Assembly: GCA_010909165.1 (NCBI GenBank)
Contig: MU008182.1
Span: 930,001 to 994,000 of the forward strand
Direction of reading: 5' to 3'
Source of the DNA: Anthoceros angustus
Taxonomy: Eukaryota > Plantae > Anthocerotophyta
Length of the DNA stretch: 64,000 nucleotides
The position numbers were made by a program, and so were the translations under genes. The notes under the pieces were generated by a model. That model saw only the letters and a list, made by a program, of their open reading frames with translations. It had not been told where the DNA came from and did no database searches. Shown here in pieces: positions 1 through 64,000 of the stretch (within the stretch, counting starts at the first letter, position 1; the number at the start of each line of letters is the position of its first letter).

Positions 1-2018
1 CCCGTCCCCAACAAGGCCTCCAATATGCAAGCATTTTTTAAAAAGGAGCTCCTCAGTTAGCCTTTCCTGCACCATGCTCACCTTCATACCCAGCTACGGT
101 CTCGGCCGAAGCCGTGCAAAATGCCGGAAAAACTCGGGGTCCCCAGCAATGATGAGGGCAACCGCCTCCTTGATTGCCACATGTTGACGGTTTGCACTTG
201 CCCACAATGCCTTCTTCAGCAGCAGATAAGACCATCAACTCTGGGTTGCAGGCTTTCATGTCCGCCTTGAAGGCTTTTTTCATGAAAGTTGATCCCGGCG
301 CATCTTGCCACACCTTGTGCACTCCGTCCACCTAGCTCCCAAGGGCGTGTGCGATAGTGGCTATGGTCATCGGGCATGACACTTGCACGGTCGCGAGCAC
401 CATGTACACGAGGTAGCCAAAGAAGCGTGCATGGCACTCAAGGCCTGCGGGTTAGAATGAAAGGCCTGCAGTTAGCATCAGCATTTCACACGCACGCGCC
501 TCACCACAGATTCACTCATCCGCGAGATCGACTTGCCCTTCTTGATGTGGTACTATGTCCCCGAGCCCCCAGGATTGTCCCTCACCTCGAACACGCAGTT
601 GAGGAACATAGGGTTCTGCTAGAATTGCCGCCATGCCTCGCCGATGCAGCATCGAGTTGGCCCCCGGCGTCCACCGTCTCCGCCTCCGGCAGAGAACCCC
701 TCCATGCCTCGTTGCGTACTGCACAGTGAACTGTGGAAACACACCCTTTCCCTCGCCATGTTCCTGGAAGAGTTCATACAAGGCGCCGCACTCACATCCA
801 GCCTCTACCTGCGAGCTCCACCAAGTCAGGAAAGTAGCCGTGTCCGGCGAAGATTCTCGCCGGTCATATGGAGCAACGCAGGAGGAGTGTCATATCTTAC
901 CTTCACCACAGTCCGCCTCTTACAGAGTCGATGCTGCGAAGACGTAGACCCGGCCTTGGATCTGGGGGCGATAGAGCCCGAGGACTTGCTGGAGACGTGG
1001 TCCACAACCAACTTGCGCCACTCCCTTGAGGAGGAGTTGCTACGCCTGCACGACCGTCACCGCCACTGGATGAGAGAGTGCGCCATGGCAGAAAGGAGCG
1101 TCTCTACTTGTGCGCAAGCGTTCGCAGCTCTCAGCCTAGAAGTGGCGCAAGTCACGCTTGCTAGCACCTCATGGCTGAAGCCAAAGATTAAGCTTTGGGC
1201 TTGCCACTCCTATCACCGGAGCCCAGGTAAGGACGAGGATGAGACCCAATGCTAGAGATAGTGTACCCATCTACAAAGAACGTTGTGAAGCATTATCCTT
1301 GCATTTGCACATCTAGATTTTGCAAAATAGGCGAGGTGGGCGTTTGCTATCCCGAAGCGATCCTTACGGGTCACACAAGTGAGTGGCTGTATATTAATAT
1401 TACGTAAATAGAAATAGATTTTAACTCACATCCTTGGTCACTTTTATGTTCTTCAATCTCTTGATTCGCGCGTGCGAAGTGCGAAGTAAGGTCTTCGCGG
1501 CATCTCATGTTCATAAAAGCTCCATGCCGGACTAGATGCACATGCCATGGATCCGTGGCATCTCATGGTCACAAAAGCCCTCATGCCCGAATGGTGGGCA
1601 TCTGCGAAGGGCACCACTACGTTGCGAGCGGTGCGCGAGAGAGAACTTTTTACAAGCGTGGAAAGCAAAATCGGTTTGGGGTGGTAAGCAGAAGAGCACC
1701 CCATCTGAGGTCTTATCCACTGTGATACGAGCGATGAGGTTCTTAGATCCGCTGAGCTACCTCAACACGAAGGATTTCGAATGCTGTGTGGAGGGAGAAA
1801 CTGTTCACATCCAAAAGAAGACGAACCTGTAGGTCAGCAGGTAGACATTTGGATTGTTAATGCTTACGCAGCAGCCTTGGTGGGCTGGATCATGCCATGG
1901 CAAGCAAGGGGTGCGCAAGAACTGGAAATCAGTGATGGAATCAAACTGAAGCTTGAAGACAGCCTGAAATGCATGGAATACTAGGCACTGTAAGTAGCCA
2001 GCTTCACTAGGCCAGCTC

Positions 2019-2260
2019 CTAGCCAGCTGGGTTTACATGACGCACATCCCTTCCTTGTACACTCGTTTTCCTGCCTTCTACACCTACATGGTTCCTGACA
2101 ATGTGACCTATCAAGGCAAGCCAGCAGATAGGTACAAGTATGTCATATTCATTCTGCTGAGGTGTTTCGCTAGACCTGCAAGCGATAGCCAATTTCTTGC
2201 TGTGCCACAAGAATGACCTCCCATGGACGAGTCCACATGTTGCAGTTTCTTCAATCTGGA
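2019..2260 (-). pseudogene. Out-of-frame degenerate DYW deaminase remnant downstream of PPR gene 1
   Basis: ORF 2019..2420 frame reads FLWHSKKLAIACRSSETPQQ...VEGRK...RHV, matching DYW LCGHSEKLAIA..TP.G....EGR.I...H. The catalytic Glu is Lys. Frame differs from the PPR ORF. Confidence 0.75.
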
Positions 2261-5133
2261 AAACACCTGCTTCCGCCTTGCTGAATGCCTTTATCCCCAA
2301 CCAGAAAGCTATGCACCAGCCCATCCGTGTCTGTCCACCAGCTCTGGCCTGGCTGCTTCCATGCCCTGGTTTGTACTCTCCTGGCCTGCACCTCCTGTGC
2401 CTGCTCCCACATGTGCGCACCAGTGTATATGTTCGACATCAACACATAGGCTGAGGCATCTTTCTTGTCTAGCTTCACTGCTTCATCGAAAGCATGGCGT
2501 CCCACTACCACGTTGCTCCACTTTCTACAACCACCCAACAGAGTGTGCCAGACTGCAGCAGTGGGCAGTATACGCATTGTCCTTGCTACAACTAGAGCCT
2601 CTTCCAATTGTCCTGCACGCCCAAGGAGATCCACCATGCATGTGTAGTGGTCGGCCGTGGGAGTGATGCCATAGAAAGTGCTCATAGACTCAAAGTACTC
2701 TCGCCCTTTGTTCACTAGACCCGTATGACTGCACACTGTTAGGACACTGAGAAACGTGACGGAGTCTGGCTGTACGCCATCCGCTGTCATTCTGAGCACC
2801 AAGTCAAACACCTCTGCAGTTTCTCCTTGACGGCTGTATCCTGCAATCAGTGCATTCCAGACGACCACATCTCTTTCAGGTAGTGCCTCAAACACCTGCT
2901 GTGCATCGACCATGCTGCCACACTTCCCATACATGTTTATCAAACTGCCAGCCAAAAGCACATCAGCATGAAGCCCTTGCTCCTTGATCTGTGCATGAAG
3001 CTGCCTTCCCAAATGCAAAGCCGCCACACTTGCACATGCCTGAAGCAGGCACAAAAATGTCACCAAATTGGGTGCAACAATGCCTTCTTCTTGCATACTC
3101 ACGTAAAGGCAAAGGGCATCCTGCCCCATTGCCTGCTGGGCATACGCTGCTATCATGGCACTCCACGTTACAACGTTTTTTTCACCAAGTCCATCAAACA
3201 CACCTCGAGCATCCACTATGCTGCCACACTTTGCATACATCGTTACCAAACTGGTAGCTACAAACACTTCAGTATCAAGTCCTCTTTCTCTGATCTGCGC
3301 ATGAAGCTGTTTCCCCTTCTCCAAAGCAGAGGGGCCTACACTTGCACATGCCTGCAAGAGGCATACATATGTCACAGAATTGGGAGCTGCCATGCCTTCT
3401 TCTTGCATAGCCCTATAAACCTGAAGGGCTTCCTGCCCCATGCCCTGCTGGGAATATCCTGCAATCATGGCACTCCAGGTCACTACATTTTTTTTATCAA
3501 GTCCATCAAACACACCCCGAGCGTCCTCTAGGCTGCCACACTTTGCATACATGTCTACCAAGCTGTTACCCACAAACACATCAGCCTGAAGGCCTTGTTC
3601 TCTAATTTCTGCATGAAGCTGCTTCCCCTTCTCCAACGCCAGGGTGCCCACGCTGGCACATGCCTGCAGGAGGGATAGAAATGTCACTGCGTCGGGTGCA
3701 GCCATGCCACCTTCTTGCATAGTTTTGTATAGACGAAGAGCTTCCTGCCCCATGCCCTGCTGGGAATATCCTGCAATCATGGCACTCCACGTCACAACAT
3801 TTTTCTGACTTAGCCTGTCAAACACACCCCGAGCATCTGCAAGGCTGCCACACTTTGCGTACATGTTTACCAAGGAGTTGGCTACAAACACATTAGCCTG
3901 AAGACCTTGCTCTTTAATTTGTGCATGAATCTGCTTCCCCTTCTCCAAAGCTGAGGCTCCTACACTTGCACATGCCTGCAAGAGGGATACAAATGTCAAA
4001 GAATCGGGTACAGCCGTACCCTCCTCTTGCATAGCCCTGTAGAGACGAAGAGCTTCGTGCCCCATGCCCTTCTGGGAATATCCTGCTATCATTGCAGTCC
4101 ACGTAACCACATTTTTTGGCCCAAGGCTGTCAAACACACACCGAGCATCTTCAAGGCTACTGCACTTCGCATACATGCTTACTAGACTCCCACCTAAAAA
4201 CACGTCAGCCTCAAGGCCTTGTTGTCTAATTTGTGCATGAAGCAGCTTACCCTTCTCCAAAGCTGGCGTGCCCACACTTGCACATGCCTGCAGGAGGCAA
4301 ACAAATGTCACAGAGTTGGGTACCACCACACCTTCTTCTTGCATAGCACTGTAAAGATGAAGGGCTTCGCGTCCCATCCCCTGCTGGGAGTACCCAGCTA
4401 TCATAGCGCTCCATGTCACCACATCTTTTTTACCAAGTCCATCGAACACTCTTTGAGCGTCTCCCAAGCTGCCACATTTGGCATACATGTACACCAAGCC
4501 ATTCCAAACAAACAGATTCGGCTCTATACCACTAGCTAACACATCAGCATGCACCTGCTGTCCAGATACCAAGTCGCCTCCCCTTGCGCAAGCCCGCAGG
4601 GCTGCTACAAACACATGGCCATTTGGCTTCACACTCGACCTGCGCATAATATGATACAGTCGTATGGCTTGCTTACCTTGTCCATGCTTATCATGAGCAG
4701 AAATTATGGCAGACCATGTGAATGCATCTGGATTGGCAACCATGGTGAACACATCTACAGCTTCTTGCAGCCTGGCATCAGAAGCATACATTCGCAGGAT
4801 GTGGTTGCACAAGAACGTGTCCGACTCATACCCCTTCTTCACTGTGAGAGCATGGACACGGCGCCCCAGACACAAATCCTTCTCAGCCACACACTTTTTC
4901 AGGACAGCATAAAACAGAGATCTGGGAATATCACAGGCTGCATGCACCAGGACTCCAAGAGCCTCAACGGCGTCCTTCAGCCTGCCCTGCTGACACAGTC
5001 CGTCCACGATTTCAGCCCGTACTCTCCTGTCGACTCCTGCACGCTCTGAGACGGTCACGATCATCCGGCATGCTCCAGTTGTATGCCGGGGCATTACGAC
5101 CCATCTCCGTATCCACAGCTGCCAGCAGAACAT
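2251..5133 (-). CDS. PLS-class PPR protein (E1-E2 + WW-type PG box, DYW truncated); organellar RNA-editing factor family; N-terminus probably frameshifted
   Basis: Intronless 960 aa ORF of P-L-S triplets (VVTWSAMIAGY / VTFVCLLQACAS / SLVNMYAKCGS), P2-L2-S2, E1, E2, ending KQPGQSWWTD..HSFLVGD. Confidence 0.93.
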   Translation of the reverse strand: MFCWQLWIRRWVVMPRHTTGACRMIVTVSERAGVDRRVRAEIVDGLCQQGRLKDAVEALGVLVHAACDIPRSLFYAVLKKCVAEKDLCLGRRVHALTVKKGYESDTFLCNHILRMYASDARLQEAVDVFTMVANPDAFTWSAIISAHDKHGQGKQAIRLYHIMRRSSVKPNGHVFVAALRACARGGDLVSGQQVHADVLASGIEPNLFVWNGLVYMYAKCGSLGDAQRVFDGLGKKDVVTWSAMIAGYSQQGMGREALHLYSAMQEEGVVVPNSVTFVCLLQACASVGTPALEKGKLLHAQIRQQGLEADVFLGGSLVSMYAKCSSLEDARCVFDSLGPKNVVTWTAMIAGYSQKGMGHEALRLYRAMQEEGTAVPDSLTFVSLLQACASVGASALEKGKQIHAQIKEQGLQANVFVANSLVNMYAKCGSLADARGVFDRLSQKNVVTWSAMIAGYSQQGMGQEALRLYKTMQEGGMAAPDAVTFLSLLQACASVGTLALEKGKQLHAEIREQGLQADVFVGNSLVDMYAKCGSLEDARGVFDGLDKKNVVTWSAMIAGYSQQGMGQEALQVYRAMQEEGMAAPNSVTYVCLLQACASVGPSALEKGKQLHAQIRERGLDTEVFVATSLVTMYAKCGSIVDARGVFDGLGEKNVVTWSAMIAAYAQQAMGQDALCLYVSMQEEGIVAPNLVTFLCLLQACASVAALHLGRQLHAQIKEQGLHADVLLAGSLINMYGKCGSMVDAQQVFEALPERDVVVWNALIAGYSRQGETAEVFDLVLRMTADGVQPDSVTFLSVLTVCSHTGLVNKGREYFESMSTFYGITPTADHYTCMVDLLGRAGQLEEALVVARTMRILPTAAVWHTLLGGCRKWSNVVVGRHAFDEAVKLDKKDASAYVLMSNIYTGAHMWEQAQEVQARRVQTRAWKQPGQSWWTDTDGLVHSFLVGDKGIQQGGSRCFPD

Positions 5134-5537
5134 CCACCCAAGCTGGCTTGTGAAATTTGTCTAGCCAGAGACCCAATTGACGACGGGTTTCCCTGCAAGG
5201 CCGGTCTGCTGCCAGAAATCCTGTTGCGCGAGGTGCATTTCTCGAGACAATCTTGCACCTTGGGGCTTCCTTGTCTGCCCGCGGTTGGCTCCTTGAAGTG
5301 GGATGTTCACAGCCGGAGTTGTTGCTAGAACACCCCATCGCTCACAGGAACACGAACTGCCTGAACTACATACCGTTGATAGGACGCAGAAGAGCTTGGA
5401 ATTCTGCTGGGACGAACCACAGATTTGGCCCAACATAATCTGCGCATCTGATGATGGGTTTTGGGACTTCTATCAAATGCAAGCAATTTAGTACTGCTGC
5501 AGACATATCTCAGAGCGAAGTGCAGTTGAGCTGAGAT

Positions 5538-8042
5538 ATGCGCAGTCCGGGCTTGGCGAATTCATGGCCATGTCAAGCAAGATCGCTGCGCCAAAGGGAT
5601 GGACGGGGATGCCTCAGCGAGGGTCGTGGACGGGAGAACTTGGGCCGAAACCGCCATTTGCCTGGCGTGAGGCGGAGGCAGTCTCTGGAGGTGCTCTGGT
5701 TGAACAAGTGCTGCCGGCCAACTGCGGTGGGTGCGCTGCTCGCTGCTCTGGAAACGGGGAAGGAAACGTCTCGCTGCGTCTCCGTTCCCGTTTCCAGACC
5801 AGCTAGCTTGCCGGGCGGGCCTGCAGGTGACGATTTGGGCATGACGGCTAGCACGGTGAGCAGGCTATGTGATGAGGACCGTCTCATTGAGGCAGTCCAG
5901 GGATTGGAAATTCTGGTGCAGACGAAGCGTTTTGTTTCCAAGGCTGTCCTGTACGCCGTCCTGAAGGGCTGTGTAGCGAAGAAGGAGCTTGTGCTGGGTA
6001 GCCGAGTGCATGCTGTGGTGGTGAGAAAGGGGTTTCAGTCAGACACGTTCCTGGGCTTCCACATTCTGCGAATGTATGCCTCCCATGGCAGGTTGCAAGA
6101 CGCGGTGGATGTGTTTGAAGCAGTGGCCAAGCCTGATGCTTTTACGTGGTCGGCCATCATTTCTGCCCATGTTAGAAACGGGCGAGACAAGGAGGCCATA
6201 GAACTGTATCATGGGATGCGGAGGTCTGGTGTGAAGCCGGATGGCCATGTGTTTGTGGCAGCTCTTCAAGCTTGTGCAAGGGGGTTGGATTTGAAGAGTG
6301 GGCAGCAGGTGCATGCTGATGTATTGGCCAGTGGCGTCGGGGGTAATTTGTTTGTCTATAGTTGCTTGGTGGACATGTATGCTAAATGTGGCAGCTTGGA
6401 GGATGCTCAGGGTGTGTTCGACGGGCTTGGTCAGAAGGATGTGGTGACGTGGACTGCCTTGATAGCAGGGTATTCTCAGCAGGGCATGGGGCAGGAGGCC
6501 CTTCGTCTCTACAGTGCCATGCGAGAGGAAGGCATGGCTGTGCCCAATTCTGTGACTTTCGTGTGTCTCCTCCAGGCATGTGCAAGTGTGGGCACCTTGG
6601 CGTTAGAGACGGGGAAGCACCTTCACACTCAGGTACGAGAACGGGGATATGAAGGGGATGTGTTTGTAGCCAACAGTTTGGTGAACATGTATGCTAAGTG
6701 TGGCAGCTTGGAAGACGCCCAGAGGGTGTTCGATGGACTTGGTCACAAGGATGTGGTTACGTGGAATGCCATGATAGCAGGGTATTCCCAGCAAAGGATG
6801 GGTGTTGAAGCGCTGCGTCTCCACAGTGCTATGGTGGAAGAAGGTATGGCTGTACCCACTCCCGTGACATTTGTGTGCATTCTCCAGGCATGTGCAAGCG
6901 TGGGCACTCCAGCTTTGGAGAAGGGGAAGCATGTCCATGCACAGATTAGAGAGCGAGGACTTGAGGCTGATGTCTTTGTAGCCAGCAGTTTGGTGAACAT
7001 GTACGCAAAGTGTGGCAGCTTAGACGATGCTCAGAGTGTGTTTGACGGACTTGGTCAGAAAGATGTGGTGACATGGACTGCCATGATAACAGGGTATTCC
7101 CAGCAGGGCATGGGGCAGCAAGCTCTTCGTCTCTACAGAGCTATGGTAGCAGAAGGCATGGCTGTACAGGATGTGCCCACATTTGTGTGCCTCCTTCAGG
7201 CTTGTGCGAATGTAGCTGCTTTGCATCTGGGAAGGCAGTTACATGCGCAGATTGTAGAACAAGGTCTTGAAACAGACGAGGTTGTGGCAGGCAGTTTGAT
7301 TAATATGTATGGAAAGTCGGGAAGTATGGTTGAAGCGCAGCAGGTGTCTGATGCATTGCCCAGAAGAAATGTTGTTATCTGGAATGCACTGATTGCAGGC
7401 TACACCTCTCAAGGACGGTATGACGTTGTCGTCGACTCGGTCCAGAGGATGAGAGGTGATGGCATGCGTCCAGACAACGTCACATTCCTTAGTCTACTTA
7501 CAGTGTGCAGTCATGCGGGTCTAGTGGAGGAGGGGTGGGAGTACTTTGAGGCTATGAGCAGACACTATGGCATCACTCCCACTGTAGACCACTATACATG
7601 CATGGTGGATCTCCTGGGCCGTGCAGGACAACTGGATGAGGCTCTAAGATTGATAACATCAATGCCTGTGTCGCCTAATGCTGTGGTTTGGTACACCCTG
7701 TTGGGTGCTTGTCAGATGTGGAGCAACGTGGAGGTGGGGCGTCATGCTTTTAACGAAGCAGTGAAGTTAGAGGAAACAGTTTCTGCGGCATATGTATTGA
7801 TGTCCAACATATACACCAGCGCCCAAATGTGGGAGCAAGCACAGGAAATGCAGGCCCGGAGAAAACGAATGAGGGCATGGAAGCAGCCAGGTCAGAGCTG
7901 GTGGACAGACCAGGATGGACTTGTGCACAGTTTTTTGGTTGGGGACGAGAAGCATCCCTACATTCAGAGCAAAACTCAAGTCGGTGTTTCCAAACTGGGA
8001 AAAGAACCATGCCGCCACCTGGACTCGTGTAAGGATGGATAG
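5538..8042 (+). CDS. PLS-class PPR protein (E1-E2 + WW-type PG box, DYW truncated) with degenerate N-terminal PDF-like motif
   Basis: 834 aa ORF with R/S-rich N-terminus, RHLPGVRRRQSLEVLWLNK, PLS triplets and KQPGQSWWTDQDGLVHSFLVGD. Confidence 0.93.
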   Translation: MRSPGLANSWPCQARSLRQRDGRGCLSEGRGRENLGRNRHLPGVRRRQSLEVLWLNKCCRPTAVGALLAALETGKETSRCVSVPVSRPASLPGGPAGDDLGMTASTVSRLCDEDRLIEAVQGLEILVQTKRFVSKAVLYAVLKGCVAKKELVLGSRVHAVVVRKGFQSDTFLGFHILRMYASHGRLQDAVDVFEAVAKPDAFTWSAIISAHVRNGRDKEAIELYHGMRRSGVKPDGHVFVAALQACARGLDLKSGQQVHADVLASGVGGNLFVYSCLVDMYAKCGSLEDAQGVFDGLGQKDVVTWTALIAGYSQQGMGQEALRLYSAMREEGMAVPNSVTFVCLLQACASVGTLALETGKHLHTQVRERGYEGDVFVANSLVNMYAKCGSLEDAQRVFDGLGHKDVVTWNAMIAGYSQQRMGVEALRLHSAMVEEGMAVPTPVTFVCILQACASVGTPALEKGKHVHAQIRERGLEADVFVASSLVNMYAKCGSLDDAQSVFDGLGQKDVVTWTAMITGYSQQGMGQQALRLYRAMVAEGMAVQDVPTFVCLLQACANVAALHLGRQLHAQIVEQGLETDEVVAGSLINMYGKSGSMVEAQQVSDALPRRNVVIWNALIAGYTSQGRYDVVVDSVQRMRGDGMRPDNVTFLSLLTVCSHAGLVEEGWEYFEAMSRHYGITPTVDHYTCMVDLLGRAGQLDEALRLITSMPVSPNAVVWYTLLGACQMWSNVEVGRHAFNEAVKLEETVSAAYVLMSNIYTSAQMWEQAQEMQARRKRMRAWKQPGQSWWTDQDGLVHSFLVGDEKHPYIQSKTQVGVSKLGKEPCRHLDSCKDG

Positions 8043-8044
8043 AA

Positions 8045-8450
8045 ATACATCTCAGCTCTTTCAGCTACCCATAGAACACTGCTTCCTGTATGCCTGCAAT
8101 CACCTACCAGGAAAGTGCCCAACTCCTGCTCATGCTCGATCCAGCTCTGGCCAGGCACCTTCCACGCACCTGCGTTATGACTCAGCTCCTCTTATGTTCG
8201 TTGCAGATCCCCACACGCCAGCTGGGCATATATGTTGGACATGAGAACATGAGCTGCAGCTTCTCATGGCTCTTCTGTCACAGCACTGTCGGATGCTTGC
8301 CGTCCCAAGGTTACAATGGCATGCTTCCATCACGCAGAGAGTATACACACCCACAGATCCAGGCGAGGCAGCATTGGCATACCTACAAGCAATTCTTGCG
8401 GCAAGAACCCCCTGGAGAAATTTACCAAATCCATCAGCTCCCCACGATGG
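8045..8450 (-). pseudogene. Relic of S2-E1-E2-PG box of a different ('SWIEH' type) PPR gene
   Basis: Fragments LMDLVNFSRGFLPQELLVGMPMLPRLDLWVCILSA and PGQSWIEHEQELGTFLVGD in broken frames; resembles the C-terminus of the gene at 40029-43109. Confidence 0.75.
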
Positions 8451-8675
8451 CTATGTGACCGCGATAAATTCGACAAAAATCGTGAGGCTGCAAATGTAGC
8501 GCCGCTGAGGCTGACAACTTGTCGACCAGATCCTTCAGATGTCTGAGACTCTGAAGGTACAGCAATGGGACTATCATCGCAAACGCTCACATGTCTCTCA
8601 TTTGGAGTGCAGCGAACCTCACTCCCATGTTTAGAACAACTGCGCTGGCCGGCCTTTGAATCAAGTTCCTTTCCA

Positions 8676-11600
8676 TCAAAGATCCGCAACCGAAAATCTA
8701 TGCACCAGTCCATTCATGTCTGTCCACCAGCTCTGGCCTGGCTGCTTCCATGCCCCAATAGTTTTTCTCCGAGACTGCATCTCCCGCGCTTGCTCCCACA
8801 TCTGGGCACTAGTGTATATGTTGGACATCAACACATACGCTGCGGAATCTTTCTCGTCTAGCTTGACAGCTTCATTGAAAGCATACCGTCCAACATCCAC
8901 GTTGCTCCACTTCTGACAGGCACCCAATAGAGTCCGCCAAAGTGCAGCATCAGGCGGTACAGACATTGTCTGGACCAAAGCTAGTGCCTCCTGCAGTTGT
9001 CCAGAACGACCCAGAAGATCCACCATGCATGTGTAGTGATCCGCCGTGGGAGTGATGCCGTAGTGCTTGCTCATGTCCTCAAAGTATCCTCGGCCCTTGT
9101 TCACGAGACCCGTGTGACTGCACACTGTGAGTACACTGAGAAACGTGATGCTGTCTGGCTGTATGCCATCCTCTTCCATTTTGCAAACCAGGCCAAACAC
9201 CTCTTCACTGTCTCCTTGACGGGTGTATCCTGCGATCAGTGCACTCCATGTGAAAACATCTCTTTTGGGCAATGCCTGAAACACCTGCAGCGCATCAAGC
9301 ATGCTGCCACACTTCCCATACATGTTTATCAAACTGCCAGCGACAAGCATATCAGTATGAAGCTTTTGTTCTTTGATCTGTGCATGAAGCTGCCGCCCTT
9401 GAGGTAAAGCTGCCACACTGGCACATGCCTGAAGAAGGCACACAAACGTCACAGAATTGGGTTCAACAATGCCTTCTTCTTGCATTCTCCTATAAAGCAC
9501 AAGGGCACCCAGCCCCATTCCCTGCTGGGAATATCCTGCTATCATGGAATTCCATGTCACAACATCTTTTTGAACTAGTGCATCAAATACGTCCTGGGCT
9601 TCCTCTAGGCTGCCGCATTTTGCGTACATGGTTACCAAGCTGTTGGCTACAAACAAATCAGCCTCAATCCCTTGTTTTCTGATCTCTGCGTGAAGCTGTT
9701 TCCCTTTCTCCAAGGCTGGGGTGCCTACACTTGCACATGCCTGCAGGAGGCACACAAATGTCACAGAATCAGGTACAGCCATGCCTTCTTGTTGCATATC
9801 TCTGTAGAGGCTAAGGGCCTTTTGCCCCATCCCCTGCTGGGAATATCCTGCTATCATGGAACTCCATGTCACAACATTCTTTTCACCAAGTCCTTCAAAT
9901 ACTCTCTCAGCATCCTCTAGGCTGCCACATTTCGCATACATGTGTACCAAACTGCTGGCTACAAACACTTCGCCCTCCAGTTCTAGTTCCCTAATTTGTA
10001 CATGTAGCTGCCTCCCCTTCTCCAGAGCCGGGGTCCCCACACTTGAACATGCCTGCAGGAGGCACACAAATGTCACAGAATTAGGTGCAACAATGCCTTC
10101 TTCTTGCATAGCCCCGTAAACACGAAGGGCTTCCTGCCCCATGCCTTGTTGTGAATATCCTGCTATCATGGCGCTCCAGGTCACCACGTTTTTATGGCGC
10201 AGACCGTCAAACACGCCACGAGCAACCTCTATACTTCCGCACTTCGCATACATGTTCACCAAGCTGCTGGCTACAAACCAGTCAGCCTCAAACCCGCATT
10301 TGCTAATTTCTGCATGAAGCTGCTTCCCCTTCTCCAAAGCCGTGGTGCCCACACTTGCACAAGCCTGGAGGAGGGACCCAAACGTCACAGAATCAGGTGC
10401 AGCCAGGCCTTCCTCTTGCATAGCCCTGTAAAGACCAAGGGCTTCTTGCCCCATGCCCTGCTGTGAATACCCTGCTATCATGGAACTCCAAGTCACTACA
10501 TTCTTTACACCAAGTCTGTCAAACACGTACCGAGCATCATCGATGCTGACACATTTTGCATACATGTTTACCAGACTCCCACCTACAACTACATCAGCCT
10601 GAAGGCCTCGTTCTTTAATTTTTGCATGAAGTTGTTTCCCCTTCTCCAAAGCGGGGGTGCCCACACTTGCACATGCCTGCAGGAGGCACACAAATGTCAC
10701 AGAATTGGGAGCGATGATGCCTTCCTCTTCCATAGCCCTGTACAGATGAAGGGCTTCCTGCCCCATGCCCTGCTGGGAATATCCGGCTATCAAAGCATTC
10801 CATGTCACCACATCCTTTTTACAAAGCCCGTCAAACAATCTCTGAGCTTCTTCCAAGCTGCCACATTTTGCATACATGTCCACCAAGGAATTCCATACAA
10901 ACAAATCATGCTTCATGCCACTAGCCAGCACATCAGCATGCACCTGCTGCCCAGACTTCAAGTCTCCTCCCCTTGCACAAGCCTGAAGGGCTGCCACAAA
11001 CACATGTCCATCTGGCTCCACACTCGAGCCACGCATCCCCTTGTACAATTCTATGGCCTGCTTATCTTGCCCGTGCTTAACATGCCCAGAAATCACGGCA
11101 GACCACGTGAAGGCATCTGGTTTGGCAATCATACTGAACACATCCATAGCCTCTTGCAACTTGGAATGCGAAATATACATCCGCAGGATGTGATTGCACA
11201 AGAACGTATCCGCCTCATACCCCTTCTCCACGGCGAGAGCATGAACACGGCGACCCAGAGTTAGATCCTTCGCAGCCACGCATTGCCTCACGACGGTGTA
11301 AAACACAAATTTGGTAACACGACAGTCTGTGAGCACCAGAACTCCTACAGCCTCGATGGCCTGAGCGAGCTGTCCCCGCTGGCACAATCTGCTCACAGTT
11401 TTAGCGGTGACGCCCTTTCCACTCCCTGCAGCTTTGCCAGGTTCTCCATCCGGCACGCTCCAGTTCAATGTCGGCCAACCACCCACCTCCATTTCCAGAG
11501 TAGCCAGACATACTGTTATACGGGCTGGCTTTCTTGCCAAGGTGCTGCATCTCCTGGGTTGCGCTAGACTCCTGGAATTCACGTGAACGGGACTACTTCC

Positions 11601-11705
11601 TACAACAATTGGTAAGCCACAACCGTGCTGGGTGCATAAAAACTGTCCACCCAGCGTTTCCTGTTGCGGTTTGTGTGAATCAACTGCAAAGCTCCAGATG
11701 TCCAT
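8676..11705 (-). CDS. PLS-class PPR protein (E1-E2 + WW-type PG box, DYW truncated)
   Basis: 1009 aa ORF with PLS triplets, ending KQPGQSWWTDMNGLVHRFSVADL. Confidence 0.93.
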   Translation of the reverse strand: MDIWSFAVDSHKPQQETLGGQFLCTQHGCGLPIVVGSSPVHVNSRSLAQPRRCSTLARKPARITVCLATLEMEVGGWPTLNWSVPDGEPGKAAGSGKGVTAKTVSRLCQRGQLAQAIEAVGVLVLTDCRVTKFVFYTVVRQCVAAKDLTLGRRVHALAVEKGYEADTFLCNHILRMYISHSKLQEAMDVFSMIAKPDAFTWSAVISGHVKHGQDKQAIELYKGMRGSSVEPDGHVFVAALQACARGGDLKSGQQVHADVLASGMKHDLFVWNSLVDMYAKCGSLEEAQRLFDGLCKKDVVTWNALIAGYSQQGMGQEALHLYRAMEEEGIIAPNSVTFVCLLQACASVGTPALEKGKQLHAKIKERGLQADVVVGGSLVNMYAKCVSIDDARYVFDRLGVKNVVTWSSMIAGYSQQGMGQEALGLYRAMQEEGLAAPDSVTFGSLLQACASVGTTALEKGKQLHAEISKCGFEADWFVASSLVNMYAKCGSIEVARGVFDGLRHKNVVTWSAMIAGYSQQGMGQEALRVYGAMQEEGIVAPNSVTFVCLLQACSSVGTPALEKGRQLHVQIRELELEGEVFVASSLVHMYAKCGSLEDAERVFEGLGEKNVVTWSSMIAGYSQQGMGQKALSLYRDMQQEGMAVPDSVTFVCLLQACASVGTPALEKGKQLHAEIRKQGIEADLFVANSLVTMYAKCGSLEEAQDVFDALVQKDVVTWNSMIAGYSQQGMGLGALVLYRRMQEEGIVEPNSVTFVCLLQACASVAALPQGRQLHAQIKEQKLHTDMLVAGSLINMYGKCGSMLDALQVFQALPKRDVFTWSALIAGYTRQGDSEEVFGLVCKMEEDGIQPDSITFLSVLTVCSHTGLVNKGRGYFEDMSKHYGITPTADHYTCMVDLLGRSGQLQEALALVQTMSVPPDAALWRTLLGACQKWSNVDVGRYAFNEAVKLDEKDSAAYVLMSNIYTSAQMWEQAREMQSRRKTIGAWKQPGQSWWTDMNGLVHRFSVADL

Positions 11706-12126
11706 GCCTCAGGAGCAACCCACTGAGGCTAACTGCGGAAACAGCCAACCAACGTGACGCACAAGACCATCGGGCAGCACAGCTAATCACGAGCTTATCT
11801 TAGTCAAGGACAACCAATAGCGATCTTTTATCATGAGCTCGTCCATGCTTGGCCTCGATCCTGGTCACGACCATCCAGCAGGTTCCAGTTGTAAGCCAGA
11901 GGACCACGATCTCTCTTGCAGGCCGATCTGCAGCGGCGAGGAATTCTGTTACCTTGTTGGTCGCTCGTTTAACGTTTGGTTCGTTGTAGTGCAATGTTGA
12001 GATCTGGAGCTGTTGTTCGGACACCCCATCGCCCGCAGGAGGCTCCTACGATACAAAGTACATGACGAGGAAGAGCTTGGGATTTCTCTGGGAAGAATGT
12101 ATGCATCTGATGAGCTTTTAAAGTCG

Positions 12127-14178
12127 TCAAATGCAGGCAACGTGTTTGGGCCAACCGCAGTGAGTGCCAGTTCGCCTCTCTACGTTAGCGGTGTGTGATG
12201 GGGCACTTTGACAAAGAACGGAGAGCCGCAAATTTTTCACACCCACAATGGACCATCCATCACGAGGCATATCCGAGTTCTTTTGTGCAACGTGCGCTTC
12301 CTTCGTCCTCTTATAAAGAAGGTGCTCCAGCTTTGGTTCACTTCCGGGGTGATGCTTGGTGTTCCCAACGACAAAGCAATGCTCGAGTCCGTCCATGTCT
12401 ATCCACCAGCTCTGCCCTGGCTCCTTCCATGCCCCGATTCTTAATCTCCTGGACTGCATCTCCTGTGCCTGCTCCCACATCTGGGCGTCTGTGTATATGT
12501 TTGACATCAACACATAAGCTGCGGCATCTTTCTCGTCTAGCTTCACAGCTTCATCGAAAGCATGATGTCCCACGTCCACATTTCCCCACTTTCGACAAGC
12601 ACTTAATAGGGTATGCCACACTGAGGTATTGGGCAGTACAGGCATTGTCCTTACCAGATGTAGTGCCTCGTCAAGCTGTCCTGCACGGCCCAGGAGATCC
12701 ACCATGCACGTGTAATGGTCTGCCGTGGGGGTGATGGTGCAAAGTCTGCTCATGGCCTGGAAGTATTCTCGCCCCTTGCCCACTAGACCTGTATGGCTAC
12801 ATACTGTAAGTAAGCTCAGAAAGGTTATGCCGTCTGGCTGTATGCCATCCTGTTTCATTCTGTGAAACAATTGGAAGACCTCTTCGCTGTCTCCTTGGCG
12901 GGTGTATCCAGCAATCAGTGCATTCCAAGTGGACACGTCTCTATTGAGCACCTCCTCGAAGACCTGCTGTGCATAATCCATGCACCCGCACTTTCCGTAC
13001 ATGTTGATCAAACTGCCGGCTACGAGCAAATCAGCTTGAAGCCCTTGTTCTTTGATTTGTGCATGAACCTGCTGTCCCAGATCCAAAGCGGACAGACTTG
13101 CACATGCCTGAAGGAGGCCTGCAAATGTAACGGCATTGGGTGCAACAGTGCTTTCTTCTTGCATGGCCCTGAACAACAGAACGGCATCCTCCCCCATGCC
13201 CTGCTGGGAATACCCAGCTATCATGGCATTCCACGTTACCACATTTTTCTCACCAAGCCCGTCGAACACGACTCTAGCATCCTCTAGGCTGCCACACTTT
13301 GCATACATGTTTACCAAACTGCTGGCTACAAAAACGTCAGCTTGAAGTCCTCGTTCTCTTATCTGTTCATGAAGCTGCCTGCCCTTCTCCAAAGCCAGGG
13401 TGCCGACACTTGCACATGCCTGTAAGAGGCACAAAAACGTTACATAATCTATTTCAACGATCCCCTCTTCTTCCATGGCCCTGTACAAATGAAGGGCCTC
13501 CTGCCCCATGCCCTGCTGGGAATACCCTGCTATCATGGCACTCCAAGTCACCAAATCTTTCTGAGGAAGCCCATCAAACACTCTTTGCGCTTCTTCCAGG
13601 CTGCCACACTTAGCATACATGTCCACCAAGCCACTAGAAACGAACACATTAGGCTCAACGCCGCTAGCCAACACATCAGCATGCACCTGCTGCCCCGATT
13701 TCAAGTCTGCTCCCCTCGAACAAGCCTGAAGCGCTGCCACAAAGACATGGCAATCTGGCTTCACCCCTGACCTGCGCATTCCATGATACAATTGTATGGC
13801 ACGCATATCTTGCCCGTGCTTAACATGAGCTGAGATGATGGCCGACCATGTGAAGGCATCTGGTTTGGCAACCATATTGAACACATCCATCGCTTCCTGC
13901 AACCTGGCATGAGAAGCATACATCCGCAGGATGTGATTGCACAAGAACGTATCCGAATCATACCCCTTGCACAGTGTAAGAGCATGAACACGGCGACCCA
14001 GAGGCAGCTCCTTCCCACATCCTTTTATGACCTCATAAAAGAGAGATTTAGAAGCATCACACTCTGCGTGTACCAGAAATCCCAGAGCCTCAACGGCCTC
14101 TCCGAGCTGCCCTTGCTGACAGAGTCTACTGACGGTCTCTGCCGTCACTGCCCAATGCATTTCCACTGCAGCCAGCAT
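12127..14178 (-). CDS. PLS-class PPR protein with in-frame, internally deleted DYW:WW domain; N-terminus uncertain
   Basis: 683 aa ORF; KEPGQSWWIDMDG...PRDGWSIVGVKNLRLSVLCQ...VERR; no HxE motif; no obvious transit peptide in the ORF. Confidence 0.88.
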   Translation of the reverse strand: MLAAVEMHWAVTAETVSRLCQQGQLGEAVEALGFLVHAECDASKSLFYEVIKGCGKELPLGRRVHALTLCKGYDSDTFLCNHILRMYASHARLQEAMDVFNMVAKPDAFTWSAIISAHVKHGQDMRAIQLYHGMRRSGVKPDCHVFVAALQACSRGADLKSGQQVHADVLASGVEPNVFVSSGLVDMYAKCGSLEEAQRVFDGLPQKDLVTWSAMIAGYSQQGMGQEALHLYRAMEEEGIVEIDYVTFLCLLQACASVGTLALEKGRQLHEQIRERGLQADVFVASSLVNMYAKCGSLEDARVVFDGLGEKNVVTWNAMIAGYSQQGMGEDAVLLFRAMQEESTVAPNAVTFAGLLQACASLSALDLGQQVHAQIKEQGLQADLLVAGSLINMYGKCGCMDYAQQVFEEVLNRDVSTWNALIAGYTRQGDSEEVFQLFHRMKQDGIQPDGITFLSLLTVCSHTGLVGKGREYFQAMSRLCTITPTADHYTCMVDLLGRAGQLDEALHLVRTMPVLPNTSVWHTLLSACRKWGNVDVGHHAFDEAVKLDEKDAAAYVLMSNIYTDAQMWEQAQEMQSRRLRIGAWKEPGQSWWIDMDGLEHCFVVGNTKHHPGSEPKLEHLLYKRTKEAHVAQKNSDMPRDGWSIVGVKNLRLSVLCQSAPSHTANVERRTGTHCGWPKHVACI

Positions 14179-14775
14179 CCAAGCTGCCTCCGAGGTTGTT
14201 CAGCTAGAGGGCCTTCTGTTCAGGTTGCCTGTTACCTGAATCAAAGCGTGGGCACCAGAAAATAATGTTGCCACAAGAGACGACCCTTGCTGGAAAGACC
14301 CGTACCCAGCCAGAAATTCTCTTGTACTGGCTGGCATTCCTGGACTACACATCGCGACATTGTCGCCTGCACCCGTTGGTGTGCATGCAACCTGATGATG
14401 AGGGATCACCTGCACCTGGTGCATTTTGGTATACTAACTGGCAGAATGCTTTTCCAAACTTTTGGCTTTGATTGTTAGGCCCGTTTCACAAGCCTGGTAT
14501 AAATCCTGACACACCTCATGTGATTGGAGGGTCAATTTGTACCCGGTTCACAAGGACTAAATAACCCACACCCTGGCCCTTACGTGGATGCCACGGCAGG
14601 GTGTTTTTCGATGTCAGAAAACACCGGGCAAGTCCGCCGGTGTTTTTTGACCAATGGCAGGTCAATTCTTATTTTTATGAGTTTTTTTACTGTGATGTTA
14701 TTCAACTTGTACGAAAAGGGCGCTTACAAAACTAGCACGAACACGCCCAAGGTATGTGAAGGCCGCTCTCGAGAG

Positions 14776-15025
14776 CGGACAGGAGGAGAGTGCCGCCTGG
14801 ACAGGAGGAGAGTGCCCGTCTGGACGGAGGAGAGTGCCCGTCTGGACAGGAGGAGAGTGCCCGCCTGGACAGGAGGAGAGTGCCCGCCTTTGAGCCGCAG
14901 AGGAGAGTGCTCGCCGTTGAGCCGCAGAGGAGAGTGCCCGCCGTTGAGCCGCAGAAGAGAGTGCCCGCCATTGAGCCGTGGAGGAGAATGCCCGCCGTTG
15001 AGCCGCGCAGAAGAGTGCTCGCCGA
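14776..15025. repeat. Compound minisatellite inside the Harbinger element (22-23 bp x5 then 27 bp x~5)
   Basis: GGACAGGAGGAGAGTGCCCGYCT units followed by CCGTTGAGCCGCAGAGGAGAGTGCCCG units. Confidence 0.93.
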
Positions 15026-15245
15026 AGAGCCGCGTCCTTGACTTCGTGTGTGCTGTGTGGAGGGATCTGCCCATCGTCGCCACGCGCTTGCAGCCTTGCT
15101 GTGAGGTAATTCCAAGGTATTCAGTGGCAATCGAATTTTTGGATGGCACAACGGGCTCTCTAAAGTTTCTGACTGACCTCGGCTTGACATAACAAGCTCT
15201 CTATCTCAAAAGGTTTGGCAGGTTTCTAGGCTTTTAGGTTTGGCT

Positions 15246-15965
15246 ATGGCTGGGCAACAAGGTCATGGTGGTGAGTCTTCACTACAAAGACGGCCTTCCC
15301 AAACTTTTTCAAGTTATCTATTTGGCTCAGGAGGGGAGTCGACGGTTCAAAGCTACAACTTTGAACAGTCCTCTCAGACGTGGAGCCAACCTCCAAGTCA
15401 ACAAATATCACAAGGATGCTCCCCTCATGAGCAGCAAGCATTCTCAATGCCTCTGCTTGGAAGTGTCATGCTAGGCTCTGGTTTCAAACGGCTTGCACCA
15501 GGCAATGTCATTGACCTAGAAACTGGTCATGAGGTTCCAATTTCACAGGACACTGGCACAGGGTCAAAGAAGCGTAGGGGGAAAAGCAAAAAACACTTGG
15601 AACTTGAAGGGGAGGATCAGGTTCGAAGGACAAGTGGTGGAAGGGGTCCACAATGGACTGAACACCATACCATCCACTTGATCCACCTTAGGGGTTCTAT
15701 GGAGGAGGATTTCAATAAAGCACCCAAGCAAGGTATCGACGTGTGGAACAAGCTCTACGAGATTGTGCGGTCTGCCGATTCGACAAGGATTACGAGGCAT
15801 GTCGTCAAGCACAAGAGCCTTATGAAGGATTACAGGAAGGACAAAGCCGAGAACGAGACAAGTGGGCATGGAAGGTCTGATAAATGTAAGTTTTTTGATC
15901 TCATGGATGAATACCATGGTAAACGCCCGTGGTCAATTGCCATGCACATGCCGGCTCCTTCCTAG
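15246..15965 (+). CDS. Harbinger Myb/SANT-like (trihelix-type) DNA-binding protein, probably disrupted
   Basis: WTEHHTIHLIHLR...W..L.....KSLMKDYRKDK...SG.GR...CKFFDLMDE; basic NLS KKRRGKSKK. Confidence 0.75.
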   Translation: MAGQQGHGGESSLQRRPSQTFSSYLFGSGGESTVQSYNFEQSSQTWSQPPSQQISQGCSPHEQQAFSMPLLGSVMLGSGFKRLAPGNVIDLETGHEVPISQDTGTGSKKRRGKSKKHLELEGEDQVRRTSGGRGPQWTEHHTIHLIHLRGSMEEDFNKAPKQGIDVWNKLYEIVRSADSTRITRHVVKHKSLMKDYRKDKAENETSGHGRSDKCKFFDLMDEYHGKRPWSIAMHMPAPS

Positions 15966-16381
15966 GACATTTGCTACGCCCGGGGGCTCTATGGACTCTA
16001 CCATGGGCTCTACTTTTTGGATGTCAGATGGTTTTGGAGAGTGAACGAGCCACCACGATGGTGAGCCCATACACCGAATCGGATGGTCAAGCCCGTTAAC
16101 ATGTGGCCAAAAGAGAACAAGGCAAGAAAGGGAGACCCAAGATCGGCAACTATGGAACGGATGGCCAAGCACAGAATGTTTATTACAAGAGTACAAGGCA
16201 AGCGCGGTTGACTTTACTCCAATCCATGAACGACACACTTGGCAACTTGGCAACATACTTGATGCACAAACGAACACATGAGCTAGTTTTGGTAGAATTT
16301 GCATTTCTAGTTTCTATTGTTCACCTTCGGTCTCAGACTTTGAGCCAAGGGCTGGTTTTGGAAATTTAAGTGTTTAAGTTT

Positions 16382-17829
16382 TTATTGTTCACCTTTGTTC
16401 TCCGTCTCAGACTCTGGACCCAAAACCTCGTTTGCCCGTCTTTTCAAGCGCAATTCATACAAGCTTTTGGCTAAAGCCCTCCGACGTGCCACACCTTGTC
16501 TATAACCAGCCCTTGCATATGGGTTTTGGTCTCCACCATCGGCATGGTCTTCCACATTCACTATATTTCGTCTTTGCCCATGCTTATTATATGCATTGTT
16601 GATTTCATACAAAGTCTCTACAGCTGCCCTTGAAGCTTCTTGTTGCAGTGCAGTCCGCCGCTGATGAGTGCTAGAAGCGGAGCTTTGAAGTTCAAGAGTA
16701 GTTTGATTGAACCATTCATCCTCAAAGCCATCATTACGCTCCACACACATGTTATGCAATACTAGGCATGCACTAACAACACAAGGCACATTTTTTAACT
16801 TCATATCATTTCTTTTTAGCAAAATCTGAAACCTACTTTTCGATGCCGTATGTCCTTTCCACCACCATTCGTACTAGATTGAATAAAATTCCAATTGGCT
16901 TCCTCCGATGTAAATCCATCTTTATGCCCACGGAATGGAGTTAATAGATGTACTCGAGGCCAATAACCTGCATCTCCCACTAAGGCAAACTCATCTAGCA
17001 TACCTGCTGCACATCTTTTTCCAATTTCCGACCGCTCCCACAAGTTCCAATCATTCATGCTACCTGCCCAACCGAAATCATAATCCCAAACCATTCCTTT
17101 TGCATTCACTACTAATTGAAGCAAGCAACTATGAAACCCCTTCCTACAATAATAGTCAACATGGTACTCTTTTGGTGCTATGATGGGAATATGGCTACCA
17201 TCTACTGCTGCTATAACATAAGGAATTCCTCTCAATGCCTCAAACTCAGTTGCATACATCTCCATCTTACTTCTGATGGCCATTGGATATACACATCATG
17301 CAAGATAGCCCTAAGAGCATTGCAAAATTGTAATACGATACCTTGAACAGTAGATGTACCATACCGATACAGGGCAGCAATAGTGGACAACCTATCCCCA
17401 CCAGCCAAGCGCATTAAACTAATGGATACTCGAGCATCCACTGGGACTGCATCTCTAGTAATTCTATCTTGTTTTTGAAGTATAGGTGCCAACTTCATAC
17501 AAATGAAGTCAAAGGTAGGTCTACTTACACGCATCCTGTTCTTGAACACTAGTGCATCCACTTAGATGTCCTTAACAGTCTCTGCATAAAGTGGAGGGCT
17601 ATCTTGAGCATCCTTATGCAGCATGGCCAACATGGCATCTGGACTATTCAACAATAGGAGAGAGTAGCTCGCACATTGTGGCACAAACACACTCTCCCCA
17701 CCAGAACAACACACAAATTCCTCATACATCGCTCTCAAAGTCATACCTTTGGCCTCCTCACAACACTCTTGTATTGCATAGCTAGAGGACAAGCTATGAT
17801 CTGAGCTTGTCCTCTGTGAAAGACGAAAG
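16382..17829 (-). pseudogene. Harbinger (HARBI1-like) DDE transposase with frameshifts and stops
   Basis: FKNRMRVSRPTFDFIC, IAAVDGSHIPI, YYCRKGFHS, GWAGSMND, LVGDAGY, VVERTYG, ACLVLHNMC spread over at least 3 frames; stop at 17562-17564. Confidence 0.92.
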
Positions 17830-18836
17830 CTAGCTTGGAAGAAATGACGAGCCTCTTGCATTGTGAAGTTATGGATGATGTCTTTGTCCTCTATCTTGTT
17901 ATAGCATATCTGATGTAGCCTCTTGCATGGTCTCAAGAACCTGTGCTCCTCGTAGTGGCGCGGCCTTCGCCTACCGACATTTTGGAATGGCGTAAGTGAT
18001 TTAATGTTGTGGATAAAGAGGTTTTTGAGCATCTCTCTTGCATCCTTGACTTGTGGTAAGGCAAATATATTCTTGTAGTGTAACTGTCACTCAATCTGAC
18101 TATTTGTCTGGTATCTTGTGGTCATTTTGTACACACAGATTACGTTTTGAAGGGTAGTGAGGGAACTCCCTTTCAGTGTTGGCCTTGCACTATTTATGCT
18201 GCCTAACGTCATGGTCGTGTATTGCAACATACTTATGTGCATGCGTTCTTTTATAGTACTTTAAGAAAATTATTAATTTTGATAACTTCTAGAAGCTGAG
18301 GATAGCCGTTGTCCCATTGCCTTTTGTTGTTAGCTTTAGTCACCTATTTGTCTGTAGTCCTTCTGGGTTGCTGGAGACCATAAAAGCTCAAAGGGATCGC
18401 TTTTGTGACCTTCATTCATTTTATGCAGATGGATAATACTCCAACCATAGGAAGTGTGTCTACGTCAGTAGAGGATAAGCATCGACTGGCCCAAGCATCT
18501 CTTGCCGATAATTGCGAAAAGTACTTCTCAATCCCCGTGTCCACTCGTATCGATGGTTGTTGACTGTAATGGGTTCTGACAATGTCAGAATGTCAGACGT
18601 ACACATGCTTGTATTTGGACACTTATGATCCTTTTTCTTTTTGTTTAGCAGTGTGATATTTCCTACGATGTTCCCAAAGTACGTGGAGAAGCTTGTGGAA
18701 CAGCAACGAATTTGGAGCAGGCATAGAAGGGGGTGGACGAAAAACAAGATACGCAAGCTCCCACTTTGTTGGAGCAACAGCTTGTGGCTGATCTTGTGGG
18801 AAACGCAGATGTAAAAGGGGATTGGCAGCGGGAGGG
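17830..18836 (+). pseudogene. Partial intron-retaining duplicate of the adjacent UBC gene with internal deletion
   Basis: Colinear with 20380-20752 and ~21360-22013, including introns; frameshifts present; catalytic exons missing. Confidence 0.93.
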
Positions 18837-20056
18837 CTTTATAAAACAAAAAAAAACAATTATCCAAATGGTAAAAAGTATAGCCGCGGGTTTTATTAAT
18901 GTGCAATGAAATCATCTTCCTCTAATTGGTCAATTGGTCTACATTATGTCATGCTTTTTTAACAAAACTGTTCCTAAATCTGTCACATTATTTTTACATA
19001 AGTACCACACCAAAGTCAAGTCCTCCAATTTGCTAGCGAATTGAGAAGTTGAGATGCAATGGTACACTGCGTTCATTGGCGTCCTAAGTCTACTTCGGAC
19101 TTAACCTATTTGGTATTTTCAAATTAGGACCTTATGGACTCACATTTTAGGACAGTTCAAACTTGGTTCAACTCCAATTCGCCGCGTGCCGAGTGAACCA
19201 ATCATAGCACGGACAGAAGGTTACAAGGCTTTCGGTTCGCTGACGTGGTAGGGTATAGTTTAGGTGGAAGTGGTGGGGTATTGTTAGGTGGAACTAATCT
19301 GATCATTGAGCCATACTACCTCTAATTCCTCAATAAATCATGCAAACTGGGGTCAATTTAAAATTTTACATTCTATCAGTTATTTCACATTTCTATGCTA
19401 TTTTTTAAAATTAAAAATTATTAAATATAATATAATATAAAGAACTAATCATACTTCTTGTAGATCGTCAAACTCATTCATTTTCTAATATGTGGCTTGT
19501 CTTTTTTTTTTGTACGTTTATTATCCACTTTGTTAGGTAGTCAATCTCACCGTTAATTCGGTACATAGTTAGATATTAAAAAAAGCTACCTATTTCTGGA
19601 TTTGGTAGTCACTTTGAAGCTGCCAATGCACTGGCGCTCGCTGATATATTACGTGGTGCTAACCCTAATTTCCGGCATATGTAGATCAGAAATAAGATTC
19701 ACACAAGAATATCCTTAACGAAAGTCTCTTGGGGTGAGGTTTCCTGCGTTCCGGCAGGCAGGGCTGTCTGTGTTTTTGCTTTGGTGGGGCTCTTTTGCTA
19801 GCGGTGAGGATTCTAGGAATGACCAGGTTGGACGGGAAGCCTGCCTGGCTAGTCAGCTCTAAGGGACTCGGCCTGCCCTGGCACGTTCAAATTGCCGACG
19901 TCGCGTGGCGGGCCGCCGTTGCTTAGCCAGGGGCAGACAACCGAGACTGTGCCCGAGCCGATCTAGCTGTTGCCTTTCAGGAAGTGTTGCTTGGTGACCC
20001 TAGATCGTGCGTTGCGTCTGGTTCGAGGCCTCCAACCTATGCGTTGAGAGAAGGAT

Positions 20057-22113
20057 ATGGCAGACAAAGCCTGTGTGCTGCGGTTGCAGAAAGAGTTTCG
20101 AGCTCTCTGTAAGGTAGGCTTCCGGCTACAGACCTGGTTTGCGGTATCTGGCCTGTTTCGCAATTATGGCCCCTGGTAGTGCGGGCATAAGAAGTGTGAC
20201 TTTATCCGGGGTGTGATTTAGTTCTCCTGTTAAAACCGGTCGGCCGATTGTTGCGCAATGGAGTGGAGTAGGGTGTTTGACCTGAGGTGGTTCGCTCATG
20301 CATACATCTGGGCTTCAGCTTCTCAGTGTGCAGCTCAGTCTGACGGCAGTGGTTATGAGCTTTGTATTGGCTCGCTCAACTAGCTTGGAAGAAATGACGA
20401 GCCTGTTGCGTTGTGACGTTGTAGATGTTGTCTTTGTCCTCTGTCTTGTCATAGCATGTCTGATGTAGCCTCCTGCATGGTCTCAGGAACCTGTGCCCCA
20501 CGTGTTGGCGCGGCCTTCGCCTACCGACATTTTGGAATGGCGTAAGTGATTTAATGTTGTGGATGGAGGTGGTTTTGAGCTTCTCTCTTGCATCCTTGAC
20601 TTGCGGTTAAGCAAACATATTCTCGCAGGTGTAACTGCCACTCTTTCTGACCGTTTGTCTGGTGTCTTGTGGTCGTTTTGTACGCGCAGATTACGTTTTG
20701 GAGGGTAGTGAGGGAACTCCCTTTGAAGGTTGGCCTTGCACTGTTTATGCTGTTTAACCCTTGTGCTTTGTTGCTCGTTATGCTGATGGGGGGTACGGTC
20801 TCTGTAATCGTTCAGGTGGAGTCTACCATGGGAAGGTCAAGTTCCCCCCCGAGTATCCTTTTAAGCCTCCTGGCATCAGGTATATTCGAGTGGCGTCCCG
20901 TGACCCCGTTTTGTGAGCGACAGATTTGTGTTTGAGTTCAAAGTTGGGCTCTCCTGTTCCTGACTACTTTTGTGGAATTTAATAGTATGATCACCCCGAA
21001 CGGCCGATTTGCAACTCACAAGCGGATTTGCATGTCAATGAGCGACTGTGAGTTCTTTCTGAGTCGATTGCCCCTCTTTGTACTTGAATACTGCTGCATC
21101 TAAATCTTCCTTATTTGCTCACGTTTCAAGGGCACAAAGTGATTGACACTGCTTTGATGCCTATCCAGTTCATCCAGAGACCTGGAATCCTATGTGGTCC
21201 GTTTCTAGGTACTGCACTCTTCCTGTATACTGACTGGTTTGTCAAATTGCTGTATGCTAGTCTTGGCAGCACTGTTTGGTGCGTGACAAGGGCTTTGGAA
21301 TGGTTTCCACGTGCTCTATCTTCACCTTTTGATTACCCAAGGTTTGCTATCACAGAAGTTGCCTAACATCGTGGTCCTGTATTGCAGCATACTTACGGGT
21401 TTGCTATCTTTCATGGTATGTACATGTGTTCTTTTATAGTGCTGTTAGAAAATTAACAATTTTGATAGCTTTGAGAAGCTGAGGATAGCTAGTTTCCGAT
21501 TACCTTTTGCTGTTAGCGTTTGTCACCTATTTGTCTGCAATCCTTTTGGGTTGCTGGAGACAGGAAAAGCTCAAAGGGATCGTTTTTTGTGACCTTCATG
21601 CATTTTATGCAGATGGATAATACTCCAACCACTGGAAGTGTGTCTACGTCAGCAGAGGACAAGCATCGACTGGCCCAAGCATCTCTTGCCTATAATTGCA
21701 AAAAGTACTTATCAATTCCTGTGTCCACTCGTATCGGTGGTTGTTGCTTGTAATGGGTTTTGACAACGTCAGACGTGCATAAGCTTGTGTTTGGACACTC
21801 ATGATCTGTTTTCTTTCTGTTTGTCAGTGCGATATTTCGCAAGATGTTCCCAGAGTACGTGGAGAAGCTTGCGGAGCAGCAACGAATTTTGGAGCAGGCG
21901 CAGAAGGGGGTGGACGAAAAACAGGAAACGCAAGCTCCCACAATGTCAGAGCAACAGCCTCCGGCTGGTCTTGTGAGAAACGCAGATGTAAAGGGGGGTC
22001 GGCAGCCGAAGGGACTGCAGAAATTGCCGTTGTGGTTGGTGGCCGTTGTAGTCGCCATTTTTGCCAGTATTATGGCTTTGCCTTTGCTAACATTAGATTT
22101 TACCCGCGCTTGA
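20057..22113 (+). CDS. UBC34: Ubc6-type (UBC33/34-like) tail-anchored ubiquitin-conjugating enzyme E2, multi-exon
   Basis: Exons MADKACVLRLQKEFRALCK / EPVPHVLARPSPTDILEW / YVLEGSEGTPFE / GGVYHGKVKFPPEYPFKPPG / ITPNGRFATHKRICMSMSD / FHPETWNPMWSV... with C-terminal TM LPLWLVAVVVAIFASIMALPLL. Confidence 0.92.
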
Positions 22114-22483
22114 TGGAGTTTGTCCATACTATTCTTATTCACTTAGGTAGTTTGGGTTTGCGGCGTCCAGAAGTAGACAATCCAGCCAAGAGGATAGGTA
22201 TTGATTGGGCTGGTTAAAAGCTGTTCTGGAGGATTCGTCTTCCTGCTGTAGAGCTGTATTATATACTCCAACCATCTCAGTAATTGAACTTAATGCTTGT
22301 TCACCACCACCGCATCTTGTAATAACAACGATAGGATCCATGGGAAAACCACAAAATGTGAAGAAACAAGCATTCACCGAAGCAGCCAGTCAAGGAGGTT
22401 CCATCCGCTCGCGGAATGGATTACAACCTGGCTGGTTTCCGAGGAAAAAGCACAACAAAATTTGAACGGTTTCCGAGTGGTGG

Positions 22484-23809
22484 TCACTCGTAGAGCCACT
22501 TCTCGCTGACCAGGTTGTAGTCGTTGAGTTCCTCGGGCGAGAACCAGAGCTTGATTTCTGCCTCAGCCGTTTCAGGCCCATCGCTGCCGTGGATGATGTT
22601 TCTTCCCACCACTATGGCATAGTCCCCTCTGATAGTGCCCGGCTCTGAGGCCTGCGGGCTGGTTTGGCCAATCAACTTCCGCCCATACTTGATCACACCT
22701 TGCCCCTCCCACACCATGGCTACGACAGGTCCGGAGCTGAGGAAGTCGGTGAGGCCGTTGAAGAAGGGACGCCCCTTGAGATCGTCGTAGTGCCGCTCGG
22801 CGAATTCCTTGCTTGGCGTCACCAGCTTGATTCCTACCAGCTTGTACCCCTTCCTCTCGAACCGCCCGATGATCTTAGAAATCTGTATCCAACGCAGTGA
22901 GGAAAATACTGGAAAAGAGGACAGAACAAACTGATTGTGACTACGCAGGGATGACTTACCAAGCCTCGCTGCACACCGTCGGGCTTGATTGCGATAAACG
23001 TCCGCTCGACCTGTGTGCGCGAATTAAAGACCTGGTGAATCATGCTGCGGTACGCAGACCAAATTCACAAAAGCAGAACAGTTCACCAGGTTTGAAACGT
23101 ACTTCAGCAGCCTCCAAGTTCTGGTCTTGAGCAACCACAGCTGGAGTGACAGTGGTGACCAGGTCAGGCCAGATTTTGTTGCAGGAACTGAAAGTTTCCG
23201 AGCAGAATGCATGAGACAAGCAATCGAAGGCCACAGGGTGTCACCTGCAGCTGAGAGGAAAAAAGCAGCCGGAAACCACCCTCTAGCACTGCTGTCCTGC
23301 GCCTCCGCGACTGCTCGGGTGATTTGCGACGAAGCTGCTGACCCGCCCTTGATCACAAAAGCAGGCACCAACGACCTCCCCTCTGCAACCAAGGCGACAG
23401 ATCAGCTCAGTGTCATGCCGCACCCTTCCCACCTGCCTGAACTTCCCTTGGTTCCCCATTCAAACCATTCACCCCCCCTCTCCCTCCTCGCATGCAATCC
23501 ACCAACCCTGATTCACTCCATTCCTCCAATTACATAAAGATTGCACACAGTCAGCTGGTCATCAGCAGAATCTCGGGGGTTCATCTGCCGCCGCCGCAGC
23601 TGAAAGCGGCACAAGCGTCAAGCTCCCAGCTGATCTTAGCTGGACGCAGCCAGGCGGAGCTCCCATCAAGCCACACATGCAGCCCGATCCACGCTTCCAA
23701 GCCCTACAGCAAACAGGCACGCGGACATACCGGAGTGGAGGGAGCGGCGGGAGGCCGCCGCCGAAGCACGCAGAGCTCTGGACACCGCATTGGCGACGCG
23801 CATCTTCAT
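22484..23809 (-). CDS. NDPK3: Nucleoside diphosphate kinase III (mitochondrial/plastid), multi-exon
   Basis: Presequence [22 protein letters not shown]; [16 protein letters not shown]; [10 protein letters not shown]; [13 protein letters not shown]; C-terminus EKWLYE. Confidence 0.93.
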
Positions 23810-24476
23810 GGTTGCAATGCCGGAATGGAAAAGCAAGGCCGGGACGACGGCGAGTGAGGAACGTGAGGATTGTACTGCCGGAGGCCGGGATGGGAGGGAA
23901 TGCCACTCAAGGGAGAAGGTGTAAGGAAGGTGGTGGGAAAGGTAGCCGGCTGGCTGCTGGAACCGACACACGCGTTTCACGTCATAAGGCTCACAACCTC
24001 GCCTACGTGTGAAAGCCACCGGACTCGGAGCCCTGTTATCAACCGAGGCCGCTGAGCCAATTCCGTCGTCCACATTCACTGCATGTTGTGCAAATCATTT
24101 ATGTTGTCAAAATCAAAAGTGTGGACTATCGATCACACCATGTTAGCACTTCGTATGATGCTTTTATTCCTTTCGGATTTCGGCTGAAGCCAGGCTTCCC
24201 TGCTACAATACAGCTCAGCTGCCCGTAACCGACTGGTTATAGCCGCTTGTTACGCAGTGTCGTACTGGTCATTCCTCGTACCCATCGCCTACGGCTGTGA
24301 TTCCGCAGACCTGAAAGCATGCATCAAGCAGAGTACGTTTGGTAAGCCCACTGCAGACGAAGGTGTTTGAGGATCGTGAAATGGAATATCACAAAGCGAT
24401 CCGTACCTGGATGTTAACATTGTACAGTGGCCGAGAGAACTGGACAACGGTGTGCTGCCTGCAGGTTTGAGTTTTC

Positions 24477-25744
24477 CTAGGATTCGGATGTTTCGTCCTC
24501 TTTCTCATCCTCTACTTTGAAAAATGTGTATGACAAGATTAAGGAGTTGATACCATCCATCCTTGGATCCGTGGCGAATTCTGGGTCAATGTAGAAGAAG
24601 ACCTGCAGTCAACAGTTATAACCAGGAGACATCTTGTCAGGCCTGTGAAGTTTAGGACCCAAGGTCACAGGCTCCAAGGAAACACCACTCACAGGCATGT
24701 CAAGCTTCTCTCCGGCACGAAGCCGCTGCTCCTCGAAACAAAAGCACTGGATCTTGTTGAAGTAGGCTCCAGCCTGCATGGGCACACCAAATGGCAGAAG
24801 AATTTCCGCTTCTGATAACTACAACCTTGCTTCGAGCCAGGCTTCTGAAAGTGATGCTGCCTACCCTCATAGGAGTGATATTGTACGTAGACACTCCCGT
24901 GATGGACTTGGAGCTGGTGTTTTCTGCTGTGTAGAAAGCCAGAGTGCTCTGCCCTGGCCTCACCTTCATCTACATACCCGCATCCAAACAACAGAGAAAA
25001 AGAGACCAGTATGGACCAACCACCATTCCTCGTAACCACAAAACAAGACAGTGAACTCCAAATACACATACCTCCCGTTGAGTCGGCGTGAACTTCCAGG
25101 GCATACCATCCGCCACATCCGCATTAAACTGCACTACCAGCTCCCTACCGAGAGACACATTCACAAACCCTATCGATTAGGGTACGCCGAGCCTTCCCCC
25201 CACAAATTCACTCCCCTCCACAGCATCCAAGGCAGCAGCAGGAATTCACCTGACCGGCGCGGCGGAGGCTTCAGCATCCTGCCTTGCAATCTTTTCCTCC
25301 ACTGTCTGCAAGCAGCCACTGAGCGGATGAACCAGTTCCTTTGCCACGACAGGACCGGAAACCCATGGGCACAGCAAATCCTTCATGTCACAACCAGCTC
25401 ACCTCACGCCGCTTCACAGTCCCCCCATAACCAGTGGCCTGGCAGAACTTCCGGTACAGCGGCACGGAAGCGTACGTGCATCCCACCATAGCCACAACCA
25501 AGGCGGTGAGATACATCAGCGTTCCCTGCGAATTTTTCTGCCCCGGATGTGCCCTGGCAGCAGCCCCATTTACAAAATTCCTCCTCAGAGCTGGGCTCCC
25601 AGGATCCCCTCCAGCCTGCGAGCTGAACCTACAACCTCCCCCTGCCCCTGCCACTCCAGCCTTGCACTCCGCTCCCAAAATCCACCCTCGTCGAGCACCC
25701 GCATCCAAACCCCACCACACCCTTCGACCGCAATGCCGCAACAT
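24477..25744 (-). CDS. COX11: Cytochrome c oxidase copper chaperone COX11, multi-exon
   Basis: [71 protein letters not shown]. Confidence 0.95.
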
Positions 25745-26449
25745 TCTCCCACTCCAGCTCCGCACCTTCCCCTGTTCCGCGCATCAGCTCTCAGCTCCCC
25801 TCGACTCGAGCTACTCCTCTTGTCAATCCATACCCATCGAGATCAAGCCAGGATCAACAAGCAAGCAGCAAAAGTCGAAATTTCTCTGAATCGCATAAAA
25901 TCGACTAACAGTAACTCGTTCCCGCTCCCGAATTAGGGCAGCAATACATTCAGATGCTTTCATCTTCAATTTGTCTGAGTGCGAAGCAGATTCCTTCCAC
26001 CGTGTGTAATAAGGACAACTGTGGATTGCACAGAAGAGAGCGAAAATGGAAAAGGACAGCATTGCAGGTAACCGAGAGATGCTGTCCGGAGACGATGTGA
26101 ATCAAAACGACACAAAATGCATTAGGCAATTGAGGCAAACAAAGCATCGTGAACGAAAGAGAATTTTACACAACCGTCAGCAGAAGTGCAGACGCAGCGC
26201 TCCGGACGTGGAATGCTGGCCAAGTTCTCCACATTCGGCTTCTAGGTGCAAGACATTCGACATTCGGCAAGCGACTGCTCGAACTTGCTGACGGGGGAGA
26301 GTGATCTGCTGTCGCAGCAGCAGCGAAAGAACCAGCATTGTACAAGACAGGATCTAGCCGGCATCACACAATGACCCCAGCCGCGGAGGACATCAGCGAA
26401 TTGGGTTTCAAGCGCGCGAGCTTGAAGGGAAAGGACTAAATTCAATAAT

Positions 26450-27417
26450 CTAATTCCCGGGGACGAATTTGGTGGCATAGGCCCAGGCGTTGTTGTTGGA
26501 GGGGTCGGCCAGGTGGTCGAGGAGGTTCTCGATGGGGCCCTTGCCGGTGACGATGGCCTGCACAAAGAAGCCAAAGGCGGAAAACTGGGCCAGTCTTCCA
26601 TTCTTGATCTCCTTCACCTTGAGCTCGGCGAAGGTGTCGGGGTCGTCGGCGAGGCCCAGGGGGTCGAAGGCGCCGCCGGGGTAGAGCGGGTCGGTCACCT
26701 CGCCCAGGGGCCCGCCCGCAATGCGGTAGCCCTCCACCGCCCCGATCAAGATCACCTGCACGGCCAGCACGGCCAGGATGCTCTTTGCGTGGATGAGAGC
26801 CGGGTTGCCCAGGTAGTTGAGCCCCTCCTCGGAGAAGATGACGGCGCCGGCCTTGAACCACACGGGCTCCTGGATGGGCACCCCGTACTTGGCCAGGATC
26901 TCGGGGGTCACGATCCCGAGCGTTCCCAGCAAGGCCCACCGCGAGTGGATCACCTCCAGCTCCCGGTTCCTGGCGAACGTCTCGGGATCAGACGAGAGGC
27001 CTGCCGTGTCCCAGCCGTAGTCGCCCGGGAACTCGCCCTTGAGGTAGCTCGGGGGCTCGCCGGAGAGCGGGCCGAGGTACTTGGGCCTGTCGGGCCCGTA
27101 CCTGCGCAACACACCATTCACGATTCATTCCCACGAGAATCATTCATTCTATCAATCCATCAATCAATCAAACAATCAAACAATCAAACAATCCCGCCTT
27201 GCCGGGCCGGCTGCATTGCATCCCACTGGAATGCAATTGAGAAGGGGGCGATGGAGTACCAGATGCTGTCGGACTTGGAGGCCTGCGTCTTGCGCATGGT
27301 GACCCTGGCGTCCGCAGCCCTGCCGCCGTTCACCTTCCTGGAGAGCTCGGAGGGCGCCTTCAGCACGGCCTGGCCGGCGAAGGTGGCGCTGCTGATGCAT
27401 GCCGAGACGGCGGCCAT
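26450..27417 (-). CDS. Lhcb: Major light-harvesting chlorophyll a/b protein (Lhcb1/2/LhcbM type), 269 aa precursor, 2 exons; mature part Met/Cys-free
   Basis: Exon1 27417-27260, GT-AG intron 27259-27102, exon2 27101-26450. Transit peptide ends VTM-RKT. Motifs [46 protein letters not shown]. Confidence 0.97.
27152..27193. repeat. (CAAT/CAAA)n microsatellite in the Lhcb intron
   Basis: tcaatccatcaatcaatcaaacaatcaaacaatcaaacaatc. Confidence 0.85.
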
Positions 27418-27518
27418 GGCTGCTTCCGCCGGTGCCCGGGGAGGAGAAGAGAGCAGGCGACGGAGACAAGTCAGCTGGAGGACGCGATGCCGATGTCCGT
27501 GAAATCACTGCTCGCACA

Positions 27519-27680
27519 ATATATATGTTTGGTAGGCGGGCGGGGCGCGCGGCCAGGTGCATGCACCGACGGTAATCGGCAGGGCCCAATCGGGGGCCAG
27601 GATTCCCTCCAGCGCTTCAACTACGGTTCGGGCGACTGACTGCGGGTTACTTCTGTGGCGTACGTGCATTGAACCTGGAT
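27519..27680 (-). promoter_or_regulatory. Lhcb promoter: TATA-like box, EIL-type near-palindrome and UPE-box-like element
   Basis: ATATATAT at ~27519-27527; AGGTGCATGCACCG at 27555-27568; ACGTGCATTGAACCTGGAT at 27662-27680. Confidence 0.6.
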
Positions 27681-28441
27681 AGGCGAGGCGACAACATAAG
27701 CCTGCACCAACGCTCCTTCATGTTGCATCGCCTGTGAGCGTCTAAGGGGGCTGAAGTTTTAAGGCTTGAAGGACTCGACCACTTCAATTTGGCAGCATTA
27801 GCTCTACTCTATGTAAGCCAGTTCCACCACACTAAAAAGGAGGAGATATGTTTGAAGTTACATTGGATAAGGTTCGGTGTGAAGATAATGTCCTTGAACA
27901 AGTATAGTCTTGTCACCTCTTACTGTGCAGTAAAATGAATCTGTAGTAGCCTCAAGGTTCTATTTTTTCAGTTTATGGAAACATTGATGGGTAGTGTTGG
28001 AGTTGTGGGGTACAGGATCCGAGAAAGAAGGAGAGGAGAAGGAGTCTATGCGACAAAGATCTGTATGATTCAGATTAAATTTATGTCTCGTTATATGTAG
28101 AAATGTAAACCTTCAAAAAAATAAGAAGGCGGTGATTAATAAAGGTTTACCTACAACAATAACAATCAAATTTCATGCACATAAGTTGCACACTTGCTTC
28201 CTAAAATGGAATTCTTTTCCCATAGTCATCTCTAAATGTATATACTTATATCAAATAATTGTATTTCCTACACTTTTCTGTACAAAACAATTTGTTACAT
28301 CAAGTTTTTGTAGTACTTAAATCGATTTTGGGACGATTTACTGGAAACAAAGAGATGAGATATAACAGCCCATCTTCTATACTATGTATTGCTAAAGAGA
28401 GTTTCATTGCTAAAGGCACCATTACCCTATCTAACCTCATT

Positions 28442-29734
28442 TCAAGTAGTAAAGATTATTTCAAGTAGAAGCTTTACGAAAAGGTCCAAAGGATCTTCCG
28501 ATATAGTAGATAGTTCTAAATAAAATTTCATATATATACCATTAAATCTTGTTTGATCTTCATGAGTTTTCAAGCGCAACATATTTAACAATTCAGCTCT
28601 CATAGAATCCAAATCAGTTTGTTGTCCGTCATGCAATAGGTAGTTTTGTATTTTTGCTAGCAATTCAGTTCTTTTGAAAAGGAAAATTTTCATTCTCCCC
28701 GCCAAATCAAGTCCATCAGGACCGAAATCCATTGACATCTCATCATCATCCTCGTCATCATCATCATCATCGTCGGCATCATCTGTATCGTCATCATTTG
28801 TATCATCATCATCATCATCGTCGGCATCATCTGTATCGTCATCATTTGTATCATCATCATCATCATCGTCGGCATCATCTGTATCGTCATCATTTGTATC
28901 ATCATCATCGTCGGCATCATCTATATCGCCATCATTTGTATCATCATCATTTGCGTCTTCATCATCTTCATCATCATCATTTGCGTTGTCATCATGTGCG
29001 TCGTCATCATCTGCATCGTCATCATTTGTGTCGTCATCATTGGCATTGTCATCATCCGCATCAAATGCGAGCCTCAAAATTACACCATTAGGATCAAAAT
29101 CCATTGACATCTCGTCATAATACTCGCAGTCATTATCTGCATAGTCATCATCTACATCGTCATTATTTGTGTTGTCATGAACAAGGTCGTCATCATCCGC
29201 ATCAAATGCGAGCTTCAAAATTACTCCATTAAGATCCAAATCCATTGACATCTTGTCATGATGCTCGCCGTCATCATCTGCATAGTCATCATTTGCATCA
29301 TCATCATCCGCCTCCTCATCATCTGCGTCCTCATGAGCGAGGTCATCATCATCCGCATCCCCATCATGCTCGCCGTCATCCTCTACATAGTCATTATCTG
29401 CATCTGCGTCCTCATGAGTGAGGTTGTCATCATCCGCATCGTCATCATCAGCGATATCATCATCATCATCCTTGATTGACATTTCTCCATCATCCTCCAT
29501 TGCTATCTCATCATCATCCTTGTCATCATAGTTTTCGATTAACATCTCTTCATTATGCAACCATGGCATGAGACATGTCTCGCGAAATAAGTGAGGACAT
29601 GTATTTATTTGTGGAATCTCTTTCGCTAGTTTAATGTTCTCTCTTGAGATAAAATTTTTCCTCTCTTTAGTCTCATTATATTTATATAGGGTTGTTGTCA
29701 ATTTTTCTTCTCCTGGTGGAACATTAAAATCCAT
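28442..29734 (-). CDS. Intronless Asp-rich acidic orphan ORF (~430 aa from ATG 29734)
   Basis: Open frame across an imperfect (GAY)n core with non-repetitive N- and C-terminal segments in AT-rich DNA; recurring EMSMD..GVIL.LAFDADDD motif. Confidence 0.45.
   Translation of the reverse strand: MDFNVPPGEEKLTTTLYKYNETKERKNFISRENIKLAKEIPQINTCPHLFRETCLMPWLHNEEMLIENYDDKDDDEIAMEDDGEMSIKDDDDDIADDDDADDDNLTHEDADADNDYVEDDGEHDGDADDDDLAHEDADDEEADDDDANDDYADDDGEHHDKMSMDLDLNGVILKLAFDADDDDLVHDNTNNDDVDDDYADNDCEYYDEMSMDFDPNGVILRLAFDADDDNANDDDTNDDDADDDDAHDDNANDDDEDDEDANDDDTNDGDIDDADDDDDTNDDDTDDADDDDDDDTNDDDTDDADDDDDDDTNDDDTDDADDDDDDDEDDDEMSMDFGPDGLDLAGRMKIFLFKRTELLAKIQNYLLHDGQQTDLDSMRAELLNMLRLKTHEDQTRFNGIYMKFYLELSTISEDPLDLFVKLLLEIIFTT
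28735..29530. repeat. Imperfect (TCA)n/(GAT)n repeat with higher-order duplications
   Basis: Near-identical ~40-50 bp units at 28755-28950 and ~120 bp units at ~29040-29290. Confidence 0.92.
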
Positions 29735-31800
29735 TTCGTGGACGATGAAGCAGCCAAAAGCCAACTTGCGTTCAAATGAACTTAAAGAGGTATGTGCAGA
29801 TAGATCTCACACACAGAAGAAACTAGCGCCCGTCGCACTGCAAAGCAACAAAGCTGCCATGCCCAAATGTCATGGTCAGCATGTAGGCTGTTGGCATCAC
29901 AGGTCAAAAATGAACGGTCAAACCACTAGCTATAGGCTTGGCAAAGACTACTGCCTACAATAGGCCTAGAGCCCGCGAACAGAAAAACGGGCTTGGAGTT
30001 TGTGTCCTCTTCACCGGAATGCGACCCCAAGATGTTGCAAAAGAAAGTTTAGCGAAGAAGTATGGCTGCCTCTTTATTAGACAAACATCAACAGTCCACT
30101 TAGCTTGGAGTGTTGAGCTACATATATAGCCTATGGTGTCCGCCACCTCTCGCTATTGCATACTGCTTAGCTCTATGGAGCACGCGCCAAGGTAATATAA
30201 CTATTTAGTCCTTGGCCTTTGGCAATAATGCCTGCTTGGAAATAATCCTTTATTTCCTTGGCCCTTGGTAATGATGAGACTCATTACCTATTTCCTTGGT
30301 CTTCGACCCACGTTTATATTGTTTATGGCTAAGTTAATGTTACAAGCTTAGTTCTAGAGCCAAACTTATAACACAACACCTAGTGTTAAAAATAATGATC
30401 TTCTCACCTCCTTTTATATCCTTCAAGCTCACCCCGTATAAGCAATTACTAATTGTAAGAATACATATAATCATATATCTATTTAACTACCCATTAAGGC
30501 AGTTTCTTCTTCTGAAATTGCATGCCACCACATGCAGCCATGCTTGCAAATATGCAAACAATTCACCAGGCAGATACTATATGTAGCTTTTATTTTCACT
30601 TGTTACTTTTTTCAGTAGAACCTATAAAGGTAAGATGTTTTTGTTTCACATCTCTAAAGTATATTCTCTATTTCATGGTGAAGGGAACTTAATGTGATCT
30701 TTGGGACCTAATTTTGGAATATCTAAAATAGATTGGATAATCTATCTCTATTTCTTTTTGAGTATTTATTATAATTAATTAATTAATTAATTGATCATTT
30801 ACAAGAATACCACCAAAACAGCAGATGAAAGGCATGACCACATCCTTCCAGAGCTGTCCTCACTCAAAATTCTATATTTTATGTTTTAAATAATTATTTT
30901 GAAATTTATTTATAAAATTTAATATTATTTTTATAATAATTATCTATAATTTTTTGAAAATTTAAATAAATATAAGTTCGCGCTCAACAAATTGTTTTAG
31001 AATAGCTTAGTTCACCCCGGAGATCTTGGCTTTTGGCTTATCAACAGGACTCATGGGCAGCATTACCACGTTTGCATCCTAGAACTAGCACATGCTTGAA
31101 TTCCTTACCTACCGCTTGAACTTCTCAATGGCTTCTCTCTCTTGTTTCAAATACTTACCGGTTGAACTACTCTCTCGGGGCCAACTTACTTTTGACTTGG
31201 GTGACCAGGTGGTGCAAATTTGGTGGTAATAAACCCTCCCCAATATAGTTTGTGAGCATGTCATCGTCAACCCTCTGGGCTGGGCGGCGTAGGGATTCGT
31301 GATTGCCAAGGTTTACAAGTACACCCCATGCATGAAGGCCATGCTTTCATTCCCCTTACTATTGAGAACGTGAATGGACTTCATGGTTGGGGTGTGGTTG
31401 GGCTCAAGTTTTGAACAAAACCAAAATCGAGTCACACCAATATTGCTTCAAACAAGTTCATGTATTGAACCATGGTTGCTTGTATGGTATGTATGAATTA
31501 CAGTTTCAACCAACCATGGGCTCAGACCAAAACTTCCCCCTTTTATCGAGTTTGGCATGAAAACTGATTTGAAGTTAAAATTCGTATATAGTACAAGTAA
31601 AATAATTAATCTAAGTAAAAAAAATTTCTTCTTCTTTTACTACTACCAAGCTTAAGAAAAAATCATTTGTGTTAAGACGGTTAAGTTTGACTCAGGTTCC
31701 ATTACGTACGAGATAAAGTTTCGTGACCGTAGTTCATGAGCTGCATTTGAACAAACTTTGTCCATCGCCCTGCTGAGGGCGTTGGCAAATGCTGTTTGGA

Positions 31801-31886
31801 GGATGACTTTGAATGCGGGAGATGCTGTAGGATGACTTCGAATGCGGGAGACGCTGAAGGACGACTTCGAGTGTGGGAGACGTTGC
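31801..31886. repeat. 29-bp tandem repeat x3
   Basis: GGAYGACTTYGARTGYGGGAGAYG(C/T)TG starting at 31801, 31830, 31859. Confidence 0.85.
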
Positions 31887-31960
31887 ATCTTCAGCTGTGG
31901 TGGTAAGTAGGCCCTTCCTTACTCTTGACTACGACATGTTGGGGGCGGTAGACAGCTTCA

Positions 31961-32100
31961 CGGTAGACAATTGTGGGGGCTAGTTCCCCTTAACCTGGGC
32001 CTTGTAGTGGGTTGTTCCCAACCACCATGGTAGACAATCGCGGGGGATAATTACCCTTAGCCTGGGCCTTGTAGTGGGTTGTTCCCCACCACCACGGTAG
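31961..32100. repeat. ~67-bp direct duplication
   Basis: GGTAGACAAT..GGGGG.TA.TT.CCCTTA.CCTGGGCCTTGTAGTGGGTTGTTCCC.ACCACCA twice. Confidence 0.88.
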
Positions 32101-32516
32101 GGATGGGACCTTTTTAAATTGCAATCCTTGCAATTTTTATAAAGTCTCTATTCCACTATTATAGTAGGTGGTCAAATTAGCTTATATATCTTCTAGAGGT
32201 AACTTGCAATATTTTTTTTTGTCCAAATAGCCTAGGCCAAATGGACTAACATTTATAAGAACTTCCTGATTAAGCATCCTGAACTTAGATCGGGACTTAA
32301 ATGAGATTCCTAAAGGGAGTGGGTGCCCTTGGTGCAAGTAGCTTAGGCACACAATGGTACAAGTTGATAAGTACCAAGTCCCATGTTCCACTAAATAAAA
32401 TTCTTCTTCTTCTTAAATTTATGATAAGAATATTAATTACAAATTTATTTTTCTTTACTTTAAATCCATGTATTCACACACCACGCATCCTTGATAAGCA
32501 AGTTCATACCTAGCAA

Positions 32517-32656
32517 CTTTCAACTTGTGTGTCCGAAGATAGTTTCAAACTAGTGTGCAGAAGATGGTTTCAACTTGCGTTGATGAAGATAGTTTCAACT
32601 TTCGTTCATGAAGGTAGTTTCAAACTTCCGTGCATAAAGATAGAGTGTTACAACTT
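32517..32656. repeat. ~25-bp period repeat with conserved GAAGATAGTTTCAA(A)CT core, 5-6 copies
   Basis: Conserved cores separated by 8-9 variable nt. Confidence 0.85.
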
Positions 32657-32838
32657 TCTCCGCTTCTAATACACAGCATCCCATGTCCACACCGACATCC
32701 CATAAGAAGTAATGTACAACACAGTTTTAAAATGAAACCATCTCTAGTCCAGACATAGCCCAACACGTAAAGAGACATGACTTCTGCCATACGGCGTGGA
32801 CATAAAATGTTATTTGTTCCAACAAAACTTACCCCGCG

Positions 32839-35800
32839 TCAAGAAATTGACGGCAGCGGAAAGGGCTCTCGCTGGTGAGATTGACGCGATGAAGAGGCTC
32901 TAGGAGCTACAGGCGAGGGGACAGACAGAGTAGCCATGGTGTTAGAAAAAGCAAGTTGCGGCACTTGCAAAGAATTGACGACTGATGAACCAAAAGGGAG
33001 CTGGCTGGTCTGAATTGTCGGTATACATGGTACAGACTGCGATGACTGCAGGCTCTGGGATTGTTCTGGAGCTTTGTGTTCAGGTGGTTCTGAGGATTGG
33101 ACGGCTTCTGAGCCTTCCACTGATGTTGAGGCTGGGTCCAGTGGGTGATCTGAAGAAACCGGGACTGGGGTATTAGAAGCAGGACTTGGGACTGGTGATA
33201 AAGTTGGGTTACTGGAAAGTGAGCCCTTACCGACGTGTGCCAAAGCTTCTGCCTTCATCTTGTTGGACCTCGCCGCTTCAAAGTAGGGATCTGCAGCCAA
33301 AGCCCGATCAAATGACGCTATTGCAAGATCCCAATCTCCCTCTGCAATGTGCAGGAGGCCCAGGTTATTGTAAGCTGGTGCGTAGTCGGGACATAGCTCC
33401 AGCGCCTTCCTGTAAACAGCATGAGCCTCACTGAAACGCTTCTTTTGCCGGTACAGATTCCCCAGGTTTGAAAGAATGGTGTGTACTAGCTCTGGACGAG
33501 CAAGAGCAAGGGCCTGTTTATATACGGCTTCAGCACCAGATGGGTCGTCCGAAAACTGAAGGGCAATACCTGGGAGACAGTAGACAGCGTTCAGTCATAT
33601 TGATCACAGATGAGGTTGACCCTACGGTTCATTCCTGCTTCTAGTTAACAACAGCAGCAACTCCTCATATCTCTGCAGGGCATGAGTATGCAAGCATCAA
33701 CTAGAGTACACGAATGTCACCTAAATTGGACCATGAAACTGGGCAGTTATGCCGTCTGGCAATTGCCGCTCTGAAGTACTTGAGTGCATCCCCAAATTGT
33801 AACGTACATAGTGTATGTAATCCAAGCTGATGCCACGGGACAGCATTGTTTGGATCTTCTTCTATTGCCTGCAAATACCCCAGATTTCTGTAAGAAAAGC
33901 TGGAAATACAAGAATAGCCCCAACACGTCATCCTTTTGCCAAAGTCACATGAGCGGATGTATGCTGACCTGGTGAAGACTTTGAATAGCCCGATCTTCTA
34001 CTTCTTTGAGATCCAAGCCACCTCCCTCAAACGACGCTACAGTTTCATGCTGAGCCCTGTTAACCATAGCCAAACCGGCCCATGCTAGATGGGGCTGCAC
34101 GGTCGTAGAGTCCCCTTCTCGTAAAACAGATGCCATTTCATTTGCTGCCCAGTTGAGCTGCTCAGACTGCTCTGCAGAGCCATCCAGCCGCTCAACATCC
34201 CGTAACCGATGAGCAGCGACAGCAAATCGAGTTGACATCCTAGACGGCTCCAACTTTGCTGCCTGGAAAAACCCAAAAGTGACGGGATTTAGGGGGCAAG
34301 AGAATACAAGATACCATAACCATTTCCAAGAAGAAACAAATCACAAGTGGGAAACATTCACTCAACCTAGGAGCTGTAAGTATCGTACCTGTTCCAAGCA
34401 CTTATTTGCATCCCATATGCTGCCAGATGCTGCATAGGCTGCTGCAAGATTGGCCCATATATGACCAGCTTTAGGATCATCCTTCACAGCAGACTGCAGA
34501 CATTGTTGAGCTGCGACAGCCGCAGTGTGCTGCAAGGAGTAGACACCGTTGTACCCCTCAGATCCTGCTGCTGTCCCTAAAAGTGCGGTTCACAGACACC
34601 GTTCAATATTGGAAACAAGTACAATTTCATGCACGAAACGTTTTTGAGTGAATGGTGCAAACCTGAGAAGCCATATTGATGTATCAGAAGGGCCCCATAG
34701 TTTACTAAGGCACCTGGGTGAGTTCTTTCCTTCTCCAGCACAGCTTGAAAACAACGCGTCGCATTCAAGAGATGTCCACTGCAATTTCAGAATCAACTGT
34801 TACGAGCTCCAAAATACAACTTCCCCTACTCATCAAGGACCTTGGCATCCACGTAGGAACCTCAACGTTTCGTAAGCAGTATATACAGCAAAAACTGAAA
34901 AGGCTACCTTTGCATGTACGCGACACCCAGGTTGGCCAATGCATCCAGATAGTCTGGAACGATACTCAACAGTGCTGAAAAAACAGCCACAGCACTCTGT
35001 CCAATGACAACAAACACGTAAGCAAAAAGTTAAGAAATTCAGTACCAACGATATTCAGTGTAAAGCAAGCAAGCAAGATCACCTGTACTCGCCCAGTCCT
35101 GAGGAGCAGCAGTCCTAAAGTGTTCCAAATCGAAGCTTGGCCACTGTCTTCTTGTGCCCCTTCCCTTACCTTACTGGTCACACCCTCCAACTCCTCTTTT
35201 TTCAACTCTTTCCCCGAATGTCCCAGTTGGACCGTGAGGTTGCTGTGCAACAAACACTGCATTCCCAACGGCTGTTATATCAGAAGAATCTACGAAAACA
35301 TGATTCAAATCTTGATCTTTCAATAGGATTTCCTCTTAGGTCAACTGCATTCTCTGAATATGGATTCCTTCCACAACTCAGAATCCTAGAGCACCCTACC
35401 TCTGCCTGGTGGATCTGGACGAGCTGAAGGAACTGCGCTCTGTTTTGTCCACTCTCTTCCTCTGACTGCTTAAGGATCTCGGCAGCCTTTTCGAAGTTCG
35501 TGGCGGCCTGCCAGGATGGAGAGAGTGTTGTGAACTTGAAGTCATGTACAAGACTTTTAAAATACAGTGCTCAACTCACGAAACACTCAAATTGCATCAT
35601 ACCAGAATAAGCCGTGTCTAAGAAAATGCTTACTTTAGCAGGCTGCCCCAAGCGCTGAAACATGAGCCCCAGGAAAAACTGCGCGTGCGCATTCTTAGGC
35701 AGCTTCCGCGCAACATGCATGAGCCCCTGCACAAATTGTAGGACAACGATAAGCCACCTCCGCGTCAAACACGCAAGAGCAAAACCCGCACTCTAAAGCT

Positions 35801-36566
35801 CGGTCTCACTCATCGTACCGCCTTCAAGCTCTTGAGTTTCTCCTCCCTCGTGGTTGGAACGCCCGTTACTTGAGAATCCGTATCACCGTCCAGCCCCGTA
35901 TCAAGGTGTTCGCTCTTCGGCTTTGCGCGTGACTTGGCTGGCTTGGCTGCCTTCCTCAAATCCTCTCCATCTTTCACCACCGGGCCTTCCTTACTCCCTT
36001 TCTTCCTCTTCCTCTTCTCTTCAGGCGGGGACGCCCTGATCAGCGCAGGAAACAAGAAAAAGACGGAATCTCATTACACGTGGCAGCAGAATCAACAATT
36101 CCCTCCTCCGCGTCACTTTACAGCAACAAACCGCACACGGCTCGGCGAAATACCTGCTGCATTCCTGGTGCGGCATGGTGGCCGCACTGGGAGTGCTGTC
36201 GCTGGGAACCGGACCATCCGCCTCCCCGTCGCTGGCCGGCGGCTCCGCATTCAGGTCGGCAAAACCTCCCTCCCTGGTTGCGCGCAGCCCGGGCTGCGCC
36301 TGCGAGCTTGCCGCCACACCGTTCACATGGCTCATCCCTCCCTGCTGATACCCGCCCTGCTGCGCATACGGATTCTGATGCTGCTGCTGCTGCTGCTGAT
36401 GTTGCTGCTGCTGCTGCAGCAACGCCTGCCTGTGCAGCGCCTGCTGGTGCGCCGCCTGCTGCTGCAGCATCTGCTGGTGCGCAGTCCCTGACGGAACCAA
36501 GCCCCTGGGATCCATGGCCTGCCTCACGGACCTACCTCCCTGCCAGCGCCGAGGTCCCTCCTCCAA
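32839..36566 (-). CDS. Conserved plant TPR-repeat protein with N-terminal polyQ, multi-exon
   Basis: ADLNAEPP, REEKLKSLK/GLMHVARKLPKNAHAQFFLGLMFQRLGQP, IWNTLGLLLLRTGR, HIWANLAAAY, AVPWHQLGLH, SWSNLG; consistent GT-AG exons; start could be 36566 or 36515. Confidence 0.85.
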
Positions 36567-37285
36567 GACCCCCGCAACGTCCCGGCCTCATGTCCGTACC
36601 CGCCCGCCGCACCTGCGATCCGCACCAATTGCGAAGCGGGCTGTTTGCGCATCTGCGGACGATCGCGCGGCTGCGGGGAGCGTGAAAAATGAATCCCGGC
36701 AAGAGGCAGAGGCATCCGCAGAGGCCGAGGCAGAGCAGGGAGAGCAGGCGTGCGCCCTTCGCCTGCGGCGGCAGCGCAGGACAGGAATCAGGATTGCGAG
36801 TGACGAGAACAAACGACCCTTGAAATATATAAGGTTCGGATTTGGTGTCAGAACTCGCGTAACTCTGCTGTGTATGGGTGCTGAGCTGGCACCTCCTGGT
36901 TAGCTGCGCACAAGTGCCCGCTTCCAGGTTGCGCCACCGATTCCGCCGGTCCCGCCTTTAACACACTTGCACTTTGTCTGCCTGTTTCTGTTTCCCTGGC
37001 CGGCCTTGTCCTTGCGGCTCACGGGTTACCGGCACTGGCAGCCGCTTTTTTTGCCCCTTTTTTCCTTTCCCGGACGTGAACCGTGATAGGACACGCACGC
37101 TTGTTCTTTTCTATCGTAACGATAGGACACGCTTGTGCGGTTGGGGTTTCACTATTCACAAATACAATCACGATTCACGATTCACGACTCGCGACTCATG
37201 GCTTCCCGGAGGAAGGAGAAGATGGAAGGTGCTGATTCTGGAGGCTCTGAAGGTTGAAGGCAAAGGAAAGCTTTGGATCATTCAG

Positions 37286-39832
37286 TCAATGCCTGTCTCT
37301 GCAAGAACAGGAGCCATCCGCAAAGCGATGAACTCGGTGAGCGTCTCTCACGATGATTTCCCGCTTCTCGAGGCGGGACATGATCTTGGTGCTGCTATGG
37401 CAGTCCGTACACATGCGAAGGTTCTTGGTGACCAGCAGCGTGGTGCCCTCCGGCGTGTTGAGGAGGCCATATGCTAGAGCTAGCTTCTCGGCATGGCCGC
37501 ACAGTGCGAGCTCCTTCTCCTGCTCGTTCAAGGCCTTCAGAACCAGGTCTGTGTGCGGGATGTGGCCTCCTTCCTCCTTTACCCTGGCGTATACGCTGGT
37601 GAGCTTCGGGGAAAGATCGGACCTGTCTTCCCCGACGGTGAACTCGTGCAGGGTTTTCTGCACTTCGATGCACGCCTTGGCGGGCTTCTTCACTGCCCCT
37701 GCCGATTTTCTGAGCCTTTCTATCCTACCAACGTCGTCCCACCTGCCGGCGTCGGCGTAGATGTTCTCCAGCAGCACGTACGAGCTGGCATGTTCAGGAG
37801 CCAGTTTCACGACCCGGTCGAAGCAGCGCTGGCCGCGCTCCACGTCGCCATAGCTTCTGCATGCTGTGAGGAGAGATTTCCAGCCCACTTCGTCCTGCTC
37901 GCAAGCCCTTGTTTGGAGTACATGCTCTGCCTCGGCCAGATGGCCTGACCGGCCGAGGAGATCCACCATGCAGTTGTAGTGGGAATCGGTGGCCGGGATG
38001 CCGTAATCTTCTACCATGATTTTGAAATACTGCTGGCCCTCGTGCACCAAGCCGGCGTGACTACATGCCACCAGAAGGCAGAGGAAGGTGGTCTCGTTGG
38101 GCTGGATGCCGTGCTGGAGCATCTGCTGGAAGCACTGGATGGCCAGTTGGGCATCGCCATGTTCAGCGTATCCGTTCAGCAAGGCTGTCCATGTGACCAC
38201 GCCCTTCGTGGGCAGGTTGTGGAATACGGTAAGCGCTTCCTCCAATCGTCCGCACTTCGCATACATGTTGACGAGGCCGTTGCCGGTGATAGCATGAGCT
38301 TCCAAGCCTGTTGCACGGATCTTGGAGTGAAGCTCCCTCCCCTGCTGCAAGGCTCCCACATTGGCACATGCTTGAAGAAGACATACGAAGGTGACATGAT
38401 CAGCTGGAGTTATGCCCTCGTGCTGCATGCTAGCATACAGATCAAGGGCCTCTTGCCCAAGCCCCTGGTGGGTATATCCTGCGATCATGGAATTCCATGT
38501 CACCACATCTCTTGTGGGCAAGCGGTCGAATAAATTGCGAGCATCCTCCAAGCTCCCGCATTTGGCATACATGTTCACCAGGCTGTTACCGATGACTGCA
38601 TCAGCTTCTAGCCCTTGTTCACGAAGCTGTAAGTGAAGACGCTTTCCCTGTTGCAGGGATCTTGAACTAGCGCATGCTTGAAGAAGGCACACGAAGGTGA
38701 CATGATCAGCTGGACTGATGCCCTCCTGCTGCATGCTTCCATACAGGGCCAGGGCTTGTTGCCCTAGCCCTTGTTGGGTATATCCTGCGATCATGGCAGT
38801 CCATGTCACCACATTCTTGGAGGGCAGATTGTCGAACACCTTGCGAGCATCAGTCAAGCCTCCGCACTTGGCATACATATTCACTAGGCTGTTGCCAATA
38901 TAAACATCGTCCATCATACCACAGGCCTGGACATCACCATGAACCTCCTTCCCCGAAACCAGGTCCTGTGCAGAAGCACAAGCCTTGAGGACTGCCACGA
39001 ATATATGGTTGTTTGGCTCCACACCCGTCACTCGAAATTGCCGATACAGGTCGATAGCCTGTGCGGCCTGTCCCTGTCGGGCATGGGCCAAGATGATGCA
39101 GGACCACATGTGAAGGTTGGGTCTGGACACTTTCGTGAAGACCAGCCCTGCGTCATCCAATTTCCCAAGAGAAGCATACATCCTGATGATGTGCGTGGCT
39201 AAGAAAGCATTGCCTTCATACCCATATTTGAGAGCAAGAGCATGGACAAGCCTGCCACAAGCCAGATTCTTGTGCGCCGTACACCTCTGCAGGAGGCCGT
39301 AGAAGACGGCGGTGGTGACATGACCTCCTCCCTGCACCAGGAGATCCAAAGCTGCAACAGCCTCGTTCAGGTCTGCCTCCTGACAACGTTTCCTCAAGGT
39401 CTGAGCCATGGAGTGCTCCATGGAAGCACGACACCCCCTCATCTGAACATCCCACACAGCCAGCTGAGAATCCACCCATGGCGGCTTCTGATAGTTGCTC
39501 AGCCATATGGGCTCGTCGGACGTCTTGTGCCTGAAGTCGGGATGGCGGGGGCTTTCTTTATCAGCCCTATTGTCCCACCACTCCGAGGGATGCAAGAAGA
39601 AGTGGTGCCACAAGAGCTCCTGTCGGTGCTTCTCTGTGATTCCCTCTGTGCTTGCATCGAACTGTTCCGGGCGGTTGCGGAACCTATATCCGCCTTTCAC
39701 ACAAGAGGAGCTTGGGTGAGCTGACAACAAGTTGGGCATGTAGGACACCCCAGAGCGTGGCTGCGTCACCAACTTCCCCGAATCCCAGAGTGCGCAATCC
39801 GACACCAATGCCAGTTCCAGCTGCATCCCCAT
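37286..39832 (-). CDS. PLS-E1-E2-DYW:KP (DRH-type) PPR protein, candidate U-to-C RNA-editing factor, with N-terminal OSB-like PDF motif
   Basis: KKPAKACIEV replaces the PG box; HAEKLA; KNLRMCTDCH; HRFADGSCSCRDRH terminus; N-terminal WHHFFLHPSEWWDNRADKESPRHPDFRHK..PIWL...PPWV. Confidence 0.95.
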   Translation of the reverse strand: MGMQLELALVSDCALWDSGKLVTQPRSGVSYMPNLLSAHPSSSCVKGGYRFRNRPEQFDASTEGITEKHRQELLWHHFFLHPSEWWDNRADKESPRHPDFRHKTSDEPIWLSNYQKPPWVDSQLAVWDVQMRGCRASMEHSMAQTLRKRCQEADLNEAVAALDLLVQGGGHVTTAVFYGLLQRCTAHKNLACGRLVHALALKYGYEGNAFLATHIIRMYASLGKLDDAGLVFTKVSRPNLHMWSCIILAHARQGQAAQAIDLYRQFRVTGVEPNNHIFVAVLKACASAQDLVSGKEVHGDVQACGMMDDVYIGNSLVNMYAKCGGLTDARKVFDNLPSKNVVTWTAMIAGYTQQGLGQQALALYGSMQQEGISPADHVTFVCLLQACASSRSLQQGKRLHLQLREQGLEADAVIGNSLVNMYAKCGSLEDARNLFDRLPTRDVVTWNSMIAGYTHQGLGQEALDLYASMQHEGITPADHVTFVCLLQACANVGALQQGRELHSKIRATGLEAHAITGNGLVNMYAKCGRLEEALTVFHNLPTKGVVTWTALLNGYAEHGDAQLAIQCFQQMLQHGIQPNETTFLCLLVACSHAGLVHEGQQYFKIMVEDYGIPATDSHYNCMVDLLGRSGHLAEAEHVLQTRACEQDEVGWKSLLTACRSYGDVERGQRCFDRVVKLAPEHASSYVLLENIYADAGRWDDVGRIERLRKSAGAVKKPAKACIEVQKTLHEFTVGEDRSDLSPKLTSVYARVKEEGGHIPHTDLVLKALNEQEKELALCGHAEKLALAYGLLNTPEGTTLLVTKNLRMCTDCHSSTKIMSRLEKREIIVRDAHRVHRFADGSCSCRDRH

Positions 39833-40028
39833 GTGATCAACATTGGTTCCTCAGTCGCCCACAATCACACATTGCCCGGGCGAAACCAGCTCTGGCAACT
39901 CCAGCCTGTTAGCTCCTGTCGAGAGGAGCAATTGTGTCATGTGGGTTTCAATTTACATGTCCAAAACAAGTACTGTCCATTTCTGGGTGTGATGCCAGTG
40001 GGTGCTGCACGCTCTTCGTAGCTGGCCT

Positions 40029-43000
40029 ATGGATTGTCTGTGTAGATTTGGATCCTCCACCTTGTATCCGAAGCTGCTAACTCGTCGGGCGGACTGCGTT
40101 ATTAGTAGATTCTGCAGGGGGGATGTTCGTGTTGCCTTCCAGAACGCCGATCATGTGACGGGGCTGTGTACGGATGGAGCAATGGCTGAGGCACTGGATG
40201 CTCTGCAGATCATGGAGGAGGAGGGCATTGTGGCCTCGCTTGAGACTTGTGCGTCTCTCTTGCAGAGGTGCAGCAAACTAAAGTCTCTGTCCCAGGCCAA
40301 GCTAGTACATGCTTACATTGCAAAAAATGGGCTAGAATCGCAGGGCTGCCTTGGTGACTTGGCTGTCAACATGTTTGTCAAGTGCGGGAGTTTTCACGAT
40401 GCAGTGGAGGTCTTCAACAGGTTGCCGGAACGCACCGTTTTCTCTTGGACGGTGCTTATTTCAGGCTACACAGAGCAAGGGAGGGTTGAAGAGGCTTTTA
40501 AAGCTTTCCGGCAGATGAAAGTGGAAGGTGTGAAGCCCAATTCCTACACTTATGTGAGTATGCTGAAGGCCTGCAGGAGCGTAGCAGATCTCCAGAAAGG
40601 GAAGCAGATTCACGCTGAAGTTTTAGCTACGAGGTCGTTCAACCTGTTTGTGGGCACAGCTTTGATCAGTATGTATGCAAAGTGCGGGAGCATGAAAGAT
40701 GCCCGGGATGTCTTCGACAAATTGGAGCAGCCCAACGTTGTGTCATGGAATGCGATGATTGCAGGATATGCTCAAAATAAGCAGAGTGACCTTGCACTGC
40801 AGCTCTTTTCCCTGATGCAAGAAGAGGGTGTGCAATCAGACAAATGGACTTTTGTCAGTGCACTCAAGGCGTGTAGTGGCTTGGCAGCGCTGGAAGGGGA
40901 GACTCTCATTCATGGACAAGGTGTGAAGTTGGAGTCATTGTGGAGGGGCAAGATTATCCACTCGGAAGGTGTTGGAAGAGGCTACGAGTCTGATGTGTTT
41001 GTTGCCAACACTCTGGTGCATATGTATGCGACATGTGGGAGTATACGGGAGGCCAGGTATATGTTTGACAAATTGCTGCAGCGTGATCTGGTGTCCTGGA
41101 ATGCGGTCATTGCTAGCTATGCTCAGCAACAACAGGGTGAAGAAGCTCTGCAACTGTATAGACAAATGCAGGATGAAGGTGTTGAGCCTGATAAATGGAC
41201 CTTGGTTAGTGTGCTTAAAGCTTGCGGCAATCTGGCTACGGAGAAGAAAACTTGTATTGAGGGACAGACGTTGAAAGTGGAGGCCCTGAGGATGGGTAAG
41301 GCTGTCCATAATCTGGCTGTTAGACTGGGTTGTATATCAGACAAATTTGTTGGGAATACACTTGTCAACATGTATGCACGTTGTGGGGGCCTGCACCAGG
41401 CCAGACATGTCTTCAAGAACTTGGTGCACAAGGATGTGGTGACATGGAATGGCCTGATTGCAGGCTATTGTGAGCAAGAGGAAGGTCACAAGGCTATTCA
41501 ATTGTATTCAGAGATGCAAGCCGAAGGTGTGCAACCGAACAGGCATACCTTTGTCAGTGTACTCAGAGCATGTGGCAGCCTAGCAGGCACGGAAACAGAC
41601 ACTCTGCTCCATGGAAAACCACTGAAAGCCCAGTCCCTTGGAATTGGTCAAAAGATTCACGGAGCAGTTGTCAGACAAGGGTATGAGGAAGACCCACATG
41701 TCAGTGCAGCTTTGATAAGTATGTACTCAAGATGCGGGAGCATCTCAGATGCACAGCTTGTATTTGACACTCTCCACCAGCGGAATTTGATGTCATGGAA
41801 TGCGCTGCTTGCAGGATATGCACAGCACGACGAAGGCGAACAAAGCTTTAACGTGTATTTGAAAATGCAGGAGGATGGTGTGAAGCCTGACTGTAGAACG
41901 ATCTGTAGCTTGCTGAAAGTATGTGGCAGTCTGGCAGCCAAGGAACAAGAGGTAGTTGTGGATGGTCAGTCAGTGACACCAAATTCGCTGAGCAAGGTGG
42001 AGTCTATCCATGGTGCGATTGTTAGATGGGGTTTTGAATCTGATGCAACAGTCGGAAATGCTTTGGTTCATGCATACTCAAAATGTGGGAGCATGGTGCA
42101 AGCTCAGCAAGTGTTCGCAGGGTTGGACGAGCCTGGTTTGGTCACATGGACGGCGATGGTCGCAGGGTATACTAAGCAAGAGCAAGGCCAGAGGGCATTG
42201 CAACTGTCTAGACAATTACTAGGGAGTAGTTTGGAACCAGATGACGCCACCCTTGTGTCTATCCTGAAAGCCTGTGCCTGTGTTGGAGCCCTAGAAGTCT
42301 GTCGGCAGATCCATCACCATCTTCTCGGTAGGATAGACTCCAGCATGCTCGTAGCAAACACTCTCATCCACGCATATGGAAAATGTGGAAGCATGCTTGC
42401 AGCTCAACGTGTCTTTGACTCGCTGTCCCACCCTGACGTGATCTCATGGACAGCCCTCATGGCAGGCTATGCTCGCCAAGGTGCGTCCAGAAGGATCGTG
42501 CAATGCTTTGACGAGATGCGAAAGGTGGGTGAAGACCCAGATGAAGCCACATTCATTCCCCTGCTCACCGCATGCAGCCACTCGGGGTGGGTAGACAGAG
42601 GCCTAGAATACTTCGGGTCCATGGGTAGGGAGTTTGGCATCCCTGCAACCATCCAGCACTATGCTGTTCTGGTTGACTTGCTAGGCCGTGCGGGACTCTT
42701 CGGAAAGGCAGAGAACTTGATCTCCAGGATGCCGATGCAACCTGACTTGGCAATCTGGATGTCCTTGCTGAGTGCATGCCGAAAGTATGTGAACGTAGAA
42801 GTTGGCAGACGTGCCTTCGACTGCGCTGTGAGTCTCGCACCAGCAAACAGTGCGGCCTATGTGCTCATGTCCCATATCTACAATTGCGCTGAGATGTTCG
42901 AGGATGCATCCCAGCTGCTGGGAGTGAAAGCAGCTGCAGTCTCATGGAAGGAGCTTGGCCAGAGCTGGATCGAGCATGGGCAGGAGGTGCATGTATTTGT

Positions 43001-43109
43001 GGCTGGGGACAGGGTGCATCAGCAGACTTGGCAAATCTTGGAGGTCCTTAAAGAAATTTCTGTTTCTGCACATCTTGGACGTGCACGAATGAGTAGTGCC
43101 AGCAAATGA
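40029..43109 (+). CDS. PLS-class PPR E+ protein with four extended (LL-type) L motifs, no DYW
   Basis: First in-frame ATG 40029; L motifs carry ~15 aa inserts; ends KELGQSWIEHGQEVHVFVAGD..H. Confidence 0.93.
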   Translation: MDCLCRFGSSTLYPKLLTRRADCVISRFCRGDVRVAFQNADHVTGLCTDGAMAEALDALQIMEEEGIVASLETCASLLQRCSKLKSLSQAKLVHAYIAKNGLESQGCLGDLAVNMFVKCGSFHDAVEVFNRLPERTVFSWTVLISGYTEQGRVEEAFKAFRQMKVEGVKPNSYTYVSMLKACRSVADLQKGKQIHAEVLATRSFNLFVGTALISMYAKCGSMKDARDVFDKLEQPNVVSWNAMIAGYAQNKQSDLALQLFSLMQEEGVQSDKWTFVSALKACSGLAALEGETLIHGQGVKLESLWRGKIIHSEGVGRGYESDVFVANTLVHMYATCGSIREARYMFDKLLQRDLVSWNAVIASYAQQQQGEEALQLYRQMQDEGVEPDKWTLVSVLKACGNLATEKKTCIEGQTLKVEALRMGKAVHNLAVRLGCISDKFVGNTLVNMYARCGGLHQARHVFKNLVHKDVVTWNGLIAGYCEQEEGHKAIQLYSEMQAEGVQPNRHTFVSVLRACGSLAGTETDTLLHGKPLKAQSLGIGQKIHGAVVRQGYEEDPHVSAALISMYSRCGSISDAQLVFDTLHQRNLMSWNALLAGYAQHDEGEQSFNVYLKMQEDGVKPDCRTICSLLKVCGSLAAKEQEVVVDGQSVTPNSLSKVESIHGAIVRWGFESDATVGNALVHAYSKCGSMVQAQQVFAGLDEPGLVTWTAMVAGYTKQEQGQRALQLSRQLLGSSLEPDDATLVSILKACACVGALEVCRQIHHHLLGRIDSSMLVANTLIHAYGKCGSMLAAQRVFDSLSHPDVISWTALMAGYARQGASRRIVQCFDEMRKVGEDPDEATFIPLLTACSHSGWVDRGLEYFGSMGREFGIPATIQHYAVLVDLLGRAGLFGKAENLISRMPMQPDLAIWMSLLSACRKYVNVEVGRRAFDCAVSLAPANSAAYVLMSHIYNCAEMFEDASQLLGVKAAAVSWKELGQSWIEHGQEVHVFVAGDRVHQQTWQILEVLKEISVSAHLGRARMSSASK

Positions 43110-43294
43110 CTGGACGTATATATATACCGTCCCCTGACATGCCATCCTCTCGGAGTAGGACTGGCCAACAAGGAAGCCGGCGGTTCATGTCACAAGTACA
43201 CGGGGTATGCAGCGAAGCCCTGACCGTTGGTGGTCGCTGATCCCTGTACGTCCTCAGGGCCGGAAGGACTAGCTTGTGGCGGATTAAATCGAGG

Positions 43295-45695
43295 ATGCCG
43301 AGTTCTACGTCTTTCCTGGTGTTTGGGGCGGGCGCCCTATTGGGAACCTGTGTCACCGTTGCTGTGCTCAAACTTAGTTCCCACAGACCCAGGTATTCCA
43401 AAGTTGGGGCTTTGAACACTGGGACAGCCCAGCTGGTGGAAATGTGTTCGAGCAGGTTTCAAGTTTGGTTTCTAACACTTGCTTGGGGTGTTGTTGCAAC
43501 AGATTTGATGAAAGCGGAGGCGATGATTCTCAAAGGGCCTGTGAGTATGGCAGACGGACTGACCTACTGCTTAGGAAAAGACTTATGGAAGTGAGTTGTC
43601 CACTGACCTGCCTTTTTTGGATTGGCAGTTGGATTTCAGGGAGAGGATGAGAAACCGGCTGCCATGAACAAGTCCACCTCAGTGGATCTTTTGCAGGACG
43701 AGATCACGGCAGAACATTTCACAAGGTCTCTATCCGTAGGCAACGAACATGTAGACTGATGTGTACTGGTCTGGCTCGCTGTGAGTCTGCTCCAACTTTT
43801 GTTGCATGGGGTACCATGAATGTTTGTTTATGGTTGATGGTTAGTGCAGGAATACCCAGTTTTTTGGTTCTGAAGGGCAGCTGAGAATTCATAGCTCCTT
43901 TGTTGTAGTCGTGGGACTCGGTGGCGTGGGCAGCCATGCAGCTGCTATGCTCCTACGATCAGGGGTGGGAAAGATTCGTCTTGTAGATTTTGATCAGGTA
44001 TGCCAGAGTCTCGTTGTTGTAGAACGGCATGTGTGTTAGTTGATGCTGTCGAGTTTCTAGAAGCCCTTACAGTGACTCTTCTGCTTTCCGATAGGTGTCC
44101 CTGTCATCTCTCAATCGTCATGCGGTAGCAACTAGGGGTGATGTTGGGTTGGCCAAGGCAGTTTGCTTGAAGAACCACTTTAACAGCATCTTTCCAGAGT
44201 GTGAAGTGGAGGCCAAGGTTCAGTTGTTTGATGCATCGTCTGCAGATGAGATCCTTTCAGGCTCACCAGACTTTGTCCTTGACTGCATCGATAACATAGA
44301 CACGAAGGTGAAGTGCCTGTCTCGTAATTGCCCACATTCTGTAGTGGAGTTACCTTGTGATTATCCATCAGCTGTGTTGTGTTCTGGAGTGCCTTGCGAT
44401 TGGCCATGTTCCTTTCTAGAGTGCCTCCGATTTGGTCATTTGACCAAACTTGTTCTTGCATTATCCAGACTTCTCCTCTTATGTCAGACCCCTACTTTTT
44501 GCAGGTGCTTCTGTTGGCGGCATGTGTGAAACGAGGTCTGAAGGTCGTGTCTGCTACTGGTGCTGGTGCACGTGCAGATCCCACTCGCATACGGGTTGCA
44601 GACTTATACGAGTCATCAATTGATCCTCTGGCTCGCTCAGTACGTGGAATCCAAGTATGTTGTTGAAACGACTTCGAAGCACGAGATGTCATAACCTTAT
44701 AGGGGTATGTTTCATGTCATGCAGGTAAGACACAGGCTGAGAAGGGAGCATGGCATAGACGGAGGACTGCCTGTTGTGTTCTCGACTGAGCGCCCAAAGA
44801 CAAAGCTGCTCCCATTTGAAGCTCCCAATGGAGAAGATGCAAATCCCTTGGACTATCAAGTAAGCATTTCTCTTGACGTGAACAGACATCCAGAGTGCTG
44901 CAGAACTGCAACGTAACATGAACTTGTTCCGGTCGTCAGGTTGTTCCAGGCTTCAGAGTGCGGATCATACCTGTGCTTGGCACCATTCCAGCTATATTTG
45001 GCCAGGTCATGGCCTCATACGTTGCCACACAGATTGCAGGCATGCCAGTGCAGCTAGAACCTGTCCTGAACCTGGATAAAGATCACTATGCCGCTCTGCA
45101 CCAGCGGCTCATCGAGCGTGAGGAGGAATGCTTCGGGACTGCAGCAGCTGTGGAGGTATGCCCCAGCACCCCACACTGTCCATCTTCTCAAAGCGTCTTC
45201 ATCTCACATCCCCTCATGTCAAGCAACAACCTCTGTGCCTTAGGTGGATAGAGAGGAAGTTGCATACATTGTTCGGGAACTGTGGCATGGACGCAGTGCC
45301 CGAGATCAGTCCAGGGGGAAGGTTGGACGAGGAATGTGGCGCTCCATGAACAACCTAACACTCACAAGGTCTCACTTCTCACCTCTCATGTCCCGTCTTA
45401 TGGTGCTCTCTTCCCACATCCTCATGTTTGCCTTGATGTTGGCAGATGGGACATGAGCAAAGCTCCCTCCATATCCAACCTGGTGCTGCTCACGTTCCAA
45501 GAGGTTAGATCCACACAACTCCAGCCGATTGGATTCCAGTTCACAAGTCCCCTTCCTTCTTGACCCCACTGTGGAGTATGGCAGGCGGAAGACCACTCGC
45601 GCACCACTTTGAACGACATCGAAAAGAACGAGCCTGAATATTTCCGGAGGGTGACACGCTTGTTGCAGCAAGCTCACCTCGACTTGTGCGCTTAA
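43295..45695 (+). CDS. tcdA: tRNA threonylcarbamoyladenosine dehydratase (TcdA/CsdL, ThiF/E1-like), multi-exon
   Basis: N-terminal TM; VVVVGLGGVGSHAA; RLVDFDQ/VSLSSLNRHA; DFVLDCIDNIDTK; GAGARADPTR; DPLARS; VVFSTE; IIPVLGTIPAIFG. Confidence 0.9.
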
Positions 45696-45789
45696 ATTTA
45701 TGTAAATATTAAATCAAAAAGCTATGGAATATGTGGCATTTGTGATAAGCCCGTAACCGATTGAATCGTCGGTGCCGCGACACCTGTCC

Positions 45790-45922
45790 GCCACGTGTCG
45801 GTCACCCTAACACCACGGACGCGCTAAACCACCCCAGCTATCCTAAACCACCGGCTTGTTAGCTACTTTCCTCCTCCCTTCCTTGCCGTACTTGACCACG
45901 CGTCATTCCCCCGGCTATAAAT
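45790..45922 (+). promoter_or_regulatory. ABRE/G-box, CE3-like element and TATA box upstream of His/Pro-rich gene A
   Basis: GCCACGTGTC 45790-45799; CCACGCGTC ~45896; CCGGCTATAAAT ~45911-45922. Confidence 0.6.
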
Positions 45923-46158
45923 TAGGACTCGTCTCCCCTCCCGGACTCAGTAACTTTGTTCGACGCTGCACGCAACTGTTGTTCCCACTGCTTCGTGCTT
46001 GCTCTTGTGGTAAGCAGCTGTTGTGGTGTGGCTATCTTGTCGTTGTTCCAGTCTTGTGTTGAGGAATTGTGATCCTCGAGGACTGCGTTGCTGAGGAGCG
46101 TCTGGTGGTGTTGTGGTTGCAGATATAGTGCTTTCAGTGCAAGGCTGATTTGATCGAC

Positions 46159-46419
46159 ATGGCCTCGAGAGGATGTGACTCCGTGGTGCGCAACCATCCG
46201 CACCACAACCATCACCCGGCGCCTCACCACCCGCATCCGGCTCCCCACCCGCCGGTCGTGGTGGTGCCGGTGCCTACGCACCCGGTGCCGCACCACCCTG
46301 CGCCTCACCACCCCGGGCCTCACCCGCACCACCACCACCCGCATGCGCACCACCACGGTCCTCACCACCGGGCAGCTCCTCAGGCTCCCTGCTCTCGCCG
46401 TTTCCGCTCAGTGGCTTGA
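46159..46419 (+). CDS. His/Pro-rich microprotein A (86 aa)
   Basis: MASRGCDSVVRNHPHHNHHPAPHHPHP...; upstream TATA; candidate GT-AG introns in 5' and 3' UTR. Confidence 0.65.
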   Translation: MASRGCDSVVRNHPHHNHHPAPHHPHPAPHPPVVVVPVPTHPVPHHPAPHHPGPHPHHHHPHAHHHGPHHRAAPQAPCSRRFRSVA

Positions 46420-47574
46420 GTAGTGGAAGCTCCCTGGTAAGCGTGTAGGAAGCTGGTTGTCTCTTGGTTTGGGTTCTAATTTGCAGAGAGCATTTCGCTG
46501 CCCTAACGGAGGAGGAAGCCGTTGCATTCGTAAGTGTTCTCACGGGTACGTCGTGAACTTGCAGAATCTGTAATCTTCTCGCCGGCAGTGGCGAAGGCGG
46601 GGATCTCTATGATGATGAATGTGATTGTAAATAGGCGCACTGAAGATGGACTGGTACTGTGGAAGGTGATTTTGGACGGATAGGGTGGTATAGATCTATT
46701 AAAATGTTCCTTTCCTGAAGTCGTTAGCCTTTCCGACGATGGAAAAACGTTGCTGGGTAAATTACATGCACTTTGTTAAAGTGGAATCTTGTTCATAAGA
46801 TCCTCGTCCTCGTTGTTCACAATCTGTGATATAAGCACCGAAAAGGGAAATGGATGAAAGCGTTACGAAAATTGAACGAAATTGGCCATTCTTGTAACCT
46901 TGTGCAAACTTGTAGTTCCTTCTTCAATTGCCAGCTACCTGTGAATGCTTCCATGATAAGCAACTTTGCAGCAAATTGTCTGATTGACGAAAACGTTCCT
47001 ACATTCAATATACATGTAATTATTAAGGCAGCTTTTCAATTAACTGTATGTCGCTTTCTTCCCCGTAATGCAAACTTGGTCCTACAGGACGCACAAAACG
47101 GAAGAACGCGTACAACAGCTAAAACCGAGGAAGCAGCGGAGGGATGTACATAGTTTATAGCTAACTAGTTGCCGCCTTTGAAAAAACACTGTCGAACACA
47201 TGAGACCTGACAACAAGGCATTGTTATTCTGCGCTGTGTTCATCCAGCTGAACCAGACCCCAGGCTTTGCTTCAACACGCGGGAAGTGGCGTGGTCTTGA
47301 TAAGCAAAATGACCAGCCAGGAGAGGGTAGCATGTAGGATCAGAGTGCCTCTGCCGATCGAGGCCCTTCAGCAACCACGAAACCGCTTCACAGCTGCGGC
47401 AAGAGAACGGCACGAAACCTGAAGGGCACGAGAGGCACAAAACCAATCAGAGATCCGGCAACCATAGCACTTCACAGCTTTCCAAGGACACGAATTGCAG
47501 GCGAGGGGACACAAGAAACACACCTGCGGCAGATACAAGGGAGCGTCGCGGGCCGCCATAAGCTCAGGTGACGC

Positions 47575-47700
47575 TCAGCGGCCGTGGTGCGGGCCGCCAT
47601 GGCCGTGCCCGCCACCGTGCGGGTGGTGCGGAGGCGGGTGGTGCGGAGCACCGTGAGGGTGAGGGCGGCCGCCTCCCCATCCGAAGCACGGCAGGCACAT
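47575..47700 (-). CDS. His/Pro/Gly-rich microprotein B (41 aa)
   Basis: Manual translation MCLPCFGWGGGRPHPHGAPHHPPPHHPHGGGHGHGGPHHGR*; below the ORF-track cutoff. Confidence 0.6.
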   Translation of the reverse strand: MCLPCFGWGGGRPHPHGAPHHPPPHHPHGGGHGHGGPHHGR

Positions 47701-48614
47701 TGTGCAGTAGCGGGAGCAACAGTAGCGAGAGCTCGCCGAAAGCAGATAACAAGGGACGCGTCACAGGGAGAAGGCAGCGAGCCGAAGGACTGATGGATGA
47801 GAGCTGGCGGAAGAGATGAAAATAATAATAAGCCGGTGTGGCGTCGTCCCACTTCCCACGTTGCGTGTTTGGATGGTAAACCAGTAACCAAGGACGAGTT
47901 ACGCAACACGTTACGGACCCGACTCAGGTTGCCTGACCCAGAGTGTTTGGTTGGCGCTTGCAGGATATTCCACGGCGGGTGGTTGTGTTCAGAGCACCTG
48001 GGCGAGTGGCAGTGGCTGGCCCAGCGGCGTAACCCGGCGAAAGCGTCACGGGCTTCCCGGCAACCGGCAAGTGCGGTCGCCGCGTGGACACGGCTCCCGT
48101 GTGTGCCAGGGGAAAGGGTAATCGGGTTAAGGAAAGTACGGTTTGCGGACGGCGATAAGCGTGTCTGTGTTGCGATGACGCACACATGCATGTACGTGTG
48201 TACTGCCGGTATGGATGTGTATGGTGTAGAATCCCCAGGAGCTGGAGCTGGAGGCGGGGAAGGCCGGGGCCCGAGACACCACACAATCAATCCAGCCTGC
48301 CGTCGTTTTCTTGTTGGTGGGCCTGGAGGTTGCAGCCCATCCAATGGCTGTGTAGGTGCAAAGACAGCCACTAAGACGCACGTCTGCCACCGTGGTGCAA
48401 GAGACAACCACGCTGCCCTCTGAACAATCCTCGAAAGATGCCTCTAGATCTTTGACGACGCGGCAGCGGCAGCGGCATCGGCACCCCCACCGGCGCAGGC
48501 ACCGGCTATATAGCGCAAGATCTTGAAAACGGTTGTAGCAGTGCTTTCCGGCGCCTTCTTCCCGCTGGTTGTGTTCCAGTTGCGCTTCTGGTGAGCCTGG
48601 TGCTGTGTTTCTCG

Positions 48615-48731
48615 ATGGCGTCCGCAAGCATGTCGCTGGTGATGTTCAATCACCCCCACCCGGAGCCGCATCCCAAGCCTCATCCTCACCCGGAGCCTCA
48701 TCCCCCGCATCATCCCCACCACGGGAAGTGA
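48615..48731 (+). CDS. His/Pro-rich microprotein C (38 aa)
   Basis: Manual translation MASASMSLVMFNHPHPEPHPKPHPHPEPHPPHHPHHGK*; CCGGCTATATAG at ~48502; candidate 3' UTR intron 48767-48863. Confidence 0.6.
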   Translation: MASASMSLVMFNHPHPEPHPKPHPHPEPHPPHHPHHGK

Positions 48732-49244
48732 ATGGGGGCGGCTTACGCGCTCCCCAGCTGACAATGGTGAGGGAGCTTGATCTGTTCTGTTGTTTGTGTT
48801 CGTCCGTCATGGTTTTTGTTGTCGGGGATAAGATGTTCCTGACTCCTTGGCATTGTCCTGCAGCCCCTGAACAATGGGGAGGGGAGTGAAGAAATGGCGG
48901 GGCTGGGCAAGGGGTCCTGCACGCATGTGCACTGCATGCTTGCCGGCTGTCCGCCATCTATGTAAATTTGCTTAGTTGTACCATGTGTGGATTTCCCACT
49001 ACTACTCTGAAGTAAAGTTTGTACTTGGTTGACAGACGGTTGTTGGCTGCTAGTGCGTAGCTTAGGTACACCCAAGGGTAGTGTCTGCCACAATGTGCAC
49101 TGCCAAGTTTCAACTCCTCTCTCATTTGTGAGCGTTCGAACACTTACTGCACGTCCGTGCACATGTGTGGAGGTACACGCACTGATTGTTTGCTGACAGT
49201 GAAAACAAAATGAGACTGTGTACACGCCCAATCGACAAAAGCTT

Positions 49245-52200
49245 CTACACTGTCCTCAACTGCAACATCTGTGCCTGCTGCCACAACCGCAATGTCCTCT
49301 CCGGCCCCAGCGACCCATGTGACACCTTCTGCAGAAAGCTTACTAACTCCCTCGATATACAATTGTCGACACCGATGTGATGAACGATGCCATGCCCATC
49401 ATCTGCACCTTCACTTTCCGCTTCAGCAGAGCAGGTACCTGCTCTCGTCAAAACCTTTGCCGGAAGTCCTGCAATGATAGAGTCGTGAGCACTGAATTGT
49501 TAGCGAAGCGTGGATACTTAAGTTCGGGGCCAGGCATATTCGCCGCGCATGTTACCTGCCAGCCTTGCGACGTTTACGCCATAGCTTCGAGGACAAGCCC
49601 CCGCGGCGAGCTTATAGAGGAACGTCACCTCCTCCGGTCCACCGACTTCAGTTCCAACTTTACAAGCCATATGATACAGGCCAACCTATTTACAGACAGG
49701 CGCATGATTGTAATAGAACGAGACAAAGTGGACGACTACAACCTCAAAGTATCCAACTTACCTTAGGGTCGTTGGCATGGTCGAACGCAAGCCGATGATA
49801 ATGAGTTGAAAACATGCCTCTGCAACCTGTTCCATGTGCTAGATGTTGCAACACTGCGTGCCTGAAAGCGAATCACCAAAGTTACCGGCTGCCAACATCA
49901 TTTATAATGGGAGAAACCACAAAGCACAAGCACAGTGGCAAGATAAATAACAGACCGATAGCCACTTACGCAATAGCTTGACCATCAGCAGTTGAGGTGC
50001 CACGACCTACTTCATCCAATGCAACTAAGGAATTCCTTGTTGCACTTTTCTGCAAAACGAGCAACTATGGCTCAGGCCATGATAAAATTCGTCAGACAGA
50101 ACTTGGACAGGAGAAAACGAATCGTCACCAGCATAGAGGCTGTCTCCAGTAGCTCCACAAGAAAAGTGCTTTGCCCAGCCATTATGTTATCGGATGCACC
50201 CATGCGGACAAATATTCGGTCTACTGGTGAAAGTTCGAAAGACTTCGCTGGAACATCTGCCCCAACCTGCACAGAAAAGTGGAAACGTCAGTAAGACAGG
50301 CAAGTTGTAACCTGATAACATAACCGTGATCCAGAACAGGATCGGGATCGCTACCTGTGCCATTATAACCGTCAAACAAACTTCTCGGAGAAGAGTTGAC
50401 TTTCCACCCATGTTAGGCCCGGTGAGAACCATAAACATAGCCTTATCACCCCCCAGAGCCACGTCATTTGGTACAAATGGTCTACAACCGGTTTTACTAG
50501 CTCCCAGAGTAGGATGCCGCAGACCTCGTGCTTTCAATACAGGGGTGACGTTGCTTGACACAAAAGTTGGCGTACACACAGGTTTTTCCATGTGGTCGCT
50601 TGCGACAGAGAGGCTTATTAAAGCATCCAGCTCTGCAAACATTCAGTTGATACACAAATGAGTCAGACGAGATGAGATGCAATGTCTGTCAAAAAGTTAA
50701 GAACCTGGCTGTTCCTAGACTTGAAGCTTAACACTAGTCAGCTTCCATGCGTCACAAACGGATATACCTGCTACTCCGTGCAGCACAGCGTCCCACTTAT
50801 CACGAGTCTCAAAGAACTGGCTGACTAGGCTTCCAAGTATTCCACTCATTGCTACCTCACGCTCCTCACGTGCAGCAGCAAGCTCAAGTAGCAGCTCCTT
50901 GATCCTAGGAGTCCAGTACCGCTGAAACCCCTGATTTTGAATTTTCCATCAAAACACATCCAAAGAGGCTCTTAGCAACCCATGCAGACACATATTTGAG
51001 ATTCCTCACACCACTAGAAGAGTAGCTTTTACCTTTCTGGACGACCTGACCTCAAATGTTGACGGCACCTTCAAATGTAAATGGGCAGGAATTTCAATTT
51101 GGTAGGACTCCTTTCCCACTGTGGTATATGATATCTATTCGAAAGAGAGGCGACATTAGCCCATACTCACCACATCACCAACTTTTGAACTTTTTTGACT
51201 TGCACCCAGGGCACTGGCTTACCTCAGAGGATGTCCCAAGCTTCTTGCACACGTCCTTCAGATAATCCTCAAATTCCTTCTCGACATCAGAGATCCTTGA
51301 ATTAGCTGCATCAAAACCTTCATTTACGCCTTCATTTGGCATGATACGCCCAGATTTATCCGCATCATCCCAATCAAACGCTGTCTTGAAATCTGTAATG
51401 GTTGATGACATATCCGGAATCCCTCCACCTGCATACCAGTTTACCTATGCTTCAAGGACAGGATTATGGGAGCAAGAACCTGCACTTCAAGACTATGCAG
51501 CATCAGCATTTTACCTGGCACTAGCAGATCTAGAAGTCTTGAGGAAGTCAAACTCTGGAGGCAGTTCTGAAAGGATAGTACAGCTTCAATTATTGTCTGG
51601 CAGCTACGAAGTGCCTTGGTAAACATTTGCACTTCCCTCTTGGATTTGTCTTCATACACAACCACATTTTGAGAGTTCATGCCATAAACAGATCTGCAGA
51701 TTGCCCAGCTTGCAACTCTGATTAAACTCGCTAGCTAGCTGAAACCCACCAGAAGACAATACACAGTGGAAGCACCTTTTACCTGGTTCGGTTGATCTGT
51801 GCAAGCAATCTCTCCATGTCAGGTAACCCAATCAATGAAGCTCTGAAGTGGGCAACTCCCTCCGCAGCAGGCCCCTGCAACAGGAGGTTCTTATCAGATA
51901 GAGTCCAGACCCCTCAAGTGCTATTCAGCTGCTGGCATGGCCATGTTAAGCAAGCCTGAGAAGGCCAGCAATACGAGTAGTCATTCCTATTACCTTCAGA
52001 TCTGAAATGGCCACCTGTCTTTGTTTGATTGAGACAGTGTCCACTAGAGGCCGAAGCAGCCATTGTCGCAGCAGTCTATGGCCCATGGATGTCACACAGT
52101 GGTCCAACTGGGCAAGCAAACTCCTGCCAAAGACGACGCGGTCAGTGACAGATGCCCAGCAGGAAACCGACCAGTGCTGCTCAGGAGAACCGTCTCTCTG

Positions 52201-55184
52201 CAAATTCATATGGGCACACAACATACCCTGATGTGCCTCTGTCTAAGCTGTTCTCCAGGATCTCAAGGCTGTCTAGGGCAGCACTATCAAGCGCCATATC
52301 AGGTGCCAACATTTCAATGCCCGGGCTTTTACATGCTGAACAGGGAAGGAGACTGAACTGTCCAGATGCTAGCAAATACTTGTCTAGCAGGGCCTGCTGC
52401 AAATAAAAGCAGCACCCTCCAAAAGCTGATACAGCATCTTCTCCACTTGACCCAGAAGTTACCAGATGGAGCAGCACATCTGGCAAAGCTTGCAGACTGT
52501 CTGTAAAAACATCAATGTCTCCATACTTCCCTTGGAGGTTATCACTAGCTATGTTAGCTGAACTATAATTTCTTTTCCTAGATTGCCTTAATTCCCAGAC
52601 GTCTGAATACTTTGAGACCAGATTATGTACACATGTTTTGGCATCCCAGAACTCTGTGCCAGGCATCAATAGACTTATAAGAGGTTTCCGTGTGTGGTCA
52701 CGTAGAGCTCTCTCAGTTGCTTCAGAGAGCAATCCATGAGGTTTGACCAGCTCAACAGGCCTTAGGTCTGCAAGAAGTGATTTCAGCTGTGTCCTTGTCT
52801 CATCATCTGCAAACTGTGATCAAACAAAGCATTCGGTGATGAATAGTATGCACGGGAACATCACTGAGGGGAAATGATGAGATGAGTCACAATCTTACCT
52901 GGCCGAGCAGGAATCGACCGGTTGCAGTGTCCACAGCACAAACTCCAATGTTGGAATTGTTAAACTCTAAGGAGCTTTCCGTGATACTCAAGAGATAAGA
53001 TGTCTCTGAAACAGCTGACGATTCTGTCATGGTTCCTTTGGTGATTATGGCACATATTTCTCGTCGAACAACCTACACAATTGGCGCAGTTCCATCAGGT
53101 CATCAAGATGTCTGTTTCAGGGACATAGACGCTTACTCGACTGCAGATGAGGAAACCAAGAAGAAACACACACCAATCTGGGTTATCCCAAGTTATACCT
53201 TAGAGTACAGGACAGTTCCAGACCCCAAATTGATACTTAGGGGGTGGAACGAAAATTCAACCAAGAAGAGGTACAAGTGACATGCTGCATTAGGCCCACA
53301 TACCTTGTCTTTAGTACCAGTTACCTTCCTACGCTGCTCCAACTGATCGGGTGTTTCTGTTTGTTCAACAACTACGACACGATAGCCCTGCAATTCATGC
53401 CGACAGAGCAATAACGTCAAGCGACACCCAGGGACACTCCATGCAGCAATCATTTCAAACCACACCTTTCAAATCATTTCTGCTTGACCAATTGACCCCT
53501 TTACTTCACCTGCTTGAATCGCCTACTTTGAATCTTTCTATTGACTCAAATAGAAAGATTCAAGCAGGCGAAGTAAAGAGGTCAATTGGTCACAAACCAC
53601 ACCTTTTGCGCCAGTTTCGTCACATTCTCCAGGTAATTCCTCTCTGGGAAACCACAATGGGGTTGTTCTCCCTGGATGAATCATGTCAGAACACACAGTG
53701 AGATCGCCTTTCTGGAGAGAGCTTATTGTCACCAACAATCCTACCAACGCAAGGAGGACATGTGTGTGCAATAACGATTGGGAAAATGATTGACTGCAGA
53801 CCTTCATGTATTGTAAATCAAGCTCTTGTGCTCCGATGTGGGCGTCAACCTCAAACATTTCATAGAACTTTCCCATCTGTGAGAGTTGTTTCACAAAAGT
53901 CAAAAGGAAGAAATATTCGCATAACTTCCACACCAGGACTGGAGATTGATGCAATGGAATACAGTAGAGTTTGACGAAACACTACATCGCAAGCTGATCA
54001 TTCCCATGAAGGATACCTTGAATAGAAGCACCTTGTCCATGTGCATACCCTTGATCTCCCACCATTGGCGCTGAAAGGCACATGCAGTTTAGCAGCAGGA
54101 GCTTCACATACAGAAACGTATGCTGAGCCGTGAAGATTTCAATTTCTACAAAGCAATCCAGGTTTACCTGACCAGCAGGAAGCCCTTTAAGAAATTGAGG
54201 AGGTAGCAGTAGTGTTCCGGGATCATACTCTGGATGACCGGGTTTCCTCCCAGCGGCATCTCGCCTAGACCTGACATAAGATGGTCACAATCAGGGGGTG
54301 TGGTTGCAACAAAATGCTTTCATACACTCCTCAGTGTCTATATCTTACTTCCCAAGGAACTGAAACTTCTCCACGTCACGGCCAGCAAACCGGTCAGCAA
54401 TATCACCCTGAAGGCTCACAGAAAGCTCAGCACGAGGAACCCTCTCTGCAACCAGTCAAATGAGAAACATGAGGTGAAACCGCTCAAAACCACAGAAACT
54501 GACTGAGGGACGGAGAACATACCTACTGCTGGACGCAAACACAAGCATACCTGAACACGAGGGAATAGATTTACGATGACCTTCGCCGCAGCTCGCTGGA
54601 GGGGATTCCTGGCAAACGACACAAGATGGAGTTTGAGCATAATGCCAAAGGCCTACGTGGAGGACATGAGCGTTGCCGGCTACCGCAAACGAAACCTAAA
54701 GAAGCGGAACCTTTGGCGCCGGCGGCAATCCTGGCTTCTGCGATGCTGCAACAATCTTCCTCCGTTTGGGAGGCATCGTTTCGGCATCCACGCCCTGAAT
54801 TCCCCTTCTCAGCTGCGGAGCCCCATCACTTGCACTGATACTACTGGCCAGCCCTTTCCCAAGTGTGGAACAATTAGGGGCAACTTCGCCATCCATCTGG
54901 CCCAGGCATGCGGCTGCCCGCAAGGCCGAGACGCGTCTCCCCGTCCTCCGTCCGGTACAGGTGGCAGCAGGCTGTACATCCCCGAGCGAGACCTTCTCGC
55001 CGGGAGCAGCGACAACAGACATTGCCTGTGCATTCTCTCCATTCCCCGAATCCAACAATGCGACCTTGAACTCTCTGCCGCCTTCAGGCTCGTCCTCCTC
55101 TACGCGTGGCCGCCTCGCTGAACCAATCCCCGCTCCCGCAGGCTTGAGCGCAAAGAAGGACTGAATGTTCCTCTGCTTTCCCAT
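49245..55184 (-). CDS. MSH6: MutS homolog 6 (mismatch repair), multi-exon, no Tudor domain visible
   Basis: PIP box QRNIQSFF; [35 protein letters not shown]; clamp region ..FQRYWTP; GPNMGGKST; DEVGRGT; FSTHYH; [14 protein letters not shown]. Confidence 0.93.
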
Positions 55185-56004
55185 TTCCAGGTCTTGATAG
55201 GCCCCCGGAATCGGAGAAACAGCAGCAAAGCAAGCCTCGAGCTTGAAGGCTGCAGAGAATTGTCAAGGAAGCCGTGGCAGAACCCCGTGGATTCCACACA
55301 TTCTGCTCCTTACACCCATTTCCAGCATTTTCGATAGAACCTCACCACACCTCACTGGACTTGACATTGACAGAACATCCCTTCCTCCAAGTACGCAGAC
55401 ACTCGCTTGCACATTTGGTTGCCATCGCATGATTCGCGTACATAGAGCAGAAAACAAATCGCTGGCACGCATCCGATGTTCATTCCCGTTTCCCGCCAAA
55501 ATCTCTATCGGGGTTAGGGCCGTGGGTTATCACGGGCGAACTCAGGTTCCATCAGCCCGGCCCAGAAGGGCCGACAGGGATTAGCGCCGTTGAGCGTGTG
55601 ACAGAAAAATGGCTGTCAGTGATACGATCTCGCTGAATGCGGGAAGAAGGAGATAGATCGTACACATCTCTCTACACAGTTGCTGAGTTGTCCAATCTGT
55701 TGAGTGAATTTCCTACTTGTCGCGCCATCCTCTCTCGAACAGAGCACACTTGCGAAGAGGGCATTCCAATCGGTTTATTGGCTTTAGGTGGGCTCAATTC
55801 AGACGCTCTTGAATATGTCTGTGGGCGGTGGTTGAGTTGGTGGATTGCTCAGTTTTTCCTCTTGGAGAGTGGACCTGCGCATACTGCATCTGATATTCTA
55901 GGGTGGGATTTAGAACTGTGTCTTCTTGTAGGTGACGGATTTGGGTTGTGGGTTGCCTTGAGGCAAAGGATCCACTCTGAAGATTCAGGTTTGCGGAAGG
56001 GAAA

Positions 56005-58345
56005 ATGGGGTCCGATTATGTCAGGGGCTTGGAGCGGCTGGCTAAGATTGGCAAGCAGCTGCAGCCAGAGGCAGCACCATCTGAGCACGGTGAGGTTGGG
56101 GTTGAATGGATATTCCCGCTGTCAAGGTGGCATATATTGAATGGCTGCTGAGTCTGTGGAGGTGAAGGACATGTGACGGGTGTGTTTCCAGTGTTTGCAG
56201 GTTCCGGTTTGCAATTGCACCAAACATTGGGCATCGGCCAGCCTGGCTTGGATGTTGCCCTGGCATTCCCACAAGCAACTCCGGCATCCAAGTTTCCTCC
56301 TCTTGGTACAGTTTCCTCCTCTTGATGTCCTTCGAATGCTCGAGGGGGACAGCTTTGGGTGGTCCGTACTCATCACACATCGTCACGGTGCAGCGGCGGA
56401 CTACTTTGCGTTTGATGACCTCCTGACCCCGGAAGAACAGGATCTAAGGAAACGTGTGAGGGCACTGATGGAGAAGGACATAGCCCCAATTGTGGCTGGG
56501 GTAAGTGTTGTCACGGATATTAGCAATACTCGCACATCTTGTACCTGTTCCTTCCTGCTCTTCAACATTTAACTGGAGCTCTTCCCTTGTTAGTATTGGG
56601 AACGAGCGGAATTTCCATTCGAGGTCATCCCCAAGCTGGCTACCCTCAAGGTCGCTGGAGGAACGATTCAGGTGTGTATCAAGCAGGCTTTCCTGGTCGA
56701 CAAGGTGATGCACATGATAGCATGCACTAAGCAGCACTGTCTCCTGATTCCACGCAGGGCTATGGATGTCCAGGCCTGTCGGTGGTAGCAAGTGCCGTTG
56801 TCGTAATGGAGACGGCGAGAGTTGATGCCAGCTGCTCCACGTTCCTAATGGTGCACACATGCTTGGCCATGCTGACAATAGGTATGGCCATCAGAGTCGC
56901 CACCGTTTCAAAACCAGTCCTTTGTCTGTCACTGAAGGAAGAAATCTAAGTCCTCCTCTTTCAGGAATGCTGGGAAGTGAGGAGCAGAAACAAAAGTATC
57001 TCCCTACAATGGCACGGTTGGAAGAAATTGGGTGCTGGGTATGACGCTCGTCTTTCTTGGAGCACAAGTATGCCACCCAACCTTCCTTCCCTGCGCATGT
57101 GAAACCCTCGTGTGTTCTCTTGCAGGCTTTGACAGAGCCTGACTACGGGAGTGATGCCAGCTCTCTCAGCACTACAGCAACCAAGGTAGACAAAAAACCA
57201 TGTCACAGCAGTCCCCATGTCCTCACCTTCTCCCCCTTTACCGACTTATATCTTTGCGCTGCTTCAGGTGGAAGGAGGCTGGATCCTGAATGGGCAGAAG
57301 CGGTGGATTGGAAACAGCACCTTTGCCGACGTGTCTGTTGTCTTCGCTCGAAACACTGCCACTAACCAGATCAACGGGTGAGTCAACAACCTTGTAGGGA
57401 CAGTGCACAAGCTTGAGAACGATGTTGTCGCATCCCACTTCCCCGGAAGCACAAGCACCGATGTCCTCATCATGGCTGGCAGGTTCATTGTGAAGAAGGG
57501 AACAGCTGGCTACCGTGCCACCAAGATCGAGAACAAAATAGGACTAAGGATTGTGCAGAACGGGGACATCTTGCTGAAGGGTGTCTTCGTCCCAGACCAA
57601 GACCGCATCCCGGGAATTAACGCATTTCAGGACACCGCCAAGGTCAGTCAGTGCTCACATCCACATACCATCTCCTTTCGGCCATAACATCTGAAGAGAA
57701 TCTGATGGGTTTTTGTGCCAGGTCCTTGCAGTGTCACGCATCATGGTGGCCTGGCAGCCCATTGGAGTGACCGTGGGTGTGTACGACGTATGCCACAGGT
57801 ACCTGCAGGAGAGGAAACAGTTCGGAGCTCCTCTGGCATCCTTGCAGATAGTCCAGGAGAAGCTGGTGCGCATGCTGGGCAACATCCAGGCCATGACGCT
57901 GGTGGGCTGGCGTCTGTGCAAGATCTACGAGGCTGGGAAGATGACTCCCGGGCAGGCCAGCCTTGCCAAGGTGGGTAGCTTTGCTGCCTGCAATCCCGTC
58001 TGTGTGCTGTTCTCTGTTTGAGCATGCTCTGATGTGAGAATGCCACAGGCCTGGAACACTCTCCGAGCCAGGGAGACTGTGGCGCTAGGGCGTGAGCTGC
58101 TGGGCGGGAATGGAATCCTAGCCGACTTCCATGTTGCCAAGGTAAATGCTTCTAGAAGCTTCAAGGGTTGGTGGATGCCGCTCCTCATGCCCACGTTATC
58201 AGATCGTGACGCTGGGCGCTTGCAGGCGTTTTGTGATCTGGAGCCCATTTACACTTACGAAGGCACGTACGAGGTGAACGCGCTGGTGACCGGACGGGAG
58301 GTGACCGGCACCGCCAGTTTTAAGCCGCCGACCAAAAGGAGTTAA
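56005..58345 (+). CDS. ACX4: Short-chain acyl-CoA oxidase 4 (ACAD-like fold), multi-exon
   Basis: [104 protein letters not shown]. Confidence 0.93.
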
Positions 58346-58617
58346 ATTGAACGAGCGGAATCTGGACTAGGTACACAAAACCACCTAGTTGCTACAATAT
58401 GGTTACTGCCATCTGTAACAAAAAACAAGTTGGTACTGTTGTTACAATGTAGGTACAGCCACCAGTTGCATGTGACTTCAAATAAGAGTTTCCGATGGAT
58501 ACAAGATAGAGCGCCTTTCTAGTTAGTACTGGAATACATAATGCCGATTGCAGTTCATGGTACAGTTTGGCAACAGAGCTTTCAAATAGCCTTCAGACCT
58601 TTCAGATGGCATAGCCT

Positions 58618-60321
58618 TCAAGTGGTGGTCCTAACCAGCTTCAACCTCTCTCGCAAGCTTTGTTTAACTTTTGCAAGCAGGAGGCAAATAATGAAACATA
58701 CTAAATGGAATAGAGAGAGAGCTAAATACCTGCAGCAGCAGAGCAGACAGCGGAATGCTTAGCTCAGAAGATACAAGAGCCTGCTAGAGGAAGTTATGGA
58801 CAAGTATGAACTGCAACAGGCACGTACCAGGCGGGGGCATAGGGTGTTGAGAGACTGAGAAATGGATAGGGCCACCTGTAGTCAAGTCGACACCACCCCA
58901 ATATGAGCATGTGAAGATGGCAGATTGTCGAAGGTGAGCGATAAGTTCCACAGAAGGAAAAGGGTGGTAAGCTTACCCTGTGGAGGAGCCTGAAAAATGG
59001 AGAAACCACTGAAAGGAAATATATGCAACACTCCACATGACCATATATGCTCCACGAAACCATGGGAAGCGCTGGACAATGAGGTTGGACTTGATCAGTA
59101 TCATGTTCTAGGTGCTGTTCAGTGAGGCAAGGTATGTGAATTTCAAGAGATGGGGCTTAGAGCTACCATGTCGTTAAGGAGGAGTTCAATGACAAAAAAC
59201 AAGGCATTCACTGCATGCATGTTTATGTCCACCTGCACAACCATTTTCAACAAGAGATTTGTGAGACATGATCCAAAGTGATGAGAAGGGTTCGGACTGT
59301 GATTAGACAACAGCACTTACAAAATCATGCTGAAAATCACGTGGAAGAACGAAGGGAACCAACAGAAGCCAGTACACGCTGTCAGTTAATAGCACGGCTG
59401 GGCCTAGGACCTGCAAACAATGGCGAGAGTCACACATCTGTGTGCATTTACGAGTTGCAAATGAAAGCATTTCGAGCCTTCCAAAATGTTGAGACCTGGA
59501 ACAGCACTTGCAAAGCGTAGCTCCAAAATCCTCCGCGGGTTCTGCTACCACCTTCAGGTAGGCTGTACCAGCGATGAGCTTCCTGGCTTGCATCTCGAAA
59601 GCTTGCATTCTCCGCCTCCTTCCCCGGTAAAAGCGAATCGCCCTCTGCTAGGTTCAACTCCTTGGATTCAGGAGCAATTTCGGTCTCAGGTATCCGTTGC
59701 AGAACGTTTGCTGCACTGGTACCCGCTGCCAGCTACCCATGGCATTCCCGAATGGCCAAACAGACTCAGAACGCAGTGCTGGTGCAAAAGACTGTTGATG
59801 GACTGCTCATCAGCAGAAAGAGACCTACTAACAACCATCATAAAAAAAGTTGAAGTGGACACACCCCGAAATAAACAGCCAGCAGCGTGAATGTCCATCT
59901 GCAAAACAGCCAACAACGAAGAAGTGTCATTCAATGGAGGTCCCAAGGCTCAACACACGAAGATCCTCCAAGAAGTGCAGCACATTCCTTACTGTGTGTA
60001 GTAATAGTAAGTTAGACTGGGCCCCAAGTGAATCAAATTGTACAGCTGAAAGGGCACTAAGTAGAGAAACGCGAAAGAACGAAAGGCAAGGAGCCAGCCC
60101 GGATGAATCCAACCACCCCCTGCAGTCCACACTTCATCCGAAAACACAATCCCATCCGCCGCAATAATAGAGCGAGCTGCTGGCCTCCCACCAGCACGTG
60201 CCTTGGCACCTTTGGCACGCCCTTCATACTTGAAGACAACAATGAAGCTAGACACTAAGAAGCCAAGCACAACCAAGAAGCAGGAGAAGACAGGCCATAT
60301 ATCCCACAACGCCGAGGTCAT
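58618..60321 (-). CDS. Conserved plant multi-pass membrane protein of unknown function (FAR-17a/rolling-stone-like), multi-exon
   Basis: IHPGWLLAFR, YYYYTQ/WTFTLL.VYFG, NMHAVNA.F..IE..LN, FPWFR.AY, WPYPFLSLSTPYAPAWY. Confidence 0.8.
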
Positions 60322-61523
60322 CTTCCACCCAAGATCCCTCCGCTAACTGGGTGGAAGCAATGACACGCAACTCACTCTAGGGCACGTCCCGCGGACAGTT
60401 GGAGGACTTCCCCAGATCCCAACCAACACCCACTTGTTTACTCAATTTCTTGGTTCCCCACCAATGCTTCACTGCTCACCATACTACTCCCATCATTCCT
60501 CCGCCAGCCAGCCAAACTTCATATCCTCCTCCTCCCAGCTCTGCCCACCGAAGGTATCTTATCCAGACTAGGAATCGGGCCTGGATCCTCGCAAATTGGA
60601 CTGGCCGCAGGCGGGCTCTGACTGCATGCCCAGTGTCGTGGCATCGTGGGCAGCTTCTGCGTGTCTTTCATAACGAGGTTGCGAATGGAGGAAAAAAGAT
60701 AGAATATGGCGTCCAATTTTCCAAAAGGTAAAGGACTGGTAACCACAAAAAGATGCCAAACCAAAACAACCAGTCTAAGTTGGAGATAAGTGGATAAATG
60801 TTTGATCAGTTTTACATAAACGATAGGCATTCTAATCTAGTGCTAATAAATCTTGCAATAGAATATGCATAAAATTCAAAGGAGAGAAGAAGATCGTGGA
60901 AGCAAATCGAACAAAGTTGTCATCCTTGGGTGGGGGGAAAAAGAAGACTTTATTATAAAAAAGAGATGGAAAAAAACTCATCCACCCCAAAAACAAAGGG
61001 GGAAAACCCAACGAAAGGGTACCATGCCAAAGGGACTAGCCCATGATCACGCATTTCAAAACTACCAATTGTAGTGCTTGTGATGATCCGTCCCGTGAGT
61101 TACAACTACGGGAATCCTTCCCAGACCTACCCTTTTGTTTTTGCACAAAGCATACCTTCCTCTATCGATTACTCTCGAGAAGAAAACTTCAAGAGGGGCT
61201 GCCATTTCTGGACCAGACCACAAGAGTTGGAGAGGATGGTTCATCAATGGGTTATTAGGTATCCATTGCTCTTGAGAAGAAAACTTTGGAGTACCATTTT
61301 CTGGACCACAAAAAGTGCGGGGATGCTTCTTAAAAAACTCCGACGGCAAGTAAACCACACCATATGAAAGGGAACGGGTAGGTGCTTTTCGATCGAACTT
61401 TCAGACAGCATAGCATTCTAAGTTCTAACTAGTACACCAGGGAACTTCTTCGAACTGTTGTAGTCTACCTACGCGACATAGTAAGACCTGAGAGAGAAGG
61501 TGGTGGGGTCCACCACGGACGAA

Positions 61524-61616
61524 TTGAGAGACCGGGTTGTGCACCAGCCCGGACAAACTTGAGAGACCGGGTTGTGCAGCATCCCGGACAAACTTGAGAG
61601 ACCGGGTTGTGCACCA
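61524..61616. repeat. 35-bp tandem repeat x2.6 upstream of MATE
   Basis: TTGAGAGACCGGGTTGTGCA(C/G)CA(G/T)CCCGGACAAAC at 61524, 61559, 61594. Confidence 0.9.
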
Positions 61617-61872
61617 CCGTGGCCGCAAGGAGAGCAATGGGCACAGTCCGCTTGTCCCATTCTGCTCGGGAAGAGCAACGGCGTTTGTTCGTGTCCGCGG
61701 GGATCGCCGAAGGTGACCAGCCGCCTGGCTTGCCTCGCGCTCCACACTAGCGCCCGATCTGGGATGCGGGCAGATAGAATTCATTGCTTGCCGGCTGCTG
61801 CTGTGTGGATGAGTCCGGGGGTCCGCTTCCAGGCTCGGGTTCTGCGCTGCGCCGAGGCGCAGGGAGTACGCG

Positions 61873-63330
61873 ATGGACTCCAAGCTGGAGCAGAGCACGC
61901 TGAGCAGCAGCGGCAAGGGAAGTGGACTGGAAGCAGCGCTCCTGGAGGCGCAGGATTTGGATGAAGGGCCGGCGTCCTTGCTGGAGGAGGCGAGGAAGAA
62001 CATGGCCCTGGCAGTCCCGGTGGCGCTCATGGGGATCGTGAATTACACGCTCTTCAGTGTTTCGGTGGCCTTCGTCGGGCGGCTCGGGGCTCTGAGGTTC
62101 GCGGCGGCCGCCATGGCGTCCAGCTTCGCGAATGTGTTCGGGTACGCCATTCTCGACGGGCTGTCGGCCGGGATGGAGACATTCGGGGGGCAGGCGTACG
62201 GGGCCGGGCAGAACAGGATGCTGGGAGTGGTTTTGCAGCGGGGGATTTTGGTTTTGCTCGTGGCGTGCTTGCCGATTTCCGTGCTGTTCAATCTGGCTTC
62301 TCCGATTTTGCTGGCCCTAGGGCAGGATCCGGAGATCGTGCAGCTGGCGTCGCAGTACGTGCTGGTGCTGCTGCCGGGCCTGTTTGTGGCGGCGGGTCTG
62401 TCGCCGGTGCAGAAGTTTCTGGAAGTGCAGGGAGTGATGGTGCCGATGGCGATGAGTGCGTGCTGCGTGCTGTTGCTGAGCGTGCCTGTGAATTACATGT
62501 GGGTGTATGCGCTGGAGCTAGGGTTTCTCGGGGCCGGGGCTGCGTTTAGTACTGCGACCTGTATGAATCTGGGGTTTCTGTTGCTGTATTTGCAGTCTGA
62601 GAGTACGGGGATTTTGGAGAGGGCGTGGCTTGGGTGGAGTAGGGATGCGTTTCGGGACTGGGTGCCTTTTCTGAAGCTTGCGGTTCCTGCCATGGCTATG
62701 AATTGTTTCGAGTGGTGGTTTTTCGAGGTGCTGTTGGTTATGTCTGGCTTGTTGCCTGATCCGCAGATCAGCTTGTCCGCCATGAACATAACCTACCAGA
62801 CGGCTGGGGTGTGCTACATGGTGCAAATAGGGCTCAGCACGGCTGCCAGCGTCCGAGTCAGTAACGAGCTGGGTGCCCAGAGGCCTGCCAGGGCGCGGAG
62901 GGCTGTGGTGGCAGCTCTGTGCAATGCGTTGCTCACTAGTGGAGTCTTGTCCATCGTGCTGCTGCTGTTCCGACGTAAGTGGGCCTTGATTTTCACCACC
63001 TCGGATGAGGTGGAGGTGGTGTCCTTGGTGGGTTTGCTCATCCCCTTGATCGTGGCATGCCAGCCCATCTTCTGCATGAGCACGGTTTTGTCTGGGATTT
63101 TGAGAGGGTCTGGGCAGCAGCTGGCAGGTTCCCTCGTCAACGGGCTCACCTTTTGGGCAGTGGCTCTGCCCCTTTCCTACTACCTTGCGTTCCGTGAAGG
63201 ACATGGCTTGCAAGGCCTGTGGTGGGGAGTCATGGCTGGGTCCGGGTCCCAAGCGGTCATGAACGCCGGCCTTGTCTGGAGAACTGACTGGTCTGATCAG
63301 GCAGACAAGGCCTTCGAGCGAGTTAGCTGA
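61873..63330 (+). CDS. MATE/DTX efflux transporter, intronless
   Basis: 485 aa, ~12 hydrophobic segments; GMETFGGQAYGA, LQRG, CFEWWFFE, SVRVSNELGA, LSGILRGSGQQ, GLQGLWWG. Confidence 0.93.
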   Translation: MDSKLEQSTLSSSGKGSGLEAALLEAQDLDEGPASLLEEARKNMALAVPVALMGIVNYTLFSVSVAFVGRLGALRFAAAAMASSFANVFGYAILDGLSAGMETFGGQAYGAGQNRMLGVVLQRGILVLLVACLPISVLFNLASPILLALGQDPEIVQLASQYVLVLLPGLFVAAGLSPVQKFLEVQGVMVPMAMSACCVLLLSVPVNYMWVYALELGFLGAGAAFSTATCMNLGFLLLYLQSESTGILERAWLGWSRDAFRDWVPFLKLAVPAMAMNCFEWWFFEVLLVMSGLLPDPQISLSAMNITYQTAGVCYMVQIGLSTAASVRVSNELGAQRPARARRAVVAALCNALLTSGVLSIVLLLFRRKWALIFTTSDEVEVVSLVGLLIPLIVACQPIFCMSTVLSGILRGSGQQLAGSLVNGLTFWAVALPLSYYLAFREGHGLQGLWWGVMAGSGSQAVMNAGLVWRTDWSDQADKAFERVS

Positions 63331-63629
63331 ATTCCTGCCTTTTACTAGCAGCTGCCTCAATTTTTTGCTTGTTTCCATAACTTGGAACAAGCACAAGCAA
63401 GCTTAGCTTCACGAACTCCTCTGCTATCTCGTGCGACGTGCTTGCAAAGAGAGCTCTGACGTGCATCCAGTGTTGGGCAGTACTAGTGCGCGGGAGCATT
63501 TTGAGGGCGTAAGACATCGGATTGGATCGGAGGGGAGCCGTGGACATGCTTCCGGAGCGTGCAGGAGAGCGGTGCTTGCGTGGCTTGTTCTTCTGGTGGG
63601 TGCAAGCAGAGAAGCTCATCCGGAGCTCG

Positions 63630-63800
63630 GTGGCAGCGTATATGTTCGACATCAAGATATATGCTGAGGCATCTTGCTTGTCTAGCTTCACTGGTGCATC
63701 GACAGCGTGACGTCCCACTTCCACATTGGTCCACTTTCTACAAGAACCCAGGAGAGTGTGCCACACTGCAGCATCAGGCCTTACAGGCATTGTCTCATAA
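63630..63800 (-). pseudogene. Isolated PPR E1-E2 fragment of the WW-cluster type
   Basis: MPVRPDAAVWHTLLGSCRKWTNVEVGRHAVDAPVKLDKQDASAYILMSNIY, very similar to the E domains at 2.4-2.6 kb; no upstream PPR motifs up to the window end. Confidence 0.85.
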
Positions 63801-64000
63801 CCAGGGCACGTAGGAAGTGAGAACCAATGCAAAAGTTCAAGCACGGTCTGCAAGAACCCCTACAGAAGTCTGCTGCAATCTGAGATCGAAAAGAGCATCA
63901 TACAAGGAAATCCAATGCTCTTGGAGAATCGTAATGCGTCCGAATCAAAACCGATACACGCTATCCTTTGCACCAAGATATGTCGCATAATCTTTAGTAA

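Follow-up and report, generated by a model that had tools for sequence, protein, structure and literature searches.

No membrane protein on Earth is more abundant than LHCII, and large amounts of amino acids are bound up in it. Within the window, the whole 64,000-nucleotide stretch of Anthoceros angustus DNA analyzed here, one gene on the minus strand is predicted to encode a mature LHCII chain that contains neither methionine nor cysteine. The locus raises the question of whether this protein is a genuine major LHCII and, if so, why a hornwort would keep it. The first-pass annotation, made from the sequence, had read a two-exon LHCII gene with a processing site between VTM and RKT and a mature chain of ~228 amino acids with no Met or Cys; the spliced gene model confirms this reading. 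The gene consists of the following features:

27417..27260, minus strand: exon 1, with the ATG at 27417; present without differences in a spliced contig of transcriptome run X1
27417..27295, minus strand: predicted transit peptide of 41 amino acids, within exon 1, ending in VTM
27259..27102, minus strand: single intron of 158 nt, GT..AG; joints that skip 158 nt occur in runs X1 and X16
27101..26450, minus strand: exon 2, 216 codons plus stop; covered by run X1 contigs with zero differences
27418..27485, minus strand: 5' UTR of at least 68 nt; a run X1 contig extends to 27485 with 0 differences
26200..26449, minus strand: 3' UTR of at least 250 nt; run X1 contig 26200-26552, 0 differences

Beyond the transit peptide, exon 1 encodes the first 11 mature residues and contributes two bases of the Trp codon that precedes YGPDR, which is split by the intron. 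The entire Chloroa_b-bind domain, from YGPDR through to the C-terminus, lies in exon 2, which ends with the stop codon at 26450-26452. The precursor contains 269 amino acids and the predicted mature chain, starting with RKT, contains 228, with Met and Cys both at zero. The precursor has three sulfur residues (M1, C7, and M41), all of them inside the predicted transit peptide; by homology with Lhcb1/2, cleavage would occur after Met41 and expose RKT as the mature N-terminus. GC3 of the coding sequence is 0.93, compared with a GC content of 0.47 in the intron, and this combination of high GC3 with a 47% GC intron is what a live gene of this genome looks like. The intron also contains an AT-rich, microsatellite-like run (27140-27215) composed of imperfect GATTGTTT/GATTGATT repeats.

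Exon 2 alone was the query in the database searches, and the joined protein served for local counts and for tblastn against the window. PF00504 matches exon 2 over profile positions 1-162 of 162 (E 1.2e-47), solved LHCII chains match it at E about 1e-121 over residues 1-215, and seed-plant LHCII proteins are about 80-83% identical to it. Residue numbering is collinear with that of spinach and pea LHCII. At the collinear positions, the chlorophyll ligands and helix ion-pair residues Y24, E65, H68, R70, G78, Q131, E139, E180, N183, R185, Q197, and H212 are all kept; position 119, a backbone ligand, is Ile and not Val. The trimerization motif WYGPDR is present (the spliced model reads SIW-YGPDR), as is the basic N-terminus RKT with a Thr that, judged by sequence, is putatively phosphorylatable. 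These features identify the protein as a nuclear-encoded major LHCII of the Lhcb1/2/LHCBM type, which would be expected to fold, bind pigments, and trimerize as ordinary LHCII does. The ligands, WYGPDR, an RK(T/S) N-terminus, and overall length are common to the hornwort protein and canonical Lhcb1/Lhcb2 (pea and spinach; PDB 2BHW and 1RWT). The hornwort protein differs from these canonical forms in the replacement of all five sulfur residues, in its membership of a separate clade, and in the changes of Trp128 to Leu, Asp111 to Asn, and Ser160 to Ala.

To place the replacements, we compared 119 single-domain canonical, 22 sulfur-free, and 24 sulfur-poor homologues. Each of the five sites carries Met or Cys in 109-119 of the 119 canonical proteins. 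The replacements are as follows:

26930..26932, minus strand: Met73 to Leu, TTG (RWAML to RWALL); Met in 116/119 canonical, Leu in 22/22 sulfur-free homologues
26912..26914, minus strand: Cys79 to Ile, ATC; Cys in 111/119 canonical, Ile in 21/22 sulfur-free homologues
26744..26746, minus strand: Met135 to Ile, ATC (VILMG to VILIG); Met in 119/119 canonical homologues
26585..26587, minus strand: Met188 to Gln, CAG; Met in 119/119 canonical, Gln or Leu in sulfur-free homologues
26576..26578, minus strand: Met191 to Ala, GCC; Met in 109/119 canonical, Ala, Asn, Val, or Thr in sulfur-free homologues
26759..26761, minus strand: variable Thr/Cys130 (the WAT/WAC site) is Val, GTG; Trp128 of this motif is Leu

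Position 135 is Leu or Ile in all sulfur-free homologues, and the changes at positions 188 and 191 together convert RLAMFSMF to RLAQFSAF (26576..26587, minus strand). Over the core, Met plus Cys total 0 in the hornwort protein compared with 4-8 in canonical LHCII. The codons that the first-pass annotation had named for every replaced sulfur site, together with its LAV at the WAC/WAT site, proved exact on re-reading; the chlorophyll ligands, RKT, intron, and GC-rich codons that it had described as intact were all found, the high GC3 included.

When the hornwort protein is compared with four canonical LHCII proteins (from a moss, two liverworts, and Magnolia), the sulfur sites differ in 5/5 cases and the other sites in 33-43 of about 211 (one-sided Fisher p = 1.4e-4 to 4.6e-4). 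The first-pass annotation had argued against decay of the gene and had recognized that equally fast divergence at non-sulfur positions would speak for relaxed selection. Its argument stands: changes center on the sulfur sites (5/5 versus about 37/211, p about 2e-4). Judged from these alignments, the changes are directed at sulfur sites beyond chance.

The hornwort gene has relatives with the same property. Eleven of the best 120 matches to exon 2 lack Met and Cys throughout the core. This set includes a protein from the transcriptome of another hornwort, Nothoceros aenigmaticus (P0011, 95% identical), that of Calypogeia fissa (a liverwort), three Sphagnum entries, and Coccomyxa viridis; the Riccia fluitans copy has one Met left. 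Wider searches revealed zero-sulfur proteins in Coccomyxa subellipsoidea, [Myrmecia] bisecta, and several environmental sequences, and three proteins of Mesotaenium endlicherianum (Zygnematophyceae) are likewise free of sulfur. A profile search with the sulfur-free alignment returned mostly fused tandem LHCII predictions, with Mesotaenium as the sole new sulfur-free addition. The first-pass annotation had read the protein as a convergent elemental-sparing replacement; the replacement is not special to hornworts, since sulfur-free forms also occur in Mesotaenium and trebouxiophyte algae and since liverworts and Sphagnum contain this isoform too, with its intron in the same place, and form one clade with the hornwort gene. 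Chlamydomonadales and trebouxiophytes contain a graded series of proteins with 1-3 sulfur residues and with Leu73 and Ile79 in common, one cluster of which includes Volvox VOLCADRAFT_102070; the sulfur-poor forms of Chlamydomonadales share both of these residues with the hornwort protein. Among the best matches, which contain canonical LHCII from Marchantia, ferns, and seed plants, there is no sulfur-free orthologue from these plants, and such an orthologue is probably absent from them.

At Met188 and Met191, hornworts and liverworts have Gln...Ala and Sphagnum has Leu...Asn. In Sphagnum P0030, P0067, and P0068, the Met before the predicted cleavage site is gone as well (ARVQA-RSK versus VTM-RK) and the RKT phosphorylation-site motif reads RSK. 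A further type of LHCII has no Cys and four Met (MM-S/T-MMA); it is found in Riccia (P0165 and P0167), where it occupies a long branch of its own (support 100/99), and in the environmental sequences P0177, P0186, P0187, and P0093.

Descent was analyzed in a tree of 74 rows from which the six sulfur columns had been removed; the LHCII alignment is short, gene conversion between paralogues can mimic the pattern, and Chlamydomonas reinhardtii LHCBM9 was left out of the set. In this masked tree, the hornwort gene pairs with that of Nothoceros (support 100/91) and the liverwort group joins next (100/97); the Sphagnum forms group together (100/97). Hornworts, liverworts, Sphagnum, and four environmental rows constitute a clade of 16 (91/84) that is separate from 22 canonical LHCII proteins of bryophytes, ferns, and seed plants. 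A clade uniting Mesotaenium with the bryophyte sulfur-free forms is not rejected (p-AU 0.18). A single origin of all Leu73/Ile79-type proteins, chlorophyte and streptophyte, is rejected with the sulfur columns masked (p-AU 0.0004), and for this reason the resemblance to chlorophyte LHCBM9-like forms is likelier parallel than orthologous. By this same AU test, in a set from which C. reinhardtii LHCBM9 is absent, membership of the hornwort gene in an LHCBM9 orthologue group is rejected. The convergence proposed in the first-pass annotation is thus supported in one part, independence from the chlorophyte sulfur-poor forms, and not in another, as the isoform is shared across bryophytes, probably by descent.

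An intron at the same codon is present in the hornwort gene, in Calypogeia (L001), and in Sphagnum (L002). In the latter (locus L002 of Sphagnum jensenii OZ023703.1, at 1-937 and 4001-5426 of the locus), a canonical and a sulfur-free LHCII gene stand in tandem on the same strand, with the sulfur-free gene about 3 kb downstream of the canonical one. The canonical tandem gene is of the MCCMMM type (84.7% identical) and has the same intron, so the intron position does not discriminate the sulfur-free clade. The topology suggests that the isoform is probably older than the split of the bryophyte lineages, and it may be older than land plants.

Outside the sulfur sites, the hornwort protein is 90% identical to that of Calypogeia and 85% identical to that of Sphagnum. 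Between liverwort and moss, sulfur-free orthologues share 85.6% of non-sulfur residues compared with 91-92% for canonical LHCII. These comparisons indicate that the sulfur-free isoform is somewhat faster-evolving yet clearly constrained. Relaxed selection was considered and rejected, since conservation is high outside the sulfur sites (85-95% identity to orthologues of other bryophyte lineages).

Expression data consisted of assembled contigs with depths, and contig depth is a poor measure of expression. Run X1 derives from the same species as the window (97% of sampled words present, and a matching species label). It contains three contigs with zero differences from the gene: 26200-26552, 26523-26827, and 26813-27097 joined to 27256-27485. 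The joint between 27097 and 27256 corresponds to exact removal of the 158-nt intron, which establishes that the gene is transcribed and spliced as modeled. Lack of expression, which the first-pass annotation had named as a point against its reading, is therefore not observed: the spliced transcript is found at a depth of about 11-17. The contigs of the sulfur-free gene in this single sample have depths of 10.9-16.6; paralogous LHCII contigs, with 24-50 differences, have depths of 332 to 9,854. We read these values only as showing that sulfur-free LHCII is a minor transcript in the run X1 sample. A related species (run X16) has a spliced contig of the orthologue, with 34 differences and a depth of 773. 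The in-frame translations of loose contig ends from runs X2 and X16 include MFSMFG, IWASQVILMG, and QVVLMG, so related hornworts also express canonical Met-bearing LHCII; this removes the concern, raised in the same annotation, that all paralogues of the lineage might share the substitutions. In A. angustus itself, a canonical-type LGPFSGETPS paralogue is visible over a stretch that does not include its sulfur sites.

Antenna proteins that economize on sulfur provide a frame for these findings. In the cyanobacterium Calothrix/Fremyella, cpc3 encodes a sulfur-depleted phycocyanin, a case in which an abundant antenna protein is swapped for a sulfur-poor paralogue. The same sparing logic is proposed here for hornwort LHCII, in an unrelated protein family and unrelated organisms. 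Chlamydomonas reinhardtii LHCBM9 contains 4 sulfur residues where its sisters contain 6-7, and its induction when sulfur is withheld has been attributed to this low content (PMC4344250). In Parachlorella kessleri, LHCB1 1779_t rises 2,050- to 5,106-fold without sulfur, whereas the other LHCB genes fall or remain flat (PMC4724957). As long as sulfate is supplied, LHCBM9 and Parachlorella 1779_t show hardly any expression, and both rise more than 1,000-fold when it is missing (PMC4724957; PMC4344250). The hornwort gene resembles these two in being a major-LHCII paralogue whose product contains fewer Met and Cys residues than those of its sister genes; unlike LHCBM9, which keeps 4 sulfur residues, its product has zero. 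According to a proposal by Natali and Croce, two Met that LHCBM9 has retained may be essential (PMC4344250). A conserved and expressed LHCII that has none speaks against this proposal.

On balance, we favor the view that the hornwort gene is a major LHCII gene belonging to an old, bryophyte-wide isoform lineage without Met or Cys, which is kept as a sulfur-sparing spare. Since liverworts, peat mosses, and some green algae have genes of this kind as well, the spare is probably old and did not first arise in hornworts. According to this model, when sulfate becomes short, expression of sulfur-free LHCII would rise and canonical LHCII, with 5-8 sulfur residues per chain, would be degraded. The largest thylakoid protein pool could then be rebuilt at zero cost in Met and Cys, and the sulfur set free would become available to other proteins. 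The SURE core GAGAC is not enriched in the window (109 occurrences versus 117 expected); only two copies, at 27463 and 28085, are close to the gene. We advance a broader account more tentatively: streptophyte sulfur-free LHCII may predate the bryophyte split, serve as a spare during sulfur starvation, and have been lost in vascular plants, with trebouxiophytes having reached zero sulfur independently. The streptophyte lineage possibly dates to the common ancestor with Zygnematophyceae. The literature accessible to us, from which subscription journals were mostly excluded, yielded no account of a sulfur-free or sulfur-sparing LHCII in bryophytes or land plants, in agreement with the statement in the first-pass annotation that none was known there.

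A zero Met/Cys pattern would also fit selection for oxidation resistance, the main rival to the sparing model, because Met and Cys are the most oxidizable residues. The protein could be a stress antenna, deployed during photo-oxidative or nutrient stress in general, from which these residues were removed as targets of singlet oxygen and peroxide near chlorophyll, with sulfur saving as a side effect. An earlier suggestion relayed by Natali and Croce, that LHCBM9 acts as a quencher of photosystem II (PSII) supercomplexes, lends this idea some appeal (PMC4344250). However, other oxidizable residues are not reduced in number (5 Trp, 9 Tyr, and 3 His remain), and the sole lost Trp, at position 128, reflects an alga-like state that is not specific to the isoform. 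We therefore regard hardening against oxidation as unlikely to explain the pattern.

Lhcb3 and particular LHCBM types occupy a fixed structural place in the supercomplex. The hornwort protein could similarly be a constitutive minor isoform with a fixed place, which descended from alga-like ancestors and whose lack of sulfur has no adaptive role. Asn111, Leu128, and Ala160, alga-like states that were changed in canonical land-plant LHCII, are kept in this isoform. Moreover, the orthologue is transcribed in run X16 without known sulfur stress at depths of 773-927, which may reflect constitutive expression and would count against a role as a spare. On the other hand, the three alga-like columns are the only ones besides the sulfur columns that part sulfur-free from canonical streptophyte LHCII, so that fixed differences fall almost entirely at sulfur sites. 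Met or Cys has been gained outside the six canonical columns in 0 of 46 sulfur-free or sulfur-poor homologues (0/22 and 0/24, respectively) compared with 27/119 canonical ones, counts that come from kin sequences and are not independent. In addition, there are two replacement sets (Gln/Ala and Leu/Asn), and the chlorophyte and streptophyte forms are probably of separate origin, which together suggest that sulfur content itself has been selected. A fixed structural role without benefit from sulfur loss thus appears quite unlikely. A decaying or neutrally drifting duplicate that lost Met and Cys by accident would suit the low contig depth in run X1 and the somewhat faster change at non-sulfur sites between liverwort and moss, but is highly improbable given the open frame, correct splicing, high GC3, intact ligands, close identity to orthologues of other bryophyte lineages, and the centering of changes on sulfur sites.

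Conservation and expression of the sulfur-free isoform imply that the near-invariant Met and Cys residues of LHCII, including Met73 and Met188, are dispensable, which is useful for understanding and engineering the folding and pigment binding of light-harvesting proteins. If the sparing model for the streptophyte lineage is correct, LHCII would function without any Met or Cys, and elemental sparing in this highly abundant membrane protein would be ancient and have evolved repeatedly among the relatives of land plants. To our knowledge, a few green algae and cyanobacteria are so far the only organisms in which elemental sparing of the antenna has been demonstrated. Should the gene respond to sulfate, land plants would have to be added to them; the strategy could then be studied in hornworts, Riccia, and Sphagnum as tractable systems, and the question would arise of why vascular plants apparently lost the sulfur-free isoform.

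Several minor features surround the gene. Directly upstream lies a block of low GC content (28001-32000; 0.39 versus 0.50 for the window), inside which an open reading frame of 440 amino acids (28442-29764, minus strand) has no Pfam match. A Pfam search of the neighboring open reading frames 28445-29764 (minus), 25385-25933 (plus), 35934-36488 (plus), and 17565-18032 (minus) identified no family. On the other side of the gene, inside or just beyond the 3' UTR, the plus strand at 26180-26290 encodes an LHC-like relic that consists of a helix-3-like segment, GRGMLAKFSTFGF, followed by a stop and VQDI. A search at the DNA level for an inverted repeat between the relic and the coding sequence gave nothing meaningful. 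The relic is 43% identical to model residues 211-247 (E 0.002 by tblastn against the window) and may have been left behind by an inverted LHC duplicate or be a product of chance.

What the first reader, a model, noticed from the sequence alone, without database searches (positions are those of the whole stretch)
27555..27680. UPE-box-like (SLIM1/EIL3) sulfur-deficiency element in the promoter of the S-free Lhcb
Seen: ACGTGCATTGAACCTGGAT at 27662-27680, ~245 bp upstream of the ATG, and the near-palindrome AGGTGCATGCACCG at 27555-27568 (ATGCACCT, one mismatch from the EIL site AYGWAYCT) just upstream of the TATA. Established, from memory: the UPE-box AGRTWCATTGAAYCTGGAC of angiosperm S-starvation genes (UP9C/LSU, APR) is bound by SLIM1/EIL factors. 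The match is 16/19 with the CATTGAAYCTGGA core intact. Inference: independent regulatory support for S-starvation induction, and a hint that an EIL-UPE regulon exists in this lineage and controls an antenna gene.
Basis: partly seen in the sequence, partly recalled or inferred. Interest (0 to 1): 0.85.

Follow-up and report, generated by a model that had tools for sequence, protein, structure and literature searches.

The report
Conserved sulfur-switch DNA site in bryophytes
In front of a hornwort gene for a light-harvesting protein built without sulfur sits a short DNA site that resembles the sulfur-starvation switch of flowering plants and recurs before the matching genes of liverworts and peat moss, suggesting these plants swap in a sulfur-saving antenna under a control system as old as land plants.

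Summary
Both boxes are real. The window is hornwort DNA; the gene is an intact, spliced Lhcb whose second exon (216 aa) has no Met or Cys. Box A (27662-27681) matches the published UPE-box at 17/20, p about 0.001 for this promoter, but outside hornworts it recurs only weakly (Riccia, p about 0.02). It is the best-conserved word between this promoter and S-free or S-poor Lhcb promoters of three liverworts and Sphagnum, which are otherwise unalignable. No close match (two mismatches or fewer) occurs in six ordinary bryophyte Lhcb promoters, and two algal S-free genes lack the element. B is two head-to-head EIL/SLIM1-type half-sites with no spacer; A is the same pair with a one-base spacer. Both spacings are reported for Arabidopsis EIN3. 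Best reading (0.6): an EIL dimer site that induces a sulfur-sparing antenna. Binding and induction are untested; ethylene/EIN3 and RY/B3 readings remain, and one survey finds no SLIM1-clade EIL in Anthoceros or Marchantia. The scan noted S-free LHCII genes in this genome before, but not the promoter element.

The parts
27550..27568 (-). Box B: two inverted EIL-type half-sites with no spacer (27555-27561 and 27562-27568) plus a SLIM1-like 3' extension (27550-27554, 4/5). 11/12 match to the SLIM1 DAP-seq site SEBS at 27550-27561. The centre also reads as an RY hexamer.
   Evidence: top conserved word in S-free Lhcb promoters of Calypogeia, Riccia, liverwort L006 (14/14 identical) and Sphagnum
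27662..27681 (+). Box A: UPE-box-like element, two inverted half-sites with a 1-nt spacer plus extension (4/5); 17/20 to the UPE-box, 11/12 to SEBS at 27670-27681; antisense to the gene
   Evidence: similar box in the same orientation in both Riccia promoters (14/19, p 0.02-0.03)
27581..27595 (+). CCAAT / site-II-like word between the two boxes, 14/15 identical to a word in the Calypogeia promoter (opposite orientation); probably a general Lhcb promoter element
   Evidence: alone it does not exceed the shuffle null
27520..27526 (-). TATA-like run, 103 bp upstream of the ATG
   Evidence: sequence; the spliced contig ends at 27485, 35 nt downstream of it
27260..27417 (-). Lhcb exon 1: transit peptide and start of the mature protein
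27102..27259 (-). 158-nt GT-AG intron
   Evidence: skipped in contig 21 of run X2; ends checked
26450..27101 (-). Lhcb exon 2: 216 aa of major LHCII (PF00504) with no Met or Cys

Best explanation
The promoter carries two binding sites for a dimer of an EIN3/EIL-family factor: an old no-spacer site (Box B) shared by hornwort, liverwort and moss S-free Lhcb genes, and a one-base-spacer UPE-type site (Box A) that adds to it in hornworts and perhaps Riccia. Under sulfate shortage the factor activates this gene, and the Met/Cys-free LHCII replaces ordinary LHCII, saving about 5-7 sulfur atoms per copy of a very abundant protein. Shown here: the boxes, their match to published SLIM1/EIL motifs, conservation of B, and the S-free protein. 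Inferred: EIL binding, activation, and sulfur as the signal.
For: It is the top word in an unbiased k-mer ranking (3 summed mismatches at k=14; best of 60 shuffles 10; control promoters 12), and the promoters share almost nothing else. Six ordinary bryophyte Lhcb promoters match with 3-6 mismatches. Flanks fit EIL rather than RY alone: all five lineages have at least 5/6 half-site flank letters and 4/5 of the SLIM1 extension, against 0 of 50 background RY-centred words (thresholds set after seeing the data). Both boxes are 11/12 to SEBS, p 0.006 for two hits; Box A departs at the same position as the rice SULTR1;1 site that EIL4 still activates (PMC13621327). Arabidopsis EIN3 peaks hold both a 1-nt-spacer and a no-spacer inverted repeat (bioRxiv 10.64898/2026.09.23.753179). 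Algal S-free genes lack B. Precedent: S-poor LHCBM9 is induced by S deprivation (PMC4344250).
Against: No binding or expression data under sulfur shortage. In the EIN3 atlas only the 1-nt-spacer motif gave a gel shift, and I could not see the motif letters there, so equating it with A and B is my inference. Box B half-sites carry C at position 3, where tebs and the UPE-box have A/T. PMC9136324 reports one EIN3-type EIL in Anthoceros and Marchantia. The RY hexamer is kept in every copy of B. Box A is absent from Calypogeia and L006, and its half-site in Sphagnum is mutated in S. compactum. One control (Riccia Lhcb2-like gene) has a degenerate no-spacer hit at -120. Only four independent outside lineages were sampled.
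Confidence: 0.6

Rival explanations
1. The boxes are EIL sites but read ethylene (submergence, crowding, stress) through the EIN3 ortholog, and the S-free LHCII is an oxidation-resistant stress antenna rather than a sulfur-sparing one.
For: One EIN3-type EIL reported for Anthoceros and Marchantia; MpEIN3 mediates ethylene-dependent stress tolerance (PMC9632724); both spacings were described for EIN3 itself.
Against: Every copy has 4/5 of the extension described for SLIM1 sites, though I could not check whether EIN3 shares that extension. The target's one distinctive trait is loss of all sulfur atoms. EIL1 also acts in the S-deficiency response (title cited), so the two readings can overlap.
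Confidence: 0.15
2. Box B is an RY element bound by B3/LAV factors (ABI3, VAL), which induces the gene in desiccation/ABA or keeps it silent; Box A is a chance match.
For: The RY hexamer is intact in all copies of B; the conserved C at half-site position 3 is what RY needs and what tebs does not; ABI3 acts in moss stress responses (PMC5601040).
Against: RY alone does not explain the conserved flanks and extension (0 of 50 background RY-centred words have both), the R/Y variation that follows the tebs code, or Box A (p about 0.001).
Confidence: 0.13
3. Box B is functional but is bound by a factor of another family, or by an EIL together with a partner, and the likeness to SLIM1 sites is partly coincidental.
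For: The no-spacer EIN3 motif is enriched in vivo but gave no gel shift; conservation shows function, not the binder.
Against: A second, independently placed EIL-type box (A) sits in the same promoter.
Confidence: 0.1
4. Both boxes are chance matches.
For: SEBS with one mismatch is common (22 in the window); Box A is at null level in the unbiased test.
Against: Box B is conserved across hornwort, three liverworts and moss, far beyond shuffles.
Confidence: 0.02

Closest known systems
UPE-box of tobacco UP9C and Arabidopsis LSU/APR promoters (SLIM1/NtEIL2 site)
   Same: Box A matches 17/20, with the same two inverted half-sites, 1-nt spacer and 3' extension.
   Different: Three substitutions, two in the left half-site; target is an antenna gene in a hornwort; binding not shown. 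Box B has no spacer.
SEBS, the SLIM1/EIL3 DAP-seq site, and rice SEBS-like sites (PMC13621327)
   Same: Both boxes match 11/12; Box A departs at the position tolerated in rice SULTR1;1.
   Different: Neither is canonical; bryophyte copies of B carry C or T at the free position and come as a fixed palindrome.
EIN3 inverted-repeat motifs IR1 and IR0 (bioRxiv 10.64898/2026.09.23.753179)
   Same: The two spacings correspond to Box A and Box B as I parse them.
   Different: Described for ethylene-type EIN3 in Arabidopsis; IR0 gave no gel shift; motif letters were not available to compare.
Chlamydomonas LHCBM9 (PMC4344250)
   Same: Low-sulfur major LHCII isoform induced by sulfur deprivation.
   Different: LHCBM9 keeps 4 S atoms, this exon 2 has none; chlorophyte algae use other regulators (my own knowledge), and the Coccomyxa S-free gene lacks Box B.
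RY element of B3/LAV factors (ABI3, FUS3, VAL)
   Same: Hexamer at the centre of Box B.
   Different: Box B conserves about 19 bp, well beyond the RY core.

Membership tests
UPE-box (Box A) | Match to the 20-nt consensus | tested here: inconclusive
   17/20, unique in the window, p about 0.001; near match, not exact
UPE-box (Box A) | Two overlapping inverted tebs-like half-sites, 1-nt spacer | tested here: met
   1 mismatch in 12 informative positions of the SEBS half-site pair; 0 such hits with extension in 174 kb background
UPE-box (Box A) | Conserved in orthologous promoters | tested here: inconclusive
   Riccia only (p 0.02-0.03); three other hornwort species align across it at roughly 90% but per-base differences were not displayed
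UPE-box (Box B) | 1-nt spacer between half-sites | tested here: not met
   no spacer in all five lineages; so B is not a UPE-box
SLIM1/EIL binding site (SEBS-like) | Half-site plus 3' extension | tested here: met
   11/12 for both boxes; extension 4/5 in all five lineages for B
SLIM1/EIL binding site (SEBS-like) | Bound by an EIL protein | not testable with these tools
   needs EMSA or DAP-seq
SLIM1 regulon | Target induced by sulfur deficiency, EIL-dependent | not testable with these tools
   no sulfur-starvation run was offered
SLIM1 regulon | Motif enriched at sulfate uptake/assimilation genes of the same genome | not testable with these tools
   only this 64-kb window of the genome is accessible; no such gene was seen in it
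SLIM1 regulon | A SLIM1-clade EIL gene exists in the lineage | not tested
   literature only: one EIN3-type EIL reported in Anthoceros angustus and Marchantia
RY element (Box B) | RY hexamer | tested here: met
   present in every copy
RY element (Box B) | Conservation limited to the core | tested here: not met
   flanks and extension conserved beyond background

The most novel reading that the evidence does not exclude
An EIL-controlled sulfur-starvation programme already existed in the common ancestor of land plants, possibly run by an EIN3-type factor before a separate SLIM1 clade took it over. In bryophytes it drives swapping of abundant photosynthetic proteins for sulfur-free isoforms (LHCII, perhaps also the S-free RbcS noted elsewhere in this genome) through a no-spacer palindromic site not described as a sulfur element. 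Flowering plants kept the regulator but lost the sulfur-sparing antenna.
Probability: 0.4. Interest if true: 0.85.

Novelty: new variant of a known kind. Interest (0 to 1): 0.68.

Why it matters
Transcriptional control of sulfur starvation is known from flowering plants (SLIM1) and from Chlamydomonas; my literature searches found nothing for bryophytes and no report of this element or of an S-free LHCII in land plants. A 19-bp site kept across hornwort, liverwort and moss gives a concrete handle on when EIL factors took up sulfur signalling and on whether land plants spare sulfur in their photosynthetic proteins. It yields a precise motif and target gene that can be tested by reporter and knockout in transformable bryophytes.

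Tried and rejected
Plain tebs octamers: 9 in the window against 10.8 expected, so the one at 27935 means nothing. Two other look-alikes in the window (42985, 45067) lie in coding sequence and were set aside. The Box A half-site shared with Sphagnum (-585) looked conserved but lacks the left half and is mutated in S. compactum. Spacings of 2-12 nt showed no pattern. The metagenome scan gave only Sphagnum S-free loci and green-algal genes. Read-laying showed three other hornwort species aligning across both boxes but cut the table before those positions; contig depth (about 11-16 for this gene, up to thousands for paralogs) cannot rank expression and is not used as evidence. Mesotaenium S-free genes had no contigs. 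The tree with the six Met/Cys columns removed neither shows nor rejects one origin of the bryophyte S-free genes (p-AU 0.355). The bacterial promoter scan was uninformative.

Full report
Setting. The window is hornwort DNA: the closest relative of the gene is a Nothoceros aenigmaticus protein at 95% identity, and the window is rich in E/DYW-type PPR genes. The gene is a major LHCII (PF00504) on the - strand, ATG at 27417, with one 158-nt GT-AG intron (27102-27259) that is skipped in a contig of a run guessed to be RNA; that contig ends at 27485. Exon 2 encodes 216 aa with no Met or Cys, where ordinary Lhcb proteins have mostly 5-7. Searches were done on exon 2 by reference; the joined model was not searched.

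The observation. Box A at 27662-27681 matches the published UPE-box (PMC9229004) at 17/20. It is the only such match in 64 kb (0.07 expected), and p is about 0.001 within the 800-bp promoter. Box B at 27555-27568 is a near-perfect palindrome 29 bp upstream of a TATA-like run. Both match the SLIM1 DAP-seq site SEBS (PMC13621327) at 11/12; two such hits in this promoter have p 0.006.

Relatives. S-free or S-poor Lhcb genes exist in Calypogeia, Riccia (one Met left), an unnamed liverwort-type contig (L006), Sphagnum, Mesotaenium and several green algae. With the six Met/Cys columns removed, hornwort and liverwort copies group together (81/90). The Sphagnum copies fall outside the ordinary land-plant Lhcb clade, and one origin for all bryophyte copies is not rejected (p-AU 0.355). 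I fetched their upstream DNA and six ordinary bryophyte Lhcb promoters as controls.

Box B is the conserved element. Best matches within 800 bp upstream are 14/14 in L006 (-410), 13/14 in both Riccia genes (-584, -569), 12/14 in Calypogeia (-695; a second copy at -606) and 12/14 in Sphagnum jensenii (-184), each with shuffle p of 0.006 or less; one further Sphagnum allele has 11/14 (p 0.03). Controls match with 3-6 mismatches. In an unbiased ranking of every hornwort promoter word against four lineages, words overlapping B take the top ranks at k=10, 12 and 14; at k=14 the best has 3 summed mismatches, against 10 or more in 60 shuffles and 12 for control promoters. BLAST finds almost nothing else shared. 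S. compactum keeps B. The Coccomyxa S-free gene and an S-free gene on a metagenome contig, probably from a streptophyte alga (L092), lack it.

Box A is weaker. A similar box in the same orientation occurs in both Riccia promoters (14/19, p 0.02-0.03), which are recent duplicates, but not in Calypogeia, L006 or Sphagnum. In the unbiased test it scores at null level. Contigs of three other hornwort species align across both boxes at roughly 90% identity, but the output did not list differences at those positions, so constraint within hornworts is untested.

What the boxes are. Written with the SEBS half-site (WGNAYCT), A is an inverted pair with a 1-nt spacer, the UPE architecture (PMC4206189), and B is the same pair with no spacer; each has one mismatch and 4/5 of the SLIM1 extension on one side. 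All five lineages have the no-spacer pair with at most one mismatch and a 4/5 extension; background is 0.009 per 800 bp in 174 kb of bryophyte DNA, and one of six controls has a degenerate hit. These thresholds were set after seeing the data. A 2026 binding atlas reports exactly these two spacings for Arabidopsis EIN3, the no-spacer form enriched in vivo and only the 1-nt form shifting in a gel; the motif letters were not available, so the equation is inferred. EIN3 binds as a homodimer to inverted sites (PMC4564277, where other probes favoured a 10-bp gap). The centre of B is also an RY hexamer, kept in every copy. However, none of 50 background RY-centred words has both the flanks and the extension that all five lineages show.

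Mechanism. Most likely an EIL dimer binds B, and A where present, and switches on a Met/Cys-free LHCII when sulfate is short, as Chlamydomonas does with S-poor LHCBM9 (PMC4344250). Shown: sequence, motif match, conservation, specificity for S-free paralogs. Inferred: binder, direction and signal. The main caveat is the factor: one survey finds a single EIN3-type EIL in Anthoceros and Marchantia (PMC9136324), which leaves ethylene as a rival signal or means that an EIN3-type protein handles sulfur there. No sulfur-starvation data and no sulfate-assimilation promoters were within reach.

Novelty. The motifs belong to a known family, and sulfur-sparing LHCII is known in algae. Ten literature searches found no report of an EIL sulfur element in bryophytes or of this palindrome. 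Earlier notes of this scan describe S-free LHCII copies and an S-free RbcS in the same genome but not the promoter element. Verdict: observation confirmed, interpretation partly supported with the weight shifted from Box A to Box B; new variant of a known kind; interest 0.68.

Noticed in passing
L004:827-6426 and L094:1801-7424: In Sphagnum the S-free Lhcb lies directly downstream of another Lhcb in the same orientation (an ordinary S-containing one in L004); only the S-free one has Box B, a neat internal control.
   Followed up: yes
L002 and L005: Riccia fluitans has two tail-to-tail copies of the S-poor gene, each with one Met in helix B and both boxes upstream.
   Followed up: yes
L001:4300-4500: Calypogeia has two no-spacer palindromes plus two further SEBS-like half-sites clustered within about 190 bp.
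   Followed up: partly
proteins P0267, P0323, P0324; P0205, P0231: Mesotaenium endlicherianum has three S-free LHCII genes (no contigs available). No S-free LHCII from Marchantia, Physcomitrium or vascular plants came up in three searches, which does not prove absence.
   Followed up: partly
L092:2361-3403: S-free LHCII on a metagenome contig, probably a streptophyte alga, with a different intron position; lacks Box B and has one 11/12 SEBS-like site at about -264 (chance level).
   Followed up: partly
window:28442-29764: 440-codon acidic, Asp-rich repeat ORF on the - strand just upstream of the Lhcb promoter, in AT-rich DNA, with no Pfam match.
   Followed up: no
window:2251-14178 and 37286-43109: Cluster of at least six long intronless PLS-class PPR genes (E or DYW type), typical of hornwort RNA editing.
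   Followed up: partly
window:24400-25600 and 43200-45700: By eye, a COX11-like gene downstream of the Lhcb and a spliced ThiF/TcdA-like gene; a second copy of Box A's right half (45067-45078) lies in an exon of the latter.
   Followed up: no
L089:9875-9900: The Riccia Lhcb2-like control promoter has a degenerate no-spacer hit at -120 that overlaps an evening-element-like word; chance or a weak site.
   Followed up: partly
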